IMG/VR virus record: IMGVR_UViG_3300032286_000710
Coordinates: 102,605-166,604 of that record
Reading direction: 5' to 3' (one strand)
DNA length: 64,000 nt
Source: a virus
The position numbers and the translations under genes were made by a program. A model generated the notes under the pieces. That model was not told the origin of the DNA. It made no database searches and worked only from the letters and a program-made list of their open reading frames with translations. Positions 1 to 64,000 of this stretch are shown piece after piece (positions within the stretch are counted from its first letter, which is position 1; each line of letters opens with the position of its first letter).

Positions 1-568
1 CCCCGACCCAATCTAACTGTAAAGCAACCGCACTTGTAAATTTGGAAGTATTCCAAGCTTTATGATTGCCAACTAGAGTGAGAGATTCTGTGCAGTTACC
101 ATCTGTTGGAAGAGTATAGCTTATACTACTCACATACATACCACTCATTTGAACTTCTGCTGTAGCATTAGCAGCAGCATCAGCGATATGCTCAACAGTG
201 TCTGGGAAAACACCTAAATACACATTGCATCTTTGTTTTGATCTTGCTACTAGTGATAGTTTGCTGGCACTACTAAGTCCAGATTCTTGATCTACGCCAC
301 ATGTGGCAACATGATACATGAGTGGAAATCCGTCAAGCACCTTTTCTAGTGTAACTTCAACGTCTGGTACACCTTCGATATTTTCGTAAATATGGATCTG
401 ACCTAGTTCGAAAACTTGTTCTAGATTGAATGTTGTATTTAGGCCAATGCTTTGAACGCCATGTAAAGCCTGTACTCCCGTTGACATTGGCGTTAGAGTG
501 CCAGCGTTATCATATAGTGGCTCAATAGCGACCGCTTGGCAAGCGTAGAAGATTCTGTTGTTGGGCAT
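1..568 (-). CDS. Putative major tail (tube) protein, truncated by the window edge
   Basis: ATG at 568 with a GGAGAG RBS and an upstream GTGTATA motif. Translates MPNNRIFYACQAVAI...HGVQSIGLNTTFNLEQVFELGQIHIYENIEGVPDVEVTLEK, which is tail-tube-like, and follows the neck genes. Confidence 0.6.
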   Translation of the reverse strand, partial: MPNNRIFYACQAVAIEPLYDNAGTLTPMSTGVQALHGVQSIGLNTTFNLEQVFELGQIHIYENIEGVPDVEVTLEKVLDGFPLMYHVATCGVDQESGLSSASKLSLVARSKQRCNVYLGVFPDTVEHIADAAANATAEVQMSGMYVSSISYTLPTDGNCTESLTLVGNHKAWNTSKFTSAVALQLDWVG

Positions 569-606
569 AATTCTCTCCTATTTTAAGATGGTAAGCTCTA
601 GTTACT

Positions 607-613
607 TATACAC
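607..613 (-). promoter_or_regulatory. Putative late promoter motif GTGTATA
   Basis: The same motif lies shortly upstream of about 10 late-type genes in the window. Confidence 0.6.
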
Positions 614-618
614 TAAAT

Positions 619-1590
619 TTATACTGAAGTTTCAATTGTCTCAAGCGTCATCCTCACAATACCAGCATAGAAATTGCTATTTACTAGCTTCATATTTTGA
701 ACGCTAGAATTTTTTAATCTCAAACTCCCACGATAGTACTTATCTATTAAATCTGGGTATCTTAAAGCTCCAGAAACCGGAAATCCGTGATAATCTAGAG
801 GAAATGCGCCACTTCTGGCTATGTTATTACTATTAAACATGTATATAGTCTTCTCGTTTTGCAAAGAAATAATATCTACTAATTTATTTCTAGTATATTC
901 ATCCTCTGCCAAACAGTGGAAAAGTAAATCTGTTTCAACAAATTGACCACCCCCAAGCTGATATCCCCTCATTGTTCGACGGGGAACTACTTCTATAGCT
1001 ATTACTGGTAATTGAATCCTGGCCTCTGTTGGGAGTTCATATTTACCTTTATTTAATACATTAAAGTCAGTATTAAGATCTAATGATGAGTATTGAACTT
1101 CAGCCAGCCAAGGAAGGCTATTAGCATAAACTATATTGATGTACCTATAACTATACTCGGCTTTTACGATGCTGGATGTAGGAATAGGATTATTAAAGAT
1201 AATTCTACCATTAAAATAGTCTACTTTATGGGCATATGTGCCATTAGTGTTGGATGGGTAAAATGTATTGTTTACATAAACTCCAGAAATACCGGGAATT
1301 GAGTTATTATTTCCAACAATTGGAGAGGGAGTATAAGAAACCCCGCTTTGCCATACCCAGTTTTGCCTAAAACTTTCCCAAGCCTTACCGCTAGGAAAGG
1401 AGGAATTGGAGGACATTCTAAGTTTACTATAATCTACACCTTCTGGAGAAAGTTCGCCAAGGGATACATTCATGTAGTTCCCTTTTTCTAAAAGCGACCA
1501 CTCCAAAAATTCAACTATATTATCTTGCAGTTCATTATTTAACGTACTGTCAAATACACTGTCAAATCCTTTAAGATTTAGATAGTTCAT
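619..1590 (-). CDS. Putative tail terminator/tail completion protein
   Basis: 323 aa between neck genes and tail tube. The C-terminal LPVIAIE...GYQLGGG...DLLFHCLAEDEYTRNKLVDII segment resembles tail terminators. Confidence 0.45.
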   Translation of the reverse strand: MNYLNLKGFDSVFDSTLNNELQDNIVEFLEWSLLEKGNYMNVSLGELSPEGVDYSKLRMSSNSSFPSGKAWESFRQNWVWQSGVSYTPSPIVGNNNSIPGISGVYVNNTFYPSNTNGTYAHKVDYFNGRIIFNNPIPTSSIVKAEYSYRYINIVYANSLPWLAEVQYSSLDLNTDFNVLNKGKYELPTEARIQLPVIAIEVVPRRTMRGYQLGGGQFVETDLLFHCLAEDEYTRNKLVDIISLQNEKTIYMFNSNNIARSGAFPLDYHGFPVSGALRYPDLIDKYYRGSLRLKNSSVQNMKLVNSNFYAGIVRMTLETIETSV

Positions 1591-2228
1591 TATGCACCTA
1601 GTATATTTTCAAAGATTTTAGCTATTTGTTTTTCTTGTTCACTGCCGGTTAAAGCGCGAGTTATAAAATTATTTTGATCTGTTCCAGAAAATTGTGGGGG
1701 TACTCTAAAAGAACCTCCCTCTTTCATGTTACCTAATCTAGATCGTCCCAAGCCAGTTTGTGGGTTGTATTCATATCCAACTACTATAATTTCATCTCCC
1801 CTATTTAATAACCAATCTAGCCAGTGTAAATCTCCATCTTTATAAATAGAATGACCTTGGGGGAGATTTAATAAATTAGCAAAATTGTCTGGTTGAATAT
1901 TAACTTCAATACCGCCACCCTTTAGTTTATTATTATATGGAACTACCGATATACTTGTTGAGCTTACTACCGAAGATATAATAGCATTAATTATAGAAGC
2001 TGCACTAATAGTTATGCCGAACTGACCAATCAAGGATGAAGTGCCTCCAGAAGATAAAGATTCCATTTCTGGTTGGCTTGATATCCAAGACGGTAATAAC
2101 AAATTTATTTCTTGAAGTATTTTAACTTTGCTAGATTTCATAGAAGCATTGAATTGAGTAGCTATAGCAGATAGTATATTATTTTCTATCTGATCAACTG
2201 ACTCAAGTAATTTGAGCGTAATGCTCAT
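1590..2228 (-). CDS. Putative neck/tail completion protein
   Basis: 212 aa; called from synteny within the head-tail joining cluster. Confidence 0.4.
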   Translation of the reverse strand: MSITLKLLESVDQIENNILSAIATQFNASMKSSKVKILQEINLLLPSWISSQPEMESLSSGGTSSLIGQFGITISAASIINAIISSVVSSTSISVVPYNNKLKGGGIEVNIQPDNFANLLNLPQGHSIYKDGDLHWLDWLLNRGDEIIVVGYEYNPQTGLGRSRLGNMKEGGSFRVPPQFSGTDQNNFITRALTGSEQEKQIAKIFENILGA

Positions 2229-2707
2229 ACTCTACTCCATAGACAAGAAAAATATCTAGTCTGCCTTAATCCCATGGGAATATGTTCGCCCATCCTTTGA
2301 AATCTCATCTCTTTATAGTCGGCTATATCTTTATGAACTATAAGGGCTTTTGCTTTTAAAATTTGCGGCAAATCTTTCATAAATCCGATGGTTTGAATTA
2401 CATTGTCTGGCACTTGGATAGCACCGGTTACATTAATCCATTCTTTTGGATTCCAGTATACTTTAAGTTTTATATCTGTTAAGACTTCTACCTCTTTAAT
2501 TATTTTATTGCTACGCTCATAGTCACCATCATGGAGTCTATGTACATTAATAGAATTTCTCTCTGGGATATTGTTCGTTGGAGTATAAACTATTTCTTCC
2601 ATCTTATCAATAGAAACCAGCTGGCAAGTTACCCCAAAAATATCAAAGGTAGAATCTATTACGTCGTAGTACTTTTCAAAAACGCTCTCTGGCACATTTA
2701 CTGGCAT
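2225..2707 (-). CDS. Putative head closure/head-tail joining protein
   Basis: 160 aa, beta-rich; synteny. Confidence 0.4.
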   Translation of the reverse strand: MPVNVPESVFEKYYDVIDSTFDIFGVTCQLVSIDKMEEIVYTPTNNIPERNSINVHRLHDGDYERSNKIIKEVEVLTDIKLKVYWNPKEWINVTGAIQVPDNVIQTIGFMKDLPQILKAKALIVHKDIADYKEMRFQRMGEHIPMGLRQTRYFSCLWSRV

Positions 2708-2714
2708 AAGTCAC

Positions 2715-3227
2715 CTATATTGTTAGATTGATAGCGTTTAGTTCTTCTAGTGTTGTAGACTCATTAATAGATTGTTTTAAAACAGCATATGAATTGCTTA
2801 AGGTAGCTCTGGCTTGACCGTATTGTAACATTAGTTGAGTAAACTCTAATAGCGATAAACCATGAGAATTGCCTTCAGTATCAACTATATATGATGGATC
2901 AGTAAGGCCAATATTGTTGGCTTCTTTAGCTAGTATGAATGCTCCAGTTAATAACGTAATGTCTTGAATATCTATACCTAGTTTATATCCGGCCTGAGTT
3001 GTCCAGCCAGATTTTACAGTTTGAGTCCAGAGTTGATCTAATTGTTTTAATTTTTCTATCTTAGCTTTATCTAAAGGCCAAGAAGCTATAATGTTTTCAA
3101 TCTGTTGTAACTGCTGTGATGATGGATTATTATCTTTTAAGTATTTTACAGTTATAATAGAATCAGCTTCTATAACAGTTAGAACGGGAATAATATTAGA
3201 AATTTTATTTAATAGAATATTTAACAT
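2715..3227 (-). CDS. DUF4376-like tail fibre assembly protein
   Basis: AKIEKLKQL...LKQSINESTTLEELNAI pattern, directly downstream of a fibre gene. Confidence 0.55.
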   Translation of the reverse strand: MLNILLNKISNIIPVLTVIEADSIITVKYLKDNNPSSQQLQQIENIIASWPLDKAKIEKLKQLDQLWTQTVKSGWTTQAGYKLGIDIQDITLLTGAFILAKEANNIGLTDPSYIVDTEGNSHGLSLLEFTQLMLQYGQARATLSNSYAVLKQSINESTTLEELNAINLTI

Positions 3228-5023
3228 TCATATGTCCCCATTATACCATATTCGCCTTCGTATCTATTCAATAATACCAGCGGATTACCATCTGAACCTT
3301 TGTCTACGGGGAATAATTTAACATATCCAGACGGACTGTATGTTATTTTTGATATAAGGGTTTTATTCATAGTAACACCATAGCTATTGCCAATTGCGTC
3401 GGAATGCATTAAACCACTCGCTAAACTACCATAATAATAATTGCCCAATATGTCAGTACACTCTGCGTAATCGCCAGTTTCATCTTCTGGAACTATTCCG
3501 CATATATATGTACTCTCTTCAACACCATTTAAAAAACACCTGACTACTAATGACAAATCAATATTAGAATCAATCAAACCATTAACTACTTCTACTGGAT
3601 TAATTGGAATTTTATTCCAATATGAGTATGATGCTAGCCAACTTAAATTGGCTGATGATGATTTAGATGCTACTTGTCTAATTACTTTATTTTCTGAATT
3701 ATAAATCAATCTTTGCTTTGGTGTATCAGTAAATCTATGTGAACTATTTATTAGTGATGTTTTAACGGTTCCTAAGTATCTTGCTAAAGGATATCCATAT
3801 CCACCAGAGGGAGAACAATAAACACCCTTAATTTTAGAAATTGGATAAATTCTATATGAATTACCAGAATTTGGAACATATGACCCACCATCTTCGGTAT
3901 ATATATCTGTTTCATGCCCGAACCATCTTTTAGTATAAAATTTTAGTTTGCTATTTTCAATATAACCAAATACATCATGTATATTATCTGACTGTGGGGT
4001 AAAGGGTGACTGTTCCAAACTTGATGAGTTAGTAACTAAAACTCCGCTTCCAGAAACGCCATCAGAAAAATCAATAGTAGACCAAATAATTTTTCCAGAC
4101 TGTATAGATGGCAATGAGATGTAACTTCCATTATGTGGAGTAAAATATAACTGTGTACCAGATCCATCAAAAACGGACTGTGTGCTACTTAAAGACAGTC
4201 TTCCGTCATTTATACTTGCATTACCTATTTCTAAACTTTTTAAGTATACGCTAGATAAATCTGGTATATCTTCTACTGTTAATGGTCTAAAAACTGGATA
4301 GTTGGGACTACATGGTGGTGAACAGCCACTGGGAGGACCGGCAAAAAATGTTCCAGCATTTTGTTTTTTAAATAGTATATTTTGATTAACAACGCCACTT
4401 AGCTGTATTACAGAAGCAGAGTTAACATCAGTCTGGTTCATCTCAAAATGAGTTAATTGAGTTCCACCAACGTAGGATGATAATCCGTTATTACCGGACG
4501 GAAAAAATACTCCACTGTTACCAACAACAAAACCAGAAGCTTTAATATTAGAAGATGAGCTTGAACCACCAACATCTATTGATGCTGTAGGATTATTTTT
4601 ATTAATACCAATACGCCCGTTACCAGAATCTACTGTGAACTTATTACTGTATGATAAAGCATTAGAAGAATTCCAAAATGCTAAACCGCTACTTTGTGGA
4701 ACTGGAAACAGACCAGATGTACTAAACACAGCATTATTGGCTGGATAAGTAACATATATCTCTTTTAAGCCCTCGGTAAAGCTTACTAAGTTGTTACTAT
4801 TAGTACTCTTGATAGGAAATCTTTTGATCTGATTATTGGAAGATAAGTATAATCCAGAGCCGATTTCGTAGTTAGTGCCGTCAGTAACAGCATAGAACAA
4901 TTCGCCGCTGTTTGAATATACAGATGAGAATGAAGAAAATCCCTGTACAACTCCACTAAGAGAGAAGTTGCCAGTACCAATAGTATAGGTTCTTTCTTTT
5001 ATTCTATCGTATATATTTATCAT
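3221..5023 (-). CDS. Tail fibre-like virion protein
   Basis: 600 aa, Gly/Ser-rich. N-terminal DRIKERTYTIGTGNFSLSG domain and a GRIGINKNNPTASIDV fibre repeat. Confidence 0.6.
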   Translation of the reverse strand: MINIYDRIKERTYTIGTGNFSLSGVVQGFSSFSSVYSNSGELFYAVTDGTNYEIGSGLYLSSNNQIKRFPIKSTNSNNLVSFTEGLKEIYVTYPANNAVFSTSGLFPVPQSSGLAFWNSSNALSYSNKFTVDSGNGRIGINKNNPTASIDVGGSSSSSNIKASGFVVGNSGVFFPSGNNGLSSYVGGTQLTHFEMNQTDVNSASVIQLSGVVNQNILFKKQNAGTFFAGPPSGCSPPCSPNYPVFRPLTVEDIPDLSSVYLKSLEIGNASINDGRLSLSSTQSVFDGSGTQLYFTPHNGSYISLPSIQSGKIIWSTIDFSDGVSGSGVLVTNSSSLEQSPFTPQSDNIHDVFGYIENSKLKFYTKRWFGHETDIYTEDGGSYVPNSGNSYRIYPISKIKGVYCSPSGGYGYPLARYLGTVKTSLINSSHRFTDTPKQRLIYNSENKVIRQVASKSSSANLSWLASYSYWNKIPINPVEVVNGLIDSNIDLSLVVRCFLNGVEESTYICGIVPEDETGDYAECTDILGNYYYGSLASGLMHSDAIGNSYGVTMNKTLISKITYSPSGYVKLFPVDKGSDGNPLVLLNRYEGEYGIMGTYEC

Positions 5024-5961
5024 GTTACGGTTACTGTAACGGGTGGACTACCAGAACCACCCGGTTCTGTACCGAATATTACCAAATCATTTAAGTCTGC
5101 ATCTACGTATTGACCGCCATCGTCTTGTACGTAGAAAGTTAATTTTCTTAATGAAGTGGCATCATTTCCAGATCTAAATGATAAACCAACTGTATTAGTT
5201 TGAAAATCAGTGCCATTTGTGGATGTGCCTCTAGCATTACTAGATCCAATAGCAGCATAATTATTGTCAGCTAAAATGCCAGAGTGGAATGTGATAGTAA
5301 ACTTACCAACTCCATCTTTATTTATACCAGAAACACCAAACGAATCTCTAACGACGGGAAGGCTATTAACTCCACTAGCATCAAAATTGATCCAAGCTTT
5401 TGCAACTCCACGGGCAGAACTCATACGAGATTTATCTTTTAAGAAAGTAAGTGATGTTCCACTACCAACATTAATAATTTCACCGGTAGAACTTACATAA
5501 CTAAACTGTAAGCCTCTATAACCATTATTGTTTGTTACATCAGCAGAGCCGCTGGAATTAATCCAGTTATTTCTCATACCTAAACTTCCTGTCATAGCTC
5601 TGCTACCATTAGATGTTAGGTATTGAGTATGTGGATCACCAGCACTTAAATCAGCTAAATTATTGTGAGATAAACCTTGTGGGCCGGGATAAGCAACATA
5701 CTGCATCCCACCACCATTAATGAAGTTAATACCAGAACCAACATATAGTGTACCACCATTATTTCCATCTTTTTGAAGTCTTACGTCATTTACAAATGGT
5801 GTTTCAGAATTGAAATTACCACTAGCCACAATTTGGTTTATAGAATCAACAGTGTCCACAATGCTGTTTCTAACATCGGCGGCTGAAATCATACCAGCAT
5901 TGTTATCTGGTATAACGCTACCAACATATGAAATTAAACCACTTTTTGATCTAACAGTCAT
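5020..5961 (-). CDS. Tail fibre-like virion protein
   Basis: Contains the DPHTQYL motif and an AKAWINFD...GVGKFTITF C-terminal fibre domain. Confidence 0.6.
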   Translation of the reverse strand: MTVRSKSGLISYVGSVIPDNNAGMISAADVRNSIVDTVDSINQIVASGNFNSETPFVNDVRLQKDGNNGGTLYVGSGINFINGGGMQYVAYPGPQGLSHNNLADLSAGDPHTQYLTSNGSRAMTGSLGMRNNWINSSGSADVTNNNGYRGLQFSYVSSTGEIINVGSGTSLTFLKDKSRMSSARGVAKAWINFDASGVNSLPVVRDSFGVSGINKDGVGKFTITFHSGILADNNYAAIGSSNARGTSTNGTDFQTNTVGLSFRSGNDATSLRKLTFYVQDDGGQYVDADLNDLVIFGTEPGGSGSPPVTVTVT

Positions 5962-5973
5962 CTTAATCCTCCA

Positions 5974-6492
5974 TTAATATCTGAAATAGCCGCCTCTAGA
6001 ATCATAATCACCGTGGGTTCTAACAACGTAGTCACTAGCTGGACTATAGGGGCCAAGAATGGCATGTCCAACTATGCTACCACCAGCACGGTAATCTAGT
6101 AGTAGTTTAGCATATTTATCAGAGAGGTCTTTGTATAAAACTGATAGGGTAGAGGCTACTCCCCTTAAGTCTATAGCAGAGGGTCCATCTTTGATAGAGA
6201 TTGCATTTGAAGCTTCGGTCTTTAGTTCACTACCAATTATAATACAAGCAGTTTTTAATGCAGTTAAATTAATAAAAGCATTATCTTTATCCCCAGCAGT
6301 TGGGTCTGGCGAAAGATCACCGTTGGCAATATCTATAAAATAAGAATTAGTAAAATCCGTTTCTATAGTTAGCATTTGTGCGCTAACGAGAATAGATGTT
6401 TCTATCCTATCATCAGAATATTTGTAATTAGATGGTTCTAGGTCATTGATTAAATGCCTGACCATTAACGGTATCTGGCTTCTCCAAGACAT
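5974..6492 (-). CDS. Putative head-tail adaptor
   Basis: 172 aa helical protein (VRHLINDL...YSDDRI...ISIKDG) with a GTGTATA motif at 6532-6538. Confidence 0.5.
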   Translation of the reverse strand: MSWRSQIPLMVRHLINDLEPSNYKYSDDRIETSILVSAQMLTIETDFTNSYFIDIANGDLSPDPTAGDKDNAFINLTALKTACIIIGSELKTEASNAISIKDGPSAIDLRGVASTLSVLYKDLSDKYAKLLLDYRAGGSIVGHAILGPYSPASDYVVRTHGDYDSRGGYFRY

Positions 6493-6543
6493 AAAAAGTC
6501 CCCGTTTTTGTTTTTTGGCTTCTCTATGTAATATACACCAAAA

Positions 6544-7146
6544 CTAGATAGTATCTAGATCTTCGTCGTTTTCTGGAACCGGCTCATTTGCTAGCAATTT
6601 GCGGGATTTTTTAATGGCTCGACCCACCAATAACTTACCTAAAGCATCCATAAATGGAAGACCCCTTCTACTAGCCTCTTCACGAAGCCACCCAACCACA
6701 GTGTCCATATTTTGCTCACACCAATCATTTCCATGCTCATTCATTTCTAGGGCATGACGTTTACATGAGCAACTATCTGTCATTTGAATTCCAACACTTT
6801 TAATCATTTTAGAAAGAATAGTGCCGGGGTGATTGGGGTGTTCTTCTAAGGTCTTTGGGTAAAGTGAACGTATATATTTGGCAGGGTCATCGCCAAGCAT
6901 ACTTTCTATCTTTTGTTCAGCCTGAGATTTAGTCCAATCTCCAATTAAATCATAATCTGATCCACTCCAAATAACCATATTGATTGGTAAAGAAAGCATT
7001 TGGACAGAAATGGTCTTTGAAGTTGGATTATCCATAAAGATGAAGTTTAATTGATCAAATTTAACCTCTGGTGGATTAATAATCTTTCCAGAGTTATCTG
7101 AATATGGTGGGGGGTTAATAGTAATTTGATTTTTTAAAGTAATCAT
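6544..7146 (-). CDS. Hypothetical protein with a CxC motif
   Basis: 200 aa ORF. GTILSKMIKSVG...SCSCKRHALEMN resembles the motif in 58486..58752. Confidence 0.6.
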   Translation of the reverse strand: MITLKNQITINPPPYSDNSGKIINPPEVKFDQLNFIFMDNPTSKTISVQMLSLPINMVIWSGSDYDLIGDWTKSQAEQKIESMLGDDPAKYIRSLYPKTLEEHPNHPGTILSKMIKSVGIQMTDSCSCKRHALEMNEHGNDWCEQNMDTVVGWLREEASRRGLPFMDALGKLLVGRAIKKSRKLLANEPVPENDEDLDTI

Positions 7147-7215
7147 AATTTTCCTTTCATTTTAAAATGTACTCTACTATTATATAGTAGTTAGTATCAA
7201 GCTCCAAAACACTCA

Positions 7216-10200
7216 TTAACTAGCACAATCACAAGGTGAATTACCAATGTTAGACTGAGTAAAACCATCTAGAGTACAACATCTACATCTACCACCATAC
7301 TGATTGATGCACTCACCGTAAGTAATATCCCAAGTTTCTCCACCGCACCAAAGCTCACAATTGCTGTAAAATCCTTCTGGCGGGTCGCCAGTATAGTTAC
7401 ATGGAACCCATGAGCGGCCACCAAATACGGGATCTTCGTACCAACCCCGGAACTCTGGTTGGGAAATAGTACCGGCAGTCTTACAGGTTCCATTACAGCA
7501 TATTTCATTTGTAAAACATGTAGAATTACCACAAGGAATCTTGCATATTCTATAAACTCTTCCAGTAGCAGCATCTGTGATAGTAGAACAAACTTGACCG
7601 GGAGGACAGCAATTACCATCACAACAAGTATAATTAGCTGGACAACAATTACCTTCACAGCATGTTTCCCCAGCCTTACACTTATTTACACACTCATTAT
7701 TTACACATTGCAGACATTTCTCACTATTGCAGCATTGTCCTCCGCAGCAAGGAGCAACTTGCGCACATCTATCTACACAATTACCACTTATGCATTCTTG
7801 ACAAGTCGCAGCATTACACGGTGGATCACAAGGAACTGGTGGTGGATCGGGAGTAACTACGGGTATACAACTTCCAGCACTAGGTGGACAACACTGACCA
7901 CCAGTTAAACTCCATCCACATGGACAACAAGTTGGGGCTGAACTAGAACCTCCGACTTTACACAAGTTTGCAGTAGCACACGGGTCTATGGTTGGAGGGG
8001 CAGAAGTTGTTACAGCGGGAGTTGTTGTTACTTGTGATGTTGTAGTAGCTTGTGACGTAGTTGTGGCTGACGGAGTTGTAACAACAATGGGTGTAGTTGT
8101 GGCTTGTGGGGTTGTTGTAACTTGTGAAGTTGTGCTAGTACTAGTGCTTGTTGTGGTACTAGTAGTGGTGCTAGTAGTTGTAGTAACACATTCATAATAT
8201 TCACAATGTCTAGCATCGTATAATTTATTAATTGTGCCATTGCATTCTGTTGGAGGTTGTACCGCTATGCAACTTTTAGGATTACATATCCAATCAGCAA
8301 TACAGGTTCCATAAAAGTTCATTATTTTATCTGGAGGAATTACATCATTATTTTGATCATAACATGGGCCAGCTGGTTGATCTGGTTCTTTTGGGCAATA
8401 TAAATTAACATTACAATCTATATAAGAATTATCGCAAGTAGAAAATATTCTAAGTTTAACACTTGGTGGATTTCCAACAGATGCTGTTGATGGGATAACA
8501 ATATTAGTAGGATCATTAGATTCTGCCCCTATAGATATCTCATTTGGTCCAGATCCAACTATTGCCCGAACATTAGTATTTGCTGAAATACGAATAGTAA
8601 TGTTTGTGTTTGGACTATTTCCACCAATGCCCAATCCGTAATTTCCAGAAGGCGGTGGATCAGGACATGCTAGAGGCGCACAAGTTGTAGTAGCTCTAGG
8701 AGTTGTGGTAACAACTTGTCTGGTAGTTGTGGTAGTTGTATATGGGGGGTTACTTGTTGTACTAGTACTTGTGCTTGTAGAAGTACTAGTAGAAGTACTT
8801 GTGCTAGTTGTTGTGGAAGTACTTGTACTTGTTGTGGTAGTTGGATTTACTATGTCACATCCCAAACTGTATATACAATGTTTTATACAGAATTGATCAA
8901 AAAATTCTTCAATCAAACTGCCGCACAGTGGATATGTTGGCGGGCAAAAAGCTGGTCTACAAGTTGTGCTAGTAGATGTAGAAGTACTAGTACCAGTTGT
9001 AGAAGTTCCAGTAGTCGAGGTGCTAGTACTGGTACTGGTAGAAGTGCTTGTGCTAGTTCCTGTTGTAGAAGTACTAGTACTAGTGGAAGTACTTGTGCTG
9101 GTGGTCGTTGGAGCAATTGTTGTCGTTGTGGTTGTTGTAAATGGAATAGTAAAAGTTATTGTATTTGATAAAGTATCTAAAGATATTGGAGTATTTCCAA
9201 TTATGATAGTACCAGCTGGAAGATGAGATATAAAATAATCTAAAGCGTTAGATGACACAATTTGAGATGTTGTATTACCGTTAGAATCTTGAGTTACAAC
9301 TAAACATCCAATATTATCTTGATAATCTGTAGTTATTCTAATTATATAAGTGCCATCTGGCAAATTAGTAAAAGTATATGAGGGGTCTGTTGTTACAACC
9401 GGACTGCTCCAAGTTAATCCACCATCGCTAGATATTTCTATTATATATACTGGTGTTCCACCACCAGTTGTGCCACCGCCGGTTGGTAATTCCCATGTAA
9501 TTGTTCCACTATTAGGACTAGTTGGGGTTACTATAACATTAACAACTGGGCCGATTTGAACAGTATTAATAGTAAAACTATTACTATATCCATTAGTACC
9601 ATCAACGCTAGATACTATTCCAGTAATTCTGACTATGTATATTCCATCGGAAAGATCTTTTATAAGTTGACTATTCAATGCTGTTGTTGATATATTAGTC
9701 CAAGTCTGGCCGTTATTATTAGATATATCTACTCTATAAGAAGTACCACCACTAGAATCAAAAACGTCCCAAGTAACTAAAACGTCGTTTATATCGACAT
9801 GTTTAATCTGTATTCCAGTTATTGGGTCTAGTTTTCTGTCTTGTGGGCAAGGAACATCAATATTTTTAGATGATGGAGATAAGCTTATGCTTGGAGAACC
9901 ACCACAACAATTTAAATCGTAAGAACAAATACTTTTAATTGATACCAAAAGTTTTTTGTTAAATAGATTGGTTGCGATAGATTTACAATCTTGAACTACT
10001 ATTTTTTCGTCCTGTAATAAACTTATATTTTCAAATCCAAACACTGTATCAGATAAATACTGTTTTATGGAAACCTGTATAGAGTTTGTTAAGCTGACTG
10101 TAAGTGGGAACTTTTTATCCCAAAATATTTCAAGTCCAGTAATTACAATATTACCATTAATTTTACATTTTTCAGAAGTTGTTATAAATTCTTGACCATT

Positions 10201-10335
10201 ATTTAGAGTACTGTCCTCATTATGAACAAGTTTAAGAATAATCTCACCCTGAGTGTGCAGCACCCTTAAGCCAAGTCCATATTCTGAATACTTGGTTCCT
10301 TTAGGTATTAATATTGATCCGCATGGACAATTCAT
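7216..10335 (-). CDS. FN3-domain, Thr/Ser mucin-like, Cys-rich protein (likely virion surface)
   Basis: Two FN3-like units (VTW...YRVDISNNNGQTW...L.DG.YIVRI), long poly-T/TS tracts and a CCxGxCC-rich C-terminus. Confidence 0.7.
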   Translation of the reverse strand: MNCPCGSILIPKGTKYSEYGLGLRVLHTQGEIILKLVHNEDSTLNNGQEFITTSEKCKINGNIVITGLEIFWDKKFPLTVSLTNSIQVSIKQYLSDTVFGFENISLLQDEKIVVQDCKSIATNLFNKKLLVSIKSICSYDLNCCGGSPSISLSPSSKNIDVPCPQDRKLDPITGIQIKHVDINDVLVTWDVFDSSGGTSYRVDISNNNGQTWTNISTTALNSQLIKDLSDGIYIVRITGIVSSVDGTNGYSNSFTINTVQIGPVVNVIVTPTSPNSGTITWELPTGGGTTGGGTPVYIIEISSDGGLTWSSPVVTTDPSYTFTNLPDGTYIIRITTDYQDNIGCLVVTQDSNGNTTSQIVSSNALDYFISHLPAGTIIIGNTPISLDTLSNTITFTIPFTTTTTTTIAPTTTSTSTSTSTSTSTTGTSTSTSTSTSTSTSTTGTSTTGTSTSTSTSTTCRPAFCPPTYPLCGSLIEEFFDQFCIKHCIYSLGCDIVNPTTTTSTSTSTTTSTSTSTSTSTSTSTSTTSNPPYTTTTTTRQVVTTTPRATTTCAPLACPDPPPSGNYGLGIGGNSPNTNITIRISANTNVRAIVGSGPNEISIGAESNDPTNIVIPSTASVGNPPSVKLRIFSTCDNSYIDCNVNLYCPKEPDQPAGPCYDQNNDVIPPDKIMNFYGTCIADWICNPKSCIAVQPPTECNGTINKLYDARHCEYYECVTTTTSTTTSTTTSTSTSTTSQVTTTPQATTTPIVVTTPSATTTSQATTTSQVTTTPAVTTSAPPTIDPCATANLCKVGGSSSAPTCCPCGWSLTGGQCCPPSAGSCIPVVTPDPPPVPCDPPCNAATCQECISGNCVDRCAQVAPCCGGQCCNSEKCLQCVNNECVNKCKAGETCCEGNCCPANYTCCDGNCCPPGQVCSTITDAATGRVYRICKIPCGNSTCFTNEICCNGTCKTAGTISQPEFRGWYEDPVFGGRSWVPCNYTGDPPEGFYSNCELWCGGETWDITYGECINQYGGRCRCCTLDGFTQSNIGNSPCDCAS

Positions 10336-10835
10336 ATTGAGTACTTCTTATTATGTTTATTTAAGATATTTATGTATTTTGATGCTGATTCCAAATTTTG
10401 CTTTGATGTGTGATAAATTATACATTTTTTGACAGAATCTATATATTCCCCTTCTGAGAGAATAGTAACTATATTATTAAAAAAAGCATGTTTAATTTGA
10501 TTGCTTTTGTTAAAATTGTAATCTACAAATAATGCATCGTGAATAAATATTTCAATTGTTTTTTCTTTTACGAGCAAAACTATCCTATCCAATGAATATA
10601 AAGATTTAAAATTAATATCAAAGTATTCCTTTAAATATCTATACAGTTTTTTAAAATTTGTTATAGATGGATTTATTAATAGATCTATATCTTTAGTGTG
10701 TTCGCATAAGTTATATATTTTTCCAACCTCACTACCAATAAGTACAAAATTAACATCAAAAGAACGTAATGATGATATTACTTCTTCTACAGATAGAATT
10801 AATTTAGTTTTATTTTTGTAAATTTGTGATGACAT
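10332..10835 (-). CDS. Nucleotidyltransferase-like protein (Pol-beta superfamily)
   Basis: FVLIGS...TKDIDLLI motif (GS...DxD); the gene is very AT-rich. Confidence 0.55.
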   Translation of the reverse strand: MSSQIYKNKTKLILSVEEVISSLRSFDVNFVLIGSEVGKIYNLCEHTKDIDLLINPSITNFKKLYRYLKEYFDINFKSLYSLDRIVLLVKEKTIEIFIHDALFVDYNFNKSNQIKHAFFNNIVTILSEGEYIDSVKKCIIYHTSKQNLESASKYINILNKHNKKYSI

Positions 10836-11770
10836 TAAAATTTAAATATTCCCATATTGAACGAAGAAGCCTGTGGATTTGATGGCGTTACAGGAAGAAG
10901 CAAACAAGCATTTGCGCCACAAACCCATCCAAAATATGGACAACATACCATATAAGACCCATTAGATGAACACTCAGAACTACCGGGGGGACATTCGCAA
11001 ACGTTTCCAGAACAACAAGCACCATGACCATTATCAGTATATCCCGGTGGACAATTGGGTGGTGGTGGAGTTGGGGGTGAGGTAGTGGTGGTGCTAGTAC
11101 CAGTAGTACTAGTGCCGGTGGTCGAGGTGCTAGTACCAGTAGTAGAAGTTCCAGTAGTTGAAGTGCTAGTACCAGTGGTAGAAGTGCTGGTACTGGTTGA
11201 AGTACCGGTGGTGGAAGTACTGGTGCTGGTTGAAGTGCTGGTGCTAGTACCAGTTGTTGAAGTATTAGTAGTAGAAGTTCCAGTAGTGGAGGTGCTGGTG
11301 CTTGTACTAGTACTTGTGGATGTACTAGTGCTAGTGCTAGTAGTAGTTGTACTACACGGTAAAACATTCACCCCTAAAGAAAAATTAGCACTACTAAGCA
11401 CTGATCCTATTAAATTATTAGCAGTTACAGTAACGCTATAACTTCTTTGAGTTGCATTAGTATAATTAAAATATAACCCACTACTACTGATATCAAAAAA
11501 GTTTTTGTCGTTTCCAGATAGATTTAATGAATATGGTTCACATCCAATATTATTGATTAATATAGTAGATATTTTAGTAAATAGATTACTTAACTTCTTG
11601 TACTTAGGAGTAAACTGATAAAGACTATCTTTTTCTGGACATGGAACATTATTCTTTGGCAAGACAAAAAAATCAATATCTTCTGGAGATAATGTGGTGG
11701 TAGTTACCGGTTCTGCATAAGTTAAATATGGTGCTGGCTGTTTGAAGCACGGGTCATTTGGTCTGCCCAT
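10835..11770 (-). CDS. Thr/Ser mucin-like Cys-rich protein
   Basis: Start reassigned to MGRPNDPC after an AAGGA RBS. Ig/cadherin-like segment, about 90-aa TTGTST tract and Cys-rich tip. Confidence 0.7.
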   Translation of the reverse strand: MGRPNDPCFKQPAPYLTYAEPVTTTTLSPEDIDFFVLPKNNVPCPEKDSLYQFTPKYKKLSNLFTKISTILINNIGCEPYSLNLSGNDKNFFDISSSGLYFNYTNATQRSYSVTVTANNLIGSVLSSANFSLGVNVLPCSTTTTSTSTSTSTSTSTSTSTSTTGTSTTNTSTTGTSTSTSTSTSTSTTGTSTSTSTSTTGTSTSTTGTSTTGTSTSTTGTSTTGTSTTTTSPPTPPPPNCPPGYTDNGHGACCSGNVCECPPGSSECSSNGSYMVCCPYFGWVCGANACLLLPVTPSNPQASSFNMGIFKF

Positions 11771-11781
11771 AGATATATCCT

Positions 11782-14700
11782 TTAATGATTGCAGCAGACG
11801 CAAGCTGTATCGCTAGCACTCACCCATATTGGTTTATATTCATCGTTAACTCTAGCAGCTATTACATAAGCTCCAGAATGAATAACAGAAGTTGTATCTC
11901 TGTTGGTAATATAAATACTTCCAATATTTGCCCAGCTAGCATCTTTAGATATTAAAATACCACTGGTTTTAGAAGAAGAATTTACTGGGGCTTGCAAACC
12001 ATTTGGCATAAAACCTTCAATAAAAGTACTATTTATTTTGGCTATACCACTATTGGCTAGAGCTATACCACTATTCCCAAGAGCTATTCCGCTATTAGCC
12101 AGATTGGTAGCATATGGAATTCCGCTAGATGTATTGAGGGAAGTTCCATCACTAAATCTTACAAAACCTTGTAATCTTAAATCCCCATTAAGTTGAGCGT
12201 ATGGTCTTGATGAGCCATCATAAGATACTGTATTTATAAGTGGTGAAGCATTGTGGCTAAGAGTAAATAGATCTGCCGAGTTATTTCCACTAAATTTGAA
12301 AGTTAAAGTATTGTCTGGATAGTTATTACCACCGCTATCAATAACTTCAATGACATTAGCCTTTAAACATAAGCTATCAGAGTCATTTGCATTATTGATA
12401 TACAATCTTCCGCCGCTTGGCAAAGTAAGTCGCTTGTCAGTGTTTGTCGGTCCAAGTTTACCATCTAATAATACAAGCCCATTATTACCTACTAAGAAAT
12501 TATGTGATCCACTATTGCTAGCACCAATATTGTGACCAATAATTATGTTGCCGCTGGTATTAGCTAAATCGGCAGTTTTATTAAATGATTTGTTACCAAT
12601 GATAATATTATTGGATGTATTATTTAATCCGCTAGCAGATGACTCACCAATTACAATATTGTTGTTTCCTGACGATAGATTATATAAGGAATCATAACCC
12701 ATAGCAAAATTGCCAGAGCCAGATAAAATACTATAAAGAGCTTGATAACCATAAGAAATATTGTTTTTGGTTGCGCCTGTTATAGCTTTTCTTCCAGATG
12801 GAGATAAATATCCAGCAAAAGTATTACCGTTAGTGTCAGTATAAACGGCCCTACCATCTACATTATCTAGCTTATTAACAACTAAATCTGTAGAGTTGCC
12901 AGAGCCATCCATAAAATATAATGAATTGTATTGATTGGCAAATCCCTTTTCTGCTCTTAAATTATATAGTTTACCATAACCGCCGGATGGGTTTACAGTT
13001 GAATCACCAACCCCTAGGCTATCTTTTAAGCTTATAACTGGTAGTTTAGCAATACCGCTATGTCCAATTGTGATTGTAGCGTTTGTAATTCCACTAGAAA
13101 GTATACCAATCTCGTTTGTATCTTTCATTCTAATGAAATTAGTAGCATTAGAATTCTTATATATAATTACATCAGCAATGCCGCTATTGTTTAGATATGC
13201 AATTTCTACGCCGCTGGCTTCACAGTTTTCTCTTGCTAATAATTGAATAGCGGCTTTATAATATCCAGTATTTTCAGTAGTAAATCTACCGATACAATGA
13301 GTTGAGGATCTAGCATTGAAAATAGTTTTTGGTAAAACATTTTCTGTAACAGAAGCTATATTCGTAACTCCCATCACAGACCCATCTTGATCGTTTTTCA
13401 TAACGACCAAACCGTTTATAAACTTAGAGGTACGATCATATGATCCTACTACTAGCCTATCTGTAAGCGGGCCTATTATTCCTAAATTGGAATCGTCAAT
13501 GTATTTAATTTCAAATCCACTTAGCTTATCTTTGTTGCTATTTAATGAATCTTTTTGTCTAACCTTTGTGCCTGTTAAGAACCTTTGACTAACACTAACG
13601 CCAGATTCAATAGACGATACCGACATAACATAATTTGTCAACTCGCCAGAGTTAGATAAGAAGTTTACATTACCAATACCAGCTAGAACTCCATCAGATG
13701 CACCGGGATTTGATCCTAAAACATTCTTTCTAGATATGTAGCTTATACCACTATTAAAGAATAGTCCATAGCAATCGTTGTTACTAACTCCGCTATCATT
13801 ATAAGAAATAAAACTATTGGCTTGGATATAGGCTGTACTTGGGACTTGAAAACTAGTATTGGTTCTGAAGGTAGATTTTTCGTATTCACCAACAAAGCAT
13901 GGCATACCAGAACTTGGTGGATAGTAAGATAGAGTATACTGCCTACTATTAGTAGACTTTAATATCAAACCGCCGCCCGATAATCCTGTGTCTGAATATA
14001 ATGGATTAAGTTCATTATTAGTGCCTAAATATAAGTATATTCCACTATAGTTTTGAGTATTAACGATTACACGGTTGTTAATGGTAGCAGTACCATCTAC
14101 AATAATATCTTGAAAATAACCTCTAGACCATTTTCTACCTGCTGCACCAAGATCATATGTAGAGTTAAGGGCTGGTAAAAATGATCCTCTATTAGCTATA
14201 CTATAAGTCGTATCTTGGTATAAAGATGTACCATTAGAGAAATCAATAGATCTAGATAAAAATAATGTTCTCCAATTATATAATATATGACCTAGATTTA
14301 ATACGGCATTACCAGACGGTGTTATATCTCCACCAACTTGAAGCTTACCGTATGAATGTAAGCTTTTAACCCCGACGCCTAATTGTATTGTTGATAGGTC
14401 GCCGTATACTAACGGAGTTAAACCAGAGCCATTCGGGTTACTGCAAATATAACTTCCATCAACAGGATGGTAAGCAATGAATAGCTTGTTGCTAGTATTT
14501 TTATCAACATAATATCCAGCACCATGACCAATAGCAATGTTGCCATTACCAGACTTATTATTATGTAGAGTATAGTTGCCAAGCCCAAGATTTAAATTAC
14601 CGACAGTGTTGCCAGCAAGGGCATAATAACCCAACGCAACATTACTTTGACCATAGATATTGCAAGATAAAGAATATGATCCAACAGCAGTATTTTTAGC

Positions 14701-14988
14701 ACTCTGATAGCTGGATTTTAATGTAGAGAAGCCAATAGCAGTATTATCTTGACTAGAATATCCAGCTAACGCAATGTTTTCTAAAGTTAACTGACCAACT
14801 TTAGTATTTCCGTCTGAAAATGTTGCAAGATTAAGAGATGTTAAATTTTGAGATGAGGTAAGATTATGAACAGAATCTATTATATCTAATAAATTATGTC
14901 TAATGTCGTAGGGGGATATTTGACCATATGATTGATCAGATATCTCACTGTTAATATTATTTACAAGTTGAGACTTGCTTAATATCAT
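11782..14988 (-). CDS. Long tail fibre/adhesin-like protein
   Basis: 1068 aa with NTAIG/NVALG/NIAIG YadA-head-like repeats and a YDLGAAGRKW fibre motif. Confidence 0.65.
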   Translation of the reverse strand: MILSKSQLVNNINSEISDQSYGQISPYDIRHNLLDIIDSVHNLTSSQNLTSLNLATFSDGNTKVGQLTLENIALAGYSSQDNTAIGFSTLKSSYQSAKNTAVGSYSLSCNIYGQSNVALGYYALAGNTVGNLNLGLGNYTLHNNKSGNGNIAIGHGAGYYVDKNTSNKLFIAYHPVDGSYICSNPNGSGLTPLVYGDLSTIQLGVGVKSLHSYGKLQVGGDITPSGNAVLNLGHILYNWRTLFLSRSIDFSNGTSLYQDTTYSIANRGSFLPALNSTYDLGAAGRKWSRGYFQDIIVDGTATINNRVIVNTQNYSGIYLYLGTNNELNPLYSDTGLSGGGLILKSTNSRQYTLSYYPPSSGMPCFVGEYEKSTFRTNTSFQVPSTAYIQANSFISYNDSGVSNNDCYGLFFNSGISYISRKNVLGSNPGASDGVLAGIGNVNFLSNSGELTNYVMSVSSIESGVSVSQRFLTGTKVRQKDSLNSNKDKLSGFEIKYIDDSNLGIIGPLTDRLVVGSYDRTSKFINGLVVMKNDQDGSVMGVTNIASVTENVLPKTIFNARSSTHCIGRFTTENTGYYKAAIQLLARENCEASGVEIAYLNNSGIADVIIYKNSNATNFIRMKDTNEIGILSSGITNATITIGHSGIAKLPVISLKDSLGVGDSTVNPSGGYGKLYNLRAEKGFANQYNSLYFMDGSGNSTDLVVNKLDNVDGRAVYTDTNGNTFAGYLSPSGRKAITGATKNNISYGYQALYSILSGSGNFAMGYDSLYNLSSGNNNIVIGESSASGLNNTSNNIIIGNKSFNKTADLANTSGNIIIGHNIGASNSGSHNFLVGNNGLVLLDGKLGPTNTDKRLTLPSGGRLYINNANDSDSLCLKANVIEVIDSGGNNYPDNTLTFKFSGNNSADLFTLSHNASPLINTVSYDGSSRPYAQLNGDLRLQGFVRFSDGTSLNTSSGIPYATNLANSGIALGNSGIALANSGIAKINSTFIEGFMPNGLQAPVNSSSKTSGILISKDASWANIGSIYITNRDTTSVIHSGAYVIAARVNDEYKPIWVSASDTACVCCNH

Positions 14989-15003
14989 ATTAAGCTCCAG
15001 TAA

Positions 15004-15750
15004 CTATTTTAGACTAATTTCTAACGAATTTGCATCAAACCTTATGTTGTCTCCAAGGTAAACATATCGTGGGTTAGTTAACTTAGCATACATTAGCAAG
15101 TTGCCAGAACCTACAGTTTCATGATCTAAAATAGCTATACCAGAAACCCAGCCCCATTCAGTAAACGCAGAGTTAAATACCATCTGGTTTTTATTTCTGA
15201 TAAATCCATTGCCTTCATAATCTGGGTAGCTAGATTTAAGAGTAACTCCAGACTGAAAAATATTTGTGCCTTGAGGAGCAAAAAAAGTTACAGATGGAAA
15301 TTCTTTAGCAAATGTATATACTATTGCTGATCCATTGCCACCTTTTGAGGTGCTATAATCTTTTGCGGCCTGCTCGTTTATGAACATTGGATAGAAATAT
15401 CCATACTCTGGCTGTGTACTAAAAGTAACAACCCCATTAGTACCAATAGTGCCACTAGCTTTTACTCCAGATACGCTATATGCTGTGGTAACATCAACTC
15501 CAACTGAATTCCAAGTATTATCACCGCTAGTAGCTGGTGGTCCCAAAACAATTCTTTTATAATTCGTTGTAACAAAATTTAAACCATTAGCTACTCCAGA
15601 CGCTAATTCTGGTATGGTAGAGCCAGTATCAGAATCGGCTGGAACACCGCTTGTTAAAGCAATTGCTATTGTAGAAGGTCTGGGGAAAGCGGTATTTCTA
15701 AATATATGACTCAATAAGCCAGACTCAAGATAATCCGATAGTGCGGCCAT
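15004..15750 (-). CDS. Virion structural protein
   Basis: MAALSDYLE...WGWVSGIAILD...GNLLMYAKL pattern of a common phage structural family; GTGTATA at 15795-15801. Confidence 0.55.
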   Translation of the reverse strand: MAALSDYLESGLLSHIFRNTAFPRPSTIAIALTSGVPADSDTGSTIPELASGVANGLNFVTTNYKRIVLGPPATSGDNTWNSVGVDVTTAYSVSGVKASGTIGTNGVVTFSTQPEYGYFYPMFINEQAAKDYSTSKGGNGSAIVYTFAKEFPSVTFFAPQGTNIFQSGVTLKSSYPDYEGNGFIRNKNQMVFNSAFTEWGWVSGIAILDHETVGSGNLLMYAKLTNPRYVYLGDNIRFDANSLEISLK

Positions 15751-15801
15751 ATTTTTCTCCTATTCATATCCTTGGATAACGTTATCTAAGTTATTATACA
15801 C

Positions 15802-15835
15802 AAAAAAGCCACCCCCAATCGCTTGAGGATGGCTT
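15802..15835 (-). terminator. Intrinsic terminator after the major capsid gene
   Basis: Minus strand reads AAGCCATCCTCAA-GCGA-TTGGGGGTGGCTT followed by a U-tract. Confidence 0.7.
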
Positions 15836-15865
15836 GATTGCGACCGATATCTTTAGATATCTAGA

Positions 15866-16876
15866 TTAGAATGAGCCAAGGATCACTCTACGATTATCTA
15901 GAACACCAAAGCCAAGTTCAGCCCAGCCGTAATAGCCAGCTCTTTGCTGACGATGTAGGGCTGGATCTTCGAATACCTGTAGCTGTTGCTTAACGGGCAT
16001 TACGAAGCTATCACCCATAGACTGATCAATACCAACTACGAGTTCAACGTCACCGCCGGTTGCTAATGAGCCACCAAGATCAGATGTGAAGAAGCTCTGG
16101 TACTGTTGACCTTCGCCTAGTTCGTCTAGGTCATGGAGGTTAACACCAAAGATTCTAGTCACAACAGAAGCGGCTGGATCAGCATTATAAATCTCACGAC
16201 GAGTAACGTCATCAACTTGATCTAGACCCCAGTTACGAATGTCTTCTAAAGCTTCTGGCGATAGATACATATCGGTTAGACGGCCACGACCAACTGATGC
16301 CGAGTTACCACCCGAGTTTCTACGCATAACTGTCTGCATGAGTGATACTAATCTCTTTGAGAATAGACCAGCTGTTGCATCAGCATCATAGACGAGGATG
16401 TTACGATCAACGCCAGCGGCGAGAAGAGTGTGCCAGCCGTCATCGTTCATCTTCTTGGTGAAACCGGCTTCCATCACCTGCATTGCACGACCAACGATGT
16501 CCCATCTGGCTTCGCGGGCAAAGCGAAGAAGATAGTCAACCGATGAAGCGATTGTGTAGGTGGGGATCATCACATAATCGCCTTCGACCGAACGCTCTGG
16601 AATTCTACCGTGACCGGGATTAGTGTAAGCAACATGCTCACCTTCAAGGCCGGGGGAGATAAGATCAAGAGGGAATTCGGTTGTTGAACCGGCTTCTACA
16701 TTGATGGTTTCGAAAATATTACCGAGGATATTACCAACTAAAATTCCCTTACGGAGTGGGAGTTCTAGTGCTTTGGCAAACTCACGTTGAGCGGCCATAG
16801 CCACATTGATATCGGCATCCCCTGACTTACGTAGGAGAGCGATAAAATCATCGCTAGGTCTTTCTGTTATTGGCAT
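15866..16876 (-). CDS. Major capsid protein (HK97 fold)
   Basis: 336 aa downstream of the protease/scaffold and decoration genes. Strong RBS, GC-richer codon usage, and a typical C-terminus (GYYGWAELGFGVLDNRRV). Confidence 0.8.
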   Translation of the reverse strand: MPITERPSDDFIALLRKSGDADINVAMAAQREFAKALELPLRKGILVGNILGNIFETINVEAGSTTEFPLDLISPGLEGEHVAYTNPGHGRIPERSVEGDYVMIPTYTIASSVDYLLRFAREARWDIVGRAMQVMEAGFTKKMNDDGWHTLLAAGVDRNILVYDADATAGLFSKRLVSLMQTVMRRNSGGNSASVGRGRLTDMYLSPEALEDIRNWGLDQVDDVTRREIYNADPAASVVTRIFGVNLHDLDELGEGQQYQSFFTSDLGGSLATGGDVELVVGIDQSMGDSFVMPVKQQLQVFEDPALHRQQRAGYYGWAELGFGVLDNRRVILGSF

Positions 16877-16901
16877 GTTTAATTCTCCTTGTTTATATTA
16901 G

Positions 16902-17369
16902 TCAGGGAAGGTTTACTTCTACTTTAGCATAACCGTCAGCATCCTTATTACTAAGGAAACGGCCCACTAATAGAAGACCAGAAAGTGCTGGACTGTCTAC
17001 GCGAACATTGCCAGCATTTACGTGGCAAGCATAAGCTCCACTACCAGCAATAGCACTGCCGGTAATGTTATTTGTTACAACGTAACCCTTGCGGAGTACT
17101 GTAACCTTGCCACCCTTCTGAACCTCATCTTTATACTGATTGAGGTGAGTACGGGTTAGATCCTTATTCACAACATCATTTAATAAAATACCTACTGGTG
17201 CTGTTAAGCTTGTGGCAGCAGCATACTTTACAAGGTTAACGCCTTGATCCATAGCTGCACCAGAACCAGCTGTATCATGAACTACTACGCCGCCGCGAGT
17301 TGCTGTCCCGGCATTGTAGAAGAAACTGATATCAGTTTGAAACTCATATCTATCTGCTTTTAGGGCCAT
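16902..17369 (-). CDS. Capsid decoration/cement protein
   Basis: 155 aa between scaffold and capsid genes; PVGILLNDV...GGKVTVLRKG pattern. Confidence 0.65.
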   Translation of the reverse strand: MALKADRYEFQTDISFFYNAGTATRGGVVVHDTAGSGAAMDQGVNLVKYAAATSLTAPVGILLNDVVNKDLTRTHLNQYKDEVQKGGKVTVLRKGYVVTNNITGSAIAGSGAYACHVNAGNVRVDSPALSGLLLVGRFLSNKDADGYAKVEVNLP

Positions 17370-17386
17370 AGTTTTTCTCCTTTATA

Positions 17387-18790
17387 TCACTTACGTAAAA
17401 CGTTGTTTGTTAGCCACTCTGCCACACTAGCTCTTGTGGACTCTAGTTCTTCGCCTTCATCAGAAGCAGCTACAAGAGTGGCTTCTGTTGTTTTTACTTC
17501 TTCAAAAAGTTGTTCTGGGACTTCTGATTCAGAAGCTTTACTAGAAACTTCTTTTTCTTCGTCTACAGAATTATCTTTTTTGTCTTCTTCTATATCTTTT
17601 TTAGTTTCTTTTTTTGCTACCATCTTCTTTTTATAAACGGCAACAATAGCTTCGAAAGCTGAGTCATCTAAAGCATCATGAAGTGGAAGAACTTCATCAG
17701 CTTCTGTTTCTTCAAAGCCAGCACTAACAAGTTGACCTTTTCTATCACGGTCTTTTTCTTTCTTCTTCATGTTCTTCATTTCATCATTTAGTCCAGCTAA
17801 TTCTTTTTCTAGATTAGCAAGAGTCTCTTCTAGGGTTGCAACCTTTGAAGCATAAGCTTGAATTTCAGTATCTTTAGCAGCTAAAGCGGCTTCTAATTCT
17901 GAAGTATTGTTTTCAATCTTGACTTCTTCGGCTACAACTTGTACAGCTTCTTCTACCACTGGGGCAGTATCTAGCTGCTTCTCTTCGATGTTTTCTGACA
18001 TATTAACTTCTCCTTCTGAAACATTGGAAATAGTTTGTTCTTCATTAACAGAGAAAGCCTTGCTAGAATCAAGAATTATACTTCTTGGGTTTGCTGGTCT
18101 GGATACTAGACCCTTACCAGAAAAAGAAATATCTCTCAATAATCTACCAATTTGATAGCCTTCGTATTCTCCGGTTCCACCGTATGCTCTAAGATGTTTT
18201 GTTAAAAATGCCGAGTCTTCACTTCGTGCTACAACTTTGGTCTGGCCAGAGGTGTCTTTAACGGAGTAATCAAAACCGGCGAATAAACATTCCATCGAAA
18301 CGAACCACTTACCTTGCTCTATCTCTGATATAATCTTACTCATCCTCTCTCTGTTCTCTGGATTAGTCCAACTGTTATAAATTACAGCTTCGGTTACAAT
18401 GTCAAACTGAGATGGGGCGGCATCATTTTCAGTTGCGCCTATTTTATTGCCATCTTGATCAACAACATAACTTCCAGTGATATGTCCTATAATGTCATTT
18501 TCATTATGCATTAAGTTGAATTGTTTATCTTCTGGAGTACTACGAGCCGCCCAAGTTTGCTGCGGATCGAAAACATCGTCGTTTTTATTCCATCCAGTAG
18601 AAACAAGAATTGACTTGATATAGTAAAGATCAATTTGATTAGGATTACTAGAAGCCTTTACTTTATCAATCAATCTCTTAATTGAATTTTTTTCGGTTGT
18701 TAAAACTGCTTGCGAACAATAAGCTATAGTCGTATCACTTTTGATACGTTCTGATAGCCCGTCAGATATTTCTTGTGCATAAATCTTCAT
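17387..18790 (-). CDS. Prohead protease with C-terminal acidic coiled-coil scaffold
   Basis: NKNDDVF, H...IIGHI, VSMEC and FSGKGLVSRPANPRS protease motifs, then an acidic coiled coil; GTGTATA at 18819-18825. Confidence 0.75.
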   Translation of the reverse strand: MKIYAQEISDGLSERIKSDTTIAYCSQAVLTTEKNSIKRLIDKVKASSNPNQIDLYYIKSILVSTGWNKNDDVFDPQQTWAARSTPEDKQFNLMHNENDIIGHITGSYVVDQDGNKIGATENDAAPSQFDIVTEAVIYNSWTNPENRERMSKIISEIEQGKWFVSMECLFAGFDYSVKDTSGQTKVVARSEDSAFLTKHLRAYGGTGEYEGYQIGRLLRDISFSGKGLVSRPANPRSIILDSSKAFSVNEEQTISNVSEGEVNMSENIEEKQLDTAPVVEEAVQVVAEEVKIENNTSELEAALAAKDTEIQAYASKVATLEETLANLEKELAGLNDEMKNMKKKEKDRDRKGQLVSAGFEETEADEVLPLHDALDDSAFEAIVAVYKKKMVAKKETKKDIEEDKKDNSVDEEKEVSSKASESEVPEQLFEEVKTTEATLVAASDEGEELESTRASVAEWLTNNVLRK

Positions 18791-18856
18791 ATTTTTTCCT
18801 TGGTGTCTCTCAAGATAATATACACAAAAATCGTATAAACATATTAAATTGATTGC

Positions 18857-19237
18857 TTAACGATCACCAATTAGAGAGGCATTAAAGTTTTGAGGAGTCT
18901 GTGGCGGGAGGTTATCATTGTCGATAACTGTTACAGTTCCATCTTGGTTCATAGTAAACTGACCAACTAAAGATAATGAATTATATATTGCTTCGGGCTT
19001 TATACTAGCAATAAATTGGCCTAAAGCGTAGTGTAATCTAAATACTTCCACCGCGTTTGGCCCAAGGGCTTCAGCAATTTCTGATGGTTTTAATCCATAG
19101 GGATTTCTCCAAAATAAAACCGTACCATCATTAAAAGAGTCAGTTATTTGATGAAATGTCTGACGGGCTTGATCGATCATTTGCTTGGCAGATTGTTCTG
19201 CTAGATTTGGCTGAACATTACCATCTAAAATACTCAT
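18857..19237 (-). CDS. Hypothetical protein
   Basis: 126 aa ORF with a GGAG RBS. Confidence 0.6.
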   Translation of the reverse strand: MSILDGNVQPNLAEQSAKQMIDQARQTFHQITDSFNDGTVLFWRNPYGLKPSEIAEALGPNAVEVFRLHYALGQFIASIKPEAIYNSLSLVGQFTMNQDGTVTVIDNDNLPPQTPQNFNASLIGDR

Positions 19238-19410
19238 ATTATTTCTCCATTATTTAGACTTGATAAGTAGCTTTCAACCACAGTATTTACTTCTTCTTGA
19301 GTTGGATAATGATCAAATTTGAAGAATTGAGTTGAGTTTTCATCAACCGATACTCTCACTCTGTATTTATCAGCAGCATCAAGAAAAACTTCAGTAATTT
19401 TATAGTTCAT
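19234..19410 (-). CDS. Small hypothetical protein (58 aa)
   Basis: MNYKITEVFLDAADKYRV...; AGGTG RBS; the stop overlaps the next ATG (ATGA). Confidence 0.6.
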   Translation of the reverse strand: MNYKITEVFLDAADKYRVRVSVDENSTQFFKFDHYPTQEEVNTVVESYLSSLNNGEII

Positions 19411-19418
19411 AATTCACC

Positions 19419-22400
19419 TTAAACTTGAGTTATACTTAAATCATCTACATATCCAGTATATGTTGATCCTCCCCAGCATTCTGCCAAAATTTCAACAACG
19501 CCAGTTTCTGTTGGGGTAAAACTTAAACTAACTTGTTGCCAAGTATCTGCCGATTCTGTCATATACGAAACAACATCGCTAGATACACCACCTATTTGAC
19601 CCCCCTTTATTCTTAATCTCATTACTAAACCAACATTAGTTCTTCTCATCCACGCCCTTACTGTAACTAAACTATTAGCACTAACAGCTATTTTTGCTAA
19701 ACTTAAATCTAAAGGATAGTCAATATATCTAGCTGTATTAGTGGGAGCCATGGCCCAAGCTATACCATTGTTAGTATTCCTTACGCTCGTAGTAGTATAT
19801 ATTAATCCATATTCACAGAAAATATTATGATTATTTGTAGTTTGATCATGATTATGAGAAAATATTTTAGAGTTTAATCCATATCCAGCTGCATTATAAA
19901 TTGTTTCTGTGGTATCGTTCACCGCACAATTTACTAAATATAATGCTGGAGAATATGATCTAACTGATGCTGTTGAATTGGTAGAAAAAGTACAATTTTT
20001 AACTGTAATATCAGATCCAAATGAATTATCTATACCATATGTCCAGCTATCAGAAATAATACCACTATTACAAATCAATAAATTTCCCGGTGTAGGATTA
20101 ATACCAACAATATTATTTTTGATGATGAAATTATTTAAATAGTTACCCTGCACATTATAGTATGTAAGACCATTTCCATTATTACTCATAATAGTAAAAT
20201 TATTTAAGTAGCATTGACCAGCATTACTAAACATATAAACGCCACCAAGACTATTATAACAACAATAAATATTATTGTATACAACATTCTTAATTTCTCT
20301 TAGGTATAATCCACCATTTCCTTCATTGTTATTAAAATGACAATTAGAAACTGTAGATGAGGTTGCTCCGTTAGGAGAAAATCCAAAATAAAATCTAACA
20401 CAACACATTCTATCTACATTTAAGCATGATCCCGGTATATAATAATTATACATTCCATAACCATAACCATTTCTACCATCAAACCAACTTTCTCCCGTCC
20501 TTGTACTCATGTCTGTTCTATTCCATCCAAATAAATAATTAATTGGATTTGTTGGAACAGCACCGCCTCTTTGAAAATTTAACAAAGAAACATTATTTGT
20601 GCTTGTTGCTGTGGCAAGTGGTACTTTAATAGTTTCTCTTTTGTATGTTGTTACTGTTTCGCTTGTCCCATCATATCCCGGTATCTGCATGTTTGCGGTC
20701 CCAATTGAAATTGGACCCCACTGACCACCAGTATCAAGCATCACTCTTGTTCCGTTAATACTTTGGATACCACACCAAGTTTCTCCGCTGGTATTTTTAC
20801 CAATCAACGAACAAAGATTAAGACTATCGGCACTAGAACTTGCTTTGCAGGCAATAATATTAGATAGCAGGAATGTTTGAGTACCATTGTCGGTATTCAC
20901 ATAGAAACCTATGCTTTGAATGCTAGATCCTAAATTTGTTGCAAGATCTATGGTTATCGGTGTCCATCTATTAAGTACCGTTAAATTCTCAATATTGAAT
21001 GTATTTACTGCTGTTGCTCCAGCAGTATCACTACATAATACTAATGATATTGCTCCACTTGCGCCAATAGTTCCTGCTGTTTGTTTGATCCAAAAACTTA
21101 GTTGTTGATATCCACTTAAGTTTAATGATCCAGTAGCTTTATAAGCGGCTAATCCCGTTGTAAAATTTGGTCCAACTGCTATGGAATCTGAACAGTCGCC
21201 CTCTTTAATACCGCCTGCGACATCAGTAGTAACTAAAGATGTTGTTATATCAGCAGTTTGTGGTGTCCAAGCTGTTCGTCCATTTCCTCTATTTCCGTGA
21301 CTAGCAATATTAACTATTGGGGATGATGATAATATTACTCTTTGATTGGAAACTTTTCTTAAAAATCCAACAGTTCCTCCAACTGCATTTCCCGTTGATC
21401 CTACAAGTGCGCAGGTTGAACCGGTAACACTAGTCACTTCCCATGTTCCATTAGCATTAATATTAGTTGTATGGCCTGTTATTACAACAGTATCTCCATT
21501 ACTTATTCCTAAAGTTGCCATAGTGCTAGCACAACTTACAACAATAGGAGATGCATTTGTAGTGCTATTTATACTAGAACTTCCTTGCATTTTTGAACCA
21601 ACCCATGTGGCACTACCAATGCTGGTAGGGTCTGGACTACTCATTATTTTGACCGTATCATCACTAACTAATCTTGTTGATAAAGCTCCATTAGTTATAG
21701 TTTTCCATCTTCCGCCAATATAATATTGTCTAATAGCACTTTGAACAGATACGGGCGATGCAGAAGTAGGTGATTGATTTATTCGTAAACTAGTAGAACT
21801 AAGCCATTGAGTAATATAATATTGAATATAACTAGTACCATTATATATACTTAAACATTGTTCTGGTGGTTTTTCATAACTCGTTGCTGATGATCCTTGT
21901 TCTATTTGTAATCCACAAATATATAAACCACTTAATGAATCTCCATTATAATTAACAGTAGTCAAACCGGTATCAGTATTAGGTATTAAAATAATTTGTA
22001 TATTATCACCAACCCCAGCCGTTGTGGCGGTTAATGTTAATCTATACCACCCATTTCCTAATGGAGTACTTATTGATGATGTTGCACTTGCTCCGGTTGC
22101 TTCTACTGTTCCATTACTAAGATTAAACCTTGCGGCTTTTGCATCACTATCTAGTCTTAAAATAATTTTTGTTCTTTCAGAAGCTTTTGCATAAACAGAT
22201 ATTGTATATGGTGTGGTTGCTAAAAAAGGAGTATAATATGTTGCACTTTGAAAATAATGAAAATTAAGAATTGAATCTTCAGTAAGTCTATATACAGACG
22301 CATCTACACCGGTTGGACCAGTTATGGAATCTTTTGATAAGATAACGGAAGTTAAAATAGAATTTAAATAAAGTGAATTAGAGTACCAAGCTAAATTTTT

Positions 22401-22574
22401 AGTTGGTGCTAAAGTATTATTGTTTAGAAAATTTGCAGTTGCAGATGAGAATGTGCCAAATACTGTACTGACTCCAGTTGCTGTTGCTCCGTCAGCAGCA
22501 TTAGCTAATAAAGTAAAGCTACTACCAGCATAATTATCGTTTCCATTATCATAATCTACAAAAAATGTTGTCAT
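19419..22574 (-). CDS. Tailspike/receptor-binding protein with carbohydrate-binding and beta-helix regions
   Basis: 1051 aa. GNGWYRL...GLQIEQGSSATSY CBM-like motif and Asn-rich parallel beta-helix repeats. Confidence 0.6.
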   Translation of the reverse strand: MTTFFVDYDNGNDNYAGSSFTLLANAADGATATGVSTVFGTFSSATANFLNNNTLAPTKNLAWYSNSLYLNSILTSVILSKDSITGPTGVDASVYRLTEDSILNFHYFQSATYYTPFLATTPYTISVYAKASERTKIILRLDSDAKAARFNLSNGTVEATGASATSSISTPLGNGWYRLTLTATTAGVGDNIQIILIPNTDTGLTTVNYNGDSLSGLYICGLQIEQGSSATSYEKPPEQCLSIYNGTSYIQYYITQWLSSTSLRINQSPTSASPVSVQSAIRQYYIGGRWKTITNGALSTRLVSDDTVKIMSSPDPTSIGSATWVGSKMQGSSSINSTTNASPIVVSCASTMATLGISNGDTVVITGHTTNINANGTWEVTSVTGSTCALVGSTGNAVGGTVGFLRKVSNQRVILSSSPIVNIASHGNRGNGRTAWTPQTADITTSLVTTDVAGGIKEGDCSDSIAVGPNFTTGLAAYKATGSLNLSGYQQLSFWIKQTAGTIGASGAISLVLCSDTAGATAVNTFNIENLTVLNRWTPITIDLATNLGSSIQSIGFYVNTDNGTQTFLLSNIIACKASSSADSLNLCSLIGKNTSGETWCGIQSINGTRVMLDTGGQWGPISIGTANMQIPGYDGTSETVTTYKRETIKVPLATATSTNNVSLLNFQRGGAVPTNPINYLFGWNRTDMSTRTGESWFDGRNGYGYGMYNYYIPGSCLNVDRMCCVRFYFGFSPNGATSSTVSNCHFNNNEGNGGLYLREIKNVVYNNIYCCYNSLGGVYMFSNAGQCYLNNFTIMSNNGNGLTYYNVQGNYLNNFIIKNNIVGINPTPGNLLICNSGIISDSWTYGIDNSFGSDITVKNCTFSTNSTASVRSYSPALYLVNCAVNDTTETIYNAAGYGLNSKIFSHNHDQTTNNHNIFCEYGLIYTTTSVRNTNNGIAWAMAPTNTARYIDYPLDLSLAKIAVSANSLVTVRAWMRRTNVGLVMRLRIKGGQIGGVSSDVVSYMTESADTWQQVSLSFTPTETGVVEILAECWGGSTYTGYVDDLSITQV

Positions 22575-23668
22575 TATACATTCCTATTTAAAGAAGCTTG
22601 AAAAGATTTAATTATATTGTAGTAAGTTGAAACTTCTGTAGAATTCATTTGGTTTCCTATTGAATATGCTCCAAGTCGGTCTGCACCAAAACCGGCTAGA
22701 GTTCCTTTCCTATTAGTTGCAAAAATTGCTACTCCATAAGCTGGAAAAGTTTGATAAGTAGGAACTCTAGATGATAAAGATCCAGTATCTTGTAAACCAT
22801 TTCTATATAAAATTTGTGATGATCCGGCAGAGCGAGAAGAAGAACATAAGCTAAAGAATGCTGATGTTGTAGATGTGTCGCCTTGACTACCAACACTAGA
22901 TGCCAAACATGATCTTAATACATTGGAACTACCATAATCCATATTAAAAGTAGTCCAACCAGAATCAAACGCATTATCACATCCAAGTATATGCTGAGAT
23001 ATTACTGGGCTTGGAACACAATTAAAAGCAGCAAGATGACATCCATCATTCATAGAAGTTGGTAATAATCCAGTAAATAATCCTTTAGTAGAACTATTTC
23101 CTATTAATCCACCGTTAGATCCCGTTTCATTATAATCAGATGAAACAAAGTTAAAATTTATATCTGAAGCATAACCAAAAATTGTTTGACTGCCACCGGC
23201 TGAATAATTAGTTGGCCCAACATATATTGGAACTAGACAAGCTTGCAAATTATTTCCACAAAATAAATTGAGCCTATAGAATTTATTTCTTAGCCCCGCA
23301 TTATCTATAGCATTACAAAAAATATTTAACGATGATATCGTAGAACTGTTAACAGTACCACCATTCCAATAAACAGTATTAAGCCAGTTTTGCACATCTC
23401 TATGATTAGAGGTTAGATCTATTTTTTTAATATCAATTGAATAAGCATTATTACTAGCATAGAATGGCTGACCCAAAGACGCAAAATCCAAACTTCTAGT
23501 ATCTTGAAATTTTGAAGCTATATTAACAAATGGTTGACCAAGATAAGCAAAATCCATAGTTTGTATTTTATCTTTGGCTGGTAGTTTGTTAACATTAGTA
23601 ACTCTACCCTTGTTACCAATATAACTAAGTTTAAATGAGTTTCCAGCTTTTCTAACATTAAATGACAT
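22574..23668 (-). CDS. Virion protein, possibly lectin/LamG-like
   Basis: Start reassigned to MSFNV after a GGAG RBS; lies in the fibre cluster. Confidence 0.5.
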   Translation of the reverse strand: MSFNVRKAGNSFKLSYIGNKGRVTNVNKLPAKDKIQTMDFAYLGQPFVNIASKFQDTRSLDFASLGQPFYASNNAYSIDIKKIDLTSNHRDVQNWLNTVYWNGGTVNSSTISSLNIFCNAIDNAGLRNKFYRLNLFCGNNLQACLVPIYVGPTNYSAGGSQTIFGYASDINFNFVSSDYNETGSNGGLIGNSSTKGLFTGLLPTSMNDGCHLAAFNCVPSPVISQHILGCDNAFDSGWTTFNMDYGSSNVLRSCLASSVGSQGDTSTTSAFFSLCSSSRSAGSSQILYRNGLQDTGSLSSRVPTYQTFPAYGVAIFATNRKGTLAGFGADRLGAYSIGNQMNSTEVSTYYNIIKSFQASLNRNV

Positions 23669-23682
23669 TATTATTCTCCATA

Positions 23683-25341
23683 TTACGGTATTACTGTCCA
23701 ACCCTTACTAAGAGCAATACCAGTATTGCTAGCAGATGCTCCCCAATTGCCGGTAATAACAATAGTTGTACCAGCAGAAACACCGCTGCTAAGAAGATTA
23801 GTATATATATTATTTAATGCTCCAGATGATAGCGATAACCCGCCTAGATTAATGCTAGCACTTAAACCAGATCCATTTATAGTTTCCAAGGAAACGCACC
23901 CATTAAACATATTGTTAGTATTTCCTACTGTCGCATTATACCCTGTTGTTGCGCTGGTAGCACTCATATTTAAACCAGATACTATTCTAAGTTTAGTACA
24001 ACCGGTAAACATGCCAGTAAAATTATTTACATTTCTGGTATCTAGTCCAGATACTGCTTCTAGATTTCTACAATTTTGAAACATATTACTCATATTGGTT
24101 ACGCCACTAGTATTAGTTAATATTGGTATAGTTTTTAGTAGACCGCAATTACCAAACATAAAATCAGTTCTTGTTGCTGACGCTAAATTAAAAGGACCAG
24201 CCCCTGTTATGCTAGTAGCTAAATAGGCAAAATTTTGAAAAGTAGTATTTTTACTAGTATCAAATGATGGAATGTTTTGTAAACTAAAAGCTTGAAAGAA
24301 TATACTGGCCATATTTGTAACACCGCTAGTATTAAATAATGGTACTTGTTTAAGTCTTGAAGCACCACTAAACATTCCGTTCATACCTGTACAAGATATA
24401 GTATTAAAGAATGGCACTGACTCAAGAGAGGAGCATCCTCCGAACATATTACTCATATTTGTAACTTTAGAAGTATCAAAAAATGGTACTGTTTTTAGTA
24501 AATAACAGGATTGAAACATAGAATTCATAGCAGTAACTTTTCTAGTATCATATGGGGGTACATACTTTAATGAAGTGCAAGTATTAAAGAACGGGCCAAC
24601 TGTTGCATTGCTACTATCATAAAAGGGGGCATGTTCTAGTGAGCTACAATTATCAAAAAATGAAGTATTTGTTAATAAAGAAGTATTTGGTAAAATAACA
24701 TTTTTTAATGAATAGCAAAATCTAAATAGAGATGACATACCTACGCCTATACTATCACTTACCTTATTAAGTATAATTGCGCTTTCTAAATATGGTGGTA
24801 TATTAACATTACTTCCACCACCTAAACTCAAAGTAACAAGTCCACTACCATTAACTATAAACTCTAACCATTTACTCTGGTAGGTACTTAAAGATGATTG
24901 ATTATGTTTTCTATCTTGAGCAAATCCAACCAGTTCAACACCAGCACTTCCAGAAGGTATTATACTAACAATAACCTGTTTATATCCTAAAGATGATGCA
25001 TTGCCACTATTACTAGTAGAACTATCTGCTATATTAGCATAGTTGTATTTATATTGAATATTAGTCATAGTATTATTAGTAACAAAACTTTGAACAGTTC
25101 CATCTCCCCAATCAACTGTAACTCCATTAGGGGTAGCTCCTTGGGCTTGAGCACCAAAACATATGAAGTTATTATCACTATCGTCTACTCTATATAATCC
25201 TACTATTCTTTGAGTACCAGTAGCACTAATATCTGGCATGGTCATCCATAGTGGATTACGCACCCAAGGAGTTATTGCTAATTCTTGGTTAACTAAGTTT
25301 CTAGTATTAGCATTTCTACTAACATTAGTGTTAATACTCAT
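23683..25341 (-). CDS. BspA/DUF285-type leucine-rich repeat protein
   Basis: Tandem DTSKVTNMSNMFxxCxxLxxVP repeats and a VDWGDG PKD-like motif. Confidence 0.8.
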   Translation of the reverse strand: MSINTNVSRNANTRNLVNQELAITPWVRNPLWMTMPDISATGTQRIVGLYRVDDSDNNFICFGAQAQGATPNGVTVDWGDGTVQSFVTNNTMTNIQYKYNYANIADSSTSNSGNASSLGYKQVIVSIIPSGSAGVELVGFAQDRKHNQSSLSTYQSKWLEFIVNGSGLVTLSLGGGSNVNIPPYLESAIILNKVSDSIGVGMSSLFRFCYSLKNVILPNTSLLTNTSFFDNCSSLEHAPFYDSSNATVGPFFNTCTSLKYVPPYDTRKVTAMNSMFQSCYLLKTVPFFDTSKVTNMSNMFGGCSSLESVPFFNTISCTGMNGMFSGASRLKQVPLFNTSGVTNMASIFFQAFSLQNIPSFDTSKNTTFQNFAYLATSITGAGPFNLASATRTDFMFGNCGLLKTIPILTNTSGVTNMSNMFQNCRNLEAVSGLDTRNVNNFTGMFTGCTKLRIVSGLNMSATSATTGYNATVGNTNNMFNGCVSLETINGSGLSASINLGGLSLSSGALNNIYTNLLSSGVSAGTTIVITGNWGASASNTGIALSKGWTVIP

Positions 25342-25670
25342 GTTATTTCGCTTCCGAATACGTTAAAGGATAAACCGCTGTTACTTGGAGTATAAACACT
25401 AATAATATCACCAGAACCAAGTGATAATCCAAGACTTAAAAAATTACTATCATTACCAGCAACTTGGGCGTCATATGCTATATAATGCTGACTAACAATC
25501 GATGCTCCGCTAGGGCGAACTGCTATTCTGTATGTATTAACAAATCCCGCTAAGTTACAAACGCTTAGAGTCGAACAAACCGCCTGTGTTCCGCTAGGAA
25601 CTGTATATAGTGTAGTTAAACCGCTAGCGGCTGGAACTACTTGTCCTAAGACCTTATAATTTACTGCCAT
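25338..25670 (-). CDS. Small virion protein
   Basis: YKVLGQ...TLYTVP...FNVFGSEI pattern typical of proteins that follow fibre genes. Confidence 0.55.
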   Translation of the reverse strand: MAVNYKVLGQVVPAASGLTTLYTVPSGTQAVCSTLSVCNLAGFVNTYRIAVRPSGASIVSQHYIAYDAQVAGNDSNFLSLGLSLGSGDIISVYTPSNSGLSFNVFGSEIT

Positions 25671-25671
25671 A

Positions 25672-28600
25672 TTACATTCCTGCTAATAAGAAGGGGTGAA
25701 TAAAATTAACTGTATTTACTACTAATGTGTCACTACTGCTATTATAATCTAAAGATACTCCATTTCCACCAGATAAAGATGTGGTAGCATTACTGTCTAT
25801 AGTAAGGGTATTGGCACTGTCATTATATGTTAAACTCATTCCAGAACCAGCAATAAGAAGTCCCGCTACTTCATCATCTATTATTTCGCCTAGTGGAACA
25901 CCGCTTACGCTTAAAACTCCACTAACATTAACATTTCCATTGACATCTAACTTGTATTGTGGATTAGTTGTACCAATTCCAACATTATTTGCAAAATAAG
26001 CACCGCCAGAACTATTTATATATGAAAGAACGTTTGATGCAATATCTCTTGTCTCAATAGCATTAGCAGTTTGACTAGATACTTGTTCAATAAGTAATCC
26101 TCTTCTTCCCGGCGCTACAGTATTAACCTCTAAGCTTGCAAAATTACTCCAACCGGTTTTAGAAACTGCTAAAGTTGTATTATTAATAAATCCAGTTGGT
26201 CCAAATGATAAATATCTAGCTCCTCCACCTTGAGTAACATAGAAAGCGTTGGTGCTGTTGGTTCTTACATCTAAATCATACGTTGGGGTTGTAGTTCCAA
26301 TACCAACTCCAGAAGAAAATATTCCTGTACCTATAACATGTAGTTGACCACTTGGAGAAGTTGTTCCTATCCCAACGCTACCAAAAATACCACTGTTAGT
26401 AACATTTATTCCATTACTAAATTGAGCAGTAGTTCCACTGAAAGTTAGTCCACCGCCATTGCCATCTTGAGATATACTACCATTATTTGACAATTCAATA
26501 GCGGTAGCTGAAACACCATTTCCAAGTCTTATTTTTGATGCTTGAATTCTAAATGCCGTAGCGGTAGGTGAATTAAAGTATAATGCTCCATTGTCTGCTA
26601 GAATTGATCCACCATAACCATCAGCATTTTCTAATCTTATACCTTGAGCATTTGCAGACGAGCCACTAACATGAATTAAGTCTAATGGAGAATTCGTTCC
26701 AACGCCTATTCCAGAAGAAAAGATACCAGTACCAACAACATGAAGTTGTCCGCTTGGAGTGGTTGTTCCAATACCAACTAAACCGCTATTTGTAACACGA
26801 ATTCTTTCGGTTCCAGCAGTACGAATTCTAACTTGTTGATTAACATTACTGCCATCATACGATTGACCCAAAGTTACTGGTTGGTTTGCAGATTGTATGT
26901 CAACAGCGCCGTCTTGATTTCCTACTTTTACAGATGCACTTCCAGCATCAAGAAATAAATTACCATTAATATCTGCTCTAACTTTTAATGCTGTATCAGA
27001 AGATGCACTAGATTTAAAATATACTGTCCCTAAATTATTTCCAGTGCCTCTAACATAAACATCACCAGCAACATCCAAAAATCCAGATGGAGTAATAGTT
27101 CCTATACCAACGTTACCATTACTTAATACGCTTAATCTTTCAGTTCTGCCCTGTGTTCCATCTCCATTATTCATTAACACTGCAAACCTACTAGCCCCAC
27201 TAACACTTGTGGATGCTATAGAATGAAGAGTATTATAACCATCATATGCACTAGAACCATTCCATAATCCATTATAAAATCTAAGTTCATTAGGATTACT
27301 TTGAGTTGCGATAGAAGTTGGAGTAGAGGTTTTTGGAAAAGTTAAAGTGCCATTAGCATAAGTGGTCCCACCAAGATATGTACTTGCACTGAAAAATAAA
27401 TTAGTTGCTGTAATATCTATTCTATTAGTAGCACTATTATTAAATTGAATATTAGCATTACCAGATGGACCATAAATATAACCGTTAGTTGAACTATCAC
27501 CCACAATGATACCACTACTGAATATACCGCTACCTATAACATGAAGTCTGGATGTTGGATTTGTTGTTCCAATACCAACATTAGTACCATTATCAAAAAC
27601 TAAACTATTACTTAGTCCACTACCATTAGTTCCAAACTTGCTTAAATAATTAGCAGTCCCTACCGGTAGTAGTCCGCTTACACTACTATTGAAGTTTGTA
27701 ATGTCGCTAGGTGAATGAGTATGACCACTAGCACTAACATCAACGTTATTAACTTTTAGCGAAGTAAAATTTCCACTGGGGCCACTAATACTTCCAGTAA
27801 AAATTGCACCACTAAGACTTGCTTTAGTGCCGATGTTAGTATTTACAGTAGTAGCAAAATTAGCATCATTGCCAAGAGCAGCTGCTAGCTCATTAAGAGT
27901 ATCTAGTGCGGTTGGTGCAGAAGCTACTAGGTTGCTTATTTCTGTACGAACGAATGCTGTACTAGCAATTTGAGTGTTATTAGTTCCAGCACTTGCTGTT
28001 GGAGTTAGTGGGGTTCCGGTGAATGTTGGACTACTTAGCGGTGCATAAACTCCGTTAGTTAAAGTGTTTACTCTAGAATCTACTTGAGTTTGAGTTAAAC
28101 CAAATGTTCCAGTAGTAGATATTGTATAATTAGAACCAACGGCAGATATACCAATACCATTACCAGCAGTTAATAATGTTATTGGTAATAATCCACTAAC
28201 ACTAGTATTGAAATCTGTTATATTACTAGAAGGGTGATTGTGTGAACTAGAAGCATAATTTCCAGATGGTTGTTTATTATCAAGAGTTGTTTGAAGTGAT
28301 ATAATATCAGCTATATTGTGAGTATGCCCACTAAGTGCAACACCAGTAGCTCCAACCCTAAGAGAAGTAAATGTACCGCTATTAAATATAGTAGGGCTAG
28401 TAAAAGTTTTTGGTCCAGTAATAACTTGACCCCCAGCGGTCATAACAAAGTCTGAATCAGCACCAGCTTCTGGTAAGTAATAAGTTCTATCTACATAAAG
28501 ATTGTTTGTTGGAGTAATGGTTATAGTATTATTAAATAGTGAGCCAATATTGCCTTTAATCAAAATATCTTTTTTATTATTGTATACGCCATCACCAGAA

Positions 28601-29253
28601 CTAGCAGTAAATCTTACGCCACTATTACTAGAAAAAGTTTTTATACCGCTTATAGATTGATCTAAATTTGTTGACCTTACAACGGTAGAAGAGTCTACAG
28701 CAATACTGTCTGCACTTACAATTAATCCATCACCCTGACCAACATCAAAACTTCTACTAGATGAAAGATTGCCACCCCCAGCTAAACCACTACCAGCTGA
28801 AAAAATGACACCAGATAATGCAATGTTCTGAACATTATTTAAAGCAAGATCTGACTTAATTTGTGAAGATGTTCTAGTGTATATATTACGAGAGAATGTA
28901 GATGGGTCAGATACTAGTACTGGAAAATAAGATGGTGTTAGTAATGTGGGTTGAAATTTAAAAGATGAATTTCCAGAAGATATAATATCTCCAGTAAATA
29001 TTTTAGATCCGCTTATTGCTTGATCGTCAAATGTTCTTACTATAGTGTTACCACTAGTTAAGTTCTCAATTAAGTATCCACTACCAACCCTACTAACAGG
29101 AAGAATTCCGCTAGTAAATAATATTGGATAGCCACTAGGAGTATCAAATGTAATAAAATTATCAGAAGATTTTATCTCTATGATAATATCGTGATCTTTG
29201 AGAACATCAAGATTAACTACATTTTCAATAACTTCTATAGTGTAGTTGCTCAT
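25672..29253 (-). CDS. Long tail fibre protein
   Basis: 1193 aa with PTFTGTP...TQIASTAFV, APTALDTLNELAAALGND and repeated VGIGTTxP motifs. Confidence 0.8.
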   Translation of the reverse strand: MSNYTIEVIENVVNLDVLKDHDIIIEIKSSDNFITFDTPSGYPILFTSGILPVSRVGSGYLIENLTSGNTIVRTFDDQAISGSKIFTGDIISSGNSSFKFQPTLLTPSYFPVLVSDPSTFSRNIYTRTSSQIKSDLALNNVQNIALSGVIFSAGSGLAGGGNLSSSRSFDVGQGDGLIVSADSIAVDSSTVVRSTNLDQSISGIKTFSSNSGVRFTASSGDGVYNNKKDILIKGNIGSLFNNTITITPTNNLYVDRTYYLPEAGADSDFVMTAGGQVITGPKTFTSPTIFNSGTFTSLRVGATGVALSGHTHNIADIISLQTTLDNKQPSGNYASSSHNHPSSNITDFNTSVSGLLPITLLTAGNGIGISAVGSNYTISTTGTFGLTQTQVDSRVNTLTNGVYAPLSSPTFTGTPLTPTASAGTNNTQIASTAFVRTEISNLVASAPTALDTLNELAAALGNDANFATTVNTNIGTKASLSGAIFTGSISGPSGNFTSLKVNNVDVSASGHTHSPSDITNFNSSVSGLLPVGTANYLSKFGTNGSGLSNSLVFDNGTNVGIGTTNPTSRLHVIGSGIFSSGIIVGDSSTNGYIYGPSGNANIQFNNSATNRIDITATNLFFSASTYLGGTTYANGTLTFPKTSTPTSIATQSNPNELRFYNGLWNGSSAYDGYNTLHSIASTSVSGASRFAVLMNNGDGTQGRTERLSVLSNGNVGIGTITPSGFLDVAGDVYVRGTGNNLGTVYFKSSASSDTALKVRADINGNLFLDAGSASVKVGNQDGAVDIQSANQPVTLGQSYDGSNVNQQVRIRTAGTERIRVTNSGLVGIGTTTPSGQLHVVGTGIFSSGIGVGTNSPLDLIHVSGSSANAQGIRLENADGYGGSILADNGALYFNSPTATAFRIQASKIRLGNGVSATAIELSNNGSISQDGNGGGLTFSGTTAQFSNGINVTNSGIFGSVGIGTTSPSGQLHVIGTGIFSSGVGIGTTTPTYDLDVRTNSTNAFYVTQGGGARYLSFGPTGFINNTTLAVSKTGWSNFASLEVNTVAPGRRGLLIEQVSSQTANAIETRDIASNVLSYINSSGGAYFANNVGIGTTNPQYKLDVNGNVNVSGVLSVSGVPLGEIIDDEVAGLLIAGSGMSLTYNDSANTLTIDSNATTSLSGGNGVSLDYNSSSDTLVVNTVNFIHPFLLAGM

Positions 29254-29649
29254 TTAGCACTCCATTTGGGTAGAATTTTTGCTATTTCTTTTGATGATTG
29301 TTATAAGACCAAACAATACCCTTGTTGTATATTGGCCACCATTAGTATAAAAAATATCGTTTGATTCTAACTCAAAATCATATTTTGCCGTTTTGAACGT
29401 AAAGTTATTGGTGGTGGAGGCTGGTAACATAAGAGTGATCTTACCATTAACTCCATCTATAGACATTTTATAATCTGAATTAGAGTTTCCAGATGTGTAA
29501 GTTATTGTTTGATTATCGCTGGTCGTAATTAGCATTCTGGCGCACCAGTTAGTAATGTCAATTGGTGTGCCTGTATTGTTTTTATAAATGAATGTTAGGT
29601 TATAAGAAGAACCTTGTTCAACATCAAAATCATATTTTGCAGCTGCCAT
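29254..29649 (-). CDS. Fibre-attachment/baseplate (BppU N-terminal-like) protein
   Basis: EQGS...PIDIT...GKITLML...YDFEL pattern. Confidence 0.5.
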   Translation of the reverse strand: MAAAKYDFDVEQGSSYNLTFIYKNNTGTPIDITNWCARMLITTSDNQTITYTSGNSNSDYKMSIDGVNGKITLMLPASTTNNFTFKTAKYDFELESNDIFYTNGGQYTTRVLFGLITIIKRNSKNSTQMEC

Positions 29650-29650
29650 T

Positions 29651-31744
29651 TTATTCTTCCATTTCTGCTAATTGTGATTGGATATATAAACTTATGACAC
29701 GCATTCTATACTTGTCTATATTCATAGACTCTGGATTAATACTTTCTTCTTGTAGAACACTAGCAAAAGCTGCGGGGGTCTTTCTATTTTCACTAAGTAT
29801 GTCTCTTATTGAAGTAGCATTGACTTCAGACATAATATCTACATTAGTAAGAACATCTACTTTTAATTTTTCTAGTTCTTTTACTTCTGATTTTGTTAGC
29901 TGTCTTAAGTTCTTTTTAGATTTAGAATTTAGATATGCGTCAGTAAGAACATCTGAAATTTCTTTCCAACTTTCTTCTGCCCAATATACAAACTCAGCTA
30001 CTCCCGGTTTCTTTTTTGGAGTTGCTACTCTTTGTTTTCTTGGTCCAGTATCTTGTTTAAATTGTGGTCTGCCATTTGGATTGCTAGGTTTAGGTGCATT
30101 AGGAAGACCTCCACCCGGTGTTACTGGCTTTGGCATTAATATATCCTTTGGAACACTTGTTTTTAAACCAACATCTTGGGGATTAACCTTTCCAGCCTGT
30201 AGAGCAATCTTTTCAAGATCCATTTTATGATTAGCATTATGAAATGGACTAGCTTTGTCTGGAGTATCTTCACCTTGTCGTTCTTCAAATTCTCTTTGCA
30301 GTCTAATCTTTTCAATCTGAGGAATTTCCTTAAATCTTTCAAGAACAGTTTCTTGGCTAATAATATCTCTATCAACAAGTTGTAGTAGAAGGGCTTTCTC
30401 TGCGGCTTCATCAGATAGTGTCATTTGGTCAAACTGAATATAGGCTTTGTATCTAAAACCCATAGCTTGTCTTACCATTTCAATTTCTTTTTCCCAAAAT
30501 CTAGTTAGCTGATCTCTACCGTACTGAAGTCTTTCTACTAGAGTCTTGAGGGAGATAAAGTTATTAGTAAAACCACCGCCGCCAGTAGCCATACCAGTTA
30601 ATGTTGGGGGAACACCTAATCCAGCATATATACTATTAAGTACCGAAGTATATTTTTCAGAACCAAGGAATTTGTATACTTCGCTGCTAGATTCTTGAAA
30701 GGATAGTTCTGGCCCCCAAACTAATTCCATCGTGCCACCACCAACATTACTGGCTAGAATATCTCGTAGTTTATTAATAGCTGTTTTGTTTGGTAAAATT
30801 TTGTGTTCAAGATTACCAAGTGTCCATAAGCGAATATTAGATATAGCACCATCCAAAGCGGACATATCTGCTAATCTCATCTTTTCTAACATGATAATAT
30901 CATCTAGGATAGCATAGATCATGGGATTTGCCCACATCTGCCAATCATCTTTCTTATAGTGAAAAACACAGAGTCTTTCTGAATCAAGCGGGATTCTTTT
31001 TTCTTTATTTAGTAATGCTTTCTTAATATCAGTTGGTAAGCTATCAAGAACATCATTAGGAAGTGAGCCTGACTGAAAAGTATCTAGGAATGTTCCAGCA
31101 CTTAAGGTATAGTTTGAAACACCCATAAACAATGCCATCTTACCATCTTTTAAATCTACAGTAAGGGGGCTAAAGAAGTTGTATCTCCAAGGAATTTGAT
31201 TTTGTTTCATATTTGGAGTTTCAACTTTGATATCCTTTGCTAGAGATTTCATATATTTTTCAAGCTCTGGAGTCACATTCGCATAACTACGATACATGAT
31301 AACATTACCAGTTTTATAAAGATTGTTTAAGAATCTTTCTGATCTTTCTTTTCCATTTACACTCTTAAACCACTGTTGGTAGAATTTTTCAACAGTTTTA
31401 TTAGGGTGAACAATGCTGATACCCTGACTACCAAAGTCGCCCATCAAATCAATAATATTTCTTATAATTCCAACTTTATCATAAGCGTCCATACACATCT
31501 TAATGATACGCTTTTGTTGAGTAGGTACAGACTCGGTTTGTCTGAATGCGTAATAGTCAAGTTTATTAAAACCGGGTCTTACTGACCTATTTGGCTCAAT
31601 GTCTGTAAAGTTTCTGTAGGCATCACTACCAGTAGATTTATTTAAGCCAGAATAAGAATTGATATTGTCGGACAATCTCTCCATAGCATTAGATTTGCTA
31701 GAAAAATTGTCATCAGACCAAGTTATCATGTCTTCTTCACTCAT
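29651..31744 (-). CDS. Portal protein
   Basis: 697 aa directly downstream of TerL; IIRNIIDLM and IYAGLGVPPTL portal-like motifs. Confidence 0.75.
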   Translation of the reverse strand: MSEEDMITWSDDNFSSKSNAMERLSDNINSYSGLNKSTGSDAYRNFTDIEPNRSVRPGFNKLDYYAFRQTESVPTQQKRIIKMCMDAYDKVGIIRNIIDLMGDFGSQGISIVHPNKTVEKFYQQWFKSVNGKERSERFLNNLYKTGNVIMYRSYANVTPELEKYMKSLAKDIKVETPNMKQNQIPWRYNFFSPLTVDLKDGKMALFMGVSNYTLSAGTFLDTFQSGSLPNDVLDSLPTDIKKALLNKEKRIPLDSERLCVFHYKKDDWQMWANPMIYAILDDIIMLEKMRLADMSALDGAISNIRLWTLGNLEHKILPNKTAINKLRDILASNVGGGTMELVWGPELSFQESSSEVYKFLGSEKYTSVLNSIYAGLGVPPTLTGMATGGGGFTNNFISLKTLVERLQYGRDQLTRFWEKEIEMVRQAMGFRYKAYIQFDQMTLSDEAAEKALLLQLVDRDIISQETVLERFKEIPQIEKIRLQREFEERQGEDTPDKASPFHNANHKMDLEKIALQAGKVNPQDVGLKTSVPKDILMPKPVTPGGGLPNAPKPSNPNGRPQFKQDTGPRKQRVATPKKKPGVAEFVYWAEESWKEISDVLTDAYLNSKSKKNLRQLTKSEVKELEKLKVDVLTNVDIMSEVNATSIRDILSENRKTPAAFASVLQEESINPESMNIDKYRMRVISLYIQSQLAEMEE

Positions 31745-31783
31745 AATTTTTCCTTAATTGGAATGTAATCGGAATGCTACTTT

Positions 31784-33772
31784 TTAATACACATCTTTCA
31801 TATTATCAGAGAACCAACTGGGGCCAATATATAGCTTTTCGTCTTCTTTTGCTGGAACATGACCACCAGTAGCAAAACCCCCATAAAACTGATAGGCTTC
31901 TGGGGTTGGAGTCCTGTGTATTATTCTGCCAGCCATATTAGCCATTAATAGTGCAGAATATCTATCTTTTCTCATTTTACTTTTTCGACCAGTGCCAACT
32001 ATGACCTCTGGAGTGTCCCATCTATCTCTACCATTAGATGTTTGGGTCATCTGAATCATAGATAGTTCATCCTTAAGTTCCTCTATATCCATGACGCACT
32101 CTTCTAAAGTGTCAAACATTCTGCTTTTTAAACCATCTTCAGAGTTTGATAATCCAAGTGTTATAGAATCAAAGAAAGGAAATAATAAAACTTTATCTTC
32201 TAGATCTTTTCTCATTCCGTGATTAGCTTCTGCAAGCCAATCATATCTGGCAAATTGGCACATCTCTAATATATGTAATCCTCTTTCTCCATCTGTATCT
32301 TTGGGTTTATCGTCATCAATAGTGGGCCAGATTGGCATTTCGTCATCTTTAAGTTTGTCTTTATCGTGCAAAGACTCCATGACTGCTACACCACCACCTT
32401 GAGCATCCATAGCAATATGAACACATGGAAATAGTCTCATTAAATCTCTAATTTTTCTAGCACAATATGCATAGAAATCTGATTCTTTAGCATACCCCTT
32501 CTTTACTTTCTCTTTATGTTCTTGCCTTGTTGTTGTCCAGCAATGAACTATCTTTCGGCAGTCTCCACCGATCTCTAATACTACAATGCTGAAATTATCT
32601 ACTTCAGATGCGGGGTCAACGCCAAAAACATATCGTTTATTTGTATCACCAATAAGACATGCCTCAAATTTGATAATATCACCCTTAGAGTCCATAACGG
32701 GATTCTCATTACTACCAACAACGCAAGATTCTATTAATGATCTTTTAAAGAAGCCCTGACTATCCCTAGTAAAACAAGCCCCATATTCCATCTGATAAAT
32801 ACCAGCATGTACTGTAGCCTTAGACCTTGCTACTTGATCAGCGTCCATGAAACCCACTGGTAATAGTTCATATGGTATTCTTATTATAGAGTATTGCCGC
32901 CAATCAAATGTGTCTGGGGGTTGTTCTCCACTAAATACTTCCGTTAACTTGGCTCTATTTCCACGACTTTTTATAATAGCTTTCCACTTTTTCCAATATG
33001 TAGCAAAGTGATTAAAGTCATAGTAAGCGGTTCCAGACAGAATAATTTGATTATCTTTTATCTCAGTATTCTCTTCTTCAGTTTCTATCTCTATTCCAAG
33101 CTCTGCCGCTTTTTTCCTTGCGGATATTCTTTTCACATTTTGCACAGGGTCAGCACTAACAGCAGCAAAGCCCGCAACTACATTTTCAAATATATCTCTA
33201 GGAATAGAAGCAAATTCGTCTGCAACAATGTCGTTAGCACGTTGACCTCTAATCTTTTGACCATCACCTAACGGCAAACAGGTTATAACACTCTCATTAA
33301 TTCTCATGGTACATCTGTCAACATCTCTAGTGGGGCCGCTGTTACCATCGCACATATCTCTCAACATTGGGGCATTACGCCAGATAGTTTCCATATATTC
33401 AAATAACACTTTAGACTGTCTAAATGCAGCACCGACAATAACAATCTTTCGTTTGGGCATTAACATGGCTCTTAATATAGAATAAAGAGCTAGCTGGAAC
33501 GACTTACCAAGACCTCGACTACCAATTAACATGGGGAACTTTCTGTTCCACAACTCATGCATAATTAATGACTGAGATGGTAAAAGCTGTATATTAAGTA
33601 CTTGATGACATAAGAATGGTAGATATTCGGGTCTACTCATTAACCAAGACAACTTAAGATGAAAGTCATCATCTGATGGATTAATGATGGACATAGGATT
33701 AAAGATGTCCGTATCTATAACATCTAATCCTAGCCAAGCCTCATCTATAAGTTTGAGATTATTTTTTTTCAT
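31784..33772 (-). CDS. terL: Terminase large subunit
   Basis: Walker A GSRGLGKS, Walker B IVADEF, RGQRAN, nuclease FGVDPA and C-terminal KDRYSAL. Confidence 0.9.
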   Translation of the reverse strand: MKKNNLKLIDEAWLGLDVIDTDIFNPMSIINPSDDDFHLKLSWLMSRPEYLPFLCHQVLNIQLLPSQSLIMHELWNRKFPMLIGSRGLGKSFQLALYSILRAMLMPKRKIVIVGAAFRQSKVLFEYMETIWRNAPMLRDMCDGNSGPTRDVDRCTMRINESVITCLPLGDGQKIRGQRANDIVADEFASIPRDIFENVVAGFAAVSADPVQNVKRISARKKAAELGIEIETEEENTEIKDNQIILSGTAYYDFNHFATYWKKWKAIIKSRGNRAKLTEVFSGEQPPDTFDWRQYSIIRIPYELLPVGFMDADQVARSKATVHAGIYQMEYGACFTRDSQGFFKRSLIESCVVGSNENPVMDSKGDIIKFEACLIGDTNKRYVFGVDPASEVDNFSIVVLEIGGDCRKIVHCWTTTRQEHKEKVKKGYAKESDFYAYCARKIRDLMRLFPCVHIAMDAQGGGVAVMESLHDKDKLKDDEMPIWPTIDDDKPKDTDGERGLHILEMCQFARYDWLAEANHGMRKDLEDKVLLFPFFDSITLGLSNSEDGLKSRMFDTLEECVMDIEELKDELSMIQMTQTSNGRDRWDTPEVIVGTGRKSKMRKDRYSALLMANMAGRIIHRTPTPEAYQFYGGFATGGHVPAKEDEKLYIGPSWFSDNMKDVY

Positions 33773-34413
33773 TCTGTGAAATGCCAGTGGTCTAATACGG
33801 CATCAGCAAACCCATAATATACGGCTTCTTCTGCCGTTAAATACCAATCACCAGACTTAAGTTTTCTAATCAAGTATTGCTTTACTTGTTTTTCGCTAGG
33901 CTTTTTACCAAACTTCTCATAGAAGAACTTACCATCAACGCATCTTGAAGCATATATGTTAAACATAACATCAGCAGTTTTTCTTTCATAATCTGCTTGA
34001 TTCATAGCACTAAGATAATCTGTATTAATATTACTAGAACCATAATGAGATAAAAAATGAGTATTGGGCGTCATGTATCTATAATCTGCGGCTTGCATAA
34101 ATATACTACTCATAGATTCTGCTTGACCATACATAATTATTGTTACATATGATCTACACATTTTTATAGCATCATAGATAGCCATGCCATCAGCCCATTC
34201 GCCACCAATACTGTGGCAGTGAATAGTAATATTTGCATTACTACGTAAATCTAATGCTCTCAAATTCTTCATGAAAGTATTAGACATTCTATATTCTACA
34301 CCTAGATTTTGATTATCTTCGGTGTCATAATAGTTATGTAAGAAAATTTCTCTGGAGGCAATATTTGCTCCATAATCGTGGAAGTCTTTTAGTAGTTCTG
34401 GTTCAGCCATCAC
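33769..34413 (-). CDS. clpP: ClpP-like serine protease
   Basis: HSIGG, GQAESMSS (Ser), LSHY (His) and GDWYLTAEEAVYYGFAD (Asp) match ClpP motifs. Confidence 0.8.
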   Translation of the reverse strand: MMAEPELLKDFHDYGANIASREIFLHNYYDTEDNQNLGVEYRMSNTFMKNLRALDLRSNANITIHCHSIGGEWADGMAIYDAIKMCRSYVTIIMYGQAESMSSIFMQAADYRYMTPNTHFLSHYGSSNINTDYLSAMNQADYERKTADVMFNIYASRCVDGKFFYEKFGKKPSEKQVKQYLIRKLKSGDWYLTAEEAVYYGFADAVLDHWHFTE

Positions 34414-34910
34414 TTTTTTCTCCCTATGGTGTACATTTCATTGACTCTTTTTAAGATACTGCTAACTGCAAGAAAAGCATTATATTTATTACCACAAAAC
34501 AATATTTGTACATTGTTATATAGCTGAAATTCAAATAAACATTTTAACATATACTTACCAGTAATCTTCAAAGAAGCCTTGTTTTTAACTGGTATTCTTG
34601 TTTCGTCTGGGAACTTTATTAAGTCCTCAAGAGAAAATTCTAAGACAATAAATTTATGAGGAAATGGTGTCATTCGCTCTACTTCCGCCAAGAATGCGTG
34701 TTTCTTTTGCCCTAGATTAACTGCTAGTTCCTCAACGCAACCCTTTCTTTCTATACATATTTTATCTTCCATTCCAAGTATAGAATAATCGCCAGTATCA
34801 AGTTTTTGATCTATCATTCCAGCGCAAGTATTGAACTCGCTAAAGAAATAGCCGTCCTGCTCTCTGGTGTCTTTTATAACAGTGAATGGTGGAGCAACTT
34901 TATAGGTCAT
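34410..34910 (-). CDS. ERCC4-domain nuclease
   Basis: DTREQ, LDTGDYS and IERK motifs. Confidence 0.85.
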   Translation of the reverse strand: MTYKVAPPFTVIKDTREQDGYFFSEFNTCAGMIDQKLDTGDYSILGMEDKICIERKGCVEELAVNLGQKKHAFLAEVERMTPFPHKFIVLEFSLEDLIKFPDETRIPVKNKASLKITGKYMLKCLFEFQLYNNVQILFCGNKYNAFLAVSSILKRVNEMYTIGRKK

Positions 34911-35160
34911 CGACTATGATCCTAAATAATGATTCGTATTGGTGTTCATAACCCTTTATTGAGTCATGGCACTTTCTACATAATGTTATACCATTTGAAA
35001 CGTCATATCTTAATGCACTAGCTCTAGACCACTTTTTAATATGGTGTACTTGTAAGGATAGCTTTTTACCGCATCCCGGCATCATACACTTTCTTTTGTC
35101 CCGATTTAATACGGCTTTCCTAAAGTTCTCGTATGCGGGGTCATCGTAATTTCTTTTCAT
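34900..35160 (-). CDS. HNH endonuclease (packaging-associated type)
   Basis: RD..C..C...VHHI...NGITLCRKCH. Confidence 0.85.
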   Translation of the reverse strand: MKRNYDDPAYENFRKAVLNRDKRKCMMPGCGKKLSLQVHHIKKWSRASALRYDVSNGITLCRKCHDSIKGYEHQYESLFRIIVDDL

Positions 35161-35405
35161 AATTCGTATATTTTATCTATTCTAGATTTTCTTCTAATTT
35201 CTATACAGGCTATTCTCATCTCTATTGAAGGATTTTGTTTCATAATAATTTTTACGAGATCGTTTAAGACTACAAAACAGGCATCGTCTGGATCATCTGC
35301 GTTTACAAATATAGTAGGAAATGGGCTATTATATGATTTAAGAAATAGATGTTTTATCCTGCTAAACACATTTGATATGTCGAGCATTATTCTGTAAGTT
35401 TTCAT
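35157..35405 (-). CDS. Hypothetical protein
   Basis: 82 aa ORF with ATGA coupling to the HNH gene. Confidence 0.55.
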   Translation of the reverse strand: MKTYRIMLDISNVFSRIKHLFLKSYNSPFPTIFVNADDPDDACFVVLNDLVKIIMKQNPSIEMRIACIEIRRKSRIDKIYEL

Positions 35406-36450
35406 TAATTTTCTCTTCTAGCATGAGCTTAATAAGACTGTTCAAGTCATATTTTGGTGTCCATCCCAGTTTAGCTCTGGCCTTAGTTGATCTGCCTCTT
35501 AAGTAATCTACTTCTGCCGGTCTATAGAACTTAGGGTCTATTCCAACATAATTACTCCAATCATAAATACCAAAATAGCCAAAAGCAGCATCTAGTAAAT
35601 CACGAATAGAATAACTATTTTCTGTACATATAACATAGTCATCTGGTTCATCTTGCTGTACCATTAACCACATTGCCTCTACATAATCTCCAGCATATCC
35701 CCAATCTCTGTAGGCGTCTAAATTGCCCAACATTAACTTAGGGAAGGTCACATCGTTATATACAATATTATTGTCTAAAGATTGAATATATTCAGTATTA
35801 GTAATATTAGTGTCATGTATCCAATCTACGAAAGAGACTACCCAATTTACTACTTTTTTAGTAACAAAGTTATCTCCACGCCTTGGACCTTCGTGGTTAA
35901 ATAGTATGCCACAACTACCGTGTATTCCGTAAGCCTGACGATATAAACCAACGGCGTAATGGGAGGCACATTTTGCTACAGCGTATGGGGACTGAGGCAA
36001 AAACCTAGTATTTTCATCTTGGTATTTCGTACCATCCCTGTCGATATCATAAGCTTTACCAAACATCTCGCTGGAGGAGGCTTGATAAAACCTACTACCC
36101 AACATCTCTAAATCTACCATAGTCTGTAAGATATTTAAGCACCCTTTACCAGTTATATCCCAAGTCAGGGAAGGCTGAGTGAATGAGGTTCCCACATGAG
36201 ACTGAGCGGCTAGGTTGTAGACTTCATCTACGTGTTCGTTATTACGAAGAATATTCAAAACACTACTAGAATCGGTTATGTCCCCCTCGACTAGACTGAA
36301 CCTAGAATGATTCAATATATGCTTTATTCTTTGGGTATTATCTACACTAGAGCGTCGAGTCACCCCCAATACATCGTACCCCTTATCTAGAAGTAAATCT
36401 GCTAGGTGGCTACCATCTTGTCCTGTTATTCCAAAAATGATTGATTTCAT
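35362..36450 (-). CDS. gmd: GDP-mannose 4,6-dehydratase
   Basis: GITGQDGS, YNLAAQSHV, FYQASSSEMFG, SPYAVAK, LFNHEGPRRG, RDWGYAGDYV and RPAEVD. Confidence 0.95.
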   Translation of the reverse strand: MKSIIFGITGQDGSHLADLLLDKGYDVLGVTRRSSVDNTQRIKHILNHSRFSLVEGDITDSSSVLNILRNNEHVDEVYNLAAQSHVGTSFTQPSLTWDITGKGCLNILQTMVDLEMLGSRFYQASSSEMFGKAYDIDRDGTKYQDENTRFLPQSPYAVAKCASHYAVGLYRQAYGIHGSCGILFNHEGPRRGDNFVTKKVVNWVVSFVDWIHDTNITNTEYIQSLDNNIVYNDVTFPKLMLGNLDAYRDWGYAGDYVEAMWLMVQQDEPDDYVICTENSYSIRDLLDAAFGYFGIYDWSNYVGIDPKFYRPAEVDYLRGRSTKARAKLGWTPKYDLNSLIKLMLEEKINENLQNNARHIKCV

Positions 36451-37097
36451 TTGTTATCCTTAGTGTTATTTTTTAAACCTGTATGTGGACAAAGTTTGTC
36501 TGGATACCAAGTGCTGTATGATTGACTGTTGCTAGTATATATATCTGTTAATCCACATGTATCTATATTAAGACCGTGCCATTCTGGGAAAAATTTGTGA
36601 GCTTTACGCTCTGTATATACATTCTCATTAGATTCATTAATAGTTTTATCAAATAAGTATGGTCCGCACGTTTCTCCAGACAGTAATAATTCTTTTGTAC
36701 ATAACTCAAACATAATTTTATTTATAGAACTATTTACTTTTGATGCCATTAATCCATTTTGTATAGTTCCTCCGTAGTCAACACAGAAAAAATCCATACT
36801 TGTAAAATCATATTCCCAATTTTTTATAGAGGTGATACATTTAAAATCTACATCAAAATAAAAGCCGCCATATTGATATAATATTTTGTATCTAAAATAG
36901 TCACTTATAAATACGGTTGATACACTATCTATATTAAGATAATTATTATTATCTATTTCATTTTTTATTTTGTTTTCATCCCAAAATATGTATTCATACT
37001 CTGGATTATTTGTAACCCAAGTCTTAGTAAAAGGCTCCCAAAGATCTGGCAATTTGTTTTTACCAATCCATATTTGATATATTATTTTAGGAATCAA
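36447..37097 (-). CDS. Glycosyltransferase, GT32/OCH1-like
   Basis: MIPKIIYQIW, SDYFRYKILYQYGGFYFDVD (DxD) and GPYLF. Confidence 0.85.
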   Translation of the reverse strand: MIPKIIYQIWIGKNKLPDLWEPFTKTWVTNNPEYEYIFWDENKIKNEIDNNNYLNIDSVSTVFISDYFRYKILYQYGGFYFDVDFKCITSIKNWEYDFTSMDFFCVDYGGTIQNGLMASKVNSSINKIMFELCTKELLLSGETCGPYLFDKTINESNENVYTERKAHKFFPEWHGLNIDTCGLTDIYTSNSQSYSTWYPDKLCPHTGLKNNTKDNK

Positions 37098-37882
37098 TCT
37101 ATCACCGTATCTGGCGTTAAGAATGGCTGATCAATCTGTCCGTCTTCGTATTGATGGAACTGACTCAAACGTTCCTTTTCTTTAAGCATAGCTAGTCTCA
37201 TCTTCTCCATTTCAATCCCATATCTCTTTAGCGTTTCGGGGTCTTGCATAAGGTGAGCAACCCAAGATGTAAAGCTTTGTTTACTATCTTCAAGTCGCTT
37301 GATTCTCTGCTCTCTAGTTCCCTTCATCTCACGCAACATGCTAGCCTTTTTGCTTTGGAGTTCACGATAGTCCCTATTGAGGGCTTCTTGCGAAGCCCGT
37401 AAGGAAGCTAGTTGACGCTCTAGATTTAAAACGTAGTCATGGTCACGCTGATCCTTATCAACGGCCCGCTCATCTGCTAACATTTTTTCTAAAGTGGTCA
37501 TCTCATTAAGGTTATCCTTATTACTCTTTAAGCAGCGGTTCATAAGTATTTCTAGTTTAATAACGTCTACTACCTGTAGCTCTTCTGTTGGAAATACATC
37601 GTCCTTGAACTGTGAAATTATGCGCGACCAGTGGTACTTAAAAAGCTCTAATTCTGAAGGAGTAAACTGATTCTCTAATTCAATCCAATAGGGGCGGTCT
37701 TCTAATGAATATGCGGCGGCTTCTTCGTTTGACAATCCAACCTTGAATTTGCGTTTAACGAAGTTGTCAACGGACTCAACATCACGGTCGAGTTGTTTAG
37801 CGATATCTTCTACGGTCAAGCTATTAATTAGCCTGCCGATTATACGTTCTTCTTCTTTGGATATCCTACCCTTCTTCATCAA
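37094..37882 (-). CDS. HTH plus coiled-coil protein, candidate terminase small subunit
   Basis: N-terminal HTH (VEDIAKQLDRDVESV) followed by a coiled coil; upstream of TerL. Confidence 0.4.
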   Translation of the reverse strand: MMKKGRISKEEERIIGRLINSLTVEDIAKQLDRDVESVDNFVKRKFKVGLSNEEAAAYSLEDRPYWIELENQFTPSELELFKYHWSRIISQFKDDVFPTEELQVVDVIKLEILMNRCLKSNKDNLNEMTTLEKMLADERAVDKDQRDHDYVLNLERQLASLRASQEALNRDYRELQSKKASMLREMKGTREQRIKRLEDSKQSFTSWVAHLMQDPETLKRYGIEMEKMRLAMLKEKERLSQFHQYEDGQIDQPFLTPDTVID

Positions 37883-38354
37883 TCAACTCCTTGATTATAG
37901 ATATGATTTCTTCTCTTCTTTTCTTGGGAACGTAAACGTCATTAATTATTTTTAGGTAATCAGATCGGTATTCTGCTGGTAATTTCATATCAATAGTCTT
38001 TTGTAATGATTGGGCGTCTATTTTGTCATCCTCAACCAATTCTTCATGAGGAACATAATCTTCATAAGATAAACTACTGGGTTTTAGGATCTTCTTCTTT
38101 TCTTCTTCATCTTTAGTATAGAAATTGTCACGAACGAAGTTTTTAAGTCTATTAGATAAGTGGACTGATAAGAAATTCTCCAAGGGGCGACTTGGATCAT
38201 AACGATTTAGCGCATCCATACAAATAATAAAAGCTTCTTGTTTTATATCCTCAACTTCATAACCGTGGAATGTATAACGGGCCGATATCCTATTAACGAC
38301 AATGTTAATTTGATCTACCACTTGTTGTTCTGTCATGTGTTTGGGTATTTTCAT
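37866..38354 (-). CDS. Phage sigma factor (sigma70 region 2-like)
   Basis: EDIKQEAFIICMDALNRYDPSRPLENFLSVHLSNRLKNFVRD. Start taken at MKIPK, which overlaps the upstream stop. Confidence 0.75.
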   Translation of the reverse strand: MKIPKHMTEQQVVDQINIVVNRISARYTFHGYEVEDIKQEAFIICMDALNRYDPSRPLENFLSVHLSNRLKNFVRDNFYTKDEEEKKKILKPSSLSYEDYVPHEELVEDDKIDAQSLQKTIDMKLPAEYRSDYLKIINDVYVPKKRREEIISIIKELIDEEG

Positions 38355-39130
38355 TCCTGCTCTTCGTCTACCCATTGTAATGTTCTCCATTTCGAACCGT
38401 TATAGAACTTAACGGTGTCCGTTGTTTCATCGTATATGAAAGTACCCTTCTTAACGTTAAGATCGATGGAAGACTCTAATTGTAAATGTTTTACTGATAG
38501 TTTGTTAGCACTAAGTTTTGAGGCTTTAAGCGATAGCTGTTTGGTATACTTCGTTAAAGCTTCAGCTATGATATCACTAAAAACCTTACTGTCGAAAGAC
38601 ACGCTAGAAATATCGTTAACGTCTATGCGAGCTAAGAAAGAATTTTCTTTAATCTTGACTGAGCTAGCAACAAACGGGCCGGTAGAAGATAAGACACAAT
38701 TATCTTCATATAAGCACATGAAATAATGTTCGGGCAGAGTAGATCGTAATACTGTTACTAGATCTTTATCACAGGGGAAATAGTCGGTCTGTTTAAAACA
38801 AAATAACTTATCCTCTATGGACTTACCACTATATATCTGAAGAAATCTTTTAAAATAAGCTTTATCGTCTTGCTGGTAAGCATAGCCAAGACCATGCTCG
38901 TATCTAACAACTTTATTATTGGGGCCGTATGTTTCTAGAATGTAGAAGAATTTATTATCTTCGCCATATCCAATAACATTAGATATAGAGTTATCTTCAG
39001 TAATAAGCTTGTTATAAACGGCAGCTGAATAGTCGTAAGAAGCTTTAAATAGATTAGTAATTCCGCAAACTAAGAGATCGTTAGATCCATCTTGATTTAC
39101 TACAGTCTCAATCGCTTGACTTGGTTTCAT
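38351..39130 (-). CDS. Hypothetical protein
   Basis: 259 aa with a C-terminal GTFIYDETTDTVKFYNGSKW motif. Confidence 0.6.
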   Translation of the reverse strand: MKPSQAIETVVNQDGSNDLLVCGITNLFKASYDYSAAVYNKLITEDNSISNVIGYGEDNKFFYILETYGPNNKVVRYEHGLGYAYQQDDKAYFKRFLQIYSGKSIEDKLFCFKQTDYFPCDKDLVTVLRSTLPEHYFMCLYEDNCVLSSTGPFVASSVKIKENSFLARIDVNDISSVSFDSKVFSDIIAEALTKYTKQLSLKASKLSANKLSVKHLQLESSIDLNVKKGTFIYDETTDTVKFYNGSKWRTLQWVDEEQE

Positions 39131-39278
39131 CGTTTTCCTCTTCAGTATCCTTATCCTTAGTGGAGAGTAACGATGCTAGTGATTTATCCGTCTGATTTAA
39201 GTCAGATTCTATTTGTTGCTGTAAAGAAGCGGTAGCGCGACAATCCAATTGCGTTTCAATTGTTTGTTTCTTTTTCAT
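39108..39278 (-). CDS. Small hypothetical protein (56 aa), first gene of the late arm
   Basis: MKKKQTIETQLDCRATASLQQQ...; AGGAG RBS; GTGTATA at 39300-39306. Confidence 0.55.
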   Translation of the reverse strand: MKKKQTIETQLDCRATASLQQQIESDLNQTDKSLASLLSTKDKDTEEENDETKSSD

Positions 39279-39492
39279 AAAAAGTCTCCTATACGGTATT
39301 ATACACCTTATAGATATAATTTGACAGATTCACTGATCCAAACAGGGGCGATGGGGGAGGATTGGGTAGTACATTAGTTTATATGTTGGTAATTGTGAAT
39401 GGACCACCCCCGGTTTTTTCGACGTATCTTGCCTAGACTACTTATAAGATAAAACCCCCCCATATCCCCCATCTTAACATTATAGTGTGTGT

Positions 39493-39536
39493 GGTGGGCC
39501 GCGTTCGCCGTAAACCCTTATGGGGTATGGACTTAC
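39493..39536. repeat. Paired-palindrome element E1 (half copy)
   Basis: GC core followed by TAAACCCTT-N7-ATGGACTTA. Confidence 0.7.
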
Positions 39537-39585
39537 GACTAATCATATGAATGATACGATCAGCTCATTAAGGGAATAATATATT

Positions 39586-39601
39586 TGGCACAGCATTTGC
39601 T
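39586..39601 (+). promoter_or_regulatory. Sigma54-type -24/-12 site
   Basis: TGGCAC-AGCAT-TTGCT. Confidence 0.6.
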
Positions 39602-39660
39602 CTAGAGAATATTTATTGCTTTGGCACAAGATTATATTCAAAAATATTTTAGATTGCCAC

Positions 39661-39688
39661 TTGACATGGCCGATAAGTATGGTATAAT
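39661..39688 (+). promoter_or_regulatory. Early sigma70-type promoter
   Basis: TTGACA-16 bp-TATAAT with CGATA in the spacer. Confidence 0.8.
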
Positions 39689-39719
39689 AAGAGCATAAGA
39701 AAGAAAGAGAGAAAGAAAA

Positions 39720-39914
39720 ATGACAATCAACACTGAAATCAAGACAACCTACAATGGCAAGACTTATACGGGCTTCGTTGTAGAAAGCAAACTGGTCAAG
39801 GGTCGTGAGATGATCACGATCATGATTGAAGATAGTTCGCGGAATGAAGGTATTGGATACCGTAGCATGTATGTCGATATGATGTCTCAAACGTCAGAAA
39901 ATCTTTTTGCTTGA
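39720..39914 (+). CDS. Early hypothetical protein
   Basis: 64 aa after a promoter and a purine-only leader. Confidence 0.65.
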   Translation: MTINTEIKTTYNGKTYTGFVVESKLVKGREMITIMIEDSSRNEGIGYRSMYVDMMSQTSENLFA

Positions 39915-39917
39915 GGC

Positions 39918-39946
39918 TTGACACGGGAAAAGACGATAGATATAAT
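39918..39946 (+). promoter_or_regulatory. Early sigma70-type promoter
   Basis: TTGACA-17 bp-TATAAT. Confidence 0.8.
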
Positions 39947-39974
39947 AGAGAGAAAGAAAGAGAGAGAAAAGAAA

Positions 39975-40142
39975 ATGACATACTTCATTCAAATCTTAGA
40001 CGCTTGGGATTGTGAGATAGACTTTATCGGCCCCTTCAATACTGAAAACGAAGCCTATGAGGCTGGTTGGAGTAAGTGGGAAGGCGATGAAAATGCCTAT
40101 AGCAGTCATATCGTCAAGAGGCTCCCCGCTTCTACTCACTGA
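39975..40142 (+). CDS. Early small acidic protein
   Basis: MTYFIQILDAW...; start placed after the purine leader. Confidence 0.6.
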   Translation: MTYFIQILDAWDCEIDFIGPFNTENEAYEAGWSKWEGDENAYSSHIVKRLPASTH

Positions 40143-40218
40143 AAAAATATTTCCTAGGGGCTTGACACGGCGAAAGCCGATGTATATAATAGAGCGAAAG
40201 AAAGAAAAGGGAAAGAAA

Positions 40219-40347
40219 ATGACAACGCTGATTCTAATCGTGGTAGGAAAGAAGTATAAGGTATACAAGGATATGGGCAATGGTAAGCGTAGGCTTCTCG
40301 GCTCTTTCAATAGTTCGACTGAGGCCGAACGATTCATGAACGCTTGA
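40219..40347 (+). CDS. Early small basic protein (paralog of 42737..42886)
   Basis: GKKYKVYK...RRLL..F....EAERFMN; has its own promoter at 40162. Confidence 0.65.
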   Translation: MTTLILIVVGKKYKVYKDMGNGKRRLLGSFNSSTEAERFMNA

Positions 40348-40408
40348 CAAATAGATAGACGATAGATATAATATCCACAGTTATCTAACCCTAAGAAAGA
40401 AAAAGAAA

Positions 40409-40624
40409 ATGTTTGGCACTGCATACGCTGTCCGTAAGAATAACCTCAACACTATCTTCGCATCTATGATCGCTGGTAAGTATACCAGTGTGATCGACCC
40501 GAAGGGTAGGGTATATGCTGGCCTTATCAATGCTATCATGCGTGAGGATGGTAGTGGTCGCAACTGGATCGTAACCATCACGAATCAGACCAAGAGTGAA
40601 CAAGTGTTCATTCATGCAGTCTAG
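40409..40624 (+). CDS. Early hypothetical protein
   Basis: 71 aa behind a TTGACA/TATAAT promoter at 40344. Confidence 0.65.
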   Translation: MFGTAYAVRKNNLNTIFASMIAGKYTSVIDPKGRVYAGLINAIMREDGSGRNWIVTITNQTKSEQVFIHAV

Positions 40625-40678
40625 AGCGTACTATCTAATCCGCAGGGGTAAGCAGCACCCCCAACAGGGGGGAGCAAC

Positions 40679-40718
40679 AGCAAATCCTGTGCCAAAAAAT
40701 CTTGGCATACCATTTGCG
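40679..40718. promoter_or_regulatory. Back-to-back pair of sigma54-type sites
   Basis: Minus TGGCACAGGATTTGCT (40679-40694) and plus TGGCATACCATTTGCG (40703-40718), 8 bp apart. Confidence 0.6.
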
Positions 40719-40731
40719 TATAGATTTGTTC

Positions 40732-40809
40732 TAAACCCTTACCCTATAAGGACTTAGGGCGAGGGCGGCGGGCCGGATTTGACGTAAACCCTTACTGTAT
40801 ATAGACTTA
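40732..40809. repeat. Paired-palindrome element E2
   Basis: 25-bp palindrome, 28-bp GC core, 25-bp palindrome. Confidence 0.85.
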
Positions 40810-40896
40810 CGACTAGTAAGGACATCGCATCGAAGAGGTGTTTAAGGGAATAAAATATGCCATGCTCAAAAAATGGGCGTGGTAAGATAGGGGGAC

Positions 40897-41064
40897 TGTT
40901 GCAAAATCATACAGTGATGCAGTTTCTCGGCCAAAAGTGCTATAGCAAAATGCAACACACTGTAGCAAAATGCTACGCTTAATCTCTAGGCACAGAAAAT
41001 AGCATAGCGTTTTTCCCGCGAAATACGCACAAAAAAATAATCTATGATTGGCACGGGGTTTGCT
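40897..41064 (+). promoter_or_regulatory. Putative enhancer-dependent sigma54 promoter, copy 1
   Basis: Three TGTWGCAAAATGCWACA-like boxes (40897, 40941, 40961) and TGGCACGGGGTTTGCT at 41049-41064. Confidence 0.6.
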
Positions 41065-41100
41065 CTATATATAGATAGAGAAAGAAAGAGAGAGTTTAAG

Positions 41101-41532
41101 ATGATCGGTTTTTTTGATTTTGACATGACTACAGCGATTACAAAAGGTAAGGAAACTCCAAGTTTTAGCCAGTTTAAGAATCCTGAGTTTGCTGTAGAAG
41201 ATATTCTGAATGCAAAGCCTACAAAGATTACGAAAAACGTAATGAATAGGTATAAGAAAGTTTTTATTCTAACCGCTAGAAATGATGGAAAGAATAATGA
41301 AATGAGTAATGCAATGCAAAAGTATTTTATGCAAAATGGGATATATATTCCGAATAATCAGATTTTGATGCTTGGGGATTATATGAAAGATAGAAAGACT
41401 GCTGAAAAGAAATCAGTTGTGCTAAATAGGTTAAGTAAGCATTTTAAGCAAACTATTCATTTTTGGGATGATGATAACGATAACGTAAGATACGCAAGAT
41501 GCTTAGATAGGGTAAAGACATTCCAAGTCTGA
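41101..41532 (+). CDS. HAD-superfamily phosphatase-like protein
   Basis: FFDFDMT (motif I), ILTAR (II), K (III) and FWDD (IV). Confidence 0.7.
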   Translation: MIGFFDFDMTTAITKGKETPSFSQFKNPEFAVEDILNAKPTKITKNVMNRYKKVFILTARNDGKNNEMSNAMQKYFMQNGIYIPNNQILMLGDYMKDRKTAEKKSVVLNRLSKHFKQTIHFWDDDNDNVRYARCLDRVKTFQV

Positions 41533-41613
41533 AAAATATTTTCTGGGGCTTGACAAGCAAAAAGCCGATATATATAATAGGGAAAGAAGAAAGAAAGAGA
41601 AAAGGAAAAGAAA

Positions 41614-41826
41614 ATGAAGAATCTTAAGGTTTTCAATACGCTGAACGAGTTGATCGACTATCTTGACGAAAACGAAGTTGATACGCTTGTGGGTTATGCT
41701 GCTTTCGGGCTTGATCTTCTGGATCATGCTAGAAACAATGACAACGAAATCGAAATCGGTTGGGATGGTGGATTCATCCAGATTGACGATATGGGATACG
41801 TTGTTGCAGACTTTGCAATCTGCTAA
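41614..41826 (+). CDS. Early acidic hypothetical protein
   Basis: 70 aa; promoter at 41549. Confidence 0.65.
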   Translation: MKNLKVFNTLNELIDYLDENEVDTLVGYAAFGLDLLDHARNNDNEIEIGWDGGFIQIDDMGYVVADFAIC

Positions 41827-41900
41827 TCCCCCATAGGTGGGGTTGACACGTTAGAAAATCTTTATAGAATATATTTCATCACTTCAAAAGGAAAAAGAAA

Positions 41901-42086
41901 ATGACCAACGACTTTGTATACAATATGAGCGAAATCAACGAAGAGGATATCTACAGGGGCTGGGAAGAAATGGCAAACGAAGATAGCGAGTTATTTTTGG
42001 TAGTCTACGGTGTTCCCGGTGAAGATGAAGAAGATGAGGAAGATGGGTATGATGAGGACTTTTGGGGAGAGCAGTATTTCGCGTGA
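41901..42086 (+). CDS. Early highly acidic protein
   Basis: 61 aa, D/E-rich. Confidence 0.6.
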   Translation: MTNDFVYNMSEINEEDIYRGWEEMANEDSELFLVVYGVPGEDEEDEEDGYDEDFWGEQYFA

Positions 42087-42245
42087 GCAAATCCCGTGCC
42101 AAACGCGAATGGCACACGGTTTGCCCTAGGATTTGACCTAAACCCTTACTACCAAAGGACTTAGGGCGAATCCGGCGGGCCGGGTTTGCCGTAAACCCTT
42201 GATACATAAGGACTTAGGGCGAGTATCGACGCAAAGGCTGTGCCA
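42086..42245. repeat. Paired-palindrome element E3 (42139-42216) flanked by sigma54-type sites
   Basis: Sites at 42086-42101 (-), 42110-42125 (+) and 42230-42245 (-). The two inward-facing sites each lie 13 bp from the element. Confidence 0.85.
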
Positions 42246-42296
42246 AAAAATAATATATTCCAAGCCTAAAAAAGAGGCATGTTAAGATGGGCAATC

Positions 42297-42463
42297 CGTT
42301 GCAAAATGCTACACTACCTCAGTTTCACGGCGGAAATCACTAACGCAAAATGCTACAGGGTGTTGCAAAATGCTACGCTCAAAAACTAGGCACAAAAAAT
42401 GTCATAGCGTTTTTCCCGAGCGAAACGCAAAAAAAATAATCTATGTTTGGCACGGTAGTTGCT
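42297..42463 (+). promoter_or_regulatory. Putative enhancer-dependent sigma54 promoter, copy 2
   Basis: Three boxes (42297, 42341, 42361) with the same spacing as copy 1, then TGGCACGGTAGTTGCT at 42448-42463. Confidence 0.6.
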
Positions 42464-42497
42464 CTATATATAGGTATAAGAAAGAGAGTTTGAAAGA

Positions 42498-42664
42498 TGA
42501 GAAAGTCAAGTTATTACCGTGGTTCTGATGATGGATACGATTATTCCCGAGACAATCGGGATGGATATGTTGACGTTGAACTCCGTTTGTTGGAGATAGA
42601 TCGTCAGAATCGTGAGAATCAAAAGCGGTTCGAAGAATCGAAAAACAAAAACGAAAAATCGTAA
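42498..42664 (+). CDS. Small hypothetical protein (about 55 aa)
   Basis: MRKSSYYRGSDDGYDYSRD... Occupies the same position behind the duplicated promoter as the HAD gene; the 3' end is approximate. Confidence 0.5.
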
Positions 42665-42736
42665 GTTTTTCCGCTTGCGTCTTCAAGATTAGACGCTAGA
42701 ATGTCGATAGATAAGAAAGAGAAAAAGGAAAAGAAA

Positions 42737-42886
42737 ATGGAAACCACAGTTCTGATTTTTGATCGTAAGGGTAAAAAGTATAAGGTTTATAAGCAGACTA
42801 ACCATACAAACGGTTGGTATCGTCGTTTGCTTGCTACGTTCAAAACTTCTCAGGAAGCCGAAAGATTTATGAACTCCCGCCCATAA
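42737..42886 (+). CDS. Early small basic protein (paralog of 40219..40347)
   Basis: Shares GKKYKVYK and EAERFMN with the paralog. Confidence 0.65.
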   Translation: METTVLIFDRKGKKYKVYKQTNHTNGWYRRLLATFKTSQEAERFMNSRP

Positions 42887-42952
42887 GGGGGGTATGCAAG
42901 GCTGAAAAAGTTTCTTAGAATCATACCAGTATCACCAACCAAGAGAGAAAAA

Positions 42953-43282
42953 ATGGCTACAAAGTTTAAAATCATCGAAGATGCCAAGCGTCAAATCCGC
43001 TCATGCTTTTTGGGAATCGCCGTTCCCCACCAACCTAGCCTAGCCGATGGCGAATATGGGCCAATCAAGAGCGAAAAGGTAATCAAGTTTAATAAAACGG
43101 CTTTGCGAAATATGGGCAAGATGAAGAAAGAGAAAGTCGATCCCCGTCTTTTGGGGGGTAGTGATCTTATGGTTGATAAGGTAGGCAAACCGGGAAGCAA
43201 AGATAGAGTAGAGGCTTTACGGGCTTTCTATGAACTACAGAATATGGCAGGACAGGAAACCTCCGTGTTTTACGAAGAATAG
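42953..43282 (+). CDS. Early hypothetical protein
   Basis: 109 aa; GKPGSKDRVEALRAFY motif. Confidence 0.65.
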   Translation: MATKFKIIEDAKRQIRSCFLGIAVPHQPSLADGEYGPIKSEKVIKFNKTALRNMGKMKKEKVDPRLLGGSDLMVDKVGKPGSKDRVEALRAFYELQNMAGQETSVFYEE

Positions 43283-43290
43283 GGGTTTTT

Positions 43291-43402
43291 GGTAAGATAG
43301 GTAATCTGGGTAATCTTGGTAAGATAGGCAAGGGGGGTAATCTAGGCAAAATGGGGGGTTTGGGCGATCTGGGAAAACTGGGTAGTCTCGGCCAAAGTGG
43401 CC
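43291..43402. repeat. 9-bp-periodic G-rich tandem repeat
   Basis: GGTAAGATA, GGTAATCTG, GGTAATCTT, GGCAAAATG and similar; about 12 units. Confidence 0.6.
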
Positions 43403-43494
43403 GGATCATGTGGTAGTCAGCGTTGTCAGCGAGAAATCCCCTTGACAACTAAAGTCTAGAGTGTAGAATGTCGATATAAAGGAAAGAGGAAACA

Positions 43495-43716
43495 ATGAAC
43501 GAGTACCAAAAAGTATATAAGTTTGATAATGGGTACGGTGCTAGTGTGGTGTGTAACTCACTACTAGGAACCTATGGGTCTAAGGATGGATTGTTCGAAG
43601 TTGCCATTCTGAAAGGCGACGATATTTGCTACGATACCCCTATCTCCCCAGATGTTGTGGGGTGGCTTGACTTTGCCGGTGTGGCCGATATACTTAATCA
43701 AATCAAGGCTCTCTAA
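43495..43716 (+). CDS. Conserved phage hypothetical protein
   Basis: FDNGYGASVV...GLFEVAIL...DVVGWL motif. Confidence 0.75.
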   Translation: MNEYQKVYKFDNGYGASVVCNSLLGTYGSKDGLFEVAILKGDDICYDTPISPDVVGWLDFAGVADILNQIKAL

Positions 43717-43729
43717 CTAAGGAAAAAAG

Positions 43730-44032
43730 ATGAATCACACTGAAGCAACAAAGATGGTTCTTGGTAAGACTAATCGTGGTCAACGTAAGGTGGGAAATAA
43801 TACCTACGCTTACATTGAACATGACGGAAGTGTGGCGATTGAGTTGCACGGTACTAAGGTGGTGGTTTTTTATCCTAACGGGCTGGTAAAGTTGAACAGT
43901 GGTGGATATCGAACCAGCACTACTAAAAAGCGTATTAACCAGTATAGCCCCGTGAGTGTGTACCAGAAAAACTTTGAATGGTTTTTGCGTGATGGTACTC
44001 AGTTTGAAGATAATGTTTTGGTTACTAACTAA
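43730..44032 (+). CDS. Conserved phage hypothetical protein
   Basis: LHGTKV...LNSGGYRTSTTKKRINQY...VYQKNFEWF. Confidence 0.75.
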   Translation: MNHTEATKMVLGKTNRGQRKVGNNTYAYIEHDGSVAIELHGTKVVVFYPNGLVKLNSGGYRTSTTKKRINQYSPVSVYQKNFEWFLRDGTQFEDNVLVTN

Positions 44033-44047
44033 AGAAAGGGATCACGG

Positions 44048-44146
44048 ATGGTCGATATTAACTGGGTACAAATAGGTGTGGGATTTGTTATTGGCATTGG
44101 TTGCTCTTGGATTGTTTCTGATCTTGTTTTTCCAATAAGGAAGTGA
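44048..44146 (+). CDS. Small membrane peptide (32 aa)
   Basis: MVDINWVQIGVGFVIGIGCSWIVSDLVFPIRK. Confidence 0.5.
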   Translation: MVDINWVQIGVGFVIGIGCSWIVSDLVFPIRK

Positions 44147-44148
44147 AA

Positions 44149-44226
44149 ATGCGTACAGGTGATGCGATTGTTCTTTCTATTTCATTCGTGATCGGATGTA
44201 TAGCGGCTTGGATTGTGAATAGTTGA
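44149..44226 (+). CDS. Small membrane peptide (25 aa)
   Basis: MRTGDAIVLSISFVIGCIAAWIVNS; AAGGA RBS. Confidence 0.5.
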   Translation: MRTGDAIVLSISFVIGCIAAWIVNS

Positions 44227-44228
44227 CG

Positions 44229-44286
44229 TAACTCTATATCTGATAAGGGTTTAGGGCGAATGGGGCGGGCCGCGATTTTCGTGCCA
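44229..44286. repeat. Element E4 (half copy ending in a sigma54-like site)
   Basis: One palindrome, the GC core, then minus-strand TGGCACGAAAATCGCG. Confidence 0.75.
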
Positions 44287-44385
44287 AATCACCTTTCATC
44301 TTTTTAAGGAAAAAATATTGTTGGAGGGGGCTTGACGTTGCCGATAATCCCTGTATAATCGAAGTATCACCAAGGGAGAAAAGCG

Positions 44386-44556
44386 ATGTACGAGTTTGAT
44401 GATGTAGAGCGTGTTCTGGCTGAAGCAGCGGCTATTCAAGCAGAGCAGCATATGGTAGAGCCGATTGACGATCCGGCTGTGCTGTGCGATTTCTACGATT
44501 ATGCCGCGATTGTTGGTATTGACGTTGACGATTACCTTCCCGTAGAGTATACTTGA
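44386..44556 (+). CDS. Early acidic protein (56 aa)
   Basis: MYEFDDVERVLAE...; GGGAG RBS; promoter at 44332. Confidence 0.6.
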   Translation: MYEFDDVERVLAEAAAIQAEQHMVEPIDDPAVLCDFYDYAAIVGIDVDDYLPVEYT

Positions 44557-44566
44557 GGAGAGAAAG

Positions 44567-44767
44567 ATGAGTTGCCCCGATCCTACCCACGATTACGAGG
44601 ACTATGATATGGATCACCATGATGATACTGCCGACCCGAACGATTATCGTGACGATTACTATGATGATAGTATGGATGGCGACCACGATAGTGCTATGAA
44701 CTCTATCGGTTGGGACGTTGATGAAGGTTATGGATGTTTTGGTGACACTTACGGAGATGATTTCTGA
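44567..44767 (+). CDS. Extremely Asp-rich protein
   Basis: 66 aa; DDSMDGDHDSAMNSIGW motif; GAGGAG RBS. Confidence 0.7.
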   Translation: MSCPDPTHDYEDYDMDHHDDTADPNDYRDDYYDDSMDGDHDSAMNSIGWDVDEGYGCFGDTYGDDF

Positions 44768-45171
44768 TGAATGATGCGTTTACTTTGGGCATTTGTTTTG
44801 CTTGTGCCGTTGCGGTTATTGGTGTTTTTCTTCTATATAACATTTATAGGGGTGTAAATGATAGTCTTACTAATGCTGTTATTGGTACTGTATATAACTT
44901 TCGATACTTCCAGCCAGTAACGGGAGACTATGAAAGGTATCTCGCCAAGGTTGTTGGTGTTCGTAAGTTGAGTCAGGCTGAAATCTCACGTTTGAACTGG
45001 ACGAGCGATTACCGCCAATATGATAGTGAGTTTAAGCGTAGTCCTACGCTTGTTACATGCGAAATGGGTAACGGTGACTTTCGACAGTTCTATGCTGAAC
45101 GTAGTGACATGTGCAGACGTTCAGCTGTAGGTGAACTTTTGTTCAAGGCGGGTGTGGCACACCTGTTTTAA
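44767..45171 (+). CDS. Membrane-anchored hypothetical protein
   Basis: N-terminal transmembrane helix; 134 aa. Confidence 0.7.
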   Translation: MNDAFTLGICFACAVAVIGVFLLYNIYRGVNDSLTNAVIGTVYNFRYFQPVTGDYERYLAKVVGVRKLSQAEISRLNWTSDYRQYDSEFKRSPTLVTCEMGNGDFRQFYAERSDMCRRSAVGELLFKAGVAHLF

Positions 45172-45195
45172 TGTACACTACCTAGACCCTTCTCC

Positions 45196-45273
45196 TAAGT
45201 CCTTACGGGCAAAGGAGTTAGGGCTAGGCGGGCGGGCCGGATTTGATGTAAAGTGTTGTCAGATATAGACTTA
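45196..45273. repeat. Paired-palindrome element E5
   Basis: 25+28+25 geometry. Confidence 0.85.
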
Positions 45274-45353
45274 GAACAAGTTAAAGATTGGGCTTGACAA
45301 AAGCCGATAATATGCTAGGATACCTAAGTCGTTACAGTACAAGGAGTTATACC

Positions 45354-45530
45354 ATGTCAAAATGGGATGATTGGGTACATTGTGAGGAAACGGCAGATTT
45401 GGTAGTTTGGGAGGAATGGGAGGCTTGGGTAAGGGAGGAAAACTGCGGGGGAGTGTCTCTCCCTAAGAATGAAGATCGATGCTGTGGGGATAGTCAGCGA
45501 GAGTATGACTTGACAGACCTTCCATTTTAG
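45354..45530 (+). CDS. Trp-rich acidic small protein
   Basis: MSKWDDWVHC...; AAGGAG RBS. Confidence 0.55.
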   Translation: MSKWDDWVHCEETADLVVWEEWEAWVREENCGGVSLPKNEDRCCGDSQREYDLTDLPF

Positions 45531-45576
45531 AGTAAACTGTTAAGAGTCAATAGCCGATAACATTATAAGGGAAAAC

Positions 45577-45855
45577 ATGGGAATATTAGACACATATAGT
45601 GCGTATGAAGTGCGTGATATTTGGCGTGACGATACCAATGGTTGGCCCGAAGACTTTATTCTATGCGTGAATGATCTACTGGCTAATGATCTTCTGGATT
45701 CATGGCTTGACAACCACAGCGATGAGGAGTATCGTGAGCGTATTCGTGAAATCATTGAAGATGAAACATATGGATATGAGGATGAGGATGGCAATGAAAT
45801 GCTTGACTTTAATCCTAGTAAAGATAATGATGGACAGTTCAGATTATTTGAATAG
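45577..45855 (+). CDS. Acidic hypothetical protein
   Basis: 92 aa, D/E-rich. Confidence 0.6.
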   Translation: MGILDTYSAYEVRDIWRDDTNGWPEDFILCVNDLLANDLLDSWLDNHSDEEYRERIREIIEDETYGYEDEDGNEMLDFNPSKDNDGQFRLFE

Positions 45856-45939
45856 TTGATAAACTGGGGGCTTATGGCATAATGATATCAAAGAAGCCAT
45901 AAGTAAAAGACAGTCGAGTATGGCAGACACCCCCATTTT

Positions 45940-46013
45940 GGGTCATTAGCTCAGTTGGTTAGAGCATCGGACTTTTAATCCGTTGGTCGTAGGTTCGAAT
46001 CCTACATGACTCA
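45940..46013 (+). tRNA. trnK: tRNA-Lys(TTT)
   Basis: Cloverleaf; anticodon loop CT-TTT-AA; T-loop TTCGAAT; no encoded CCA. Confidence 0.92.
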
Positions 46014-46074
46014 TTGACTTTTTGGTGTGTATACAGTATAATAGATAAAACCATTCCTTTAACCCCTAAATACT

Positions 46075-46218
46075 ATGTACAACGAAAATGTTATGAAGTG
46101 GTGCGGCCCTTATTATACTGAAGAGTACGATGATCTTATCGTATATGATGAGGAGATTATCGTAGTAGATGACAGTGGGGAATGGTACAATATTTATGAT
46201 TCGGAGGCTGGCGATTGA
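46075..46218 (+). CDS. Small acidic protein (47 aa)
   Basis: MYNENVMKWCGPYYTEEYDD... between tRNA genes. Confidence 0.45.
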   Translation: MYNENVMKWCGPYYTEEYDDLIVYDEEIIVVDDSGEWYNIYDSEAGD

Positions 46219-46228
46219 GTTGCGGGTA

Positions 46229-46299
46229 GCCTGCATAGTATAGTGGTATTACAGTTGATTTGTAATCATCGGACGGGGGTTCGATTCCCTCTGTGGGCT
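46229..46299 (+). tRNA. trnT: tRNA-Thr(TGT)
   Basis: Cloverleaf; loop TT-TGT-AA; some acceptor-stem wobbles or mismatches. Confidence 0.85.
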
Positions 46300-46304
46300 T
46301 TTGA

Positions 46305-46570
46305 TCGGGAATGGTGTAACGGTAGCACAAATGACTTTAACTAACCGGAGTGCATTATAGGGAAACCTTAAATTGTATAACCTCTCAAATTCGGGGAACG
46401 CTTAACTGCCAATCCCGAGCCAAGCCTATATGGAAGGTGTAACGACTTTACGGGAGGCGTCTAAAGCAATGCTATGACGAAGAGAAAGTCTAGACTACAA
46501 ACCGCAAGGGTAACGAAAGTTATAGTAGTATGTGGATCATTTTGTCTAGGTTCAAATCCTAGTTCCCGAA
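46305..46570 (+). tRNA. trnQ: tRNA-Gln(TTG) interrupted by a group I intron
   Basis: Exon 1 (46305-46337) joined to exon 2 (46533-46570) rebuilds AATGA-CT-TTG-GA-TCATT and the TCGGGAA/TTCCCGA acceptor stem. Confidence 0.88.
46338..46532 (+). ncRNA. Group I intron (IC3-like, 195 nt, no ORF)
   Basis: P AAATTCGGGGAA, Q AATCCCGAGC, R GTGTAACGACT, S AAGAGAAAGTC. P1 has a U·G wobble with the IGS GGAGTGCAT, and the intron ends in G. Confidence 0.88.
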
Positions 46571-47236
46571 CTTATTATAAGATTTAATCCATTTTCTTAC
46601 GGCGTTGTCACTAACGCCATACATTTTACCAATTGTAGTCATTGGATGATTTTTAATTAAATAATCTAATTCTTCTTTTGTTGGCCTGTCTACCTTCCTC
46701 AACCAAGGTTTTGGGCCTTGCTTACCTTTTTTAATTTTTGGTGGTTTTTTGAATCTTTTACCAGCATAAGTGTCTGTTTGACTATGACAATTTGGACATA
46801 AGAAACATAAATTTTCTAGTCTATTATCATTGGGAATACCATTTTTATGTTCAAGTTGTAATGATATCTTTTTGCCGTTCCACGTATTTAATAGTCCACA
46901 CTCTGCGCATTTATACTCAATTAAATTATTACGAATGATTCTTTGTTTAATACAGTTGCGATTCATAGTTCCATTTTCACAAAAATATTCGTGATTAGAT
47001 TTTTTAGGAGTAAATCGTTTTCCCTTATTTGAACCTTTACCAAGAGATATATGAGACATGTCTATATTTTCTTGCTTGGCCCTTCTTTTAACAGTGTTAT
47101 GGTTTCCACCCTTATTATTCATTCCAAAGTATCTTAAAATATCTGCAATTGTATTAGACTTAGAAACGAGATCTTTAAACTCATCTCTTGATATTGACCA
47201 TATAACGCTTCTATTTTTTCTTTTTTGTTCTTGCAT
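46559..47236 (-). CDS. Free-standing HNH homing endonuclease
   Basis: LQLEHKNG...DNRLENLCFLCPNCHSQT plus HTH modules; GTGTATA at 47294-47300. Confidence 0.85.
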   Translation of the reverse strand: MQEQKRKNRSVIWSISRDEFKDLVSKSNTIADILRYFGMNNKGGNHNTVKRRAKQENIDMSHISLGKGSNKGKRFTPKKSNHEYFCENGTMNRNCIKQRIIRNNLIEYKCAECGLLNTWNGKKISLQLEHKNGIPNDNRLENLCFLCPNCHSQTDTYAGKRFKKPPKIKKGKQGPKPWLRKVDRPTKEELDYLIKNHPMTTIGKMYGVSDNAVRKWIKSYNKFGN

Positions 47237-47307
47237 TTTTATTCCAAGTATGGTAAGATAACTGTGAATAGTAGATGTGTGATACCATATTATTATACAC
47301 AAAACAT

Positions 47308-47379
47308 ACGTAGGTAGCATAATGGTAGTGCCACAAACTGTTAATTTGTCATGTGTAGGTTCGACTCCTACCCTACGTG
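47308..47379 (+). tRNA. trnN: tRNA-Asn(GTT)
   Basis: Cloverleaf; loop CT-GTT-AA. Confidence 0.9.
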
Positions 47380-47383
47380 CTAT

Positions 47384-47455
47384 GGCCCCATCTTCTAACG
47401 GTTAGGAAATCGGATTTTCGCTCCGAGAATCAGGGTTCGATTCCCTGTGGGGTCA
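47384..47455 (+). tRNA. trnE: tRNA-Glu(TTC)
   Basis: Cloverleaf; loop TT-TTC-GC. Confidence 0.88.
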
Positions 47456-47459
47456 TTTT

Positions 47460-47533
47460 GGGAATGTAGATCAATTGGTTAGATCGCTAGCCTGTCACGC
47501 TAGAGGTTGCGGGTTCAAGTCCCGTCATTCTCG
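47460..47533 (+). tRNA. trnD: tRNA-Asp(GTC)
   Basis: Cloverleaf; loop CT-GTC-AC. Confidence 0.92.
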
Positions 47534-47544
47534 TTATCTTTTCG

Positions 47545-47602
47545 TAAGTCCTTATCTATCAAGGATTTAGGAACAACGGGGCGGGCCGCGTTTTTCGTGC
47601 CA
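47545..47602. repeat. Element E6 (half copy ending in a sigma54-like site)
   Basis: TAAGTCCTT-ATCTATC-AAGGATTTA, the GC core, then minus TGGCACGAAAAACGCG. Confidence 0.75.
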
Positions 47603-47708
47603 AATGCCCTAGGATTCAGTTGTTTTATTTTTTGCAACAACTGCTAAATATTTCCCCTTGACCATGCCGATATAGAGTGTAGAATGATGGCATACAAGGG
47701 AGAAAGTT

Positions 47709-48413
47709 ATGAAAGTTGCAGACGGTAACGATAAGTTGGGTAAGGGTTGTTTGGTGGTTTCTCGCCCCGTTGGCGATACTTGCCCACCTACTTGTGCATT
47801 TCTTGGCGACGGTTGCTATGCAGAGCAAACCGAGAAAATGTATCCTAATGTTCGTCCCGCTGGTATGCAAAATCTCATTACGGAAAAGAATCGTATTCGT
47901 GCTATGATTCTGGAAGCCATCCGTAAAGAGAAGTCTATTCGTTGGCATGAGCGTGGCGATTGGTTTCTCAATGGTGAGTTGGATACCGATTACGTTGATA
48001 ATGTAACGTGGGCTTGTGAGAGTATTCTATCGGAAGGTACGGCATTGCCCGATATGTGGTTCTATACTCATATCTATGATAGTCGCCTTGTGGCATTTGA
48101 AAAGTATATGAATGTATATGCTAGTGTCCACAATGATACCGATATGAATGAGGCAAAGGCTCAAGGTTTCAAACTGTTTGCGTGGTGCGATAGTGATCAA
48201 AAGATTGCACCTAAACGTCCACGTAATAAAGTAAAGGCTGACGCATGGCGTAAGGCGTTACCTAAACTCGTCGTACTAAATGGTACGAAGTTTATCACTT
48301 GCCCCGAAATCCGTCGTGGTCGTGGCGTTGTCACTTGCACACCGACTAAGGGTAGTGTATCATGTGATTTGTGCGTCAAGGGTTTGGCTAACGTGTTGTT
48401 TCCCTCTCACTAA
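47709..48413 (+). CDS. GP88-like (radical-SAM-related) phage protein
   Basis: GNDKLG...TCPPTC...CYA, IRWHERGDW, WFYTH and C-terminal CP...C...CDLC. Confidence 0.65.
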   Translation: MKVADGNDKLGKGCLVVSRPVGDTCPPTCAFLGDGCYAEQTEKMYPNVRPAGMQNLITEKNRIRAMILEAIRKEKSIRWHERGDWFLNGELDTDYVDNVTWACESILSEGTALPDMWFYTHIYDSRLVAFEKYMNVYASVHNDTDMNEAKAQGFKLFAWCDSDQKIAPKRPRNKVKADAWRKALPKLVVLNGTKFITCPEIRRGRGVVTCTPTKGSVSCDLCVKGLANVLFPSH

Positions 48414-48422
48414 GGATAAAAG

Positions 48423-48641
48423 ATGATTTTATATTCCCATAACTATGTCACACTAAAGAGTGTGTGCGATCATAACAGTTTAGATTATATAGAAGTAATG
48501 GACGAGATTTGTCATAGTGATGTTAGTTTTGGTAATAACTATGATACTCTAATCCATAGGCGTGTTTTAGAAGATATTCTATTGAAAGAGTTAGATTGGG
48601 CAAGGCTTGACGATTCCGTACTCATTAGTTTGGGGAGTTGA
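48423..48641 (+). CDS. Hypothetical protein
   Basis: 72 aa; AAGGA RBS. Confidence 0.6.
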   Translation: MILYSHNYVTLKSVCDHNSLDYIEVMDEICHSDVSFGNNYDTLIHRRVLEDILLKELDWARLDDSVLISLGS

Positions 48642-49147
48642 TTATGTATACTATTGTAAAGAAAAAGAGCGGTTCGGGTTGCTCGTCCTCATTCTATAAA
48701 CTAAAGGGAATGAAGAATAGTGGCTTCAAGGTATTCGATTCTAAAGAGAGTGCAGACATTGCACACGCTAACCAGACTGAACTCTCTATTTATAATCTTG
48801 CCCCATATGTTTATAGTCAAGTAGGTCGCGTTCGTAAGAGTGATAAGAGTCTCAGCGGATGGGGCTTTATTACTGAAATCGCTGAACTAATCTGCTGTCC
48901 CGGTAATGGTTGTGAATGTTGTGATCGTGAAAGTATGTATGATGATTATCAACATGAGATTAGTAATCTAGTTGGAAGTATGGAAGACTGCGGATTTCAT
49001 TTTGGCGATGATCATCCCGGTAACTTAGGATTTGTAATGCGTGATGGTCTTCCCGTTATGGTGTGTATTGATACTGGCGATGAAAGCGTTACCAGCGATA
49101 ACTGTTATTGTATCACTTGCAGAAAGGGCGGTTGCTGCTATGAGTAA
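48638..49147 (+). CDS. Protein kinase-like fold protein
   Basis: GSGCSS loop, GFKVF Lys, LAPYV, FGDDHPGNLG catalytic loop and CIDTG. Confidence 0.65.
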   Translation: MIMYTIVKKKSGSGCSSSFYKLKGMKNSGFKVFDSKESADIAHANQTELSIYNLAPYVYSQVGRVRKSDKSLSGWGFITEIAELICCPGNGCECCDRESMYDDYQHEISNLVGSMEDCGFHFGDDHPGNLGFVMRDGLPVMVCIDTGDESVTSDNCYCITCRKGGCCYE

Positions 49148-49382
49148 GTTTTATATTAAGTCTAACACGTTGGAGTTAATCTACTCTACGGATAAAAGTC
49201 CACTACAGGCCGCTGTTGTAGCACTAGGGGAAACTAATAAGTTTGACGTACTAGATGAACATTTTTATATAGACGAGCGTGGTATGAAAGATTATGCCAC
49301 AGCAAAACCGGATACTATTGTAATCCCTACTAAACTAGTTGCCGCCGAAGCTGGCTGGACATTAGGGAAAGACGATACATGA
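49140..49382 (+). CDS. Hypothetical protein
   Basis: MSKFYIKS...; start overlaps the end of the kinase gene. Confidence 0.6.
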   Translation: MSKFYIKSNTLELIYSTDKSPLQAAVVALGETNKFDVLDEHFYIDERGMKDYATAKPDTIVIPTKLVAAEAGWTLGKDDT

Positions 49383-49384
49383 CG

Positions 49385-49462
49385 TAAACCCTTGCCACCA
49401 CTAGAGTTATGGTGAGCGGGGCCGGGGAGATTTTACGTAAACCCTTACCAGATATAGACTTA
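49385..49462. repeat. Paired-palindrome element E7
   Basis: 25+28+25 geometry. Confidence 0.85.
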
Positions 49463-49531
49463 GGATCATTAAAGATAGAGTATTGACTTGACCGATAACT
49501 ATGGTAGAGTACGTATATAGGAGAAACAGTT

Positions 49532-49681
49532 ATGTATGTATGGAGAGTTTGGAAGAATAACCGGTTTGCGGGATATGTGACATCCCCTAGCCAGTTTGAA
49601 GCGTATGTTAAGGCGACTGAGCAATATGGGCAAAATGTATGGGTTGAAAAGACTGCGGAATATAAGGTTGTCTTTGCCTAA
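49532..49681 (+). CDS. Small hypothetical protein (49 aa)
   Basis: MYVWRVWKNNRFAGYV...; AGGAG RBS. Confidence 0.6.
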   Translation: MYVWRVWKNNRFAGYVTSPSQFEAYVKATEQYGQNVWVEKTAEYKVVFA

Positions 49682-49753
49682 CAAGCCCGATCATTTTCGC
49701 AGGGGTAGTCAGCCAGCCTAAAGTTTGTTGAACAGAATGTCGATAATCCTTAT

Positions 49754-50101
49754 ATGAAAAAGGAGAAAGGCATCATGATTCAGTGGATTGGCGTGATTAT
49801 CACGATTTGTGGATTGGTGTATACAGGTTTTAAGGATGTTCAAAACGGGAATATAAAAATCCCAGCAATATCTCAAAACGAGGTCTTGACAAAAACAAAC
49901 TATCCTATACAATACTGTGTAATGGCTTACGACCCTAATACTGACAAAGTTTACTATCAACACGAAAACGGAATATGGTATGATTACCCTCCACAACAAC
50001 GACGATACTCGGCCACGCCGCAACGTAATCAAAATCAAGAAAGTTATGCCGTGGGAAATGCGGCAGGGACACCAAGAACACAAGTATACGGTGTTCGATA
50101 A
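49754..50101 (+). CDS. Membrane-anchored hypothetical protein
   Basis: N-terminal hydrophobic helix; the true start may be MIQW. Confidence 0.5.
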   Translation: MKKEKGIMIQWIGVIITICGLVYTGFKDVQNGNIKIPAISQNEVLTKTNYPIQYCVMAYDPNTDKVYYQHENGIWYDYPPQQRRYSATPQRNQNQESYAVGNAAGTPRTQVYGVR

Positions 50102-50168
50102 TCGTCCCAAACGTCAACGTACTCGTAAGTCTATTGACAGGAGGTGGCGTGATGAGTATGATATGTGA
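49980..50168 (+). CDS. Small basic protein
   Basis: 62 aa; an internal TTGACA-17-TACAAT promoter lies upstream at about 49887. Confidence 0.45.
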   Translation: MITLHNNDDTRPRRNVIKIKKVMPWEMRQGHQEHKYTVFDNRPKRQRTRKSIDRRWRDEYDM

Positions 50169-50297
50169 AGATTGTAAGAGTTACAACATTGGTTGGGATG
50201 CTTGGGTTGACCAAGATGGTGAACTTTTGGCTGGCCCATACGATAACTGTCAATGTATGGATTGTGGATCAGATAACATCATTGAAGAAAGATACGC

Positions 50298-50708
50298 ATG
50301 ATTAAGGTACGTTATCATCTTCAGAAGGGTCAGTATTACAAGCACTGGCAGTTCAAAGATACTGAGACTAAGAGAGTGTGGTATGTTCATCCAGAAGAGC
50401 AAATCATTGAACTCCATAACTGTGTTCTCCACAATAACCGTAATGTGGCAAACAAGATTTATACGGGGGCTAATAAGGATGTTTGTGCATGGATAAAGTT
50501 CAAGGATGGTTTTAGGTATGATGAATCATTCATCCCCTCATATTCTACTCACCTAAAGTATGACCCTAGGAAACTCCCTTACTGGCATACTTGGTCAGGA
50601 AGAAACATTGACGGTTTTGCATTTGACATTCTACACCTTACATCCAAGGGTGTGTTCTACAATGAATGTAGGCAAAATATTTTGAATCCTCTAAAGATTG
50701 CCCCTTGA
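50298..50708 (+). CDS. Hypothetical protein
   Basis: 136 aa; KVRYHLQKGQYYKHWQ. Confidence 0.65.
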   Translation: MIKVRYHLQKGQYYKHWQFKDTETKRVWYVHPEEQIIELHNCVLHNNRNVANKIYTGANKDVCAWIKFKDGFRYDESFIPSYSTHLKYDPRKLPYWHTWSGRNIDGFAFDILHLTSKGVFYNECRQNILNPLKIAP

Positions 50709-50895
50709 CAAGCCGATAACATAGTGTATAATGAGAGAGTAAGACATGGAGAATGTAGCGTAATGGTAGCGTGTGGGAAGTTCCGAACTGCGACAATAGT
50801 GCAGAGTAGGCAAACAAATGCCCATGAAGTGGTTCGATTCCACTCTTCTCCCCTTGACAAGTCGATAACATAGTGTAGAATGATGGAGTAAGACA
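50701..50895 (+). promoter_or_regulatory. Tandem duplicated sigma70 promoters (about 46-bp direct repeat)
   Basis: TTGACA-agccgataacatagtg-TATAAT (50705) and TTGACA-agtcgataacatagtg-TAGAAT (50854). Confidence 0.8.
50748..50852 (+). ncRNA. tRNA-like RNA with an expanded anticodon loop of about 43 nt
   Basis: Acceptor GGAGAA(T)G/CTTCTCC, D-arm GCGT-AATGGTA-GCGT, T-arm AGTGG-TTCGATT-CCACT. Confidence 0.65.
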
Positions 50896-50905
50896 AAACA
50901 AATAT

Positions 50906-51039
50906 GCGTGCGTCTAGCGACTAGATTGGGATAACCTATACGATAAACCTACGGCTGTTATGCAGCGTGGGGTTGCCTAACGGGGTTATACGTTAGGATA
51001 GTATACCAATCTACGGGGGTGCGATTCCTCTGCCACGCT
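50906..51039 (+). ncRNA. tRNA/tmRNA-like structured RNA with a pseudoknot
   Basis: GCGTG/CACGC closing stem, T-like arm GGGGG-TGCGATT-CCTCT, helix TAGATTGG/CCAATCTA and two inner hairpins. Confidence 0.6.
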
Positions 51040-51046
51040 CTAATAC

Positions 51047-51267
51047 AACCAGTAACCGTTACTAAGAGCCAGACCAGAGCGGCAATGCCCGCTTTGCAGG
51101 GAGGATTTCCGTGGGCGGTTTACAACAGTTCCGTAATAGGGTAGACTGTTGAGTAAGGATTTGGGCGTAAATGATCCGCTGGTTATAACTCTGCTGGTAG
51201 TTTCCTTACAAAAGGTTGAACGGATTAGTACCGAGAGGCTGTTCGTAAAACTACCAGTGGTCGGTAC
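51047..51267 (+). ncRNA. Candidate structured RNA(s): a multibranch domain and a pseudoknotted three-way junction
   Basis: AACCAG/CTGGTT, CAACAG/CTGTTG, CTGGTAGTTT/AAACTACCAG, and loop GTACCGA pairing with TCGGTAC. Confidence 0.5.
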
Positions 51268-51303
51268 ACTTGACTTGACGATAACTAATGGTATAATAAT
51301 AGT

Positions 51304-51519
51304 ATGAAAGTTACCGCTAAACAAAATGGTCGTAAGTGGACTAAGGAACGTTTGAAACGTCATCCCGGCGAATGGGAAGTTGAGCAGGAAACGAAGTTCG
51401 TACCATGTTGGCCGGGAGAAGCGGCTATTCTGATTAAGAATACAACTGATGGGTGGAGTGGCTGGTTTCCTGTTAAAGATATTGACATTGTACTAGGGGA
51501 AAATAATGGAATGGATTAG
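51304..51519 (+). CDS. Hypothetical protein
   Basis: 71 aa, probably leaderless behind a promoter ending at about 51297. Confidence 0.6.
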   Translation: MKVTAKQNGRKWTKERLKRHPGEWEVEQETKFVPCWPGEAAILIKNTTDGWSGWFPVKDIDIVLGENNGMD

Positions 51520-51781
51520 TTTTCATGGCCCTCGTCGCCCTGTTAATGGTCAAAAGATCATCTATTATGGTGAGGCTATTGGTGTGTGGCGTGGTACATA
51601 CAAGATAAACTATGATGATAAGTTTTGTATTCATAATATCTATTGTGGTGAAACTTGGGGAAATGTAGACTATATGGATGCCCCGTGGTGGATGCCAGAT
51701 TTAGGACAAGAGAAACCACAACCACCTAGCGAAGATTACCCCTCCGATTACCCTTGGATTAATAATAAGGAAAACAAATGA
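51506..51781 (+). CDS. DUF551-like hypothetical protein
   Basis: MEWIS...P...WMP motif. Confidence 0.55.
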   Translation: MEWISFHGPRRPVNGQKIIYYGEAIGVWRGTYKINYDDKFCIHNIYCGETWGNVDYMDAPWWMPDLGQEKPQPPSEDYPSDYPWINNKENK

Positions 51782-52137
51782 TTAACGTTGGAATGACGAT
51801 TCGTGAGATGGTGAGCATTGCTTCTAATGGTAGTTGCAATGGTGATCTGTATGAGCGGATTATCAAGGCTCTGGAACTGGCTACTGGCAATGAGAAGTTG
51901 CTGGTTGGCTGTAACGGTGTCAAGTATGATACTCAGTATTGGGATGGCAAGATTCCTGCTATCAAGAGCCTGCGTCTGGCTACTGGTATGGGATTGAAGG
52001 ATGCCAAGGATTGGGTTGAGGATGCCCAATACCACAGTGGAACTAAGTACACTGGCCCTCTTGATCCCGAAGTTGCACAAAAACTGTGCGACGAACTCAA
52101 GAAGTGTGGTATGGATTGCTGGACCACTAACTCTTGA
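51778..52137 (+). CDS. Ribosomal protein bL12 (L7/L12) C-terminal-domain protein
   Basis: KIPAIKSLRLATGMGLKDAKDWVE...EVAQKLCDELKKCG matches the bL12 CTD signature. Confidence 0.7.
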   Translation: MINVGMTIREMVSIASNGSCNGDLYERIIKALELATGNEKLLVGCNGVKYDTQYWDGKIPAIKSLRLATGMGLKDAKDWVEDAQYHSGTKYTGPLDPEVAQKLCDELKKCGMDCWTTNS

Positions 52138-52146
52138 AGCTCGCCT

Positions 52147-52224
52147 TAAGTCCTTATCCCACAAGGATTTAGGACCAAGGGGGCGGGCCGCGTTCGTCGT
52201 AAGTCCTTACCCCACAACGACTTA
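52147..52224. repeat. Paired-palindrome element E8
   Basis: 25+28+25 geometry. Confidence 0.85.
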
Positions 52225-52329
52225 TGACAAAAAAATATTTTTTCAAGGAACCCGCTTGACAAGGCCGATAGTAGATGTATAATCAGTAGAGTAATGGTTG
52301 ATAACACTAACTTGAAAATGGAGATTATT

Positions 52330-52599
52330 ATGCAGAAGTTTACGTTTGTTGTTGATATTGTGACCGATTCGCCGGTTGGTATTGAGCCGCAGGCTGTTCG
52401 TGATACGCTTCTGGCGTCTGTCGATGGCATTGGCAATATCGCCGCTGTTCATCCTGTCAAGACCGAGACTCTCAAAGAGCAGGGTTTCAAGGTTTGGCGG
52501 GCAAGGGTTGCTGGTATCAAGGAACCGGCCAAGGTCAAGGTTCCCAAGGCTCCCAAGGCCAAGAAGGTCGAGGCCGAAGTCGCAACGGCGACGGCTTGA
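52330..52599 (+). CDS. Protein with a Lys/Ala/Pro-rich tail
   Basis: GGAG RBS; C-terminal KVKVPKAPKAKK. Confidence 0.65.
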   Translation: MQKFTFVVDIVTDSPVGIEPQAVRDTLLASVDGIGNIAAVHPVKTETLKEQGFKVWRARVAGIKEPAKVKVPKAPKAKKVEAEVATATA

Positions 52600-52716
52600 T
52601 TTTCTAAAGAACGTCGTGTAGAATACCGATATACCTTATAGGCGGTGGAAGTCAAAAACGCAACTGGACGTTAGACCAGTATAGGTATATCATTTTCCAC
52701 TAACTAGGAGTTTACA

Positions 52717-53076
52717 ATGGGTTTGGATCAGTTCGCATTTGCTATCGACAACAATGGAGAGAAGGAAGAACTTGCTTACTGGCGTAAGCATCCTAATCTT
52801 CAAGGTTGGATGGAGAATCTGTGGGAAAGTAAGGGTCGCCCTAACGCCAACGAAGATCATCCGCATGAGTTCAACTGTATTCAACTTGAACTTACTAAGG
52901 AAGATCTGGATAGTCTAGAGCAGGATGTTACTAATGCTAATCTGCCAGACACCGTAGGATTTTTCTTTGGTAGTAACAGCGATGGAGAGTACGGGCAGCA
53001 GGATTTGGAGTTTGTTCAGAAAGCCCGAGAAGCACTTGACAGCGGACTAACGGTAGTGTATGATAGTTGGTGGTGA
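52717..53076 (+). CDS. Conserved phage hypothetical protein
   Basis: MGLDQ...YWRKHPNLQGWM...FNC...GFFFG...YDSWW family. Confidence 0.8.
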   Translation: MGLDQFAFAIDNNGEKEELAYWRKHPNLQGWMENLWESKGRPNANEDHPHEFNCIQLELTKEDLDSLEQDVTNANLPDTVGFFFGSNSDGEYGQQDLEFVQKAREALDSGLTVVYDSWW

Positions 53077-53242
53077 CATTACGATAACAATGAGGAACGA
53101 CATGAAGATTCTTGGATTGGGCGATGAGACTGATGCTGGCAAGGTGCTTAGTATTAGTCGTGATGGTGTGACGTTTGAGAAGAACGGTGCAAGGGTTGTG
53201 TTGACCCTCACTGAAGTTGAGTCGATGGTTTTTTCTAACTAA
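53060..53242 (+). CDS. Hypothetical protein
   Basis: ORF of up to 60 aa; start uncertain (possibly MKILG). Confidence 0.5.
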   Translation: MIVGGDITITMRNDMKILGLGDETDAGKVLSISRDGVTFEKNGARVVLTLTEVESMVFSN

Positions 53243-53249
53243 GGGAGAT

Positions 53250-53465
53250 ATGATGTCTAATAACTTTGCTAGTCTGCGTAAGAACCGCCATATCAAGTGT
53301 AAGTATCCCCTGCATGGTACTAAGAACGTGCTGAAGTATCATGTTGGTCGTATTGAGCGTGTTGGTACTGGCCCTAATGGCCGATATGCCGTGGTTCGTG
53401 CTATGAATCAGACCGTTCGCACTCTGCTGTGCGATAAGATGATCGAAACGCAGTGCTATCGTTGA
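53250..53465 (+). CDS. Hypothetical protein
   Basis: MMSNNF... after a GGGAG RBS. Confidence 0.55.
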   Translation: MMSNNFASLRKNRHIKCKYPLHGTKNVLKYHVGRIERVGTGPNGRYAVVRAMNQTVRTLLCDKMIETQCYR

Positions 53466-53523
53466 TTCTCCCTTGAGTGTATGGGTGGCGTATGGTACAA
53501 TACTATGCGTCACCCGTATCTAT

Positions 53524-53599
53524 GGGGCGTAAGGTAAGCCGGTTGCATCCGCCAATCTTATAAGTTGGTCATAGGTCTGTTCGACTCAGACACGCCCTA
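53524..53599 (+). tRNA. trnI: tRNA-Ile(TAT)
   Basis: GGGGCGT/ACGCCCT acceptor, CCAAT-CT-TAT-AA-GTTGG anticodon arm, GTCTG-TTCGACT-CAGAC T-arm; atypical D-arm. Confidence 0.75.
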
Positions 53600-53662
53600 T
53601 TTTAGTAGTCTTATAATGCTTTTCGTGTATAGTATAATATCAACTACTATACAGGAGCATAT

Positions 53663-54097
53663 ATGAATACTAAAACTTGTACGGATTGTAAACAAGAACT
53701 AACAGTAGACCAGTTCTCAAAAAATGACCAGAAAAAGGATGGACTAAACTATAGATGCAAGGCGTGTCAAAAGATTTATTTCAAGCAGCATTATCAAAAT
53801 AATAAACAATACTATGTAGATAAAGCCGCTGAACAAACTCAAAAGTTTTTAGCAATAATAGAAGAAGCAAAGCAGGATAAACTTAAAAAAGGATGTTCTA
53901 TATGCGGCATGTATCATCCCGGCGTATTAGACTTCCATCATGTAGATCCTTCTAAGAAAGATTTCACTATTGCTAAATCTAGGACTAAAAGCAAAGAAAA
54001 GTTTCTACGGGAACTTGACAAGTGCATCGTCTTGTGTTCTAACTGTCATCGTATCCTTCATTGGAGAGAACGCAACTTAGATGCGGAGACTTCTTGA
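53663..54097 (+). CDS. HNH endonuclease
   Basis: CxxC motifs and LDFHHVDP...ELDKCIVLCSNCHR; GTGTATA at 53625-53631. Confidence 0.85.
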   Translation: MNTKTCTDCKQELTVDQFSKNDQKKDGLNYRCKACQKIYFKQHYQNNKQYYVDKAAEQTQKFLAIIEEAKQDKLKKGCSICGMYHPGVLDFHHVDPSKKDFTIAKSRTKSKEKFLRELDKCIVLCSNCHRILHWRERNLDAETS

Positions 54098-54212
54098 TAG
54101 AACTAATGATTATGATTTTCGTTTGGAGTATGCTGTTTACAGAAGAATAAATAGGACGTTGTTTGAATACTAAAAGTCAACACGCCCCCAACCATTTAGG
54201 AGATAGTATATT

Positions 54213-54422
54213 ATGAACGAGAAAGTAGCCACCTATGTTATGGATGATGTACAGTATGATATTTATGCGTGTTATGATTCTTGGCATGATATGGATATTC
54301 GTAATGTATCTTTCTATGACGTTTACAACCAGAAAACGGGAGCGTGTGTAAACGAGGGAGATCCTTTCTACGAGTTTCCAACGTGGGATGATATTTTCAG
54401 CAACTACTACTCAAAGGTCTAA
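54213..54422 (+). CDS. Hypothetical protein
   Basis: 69 aa; AGGAG RBS. Confidence 0.65.
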   Translation: MNEKVATYVMDDVQYDIYACYDSWHDMDIRNVSFYDVYNQKTGACVNEGDPFYEFPTWDDIFSNYYSKV

Positions 54423-54423
54423 T

Positions 54424-54612
54424 ATGTACCATTACGTTACTATCAATGCTGTTATGCGAGACTGTAACTCTATTGAGGATGCTATTAAAAAGTGTGGCAT
54501 TTTACTCCCACAGTATCCAGATGAAAATACTGTACATATGGAATCGTGGGCGATTTCTGAAGTGTACGAAACTGCTACTGGTAAAACATATGTAGAAACT
54601 CAGGAGTGCTAA
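54424..54612 (+). CDS. Hypothetical protein
   Basis: MYHYVTINAV... Confidence 0.55.
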   Translation: MYHYVTINAVMRDCNSIEDAIKKCGILLPQYPDENTVHMESWAISEVYETATGKTYVETQEC

Positions 54613-55076
54613 TCATGGGTATGGGTAGTTATGCGGTAAGTAGTTATGTTATTCCATACGATGAACTGAAAAAGATTTGTCCAGATGAAATAGCGGCTAT
54701 TGAAAAGGAAAAGTATTTTGATTCTATTGGTTGGAATAGTATTGGATGTTGGATGTCGTGGAGCGATCCCGATCAGTTCAAAGAGAATATCTTAGAATCT
54801 TTTGATAATCCAGAAAGCGAAGATAGCGAAAAGATTGCAGAGGAAATGGTTAAGGTGTATGACAATCGTATTATCAATCTTACAAAGGCTTTCAACGAAA
54901 AAACTGGATTGGCTTTATACTTTGATATTTACGATGAAGATCAAGGCGATAGATACGATGAGCCGGGAGATGAAGATGGTTGTATATTCTGCGTGAATGG
55001 TATGGTACAACTTACTCCTGCGGGCGAGAAATATAAAGATATTATTACTGAGCGTAGATGGACTCAGTATGGATAA
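54606..55076 (+). CDS. Acidic hypothetical protein
   Basis: About 153 aa; likely start MGMG. Confidence 0.65.
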   Translation: MLIMGMGSYAVSSYVIPYDELKKICPDEIAAIEKEKYFDSIGWNSIGCWMSWSDPDQFKENILESFDNPESEDSEKIAEEMVKVYDNRIINLTKAFNEKTGLALYFDIYDEDQGDRYDEPGDEDGCIFCVNGMVQLTPAGEKYKDIITERRWTQYG

Positions 55077-55107
55077 TGCTTGGGAAGAATAGCACCGTGA
55101 TTCGTTC

Positions 55108-55185
55108 TAAGTCCTTTAGCCACAAGGATTTAGGGCGAACGCGGCCCGCCCCGCTGATCGTAAGTCCTTATCTACCAACAACTTA
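55108..55185. repeat. Paired-palindrome element E9 (inverted core)
   Basis: 25+28+25 geometry; the core reads CGGCCCGCCCC. Confidence 0.85.
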
Positions 55186-55280
55186 CGTCAAAAAGAAAAA
55201 ACTAATGCTGACCCCTTGACATGCCCGATATATAGGGTATGATGGTTGAAGTTGATAACCCACTACTAGGAGATTTGATA

Positions 55281-56477
55281 ATGAGTTACGATAAGTTGAC
55301 GATTCAGAGCAAGCCGAGCGAAGGCGATTTTGTTCGTACCCTCCAAGGTGCTACTGGCACTGGTTTTGAGAAGGGTACGCATGTTCACAAGGATTGGTGG
55401 GCAAAGACCAAGACCTACGAGCAGGTCATGCAGGATGCCAACGTCGCTGTAGAGAACCGCGAAGATATTCTGACTGAGCGTAAGAACATTACCTGTGTTG
55501 GTAATGATAAGGGATTCTTTTTGAAGTTGAACGATGGACGAGAGTTTCGCCCTACGGATCACGCCATTGAACAGTTTAGTGTCCGCGTGGGTGTTACCTC
55601 GTCCTCGTTCCTTCGTGAGATGCGTAACATCGAAAACTTCGATCTTGCGGATGCTGATACCATGGCATATGTTGGCAACAATGCTTTGCGTCGAATCGAC
55701 GCCGATAAGACTTTCCGACTCCGTACATATACGGATGGAACGTGTCGTGCGTTCGTGACTGAGCAATATGCTCCTGTGGATAATCGCTGGTATCTGGAAA
55801 CCCTGTCGGAGTTTGTTCCCGGCGGTCGTTTCAGTCACTGGCGTGGCGATGAGGATACTATCTATGGTAATATCCTTATCCCCGATACTATCATGGACTA
55901 CGGTGCTGACGATAGTGATTATGGTGGAATGATTAGCGTGGGCAACTGCGAAATCGGCACTCGCCGCATTAGCCAGACGCCTAGCCTTTTTCGTGCCATC
56001 TGTATGAACGGTTGCATCTGGGGTCAGACTAAGGGTGAGAAGATTCGCCGCGTTCATCGTGGCAATATCGACCTCGCTGTGCTGAAACTGGAAATCGCCC
56101 GTAATATTCAAGATCAGATTCCGCTTCTTGCTCCCGGCATCAAGCAGTTTCTGGCTACCCGTGCCTTGGAAACTGGCAAGGCTAGCGTGAAGGGTGTTGT
56201 GGCTACGGTATCGTCGGATTACAAACTGAGCAAGCGTGAGGCTACGGAGTTTCTTGAGCAGTATGTTACTATGGAATCTGGAGAGCGTAACCTGTTTGGT
56301 ATTATCAACGGTCTGACCCGTGCTGGTCAGGTTTTCGATAATAAGACTTGGGTGAAGTTCGATGAAATCGCTGGCAGTCTGCTTGATACTAATGCAGACC
56401 GCTGGGCTACGATTCTGCGTCGTGCTGATACTTTCACCGACAAGGATTACGAAAAGGTTTTCGCTCTTACCGCTTAG
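55281..56477 (+). CDS. DUF932-family protein
   Basis: RAFVTEQYAPVDN...GMISVGNCEIG...FRAICMNG...RRVHRG; AGGAG RBS. Confidence 0.75.
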   Translation: MSYDKLTIQSKPSEGDFVRTLQGATGTGFEKGTHVHKDWWAKTKTYEQVMQDANVAVENREDILTERKNITCVGNDKGFFLKLNDGREFRPTDHAIEQFSVRVGVTSSSFLREMRNIENFDLADADTMAYVGNNALRRIDADKTFRLRTYTDGTCRAFVTEQYAPVDNRWYLETLSEFVPGGRFSHWRGDEDTIYGNILIPDTIMDYGADDSDYGGMISVGNCEIGTRRISQTPSLFRAICMNGCIWGQTKGEKIRRVHRGNIDLAVLKLEIARNIQDQIPLLAPGIKQFLATRALETGKASVKGVVATVSSDYKLSKREATEFLEQYVTMESGERNLFGIINGLTRAGQVFDNKTWVKFDEIAGSLLDTNADRWATILRRADTFTDKDYEKVFALTA

Positions 56478-56479
56478 TT

Positions 56480-56526
56480 AGTGGGAGGGTTGGGGTTGGG
56501 GGGAAACCCCCTTCCCCACTCTCACT
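56480..56526 (+). terminator. Hairpin/terminator after the DUF932 gene
   Basis: AGTGGGAG...GGGG-GAAA-CCCC...CTCTCACT inverted repeat. Confidence 0.55.
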
Positions 56527-56542
56527 GACTTCTGGCTTGTCG

Positions 56543-56670
56543 TAAGCCCTTTAGCAGTAAGGGTTTAGGGCAACCGGGGCCGGGGCGATCATTCATAAGT
56601 CTTTTATTTTCAAGTACTTACGTCAAGTCTAATGGTGAATGAACGTAAGTCGTTTGTTCTCAAGTACTTG
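56543..56670. repeat. Paired-palindrome element E10 with a third palindrome
   Basis: Palindromes start at 56543, 56596 and 56646. Confidence 0.8.
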
Positions 56671-56838
56671 TGTCGAGTGTGTCGATATGGTACAATGGGG
56701 TAGTGTGTCTTTGGTAAGATGCACAGGATGGATAAGATAGGGCAAATATATAAGCTGGGCAAATGGGGCTGTACTTCCCCATATAAACGGTTCAACATAT
56801 TGCAATACAGTCAGCGACATTTACTTTAGGAGGTATAT

Positions 56839-57102
56839 ATGGCAAAGGTTAGTAAGACGATTGAAGAAACTCCAGTGAAGAAGGTTAATAGTGGATTTAC
56901 GCCGTGTAATGTTATTTTTGATTATGTAGAAAAGCCCGCTGATTATATATTCTCAAGGTGCTTTAATGTATTTGATGATAAGTGGCGGGTCAACATATAT
57001 AGTAAGCGTTATGTTAATGATATTCAAGGTCAGTATATCAGTCATAGCTATTTTGTCAAGTTTAATTGTGATGACAATAAATTGGTATTTGTATCACCTT
57101 AA
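56839..57102 (+). CDS. Hypothetical protein
   Basis: 87 aa; AGGAGG RBS. Confidence 0.7.
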   Translation: MAKVSKTIEETPVKKVNSGFTPCNVIFDYVEKPADYIFSRCFNVFDDKWRVNIYSKRYVNDIQGQYISHSYFVKFNCDDNKLVFVSP

Positions 57103-57106
57103 TTAA

Positions 57107-57276
57107 TAAGATCGCCAAAGTAGCTATAGTCAGTGAAACTTTACTTTTGTATCTATAAATATACTGTTGGTATATTCTTAGAAACATTTTTAAAGTTGAC
57201 AACCCGTTATAGACGATGTATACTGGACTGTATCACTCAATTCTTTAAGATCGCCAAGGTAGCTATAGTCAGTGAA
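57107..57276 (+). repeat. 31-bp direct repeat flanking a promoter
   Basis: TAAGATCGCCAA(A/G)GTAGCTATAGTCAGTGAA at 57107-57137 and 57246-57276. Confidence 0.8.
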
Positions 57277-57286
57277 GGAGACAAAA

Positions 57287-57724
57287 ATGAAAGTTAAGCG
57301 TGGACAGAAATTGTGTAAGAGTTGTAATGGTATTAATGGTGCTAGGTCACACTCCTGTAAGCATTGTAACACACCATTCAATATCGGGGCTACTTCTAAA
57401 AGTAAGAAGCCAACTAAGGTTAAAAAGGTAAAAAAGTTTGAAGAGATTGAGGATTGGAAGTCTCTTACTAATGGAGATAATATTAAGGTCATTGGACGAT
57501 CTGGTAATTACTATCTTGGTAGTAATGGGGAAAAACAATACATGACAGATGCTGGAGTATATACTGTTAAGAACAAAGACACTAATGGTTTAATAGTTTA
57601 TGCTAGAGATGGCGGATTCGGGTATATTTATATGGGACCAGAAATACAGTCTGACACTATCCCAAACATGTATCGCAGCCCACATAAGATAGTAAAGACT
57701 AATATTCTCGTTCGTGCAAAATAG
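57287..57724 (+). CDS. Zinc-ribbon protein
   Basis: RGQKLCKSC...CKHC; AAGGAG RBS. Confidence 0.65.
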   Translation: MKVKRGQKLCKSCNGINGARSHSCKHCNTPFNIGATSKSKKPTKVKKVKKFEEIEDWKSLTNGDNIKVIGRSGNYYLGSNGEKQYMTDAGVYTVKNKDTNGLIVYARDGGFGYIYMGPEIQSDTIPNMYRSPHKIVKTNILVRAK

Positions 57725-57812
57725 GTCAAATTCCTCTAATATTTATGTTTTAGCATCTTTATTTATAGATATAAGGGGCAAAACGCCCCAAATCTCAAGG
57801 GGATAAAATAAT

Positions 57813-58079
57813 ATGATTACAAAGAAAGAATTCTTCTTATACATGAGTGAACTGTATGAGGAACCATATACTGATAGTGACTCTTATAGAGCCTATAAGG
57901 AAATAGTAAATTGCACTGATAAGTCAAAATTAAAAGAATTAAGATCTCTTCCTAAAATGAAGACTAAGGAAAGACTATTATATAGGCACGCCCTTGCTGC
58001 TAATGGCAAGGAATTTACTCCTAGACAGCTAGACCAATACCTTAGTATGATAGAACTAGCACTGTCTAATATAGAGTAG
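57813..58079 (+). CDS. Hypothetical protein
   Basis: 88 aa ORF. Confidence 0.6.
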   Translation: MITKKEFFLYMSELYEEPYTDSDSYRAYKEIVNCTDKSKLKELRSLPKMKTKERLLYRHALAANGKEFTPRQLDQYLSMIELALSNIE

Positions 58080-58485
58080 TATATATACCATATACATACA
58101 TATATACCAATAGACCCATATAGCCCCCTAAAGGTTACTGTGGGTCTTACTCTTTATATACCTTCTACACTTACCCTAGTACCCATAGACTCTAGAAAAA
58201 TAGGCATATATGAATATTTATTATTTAAGTGAATTATCCACGTTCAAATCAAAATTATGGGTAGCAATATGTAGTGTGTTATTACTCTTATGTATATGGT
58301 TTGTAGTATGTATATTATGTATATGTTTTTATGGTGTTAAATGCATCTCTAGGTATATGCTCTAACATCCCAGAATTAGTCTCTTTTTGAGTGTATATTA
58401 CTTATGTAATGATGGAAAAGTACCCACAGAAAACCATCAAAAAAAATACTAAAAGGGATTAAAACCCACAATTGGGAGAAAAAAA

Positions 58486-58752
58486 ATGAGCGACATCAAA
58501 CAAGAAAGCGACATCAAACAAGAAGTGGATCAAGTAATACAACAATTAGAGAGTCAAGGTATTAGTCCTAATAGCCACGTAAGTGATAATGTAGTAGGTT
58601 TGGGCGATGTTGTTGAGGGGGCATTAAAATCAGTAGGAATTACTGAAGATCGATTTAAGGAATTTTTCAATTTACAAGAATGCAATTGTAGCAAAAGGAA
58701 AGCTTGGTTAAATAGTCTATTCAGTTGGCACAAAAATAACAACAAATCATAG
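58486..58752 (+). CDS. GLGD...CxC...R..WLN motif protein
   Basis: 88 aa; GTGTATA at 58391. Confidence 0.65.
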   Translation: MSDIKQESDIKQEVDQVIQQLESQGISPNSHVSDNVVGLGDVVEGALKSVGITEDRFKEFFNLQECNCSKRKAWLNSLFSWHKNNNKS

Positions 58753-58839
58753 TTTTTGGCTTAAGAAAAAACTCAAGGTTGACAAGTACGTTATCCGAAG
58801 TATAATAGGATAGCGGACACATACCTACGAGTAAATTAT

Positions 58840-59754
58840 ATGAAATTTGGCCTTTGTTGTATATCTCTAAAGTTACAAGAACTTGACCCTCCAGTTAAGT
58901 TCCAAACTATGACATTTAAAAGATTCTCTAGCCTACCTAGGGAAGAAGCGTTGTCCGTATTGGGAGATAGAATTCTTAACAATATGGAGACTACAAATGC
59001 CGTTATTGAATATTGCGGGCAATGCGATTATAGTTACAGGATTAGTAGTGATTTGTTTCCTCTTATCACATATGACGAGGCTGGCATTGAGTTAGACGAT
59101 CTGCCAAATTATGATGATATTCAAGACAGTTTTGACATTCTAGAAAATACTATTAAAAACACTGGGGTGCGTATATCATGCCATCCCAGTGAATTTAATG
59201 TTCTTGCTTCTATGAACCAACAAGCAGTAAACAAAACAATTACAGAACTTAATTTTTATTCATCTTTCATGGATCGTATAGGATGCCCAACAGACTACCG
59301 ATCACCCATGAATTTACACGTTAATAATAAGACGGGCGACTATGACTCTATTATATCTAGATTTACTAACAGTTTTAATCTTCTTGATCCCAATTGCCGT
59401 AGCAGGCTTGTCATCGAAAACGATGATAAAGTAAATTGCTGGAGTGTACGTGAACTTACCTCTATATTCCATTCTAAGACCAATATACCCATCACATTCG
59501 ACTATTTACACCATGCCTGCCATCCAGATGGTTTGTCAGAGGAAGAGGCTATAAACGCTTGCTATGCAACGTGGGGCGATTATAAACCCCTGTTCCACTA
59601 TAGTGAAAGCCGCCCCGGTAATAACCCAAGAGCACACGCTGATTACGCAAATAATTCTTTTAACACTTATGGATTAGATTTTGATCTTGACTTTGAACTC
59701 AAGATGAAGGATAATGCAATATCTCGTTACACTAATAATTTGATAGGTGCATAA
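58840..59754 (+). CDS. uvsE: UV DNA damage endonuclease
   Basis: YRISSDLFP, RISCHP, RLVIENDD, FDYLHH, HYSE, HADY and ELKMKD. Confidence 0.92.
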   Translation: MKFGLCCISLKLQELDPPVKFQTMTFKRFSSLPREEALSVLGDRILNNMETTNAVIEYCGQCDYSYRISSDLFPLITYDEAGIELDDLPNYDDIQDSFDILENTIKNTGVRISCHPSEFNVLASMNQQAVNKTITELNFYSSFMDRIGCPTDYRSPMNLHVNNKTGDYDSIISRFTNSFNLLDPNCRSRLVIENDDKVNCWSVRELTSIFHSKTNIPITFDYLHHACHPDGLSEEEAINACYATWGDYKPLFHYSESRPGNNPRAHADYANNSFNTYGLDFDLDFELKMKDNAISRYTNNLIGA

Positions 59755-60098
59755 TGGAAGACCCACTAGTTAGAATTAAACATTTAAAAAAGACAGCAAA
59801 ACATATTGGCAAAGATGTTGCCAGAAATAGAGAAATACCATTAGATCAACTTACTGGCTTTATAAAACCAAGTGAGATAGTATCTATTATAAAACAACAC
59901 GCCATTGAAAGAGATGGAGATTACTTACTAAATACTAAACTTTTACAAAAGATATTCACTGATGTAAATGATTGGGTTTTAGGTGTTCATCTATCTAAAA
60001 TGGCTTCTAAAGACTTAATTGACACTTATTGGGATACTGATTTAAATTGTATGACTTTTGCAGCAAAGGATAATAAAAATGGCAAGAAAACTATTTAA
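59754..60098 (+). CDS. Hypothetical protein
   Basis: 114 aa, translationally coupled to uvsE. Confidence 0.65.
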   Translation: MEDPLVRIKHLKKTAKHIGKDVARNREIPLDQLTGFIKPSEIVSIIKQHAIERDGDYLLNTKLLQKIFTDVNDWVLGVHLSKMASKDLIDTYWDTDLNCMTFAAKDNKNGKKTI

Positions 60099-60354
60099 GG
60101 CCCGCCAGCATGAATCTGGCACAATTGTAACAACCAAAACACCATATGGTAGCGATTCATCTATGATCGTTGACCCATCAAAATACAAAACAATTTCAAT
60201 TAATGCAGATGAAGTAGTCTGCAAGGATGATCGTGGATTTTACGTAACAAAAAAGAATCGTATAGACAGTGGAATGGCCGACCCTAACCGTTATAGTAGT
60301 TATAAATCTAGGGTGAGCCTTGAAGAACCAGTAGAAGAAACTTCAAGTACTTGA
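60079..60354 (+). CDS. Hypothetical protein
   Basis: MARKLF...; AAGGA RBS. Confidence 0.6.
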   Translation: MARKLFKARQHESGTIVTTKTPYGSDSSMIVDPSKYKTISINADEVVCKDDRGFYVTKKNRIDSGMADPNRYSSYKSRVSLEEPVEETSST

Positions 60355-60400
60355 CACAAGGAAGACGATACTGTATAATACGTTCAATCGCAAAGGAGTT

Positions 60401-60574
60401 ATGATGACTTGGCGAGAACTGATGAAATTTATAGCAGATCAAGATACAGAAACATTAGATGAAGACGTTAGAATATATGATTACGAAGATGGAAAAGAAC
60501 ACGAAGCAGAAATAACGGAATTACTGCAAGACGGTTGGACTCCATATTTAGCAATCAACAACATAGAGGAATAA
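60401..60574 (+). CDS. Small acidic protein (MTW paralog 1)
   Basis: AAGGAG RBS; promoter at 60351. Confidence 0.65.
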   Translation: MMTWRELMKFIADQDTETLDEDVRIYDYEDGKEHEAEITELLQDGWTPYLAINNIEE

Positions 60575-60578
60575 AACA

Positions 60579-60758
60579 ATGACTTGGGGCGAAATAAAAG
60601 AGTATATTGACAAACACCCTAACATACACGGCGATGTTGCGTATGTTTATGATTTTACTAATGGATCAGAATATGAGGCGGGTATTGATGAATTCAAGGT
60701 TAATGATAAGGAATGGTTTCCTAGTATAACTATTAATGAGTCATCTTTGGAGGAATAA
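60579..60758 (+). CDS. Small acidic protein (MTW paralog 2)
   Basis: MTWGEIKEYI... aligns by eye with the preceding ORF. Confidence 0.65.
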   Translation: MTWGEIKEYIDKHPNIHGDVAYVYDFTNGSEYEAGIDEFKVNDKEWFPSITINESSLEE

Positions 60759-60759
60759 T

Positions 60760-61092
60760 ATGAAGATTGCAAACAAGAAAAGGAAGCAAGTATCTGTAGA
60801 ATTTCTTGAACATATCAAGAATACAGTTAATGATATGCTTTCAACCAGAATTCCTCAGTCAACTAAACAGAAGCTTTGTATACTAATAGAAAAGATGCTT
60901 ATGGAAACTAAAAGTTATGAGGGTTTCAAATATCTTTATTGGAGTAGATTTGGTTGCCTTGATTGGGAAGAGGCAAAACAAAAGGGAGTTTACAAGCATG
61001 TTCCACAGGAATATATTCTTGGGCCAGATGCTACTGACAATCCTGACTTTATTAGTGATATACAGGGCGAATATTCTAGACGTTATACATGA
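60760..61092 (+). CDS. Hypothetical protein
   Basis: MKIANK...; GGAGG RBS. Confidence 0.65.
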   Translation: MKIANKKRKQVSVEFLEHIKNTVNDMLSTRIPQSTKQKLCILIEKMLMETKSYEGFKYLYWSRFGCLDWEEAKQKGVYKHVPQEYILGPDATDNPDFISDIQGEYSRRYT

Positions 61093-61295
61093 TCAAGTTA
61101 GGTTCATTAATAATCATTTGTTCCACAATACCGACTGTTGATTACAGTCCACCAATTAAATATGTGCTTGACAATGATTATTCTGAAACCATTAGAATGT
61201 ATTACCCACAATTGATTAAAGAAGATGATTTGACAGATTTACTTTATAAAACTTTAATAAAAGAAATAGAAAGAGGACAACATGGACCGCTTTGA
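61089..61295 (+). CDS. Hypothetical protein
   Basis: 68 aa; ATGA coupling. Confidence 0.45.
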   Translation: MIKLGSLIIICSTIPTVDYSPPIKYVLDNDYSETIRMYYPQLIKEDDLTDLLYKTLIKEIERGQHGPL

Positions 61296-61620
61296 ACTTG
61301 AAGATAAGATAACTGCAATGAATAATATTGTTGAGGAAATAAACCTTCTAGCGAAAATGGTATTGGAACATGATCTAGATAAGGATGATATTGCTAGCAC
61401 ACTATTTGGTATTAGAATTCTACACGAAGGACGGCAGGCAGAATTGTTTGATACTTTTACGCAAGTTTTTAAGCTTGATGAATATGCTGAAATTGACACA
61501 GAGACATTCAATAATGCGTGGTCTACCTATTCATCTAATGCAGAGAATACCAATCCTTCAGTTGATCTAGACTTTAATGGTGTACGAAGCTGTTGTCGCA
61601 AAAATTACGGTAATGACTGA
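61282..61620 (+). CDS. Hypothetical protein
   Basis: MDRFELEDKI...; GAGGA RBS. Confidence 0.65.
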   Translation: MDRFELEDKITAMNNIVEEINLLAKMVLEHDLDKDDIASTLFGIRILHEGRQAELFDTFTQVFKLDEYAEIDTETFNNAWSTYSSNAENTNPSVDLDFNGVRSCCRKNYGND

Positions 61621-61738
61621 TTCTGACGATTGTGAACAAAGTTTGCCAATATTGGATTTGCAGATAAATACTGACTGTCCAATATTTGGTGAACTATATT
61701 TAGATCTTTTTCCCGAATGGTATGATGTGGAGTAAAAT

Positions 61739-62167
61739 ATGGACCAAGTATTACAAGATGAACTATTTGAAAAATACCCAGAATTCTTTTCTAACAAAGA
61801 TCTTGGGCCACGAAATAGTTGCATGGCTTTTGGTATAACGTGCGGAAATGGATGGTATGATCTTATAAATTCAATTTGCCAGATAGTAGCAAGTCTTAAT
61901 AAGAATATCAAAGATAGAAATAGAATTATTGCTGGGAACAATGAAGAAATTATTGATTTCAAATTTGATCAGATTAAAGAAAAGTTTGGCGGACTTAGGG
62001 CTTATTATTCTGGTGGAAATGATTACATTCGTGGTTTGGTTAGTATGGCTGAAACGATGAGTTATAAAACTTGTGAAGTGTGCGGCAATAAAGGAAAACC
62101 AAATAAGGGCGGCTGGATCAGTACACTTTGTGATTCATGTAGGAGTAAAAATGAACAAGGACTCTAA
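61739..62167 (+). CDS. Conserved phage protein (QIKEKFGGLR family)
   Basis: CGNGW...QIKEKFGGLRAY...TCEVCG...WISTLC. Confidence 0.8.
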   Translation: MDQVLQDELFEKYPEFFSNKDLGPRNSCMAFGITCGNGWYDLINSICQIVASLNKNIKDRNRIIAGNNEEIIDFKFDQIKEKFGGLRAYYSGGNDYIRGLVSMAETMSYKTCEVCGNKGKPNKGGWISTLCDSCRSKNEQGL

Positions 62168-62321
62168 TCCAATAGACTATTTGATTGAATGTTGCGAGAA
62201 GTCTATTAGTACAGGATACTGGACTATAACTAATTTCAATATTTTAAATGCTAAAGATGAACTAAAAAGATTAAGATCTAATGAAGAAGAACTAAAGAAG
62301 TGTCTTGACAAGAACCGATAA
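62151..62321 (+). CDS. Small hypothetical protein
   Basis: MNKDSNPIDYL...; AGGAG RBS. Confidence 0.5.
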   Translation: MNKDSNPIDYLIECCEKSISTGYWTITNFNILNAKDELKRLRSNEEELKKCLDKNR

Positions 62322-62342
62322 TAGTGGTATGATGATAGATAC

Positions 62343-62425
62343 GCCGCTGTGGTGGAATTGGCATACACATGGGACTTAAAATCCCACGCCCTTTAGGCTT
62401 GCGAGTTCAAGTCTCGCCAGCGGTA
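62343..62425 (+). tRNA. trnL: tRNA-Leu(TAA)
   Basis: Class II cloverleaf; loop CT-TAA-AA. Confidence 0.92.
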
Positions 62426-62437
62426 TTAAAAATTTTT

Positions 62438-62511
62438 GCCCCAATAGCTCAATTGCATAGAGCAACGCACTTCTAATGCGTAGGTTACAGGTTGGAGTCC
62501 TGTTTGGGGTA
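62438..62511 (+). tRNA. trnR: tRNA-Arg(TCT)
   Basis: Cloverleaf; loop CT-TCT-AA; variant D- and T-loops. Confidence 0.85.
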
Positions 62512-62569
62512 CTTTTACTTTTGGTGTATAATTGGATAGATAAATGTTCTCTATCCAAAGGAATTAAAA

Positions 62570-62941
62570 ATGAAATGTGTCAAATGTAATGAAGAAAAAT
62601 CTAAAAATAATTTCTATATTGTAAAGAGTGGCCCAAGAAAGGGTAAAATTCAATCATATTGTAAATCTTGCAATAGTAAACATGCCGCAGAAAGATTAAG
62701 AAAATTTAAAGAAAAACTGGTAGAGTATAAAGGTAATAAATGTAAAATTTGTGGATATAATAAATGTATAGCAGCATTAGACTTACACCACAGAGATCCA
62801 AGTAAAAAAGATTTTACATTATCACAAATAAAAATGACATCATTTGAAAAAAATAAAGAATTAATCTGTAAAGAACTAGACAAATGCGATTTACTTTGTT
62901 CTAATTGCCATAGAGAAATTCATTTTTTGGAGAATAACTAA
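62570..62941 (+). CDS. HNH endonuclease (paralog of 53663..54097)
   Basis: LDLHHRDPSKKDF...ELDKCDLLCSNCHR; GTGTATA at 62524-62530. Confidence 0.85.
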   Translation: MKCVKCNEEKSKNNFYIVKSGPRKGKIQSYCKSCNSKHAAERLRKFKEKLVEYKGNKCKICGYNKCIAALDLHHRDPSKKDFTLSQIKMTSFEKNKELICKELDKCDLLCSNCHREIHFLENN

Positions 62942-63105
62942 TGAGTAAATCCGTAATAACATACTTGAAAAAAGTTCTAAAAGAACGTAAGGAATATGAC
63001 AAACATCTAGATCTTAAAGGTCCGCTAATGTATAATGCAGATTTGATGATCGCTCTTGAGTTTGTTATTAAGCATTTAAAACGAGAGGAATCAAAACATG
63101 AATAA
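62941..63105 (+). CDS. Small hypothetical protein (54 aa)
   Basis: MSKSVITYLKKVL...; TAATG coupling. Confidence 0.5.
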   Translation: MSKSVITYLKKVLKERKEYDKHLDLKGPLMYNADLMIALEFVIKHLKREESKHE

Positions 63106-63134
63106 TAATATGCGGCCTCTGTTTGTTAAGAGAA

Positions 63135-63677
63135 TCAATATAACTCTCTTTCTGGTCTAGTTTTGATTCCACTTAAACAATATATTGACTGTTCTAAGCA
63201 ATACCAAAACATAAAGTAATTCAACACTGGATTAACAATCATAGTAATAATACAGTAATTTGTATCATACGGTCTTTTGTGGTGTAGCGAATGAGTCTTT
63301 TTGTCTTGTAGAATTCCACAGTTTTGTAACAGCCGAATCAAACGGTTCGTTTTAGTATGCTCCCAACAATGTATTTCATTACTTTGAGAAACAAACAAAA
63401 ACACTAAAGATAAGAAGTATAAACCGTAGTAATAGAAACAAGCAGACAATGTTAATGAAGGAATTAGAGTAGTCCAGTTTCGGGCAAGATAACTACCCTC
63501 ACAAAACATTCTAGGATGTTTGTGGTGATTGATATTAGGCTCAACAATATACTTACCAATTATGGGCCAGTTTGGATTACCATACCTATCTTCCCACCAA
63601 TGAAATATACCAGAAATCAAATCTGCCAATAGTATAGCAAATATTACCCATAAAATGTATACCATATGTTCCTCCAT
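63135..63677 (-). CDS. TMEM189/CarF/FAD4-family lipid desaturase-like membrane protein
   Basis: DLISGIFHWWED, NHHKHP, NEIHCWEH and HSLHH...TNYC His boxes; GTGTATA at 63687-63693. Confidence 0.8.
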   Translation of the reverse strand: MEEHMVYILWVIFAILLADLISGIFHWWEDRYGNPNWPIIGKYIVEPNINHHKHPRMFCEGSYLARNWTTLIPSLTLSACFYYYGLYFLSLVFLFVSQSNEIHCWEHTKTNRLIRLLQNCGILQDKKTHSLHHKRPYDTNYCIITMIVNPVLNYFMFWYCLEQSIYCLSGIKTRPERELY

Positions 63678-63769
63678 ATATTAGGATATACACTTTTCTT
63701 AAAGATGCATCTTGACAAGTTACGATACTGCTGTATACTTGATTAAAACCCCCTACTTAGAGGAAAATA

Positions 63770-64000
63770 ATGAGTAAAAATAAAGCTCCTAAAATTTCTG
63801 TCAATGTTCCAAGTCATTTTGAATTTCAAACATATGATTATTATAAATTTGATTTTATACAATATGTACTTAAATCCATATTAGGACTAAAGTATAATTT
63901 CAAAGAAATTAGATGTAATGGAATGTATCACGTCATATTTTGGATCGGAAAGAAACCAACTGAATTCATAAAGAAAAAAATTGACGCTCTGGAGAAAAAT
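63770..64000 (+). CDS. Hypothetical protein, truncated by the window edge
   Basis: MSKNKAPKISVNV...; GAGGA RBS; promoter at 63711. Confidence 0.55.
   Translation, partial: MSKNKAPKISVNVPSHFEFQTYDYYKFDFIQYVLKSILGLKYNFKEIRCNGMYHVIFWIGKKPTEFIKKKIDALEKN

Follow-up and report, generated by a model that had tools for sequence, protein, structure and literature searches.

A phage RNA family with a tRNA-like body and an invariant arm in place of the anticodon loop

Results

A tRNA-shaped gene without an anticodon loop

We analysed a 64,000-nt stretch of viral DNA (hereafter, the window), which corresponds to positions 102,605 to 166,604 of the IMG/VR record IMGVR_UViG_3300032286_000710. Its plus strand, on which all the features described below lie, carries at positions 50748–50852 a tRNA-shaped gene of 105 nt. 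An earlier, sequence-only reading had described a tRNA-like RNA with an altered anticodon loop here, and every feature that it listed was found in place. The acceptor stem of this copy consists of seven pairs, formed between GGAGAAUG (50748–50755), with U50754 bulged, and CUUCUCC (50845–50851); the 3′ strand ends with the discriminator C50852 (50845–50852 in all), the next nucleotides are CUU, and no CCA is encoded. The D arm (50758–50772, GCGU-AAUGGUA-GCGU), aligned to the Rfam tRNA model, retains the elbow nucleotides G18 and G19, and the T arm (50828–50844) reads AGUGG/UUCGAUU/CCACU. The acceptor stem, the D arm with its AAUGGUA loop and the T arm with its UUCGAUU loop were thus as originally reported, with one bulge in the acceptor.

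The stem in the position of the anticodon stem (P1) is formed by UGGG (50774–50777) and its partner CCCA (50821–50824). These strands had been reported to enclose about 43 nt, and exactly 43 nt separate them. The enclosed arm begins with an invariant 5′ strand (50778–50787) made up of AA, G(UU)CC and GAA, continues into a hairpin (P3, 50788–50804) in which CUGC and GCAG flank GACAAUAGU, and ends with an invariant 3′ strand (50805–50820) made up of an S-turn-like AGUA, the GGC that pairs with GUUCC, and the A-rich AAACAAAUG. P3 is the CUGC/GCAG hairpin already noticed inside the insert, and its loop contains a 5-nt insertion, AUAGU, that is unique to the window copy. No U33-type loop occurs in the window RNA, in agreement with the reported absence of a clear 7-nt anticodon loop.

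A dedicated sigma-70-type promoter (50705–50732, TTGACA-N16-TATAAT) precedes the gene and matches the consensus at 12/12 positions. It is among nine perfect sigma-70 sites observed in the window, compared with 0.22 expected, and its placement predicts a transcription start at about 50739–50740 and hence a leader of 8–9 nt. A duplicate promoter (50854–50881, TTGACA-N16-TAGAAT, 11/12 consensus) marks the 3′ edge of the cassette and drives the next non-coding RNA; a 46-nt repeat at this second promoter is 91 % identical to 50700–50745, so the duplication described from the sequence alone was borne out. In relatives without the gene, a single promoter is fused to the next RNA.

Relationship to tRNAs and to other tRNA-like RNAs

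The window RNA scored 29.9 bits with the Rfam tRNA model RF00005 (E=0.00049 in a 901-nt search), which exceeds the gathering score of 29 by 0.9 bit, and the alignment included a 43-nt local insertion; another member of the family described below, L108, scored 38.8 bits. It resembles canonical tRNAs in its acceptor, D and T arms, in its elbow nucleotides and in its genomic placement, since family members usually lie within or adjoining tRNA gene clusters. In contrast to canonical tRNAs, it has no anticodon loop, the arm standing in place of tRNA positions 31–39, it has no long variable arm, and CCA is usually unencoded in loci that otherwise encode it. None of the 64 members has a 7-nt anticodon loop, and of 25 mimics in loci whose true tRNA genes encode CCA in at least 80 % of cases (25/25 true tRNA genes in locus L089 and 27/27 in L108), only two encode it. 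The argument from CCA rests on these other members, since the true tRNA genes of the window phage likewise have no encoded CCA. Of the "non-decoding decoy" proposed earlier, the missing anticodon loop and the scarcity of CCA uphold the first word, while the second is conjecture.

Many mimics share an 8-bp acceptor stem and a 5-bp T stem with bacterial tRNA-Sec, but they lack its UCA anticodon, long variable arm and 6-bp D stem, and RF01852 gave no score on the window RNA. ARAGORN found no tmRNA, and a mini-tmRNA frame (GCA-AAC-AAA-UGC-CCA-UGA) was rejected because the stop codon is unconserved: some clades close the frame, whereas it stays open in others. A mimic of a start codon with a ribosome-binding site (GGAG...AUG) was also discarded: 6/40 sequences have A, G or C instead of the U in AUG, and the window clade has no GGAG. 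Nor did the window reveal an antisense target, since matches to the reverse complement of the arm 5′ strand did not exceed chance level.

A widespread family confined to viruses

The family to which the RNA belongs has at least 64 distinct members, found on IMG/VR and metagenome contigs of uncultured phages (5–365 kb); in local base composition, these contigs span AT-rich to GC-rich. Five phage genomes (131–365 kb) carry a single copy each. Two strict patterns gave no match in 185,579 prokaryotic species genomes, and BLAST of 50,697 GenBank phages with the locus or with a diverged member returned nothing beyond 21-nt tRNA words. The arm family is absent from Rfam 15, and full-text literature searches by topic and by arm sequence words found no description of it. 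The family is confined to viruses and widespread, and it is absent from the databases and papers searched (Rfam 15, GenBank phages and the full-text literature). The closest relatives by flanking gene (L003, L004, L005 and L007) are without the RNA gene, which indicates that the RNA is dispensable for at least some phages. Relatives either have no gene here or carry the same arm, rather than the normal tRNA and unconserved insert expected of a decayed pseudogene.

The body covaries and the arm core is invariant

Conservation was evaluated on helices parsed by script and on an alignment of the arm alone, as MAFFT did not align whole members accurately with respect to structure. Among 19 members, the five outermost acceptor pairs were canonical in 19/19 and the sixth in 17/19, with four to five pair types at each of these six positions. 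All five T-stem pairs were canonical in 19/19, the outer one being AU, GU, GC, CG or UA, the P1 pairs were canonical throughout, most helix positions showed several pair types, and the GG of the D loop was invariant. Acceptor length varied across the 64 members, with a perfect stem of 8 bp in 25 (relatives L019, L021, L027 and L031 among them), 9 bp in six and 7 bp in eight; the remaining 25, including the window copy, contain a bulge or mismatch. Since the relatives keep all helices by compensatory changes, the tRNA-like shape is not due to chance.

The arm, of about 38–43 nt, starts with P1 and an asymmetric A-rich loop; a G(U)CC/GGC helix follows, then an internal loop with GA(G)A opposite (G)AGUA, and a variable hairpin caps the whole. 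Its geometry is that of a 7–9 nt bulge, a 3-bp helix and a 3×4 or 4×5 internal loop. In 40 sequences, the two inner pairs of P1 were canonical in every case with three to four pair types, and P1 variants included GG/CC, CC/GG, AG/CU, CGC/GCG, CAAG/CUUG and GU/AC, among others. P3 was likewise free to vary, with 15 different stems in 40 members, every one canonical, closed by loops that are mostly GNRA (GACA in close relatives). Across these 40 sequences, pairing held in 92 % of cells, whereas shuffles gave 77 % and slid controls no more than 40 %, and the covariation score was 0.363, compared with 0.105 in shuffles and reached by 0/500 of them. In contrast to its stems, the core of the arm (about 25 nt, with 23 invariant columns) does not change: AAGU(U)CCGA is invariant in 40–53 members, as are AGUAGGCA and CAAA..G, where a lone N position takes all four bases, and the U/UU length difference in the 5′ strand fits a bulge. 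Examination of the insert for covariation, as had been proposed, thus revealed a covarying closing stem around an invariant core, and in the molecule as a whole the tRNA body is variable and covarying and the arm core invariant.

An alternative fold with three hairpins (GG-AAGU-CC, a middle hairpin and GGC...GCC) was near-isoenergetic in single sequences, but was rejected because it is incompatible with CC/GG, CGC/GCG and other closing stems. RNAalifold favours a contiguous GUC/GGC helix with an unpaired C, the alternative register being a bulged-U CC/GG helix, as in 5S rRNA. The S-turn consensus (AGUA opposite GAA, with Watson–Crick flanks) appears as C-GAA-C/G-AGUA-G in the window clade and as GAGA/GAGUA in most other members; neither this assignment nor the register of the inner helix is fixed by covariation, because invariant nucleotides cannot covary.

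Search for a phage-encoded partner

No protein family was common to all five carrier genomes, no gene was conserved beside the RNA across clades, and Pfam and PHROG scans of the neighbouring genes gave nothing RNA-related. The upstream ORF (50298–50708) was rejected as a partner: its homologues in G1 and G2 lie 23–40 kb from the RNA, and it is also kept in relatives without the RNA. Six-frame searches of eight carrier phage records, three of them complete, detected no Ro60 (TROVE domain). As no family is shared by the five carriers and none is conserved next to the RNA, a host rather than a phage partner is suggested.

Discussion

We consider that the RNA is probably a tRNA mimic that is stable and non-decoding: its tRNA body, matured like a tRNA, would scaffold a conserved arm that docks a host factor. 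In the window phage, it would be transcribed early from its own strong sigma-70 promoter and released by the host tRNA-processing enzymes, with RNase P cutting at G50748 and 3′ trimming after C50852. The tRNA fold would protect the RNA, which would be neither charged nor used in translation. The invariant arm is a putative sequence-specific docking site for a conserved host protein or RNA, and its internal loop probably forms an S-turn of the loop-E/sarcin–ricin type, like that of 5S rRNA helix V–loop E. Through it, the RNA could act as a sponge, or as a tether between the host component and a recogniser of the tRNA body. That a conserved host component is most likely addressed is suggested by the invariance of the arm across phages of 130–365 kb and contigs from AT-rich to GC-rich. 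With respect to the earlier suggestion of a tRNA scaffold displaying an aptamer, the variable, covarying body and the invariant arm core agree with a scaffold that displays an RNA module, while the aptamer part is not established.

A more specific proposal is that the arm imitates a universal RNA element of the host and captures its binder, the best candidate being the 5S rRNA arm and the alternative the RNase P core; we regard this as unlikely. A universal target would be consistent with an arm that stays invariant on contigs differing widely in local base composition, and the only occurrence of CCGA...AGUAGG within 5.5 kb of stable RNAs from E. coli is at 5S rRNA 70–106. This segment is helix V–loop E–helix IV, with CC/GG as helix V and GA.../...GAGUA as loop E. 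In both RNAs, CC...GG flank the GA... and (G)AGUA strands and the element is closed by a hairpin, a word pattern that makes the arm a candidate member of the sarcin–ricin/S-turn class. However, the mimic has only the proximal half of loop E and no helix II/III arm, and in a 116-nt search neither the Rfam 5S model nor the RNase P model matched it at E values up to 10. The RNase P strands AAGUCCGG (CR-I/P4 strand, position 66) and GGGUAGGC (position 291) are each one mismatch from the arm strands, but such matches are near chance, about two one-mismatch 8-base words per query being expected in 5.5 kb, and the P4 partner strand is absent from the mimic. A mimic of the 5S arm would titrate bL25 or enter the central protuberance of the ribosome. 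The particular version in which the arm is a miniature 5S helix V–loop E on a tRNA body, capturing bL25/Ctc or occupying the 5S site, is in our judgement decidedly doubtful.

YrlA is thought to tether Ro60 to a tRNA-binding enzyme, and the mimic could similarly be a permuted Y RNA, whose tRNA body carries a Ro60/Rsr site in the anticodon arm and tethers host Ro60 to such an enzyme. This reading is improbable as well. The motifs contacted by Ro60 are GGUCCGA in vertebrates and GNCGAAN0-1G or "CGAA" in bacteria (PMC4201824, PMC12135203). GUCCGA in the arm 5′ strand reproduces 6/7 bases of the vertebrate motif, and CCGAA in the window clade is close to the bacterial one; the match is partial both for the UUCCGAAC of the window clade and for the GUCCGA(G) that most members carry, and this 6-mer is one of several motif resemblances tried. 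The register favoured by RNAalifold (G-C, U-G, C-G and an unpaired C) is similar to the helix with a bulged C in Y RNAs, but the extra U of the window clade breaks it. Like the mimic, YrlA-type Y RNAs (RF02553; Chen et al., 2014, PMC4201824) are non-decoding, combine a tRNA-like acceptor/T/D module with a conserved protein-binding helix, occur in phages and have a Ro60 site, to which the GUCCGA or CCGAA word of the arm is similar. Their wiring is the opposite, since the mimic ends in the acceptor stem and its arm is closed by a hairpin, whereas YrlA ends in the Ro-binding stem and its acceptor is closed by a loop. In addition, nothing like the 3′ strand of the mimic (AGUAGGCA..CAAAUG) is among the motifs that PMC4201824 and PMC12135203 describe for YrlA and phage Y RNAs, and the YrlA (RF02553) and Y_RNA (RF00019) models gave no match even at E up to 10. 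The eight carrier records without a TROVE domain and the lack of a gene conserved beside the mimic also argue against this reading. Finally, Ro60 is sporadic in bacteria, whereas the family spans AT-rich to GC-rich contigs.

A ligand-binding aptamer or small ribozyme, here mounted on a tRNA scaffold, would also typically show this conservation, in which the internal loops are invariant, the stems covary freely and the capping loop does not matter. We find this reading quite improbable: no riboswitch or ribozyme family of Rfam matches, neither a metabolic gene nor an expression platform accompanies the RNA, and there is no hint of a cleavage site.

We think it very unlikely that the gene encodes a real tRNA (Gly-UCC here and Arg-CCG in most relatives) from which a small intron is spliced by proteins after position 38, although the sequence-only reading had listed a protein-spliced intron among its explanations. 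Default ARAGORN makes no tRNA call at the window RNA, while its intron option calls a tRNA-Gly(UCC) with a 32-nt intron at window positions 50748–50853, and the arm loosely resembles a pre-tRNA anticodon–intron helix (a stem, a 3′-strand bulge, a short "anticodon" helix, an internal loop and a hairpin). The anticodon called in this way would differ among relatives: L012 and L036 (GUUCC) are otherwise near-identical to L022 and L043 (GUCC), and the U/UU indel would flip it between CCG and UCC. No part of the molecule is better conserved than the insert, so that the "intron" would be invariant while the "exons" vary; known tRNA introns show the reverse pattern of conservation. The bulge–helix–bulge geometry (3-nt bulge, 4-bp helix, 3-nt bulge) is missing from the arm, the would-be loop positions 32 and 38 are both purines, and CCA is unencoded in mimics where the neighbouring tRNAs encode it. 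A search of the carrier phages for an RtcB ligase or a splicing endonuclease, as had been suggested, found no RtcB, tRNA-intron endonuclease or Rnl2 ligase in G000 (complete), G001 or G002, where PF01974, PF01139 and PF09414 are absent and positive controls were detected. A group I intron had been discounted because of the size of the insert, and indeed its 43 nt gave no match to RF00028, a model that does detect a real group I intron in locus L021.

The reading as a decayed tRNA pseudogene with a random insertion, to which the missing default ARAGORN call and an unexceptional fold energy (z=−1.06) might point, is refuted by the comparative data, as at least 64 distinct members keep their helices by compensatory change around an invariant insert core and the gene has its own perfect promoter.

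Phage-borne tRNAs are known, and the tRNA shape is reused by YrlA, tmRNA and viral tRNA-like ends. In the "tRNA scaffold" that Ponchon and Dardel reportedly engineered in 2007, a structured RNA is grafted on the anticodon stem for tRNA-like processing and stability. The design principle is the same in the stable, non-decoding mimic that we favour, although the former is a laboratory tool and the latter natural, conserved and confined to viruses; the family would thus represent a natural use of the tRNA body as a scaffold for expression and stability. In mitochondrial ribosomes, 5S rRNA is replaced by a tRNA, and a mimic of the 5S arm, if true, would reprogram or protect translation during infection in a way that echoes them. 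For annotation, the family provides a model for "odd tRNAs" that are at present silently missed or miscalled, and for RNA engineering the arm and its scaffold offer a compact natural module. Identifying the partner could uncover a new means by which phages seize or protect the RNA or translation machinery of their hosts.

Structure and promoter context of the tRNA mimic

The RNA gene at window 50748-50852 (+), hereafter the mimic, is a conserved, virus-only, single-copy, tRNA-shaped gene that has no anticodon loop and carries an invariant, irregular arm in its place. Its source record, a 166.6-kb phage with terminal repeats, was judged complete, and the window covers its final 64 kb. The RNA is tRNA-like on both sides of the anticodon stem: the acceptor stem (GGAGAAUG/CUUCUCC) has seven pairs, with U50754 bulged and C50852 as discriminator, and the tRNA-type positions U8-A9 and G26 are present, together with a D arm (GCGU-AAUGGUA-GCGU), a closing stem (UGGG/CCCA, here P1), a T arm (AGUGG-UUCGAUU-CCACU) and, between the last two, a variable region of 3 nt. 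Since the D-loop GG and the T loop are kept, the tRNA elbow should form. The Rfam tRNA model scored 29.9 bits (threshold 29) by skipping the 43 nt inside the anticodon stem, while default ARAGORN found the window's eight ordinary tRNAs and did not call the mimic. A predicted strong sigma-70 promoter (12/12 match) ended 15 nt upstream, an 11/12 copy driving the next non-coding RNA began 2 nt downstream, and no terminator was found between the two promoters. The sequence-only reading had described the mimic accurately in every point, including features, coordinates and the promoter duplicate. The leader word GAGUAAGACA followed both promoters (50733-50747 and 50882-50896) and also preceded the mimic in a relative where no promoter was recognisable (L017); either a conserved 5' leader or a processing signal is conceivable.

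Distribution of the family

Relatives were gathered by scanning IMG/VR and JGI metagenomes with exact patterns taken from different halves of the RNA. After a T-arm filter, 64 distinct sequences remained, a lower bound given the exact patterns, on contigs of 5 kb to 365 kb. Each of five carrier genomes assembled from fetched pieces (166, 323, 131, 197 and 365 kb; GC 36-42%) held exactly one copy, and further members lay in clearly GC-rich sequence (e.g. L088, L100 and L101). Two strict patterns, which recover most viral members, found no mimic in 185,579 bacterial and archaeal species (one genome each), and BLAST against 50,697 GenBank phage records gave no match past 21-nt tRNA words. The family is virus-only.

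The gene is also optional in these phages. The loci nearest to the window by their upstream ORF (L003, L004, L005 and L007) had no mimic, and at their junction (about 4404-4450) a single promoter led straight into the next RNA, indicating that the mimic and one promoter copy behave as an insertable cassette of ~150 bp. In L016 one promoter was common to the mimic and the next RNA, and in L002/L018 a tRNA came after the mimic; from these arrangements, the promoter duplication in the window is read as the cassette junction. A bona fide tRNA gene lay within 300 nt in about half of the members, the mimic often starting 1-5 nt after it.

The arm is invariant and the tRNA body is variable

The arm core read AAGU(U)CCGA(G)A-C ... 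G-(G)AGUAGGCA-N(1-3)-CAA(A)-N-G, and 23 columns of a 40-sequence alignment were invariant. P1 varied freely but always pairwise (GG/CC, CC/GG, AG/CU, CGC/GCG, CAAG/CUUG, GU/AC, CUC/GAG and GCGC/GCGC), its two inner pairs, represented by three and four pair types, being canonical in all 40 sequences, and 15 distinct stems were seen in the capping hairpin P3, whose loops were mostly GNRA. Overall, 92% of arm cells were paired, whereas shuffles reached 77% and slid partners no more than 40%, and the covariation score (0.363 vs 0.105) was reached by none of 500 shuffles. A near-isoenergetic fold of three small hairpins, obtained from single-sequence folding, was excluded by the P1/P3 pairing and covariation across members. 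The window copy is unlike all others in that its P3 loop is longer by five bases (GACA to GACAAUAGU), an addition that can lengthen the hairpin by two pairs; the insertion sits at a harmless place. On the 3' side, the strand joining the inner helix to P1 (A-NN-CAAA-U-G) was A-rich and conserved, with one position accepting all four bases; the U of its 'AUG' was variable, ruling out a start codon.

Among 19 members, all T-stem pairs, all closing-stem pairs and the five outermost acceptor pairs were canonical, as was the sixth acceptor pair in 17, with up to five pair types per position. Perfect acceptors of 8, 9 and 7 bp occurred in 25, 6 and 8 of the 64 members, respectively, and the other 25, the window's clade included, had a bulge or mismatch. 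The 8-bp acceptor and 5-bp T stem give a geometry of 13 layers, as otherwise seen in bacterial tRNA-Sec. The body varies as tRNAs do, while the arm does the opposite. Trailers of several members (e.g. L040, L076, L081, L108 and L155) shared A(A)GUU 3-6 nt past the acceptor end (UCAGUU, UAAAGUU, AAAGUU or UAAGUU shortly after the discriminator), possibly a 3' processing signal.

Because the bases between P1 and P3 never change, covariation cannot fix their pairing, and two registers were considered. The first has the pairs G-C, C-G and C-G, with a U bulged after the first of them (UU in this window's clade), and continues into an internal loop of 3x4 or 4x5 in which GA(G)A faces (G)AGUA; the U/UU indel then fits into the bulge. 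The second, preferred by RNAalifold, is a contiguous G-C, U-G and C-G with the next C unpaired. In the first register the window's clade places GAA opposite AGUA between Watson-Crick pairs, which we take to be the exact sequence signature of the sarcin-ricin/loop E S-turn, and the internal loop may therefore adopt such a turn.

Likeness to host RNAs and search for a partner

The pattern CCGA...AGUAGG occurred once in ~5.5 kb of E. coli stable RNAs (rRNAs, RNase P RNA, the tmRNA region and 4.5S RNA), at positions 70-106 of 5S rRNA, a segment made up of helix V, loop E and helix IV. Two arm-like one-mismatch 8-mers, AAGUCCGG (P4 strand of CR-I) and GGGUAGGC, were present in RNase P RNA; we gave them little weight since about two are expected per query. 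The Rfam 5S, RNase P, Y RNA and YrlA models gave no score on the mimic in a 116-nt search, even at E up to 10, and it seems improbable that the arm imitates the 5S arm or another host RNA, with bL25, the ribosome or RNase P as target.

The arm could also be a binding site for Ro60, since its GUCCGA, and CCGAA in the window's clade, recall the contact motif GGUCCGA and the bacterial motif GNCGAAN0-1G/CGAA (PMC4201824; PMC12135203). Eight carrier records, including three complete ones, had no TROVE domain, no gene was conserved beside the mimic, and the additional U in the window's clade misfits the Y-RNA register. Ro60 is a sporadic protein, whereas the mimic family spans contigs of AT-rich to GC-rich local base composition. 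On this evidence the mimic does not appear to be a Ro60 RNA, and we consider binding to a Ro60 of the host unlikely. We likewise give little credence to the arm being an aptamer or ribozyme.

An all-against-all ORF comparison of five carrier genomes gave no family present in all five, and no protein family recurred in the fetched flanks across nine clades. The ORF just upstream (50298-50708, +; 136 aa) was common to three genomes; its homologues elsewhere lay 23-40 kb from the mimic, it was kept in relatives without the mimic, and it had no solid family (weak Pfam Phage_L5_gp82 match, E = 0.008). By these comparisons, the mimic appears to have no phage-encoded partner. In unrelated large phages, homologues of this ORF adjoin tRNA-Lys and tRNA-Glu genes (about 89.9-90.3 kb in carrier genome G2).

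The insert is not an intron

The protein-spliced intron offered by the sequence-only reading did not hold. ARAGORN with its intron option did return tRNA-Gly(UCC) with a 32-nt intron, but the interpretation fails on five counts. It is the would-be intron that stays invariant, whereas the would-be exons vary; a one-U difference between near-identical relatives (L022/L043 vs L012/L036) switches the would-be anticodon from CCG to UCC; the geometry is not bulge-helix-bulge; and six-frame searches of three carrier genomes, with positive controls, found no RtcB or tRNA-intron endonuclease, which the sequence-only reading had proposed looking for, and no Rnl2-type ligase. Finally, only 2 of 25 mimics encode CCA, in loci where 80-100% of true tRNA genes do so (L089, 25/25; L108, 27/27; L075, 13/13), an argument resting on relatives because none of the window phage's eight tRNA genes (45939-62512) encodes it. 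Unlike the window phage, the larger carriers (L089, L108, L075 and L040) encode CCA in nearly every tRNA gene, which suggests hosts with different tRNA 3'-end pathways.

Neighbouring RNAs and other features of carrier phages

The next RNA (50906-51040), behind the duplicated promoter, contained a 76-nt tRNA-like core (50964-51039) with a 7-bp acceptor-like stem and a T-like arm (GGGGG-UGCGAUU-CCUCU). It scored 16.7 bits against Rfam tRNA-Sec, far below threshold, was called tRNA-Pro(AGG) at 50965-51040 by ARAGORN at a relaxed threshold, and was retained in relatives without the mimic. In a 365-kb phage (L032), the region ~80 nt downstream of its mimic (4177-4307, +) weakly matched the tmRNA model (16.5 bits, threshold 47), recalling the 'mini-tmRNA-like' RNA after the mimic in the window. 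Another carrier (L021, 1512-1700, -) had an above-threshold Rfam group I intron (55.4 bits) in a tRNA cluster a few hundred bases from its mimic. A carrier-phage protein (L026, 5377-6330, -) combined an N-terminal methylation motif with DUF1559 (SBP_bac_10), a family greatly expanded in Planctomycetes, and is a possible hint of the host.

Proposed role

Rfam 15 had no family for the arm, and full-text literature searches on the topic and on words from the arm's sequence returned no description of the family; the main text of a 2023 catalogue of 10,006 IMG/VR candidate RNAs mentions tRNA-like candidates solely for those that ARAGORN identifies as tRNAs. We class the family with tRNA mimics and natural tRNA-scaffolded RNAs. 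The gene is very probably a functional, non-decoding tRNA mimic, and the lack of an encoded CCA together with the 8/5 geometry suggests that it would stay out of aminoacylation and translation. That it docks a host factor is a more tentative proposal. As a whole, we favour, as reasonably probable, a non-decoding tRNA mimic whose arm docks a conserved host macromolecule. By virtue of the tRNA body, the transcript would be open to RNase P cleavage and 3' trimming and would gain tRNA-like stability, the arm would offer the docking surface, and the RNA may act on the host factor as a sponge or tether it to something that recognises tRNA bodies.

Follow-up and report, generated by a model that had tools for sequence, protein, structure and literature searches.

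That phages T4 and T5 produce tRNA-like stable RNAs was recognized as early as the 1970s. T5 encodes RNA1 and RNA2 (AY543070, positions 30501-30644 and 32959-33083), which are annotated as "tRNA-like stable RNA with unknown functions", and T4 encodes two stable small RNAs, rnaC (species 1 RNA, 139 nt) and rnaD (species 2 RNA, 119 nt), directly after its tRNA cluster, with which they are co-transcribed. Judged by architecture, T5 RNA1 and RNA2 and T4 rnaC are the closest described analogues, without sequence homology, of the RNA analyzed here, which lies at positions 50906-51039 (+) of a 64,000-nt stretch of DNA (the window) from an uncultured lake phage. The T5 RNAs are similar in that they measure 125-144 nt, lie in a tRNA region on the tRNA strand, and combine a tRNA-like acceptor stem and T arm with an enlarged middle; however, their D and T loops are canonical, their acceptor stems have 7 bp, and linker bases are retained, all points in which the lake phage RNA differs. 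Neither their annotation nor their single-sequence folds contain a pseudoknot, which minimum free energy (MFE) folding cannot predict. In T4 rnaC, a terminal stem closes the GGGUUCGAAUCCC T arm, but the inner architecture of this RNA is unlike that of the lake phage RNA. The features that mark such phage stable RNAs (a place in the tRNA region, the tRNA strand, and a closing stem with a T arm) are all found in the family described below. The covariance model R1 of this family scored 3.3 bits or less on T5 RNA1, RNA2, RNAI, RNAIII, and RNAIV and, when run on T4 rnaC and rnaD, 2.4 bits on rnaC, thus giving no homology to either set. Its best matches in the T4 and T5 tRNA regions, themselves weak, were true tRNAs, aligned via the outer stems P1 and P7.

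The window covers positions 102605-166604 of an IMG/VR phage record that is complete at 166.6 kb and has direct terminal repeats. The large proteins of this phage gave few PHROGs matches, which were restricted to the tail fibre, the terminase, and some virion proteins, and a blastn comparison with 50,697 cultured phage records returned nothing similar. The RNA is located within an early-type + strand region with dense sigma-70-like promoters, small ORFs, and eight tRNA genes (45939-47534, 53523-53600, 62343-62512). A preliminary description of this site, made from the sequence alone, had proposed an undescribed tRNA mimic with an internal pseudoknot, or a decoy for SmpB, EF-Tu, a Ro60-type protein, or anticodon nucleases. 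The word undescribed held up: an Rfam cmscan of 20 kb and of 621 bases, with E values up to 10, gave no match on 50906-51039, and a full-text literature search found no account of such an RNA. The large phage RNA family to which it belongs is therefore absent from the RNA family database entries and the literature searched. Elsewhere in the tRNA region, a group I intron match (46327-46508, +) scoring 47.4 bits (Rfam threshold, 50) adjoins a tRNA-Thr gene and is followed by a long antisense ORF (46559-47320).

To collect relatives, the flanking proteins were used as queries, which yielded 22 related loci, many of them with an RNA homolog, and a conserved-core DNA pattern retrieved 58 IMG/VR stretches and at least 120 metagenome stretches, as well as two contigs binned into MAGs. 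R1 was then run on the collected loci and gave 79, 87, and 11 matches, the metagenome part being counted among the matches listed. About 110 distinct full-length versions of 109-158 nt, from IMG/VR phage contigs and lake metagenomes, were found among the matches listed. The window copy scored 117 bits with R1, and no second copy was found in the phage genome. The distribution of the RNA is patchy, as for an accessory element: the same neighbor genes occur with and without it, and one related locus (L016) has no copy within 3 kb.

Folded on its own, the sequence does only modestly better than chance. Its MFE was -48.7 kcal/mol (z = -2.3), and 4 of 200 shuffled sequences folded equally well; the case therefore rests on the relatives. 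In the IMG/VR alignment (52 distinct rows), 94.2% of the cells were paired, compared with 38-44% when the partners were slid, and 31 of 50 pairs had changed on both sides; none of 500 shuffles reached any of the five measures. In the metagenome alignment (75 distinct rows among the matches listed), the corresponding values were 95.5% versus 39-41%, with 31 of 51 pairs changed on both sides, a result that again none of 500 shuffles reached. Both alignments were fitted to the covariance model; independently of it, RNAalifold on a plain MAFFT alignment recovered P1, P2, P3, P6, and P7. Conserved G-U pairs are abundant and occur at two P7 positions in 51 and 52 of 68 metagenome rows among the matches listed; such pairs fit the + strand only. 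The rival explanation of a decaying tRNA pseudogene or a chance fold could draw on the modest z-score, but it is refuted by the covariation, namely by compensatory changes in every helix across about 110 distinct copies among the matches listed, together with invariant junctions, and we give it practically no weight. On this comparative evidence, the alignments show a conserved, strand-specific fold with a top stack of tRNA length, a pseudoknotted arm, and no decoding loop. Nearly all of the fold elements that had been proposed were found where they had been placed, and the observation at 50906-51039 (+) is confirmed, at the level of comparative sequence analysis, as a real RNA, with one correction that concerns the D-like loop.

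The outer part of the RNA forms a tRNA-like frame consisting of P1, P2, the start of P3, and P7. P1, the closing acceptor-like stem (50906-50911 with 51033-51038, +), is supported by covariation and is 96% paired, with compensatory changes at four of its six pairs and variants such as CGUAG/CUACG, GCGUGA/UCACGC, and UGUGUG/CACACA. The stem GCGUG/CACGC that had been proposed is present in the window, where the sixth pair of the comparatively defined 6-bp helix is a C-C mismatch. P2 (50912-50921, +; GUC-UAGC-GAC) is the element that needed correction: the D-like loop had been called stemless, but it is a short hairpin of 3-4 bp across the family, which covaries and is 96% paired (GUCC/GGAC, GUAG/CUAC, and GUUC/GAAC in relatives). 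Its loop contains no GG and reads, for example, AUGCUCAAG, AUGCCUG, or UUGCCG in relatives, and the CGAC ending that had been pointed out is not conserved among them. P3 (50922-50929 with 51006-51013, +) replaces the anticodon stem with an 8-bp covarying helix, which in the window is UAGAUUGG/CCAAUCUA, exactly as had been described; it is 98.8-99.5% paired and shows U-A/A-U and G-C/A-U swaps at three positions.

P7, the T-like hairpin (51014-51032, +; CGGGGG-UGCGAUU-CCUCUG), adjoins both P3 and P1. As described earlier, it is a hairpin with the loop UGCGAUU; the comparative data lengthen its stem to 6 bp (CGGGGG/CCUCUG), 97% paired and with compensatory changes at four pairs. Since P7 has 6 bp and abuts P3 and P1, P1 and P7 form a continuous 12-bp stack, in which their 3' strands are adjacent. 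This is the length of the acceptor/T-arm stack of tRNA, although the 6/6 split is unusual. Splits of 8/4 and 9/3 between acceptor and T stem are known in natural tRNAs (PMC5389517), which likewise keep the sum of 12 bp but have anticodon arms and decode. All four linkers of the resulting four-way junction have zero length, and a junction of this kind need not form an L shape. The anticodon arm (a 5-bp stem and a 7-nt loop) is replaced by about 85 nt comprising P3, the pseudoknot, and a three-way junction, so that, having no anticodon loop, the RNA cannot decode; the tRNA model RF00005 gave no match on 50906-51039 with E values up to 10. The idea of a tRNA mimic with an internal pseudoknot is thus borne out by covariation as a tRNA-like top half carrying a knotted arm.

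The two loops of the frame differ among subgroups. The window's subgroup has the P7 loop UGCGAWU, the main subgroup AUNGCR, and the most distant subgroup UUGGAUU. In tRNA, the elbow is formed by a UUCRANY T-loop and the GG of the D-loop; AUNGCR is not a T-loop, and in the main subgroup it occurs together with the D-like loop AUGC. A contact of 4 bp joining AUGC in the P2 loop to GCRU in the P7 loop was considered: only its GC:GC core is constant, U-to-A and C-to-U variants are uncompensated, and no compensatory change between the two loops was observed across the relatives. Because the variants are uncompensated, a loop-loop contact remains a guess. The loop pair of the window, UAGC (P2) with UGCGAUU (P7), also occurs in ARAGORN-called tRNA-Met(CAU) genes of related phages. 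ARAGORN calls of tRNA-Met(CAU) genes with the T-loop UGCGAAU were made in four loci (L049:13601-13677, L060:10749-10825, L067:5556-5632, and L103:1207-1283); this T-loop is unusual in having G at position 55, and the D-loop of these genes contains CUAGCC.

Inside the frame lies a domain built around a second junction. The complementarity between the bulge AUAACC (50931-50936) and the hairpin loop GGUUAU (50984-50989), already recognized in the preliminary description, is present and covaries across the relatives as a pseudoknot that in the window has 7 bp, formed by AUAACCU in the P3/P4 bulge (50931-50937) and GGGUUAU in the P6 loop (50983-50989) on the + strand. This helix is 99.4-99.8% paired and includes a G-C to C-G swap (27:20 and 47:24 in the two alignments); its forms are AUAACC/GGUUAU, AUAAGCC/GGCUUAU, UUAAGCC/GGCUUAA, AUAGCC/GGCUAU, and AUAAGA/UCUUAU. 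P4 (50937-50941, UAUAC, with 51001-51005, GUAUA, +) was also found as proposed and has 4-5 bp across the family (AUUAC/GUAGU, AUUUC/GAAGU, and CAGCA/UGCUG in relatives); its paired fraction of 84-86% is lowered by a one-column misalignment of a variant subgroup. The strand J4/5 of the inner three-way junction, GAUAAA (50942-50947, +), is nearly invariant, and the other junction strands in the alignment are (G)UUG (J5/6) and AUA (J6/4). Two inner hairpins had been placed at 50946-50974 and 50976-50997, and both are present. P5 (50948-50971, +) is a covarying hairpin of variable length, with compensatory changes at 8 of 10 pairs in the IMG/VR alignment and 10 of 10 in the metagenome alignment (among the matches listed), and P6 (50976-50997, +; CCUAAC/GUUAGG), whose loop GGGGUUAUAC provides the second pseudoknot strand, is 99% paired, with such changes at 3 of 5 and 5 of 5 pairs, respectively (the latter among the matches listed). 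In its family form the P6 loop, GG(C)UUAU, pairs with the bulge AUAA(G)CC. The junction core consists of ACUAGA, UCUAU, and CGAUAAAC, all nearly invariant, and CGAUAAAC was invariant in a 43-sequence alignment. A rival pseudoknot between the downstream CAGUAACC and the P6 loop was rejected, because CAGUAACC does not change in step with the G-C/C-G swap in the supported helix.

The order of parts (an acceptor-like stem, a long helix, a pseudoknot, and a T-like arm) is reminiscent of the 5' part of tmRNA, and the preliminary description had recognized the layout of the tmRNA tRNA-like domain. A reduced relative of tmRNA, comprising a tRNA-like domain, a P2-like helix, and a PK1-like pseudoknot but no tag frame, might interact with SmpB and EF-Tu on ribosomes that have stalled, or inhibit trans-translation, and the mRNA part is indeed reduced in the tmRNAs of jakobid mitochondria. 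Two departures from tmRNA had already been noted in the preliminary description, and both were found. The alanine determinant G3-U70 is missing in the window, where position 3:70 is G-C, as it is in 45 of 49 distinct IMG/VR rows and 62 of 68 distinct metagenome rows among the matches listed; G-U, which would suit a tmRNA, was found in 4 of 49 and, among the matches listed, 5 of 68. There is also no place for a usual tag reading frame, since the bases between the P3 strands all lie in covarying helices or short invariant junctions, and neither an ORF spanning the RNA nor a resume codon was found. The layout itself was not supported either: tmRNA has a 7-bp acceptor stem and a stemless D-loop, but the phage RNA has a 6-bp stem, a D-like stem that covaries, and no conserved CGAC. 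ARAGORN reported eight tRNAs and no tmRNA in the window, and the tmRNA models RF00023, RF01849-51, and RF02544 gave no match in the 20 kb or the 621 bases with E values up to 10. A link to tmRNA is not supported by these observations, and we regard a reduced tmRNA as hardly likely at all.

YrlA, which works with Ro60 (Rsr), offers another comparison, because it is a non-coding RNA that contains a tRNA-like module. However, the ends of YrlA form the Ro-binding stem and its tRNA-like part is distal, whereas the ends of the phage RNA form the acceptor-like stem. Identity with YrlA was rejected: the RNA had no Rfam match, and no TROVE/Ro60 gene (PF05731) is present in the complete 166.6-kb phage record, which also lacks an RtcB gene.

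The frame is carried in related loci either with the full inner domain or with alternatives to it. A short form of about 110 nt (L011, L002, L012, and L112) has lost P5 and the GAUAAA strand but kept the pseudoknot; in L017 (2232-2375) the frame holds a different insert and retains a covarying pseudoknot; and a bare 70-nt frame is found at L136:2193-2262 (-) and, identical, at L164:1574-1643. In L031 and L042, outer and inner parts of different types have been recombined. One frame with varied inserts fits a frame-plus-cargo design. The reverse arrangement was never seen: when the inner-domain pattern GATAASC..CGATAAAC..GGTTG was searched for, 11 of 39 new loci held the RNA, always on the same frame, and none had the domain on another frame. 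The other 28 pattern loci had no model match and looked like chance occurrences in unrelated sequence.

Several further RNA units were noticed in these loci. The bare frame, found about 100 nt downstream from a full copy, consists of P1, the D-like hairpin, an arm of 4 bp with a loop of 11 nt, P7, and a CCAAUACAA tail. In L113 (around 400-470, +) and L164 (around 1070-1140, -), a tRNA-derived unit on which ARAGORN is silent was made out by eye; in it, an acceptor-like stem of 7 bp is combined with a CUAGC-loop hairpin and a 6-bp T arm (loop UGCGAUU), and an anticodon arm is lacking altogether. A divergent copy of the pseudoknot RNA at L210:1388-1524 and L220:2374-2510 (-) scored 74 bits, with P3 of the form UGG..GG/CC..CCA and the T-like loop UGCAAUU, and a U run right after its closing stem replaces the AUACAA trailer. 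At L025:6894-6968 (-), ARAGORN called a tRNA whose enlarged loop contains a four-base anticodon (gaga); this tRNA ends a string of RNAs holding two tandem copies of the pseudoknot RNA.

The RNA had been said to stand behind its own promoter, and a sigma-70-type promoter (TTGACA-16-TAGAAT; 11 of 12 matches) is indeed found upstream at 50854-50881 (+). A near-duplicate of it at 50705-50732 is positioned to drive an upstream tRNA-like RNA. Across the family, a promoter ends at most 35 nt upstream in 52 of 111 distinct contexts among the matches listed; in the remaining 59 there is no promoter close by and the RNA follows another RNA unit. All 212 tRNA genes of the fetched loci share the strand of the RNA, and their median distance from it is 1.6 kb (among the matches listed). 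Between promoter and P1 lies a single-stranded leader, ACAAAACAAAUAU (50893-50905, +; family consensus ACAAAC-W-U). Of the 110 distinct copies among the matches listed, 78 have ACAAAC at most 12 nt upstream and 103 have U at -1; ACAAACWT is not enriched elsewhere in the window. Such strong conservation of a leader is atypical of RNase P substrates and may point to a different nuclease or a different role.

On the 3' side, the window copy ends in the tail U-CUA-AUACAA (51039-51048, +), where relatives have CCA or N-CCA followed by AUACAA. Of the 110 distinct copies among the matches listed, 54 have CCA immediately after P1 and 11 have N-CCA, so that 65 carry a CCA-type tail, and 96 have an AYAYAA trailer; outside this flank, the window shows no enrichment of AATACAA. 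The tail of the window copy itself is U-CUA rather than CCA, and in the main subgroup CCA comes after the 6-bp stem without a discriminator base. None of the eight tRNA genes of the window encodes a 3' CCA. The frequent CCA could therefore be part of a conserved spacer, CCAAUACAA. A gene for a CCA-adding enzyme is also absent from the phage, which would thus depend on the host enzyme.

Leader and trailer are kept whatever lies beyond them, and together with the nearly invariant junction core and the pseudoknot this might indicate a new self-cleaving ribozyme, or a sequence-specific nuclease site, that cuts a multi-RNA transcript at the conserved spacer. We consider this very unlikely, as no Rfam ribozyme family matched, the inner junction has no hammerhead core, and the flanks persist in the short variants and in the bare 70-nt frame, where the full inner domain is missing.

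What follows the RNA bears on a different rival. A cis-acting leader, either riboswitch-like or an antitermination element, would control the sequence downstream of it, and the frequent position directly behind a promoter would suit such a role. So would the three-way junction with a loop-bulge pseudoknot, a combination found in some riboswitch aptamers, the THF riboswitch being an example. However, the RNA is followed by no fewer than six unrelated sequences, the commonest of which begins CCAGUAACCG, as in the window, and the 59 contexts without a nearby promoter argue in the same direction. Tandem copies also occur, with 5 unmatched bases between them (10 nt between the two closing stems), an arrangement like that of tRNA arrays; neither a terminator nor a pairing partner for a ribosome-binding site was found, and a stem joins the two ends, as in a free-standing RNA. 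Control in cis is accordingly given only a very slim chance.

The surroundings of the RNA in the window contain other candidate transcripts. Positions 50749-50851 (+) hold a second promoter-driven, tRNA-shaped RNA, which scores 29.9 bits with the Rfam tRNA model (threshold, 29). Its acceptor, D, and T arms are normal, and about 43 nt replace the anticodon loop; in L012, the pseudoknot RNA comes immediately after a counterpart of this RNA, without an intervening promoter. The gene-free stretch 51049-51270 (+), which begins CCAGUAACCG, is 70-94% conserved in many related loci and probably encodes at least one more structured RNA. Some 750 nt past the tRNA-shaped RNAs in the downstream direction, a 119-aa ORF (51778-52137, +) matches the L7/L12 C-terminal domain (PF00542) with 30 bits (cut-off, 25.9).

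Our main reading, to which we assign a probability of roughly 0.5, is that this non-decoding, tRNA-shaped RNA of about 135 nt is made early, is excised by host tRNA enzymes, and binds or titrates a factor through its knotted arm. Transcription would start early from a strong sigma-70 promoter, within a string of separately folding RNAs. RNase P would then cut after the near-invariant U at -1, the 3' end would be trimmed in the AUACAA spacer with the CCA kept or repaired, and the product would accumulate as a stable RNA. The U at -1 and the CCA-type tail make excision by host tRNA-processing enzymes probable. The knotted arm, displayed on the tRNA-like frame, would be the working part, acting in trans on a host or phage factor that handles tRNA; this action in trans is the weakest step of the mechanism.

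A narrower proposal is that the RNA is a decoy for a host defense system or toxin that attacks tRNAs, such as an anticodon nuclease, which would be attracted by the tRNA frame and trapped on a knotted arm it cannot cut. Predicted early, promoter-proximal expression, the patchy, accessory-like presence, the location among phage tRNA genes, and the shuffling of frames and inserts between phages, as is usual in counter-defense loci, all speak for it, though purely circumstantially. On the other hand, the anticodon arm, which such nucleases recognize, is precisely the part that is missing, and we hold the proposal to be doubtful.

The main reading, a processed RNA whose knotted arm binds or titrates a factor, can also be extended toward the design principle of the frame. 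Ponchon and Dardel reportedly engineered a "tRNA scaffold", in which a cargo RNA replaces the anticodon arm and is processed and stabilized like a tRNA. That scaffold is a laboratory design, whereas the phage RNA would be a natural counterpart with a degenerate frame. It is conceivable, though on balance unlikely, that the family is such a natural scaffold plus cargo: an early-made, reshuffled RNA decoy cassette with which large lake phages trap host proteins that recognize or attack tRNAs. In this extended form, the knotted arm would be the trap, and its targets might include defense nucleases, toxins, and modification and processing enzymes.

Overall, these results add to phage biology an RNA family that is unannotated and missed by the current annotation of environmental phage genomes. 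They indicate that the 12-bp rule for the top half of tRNA can hold with a 6/6 split on a linker-free four-way junction. With more than 100 covarying sequences, a defined frame, a knotted cargo, and natural variants in which parts of the cargo are missing, the family provides a well-supported natural example for the question of the T4 and T5 stable RNAs and makes that question experimentally testable. If the decoy-cassette reading is true, it would suggest a role for these long-unexplained RNAs.
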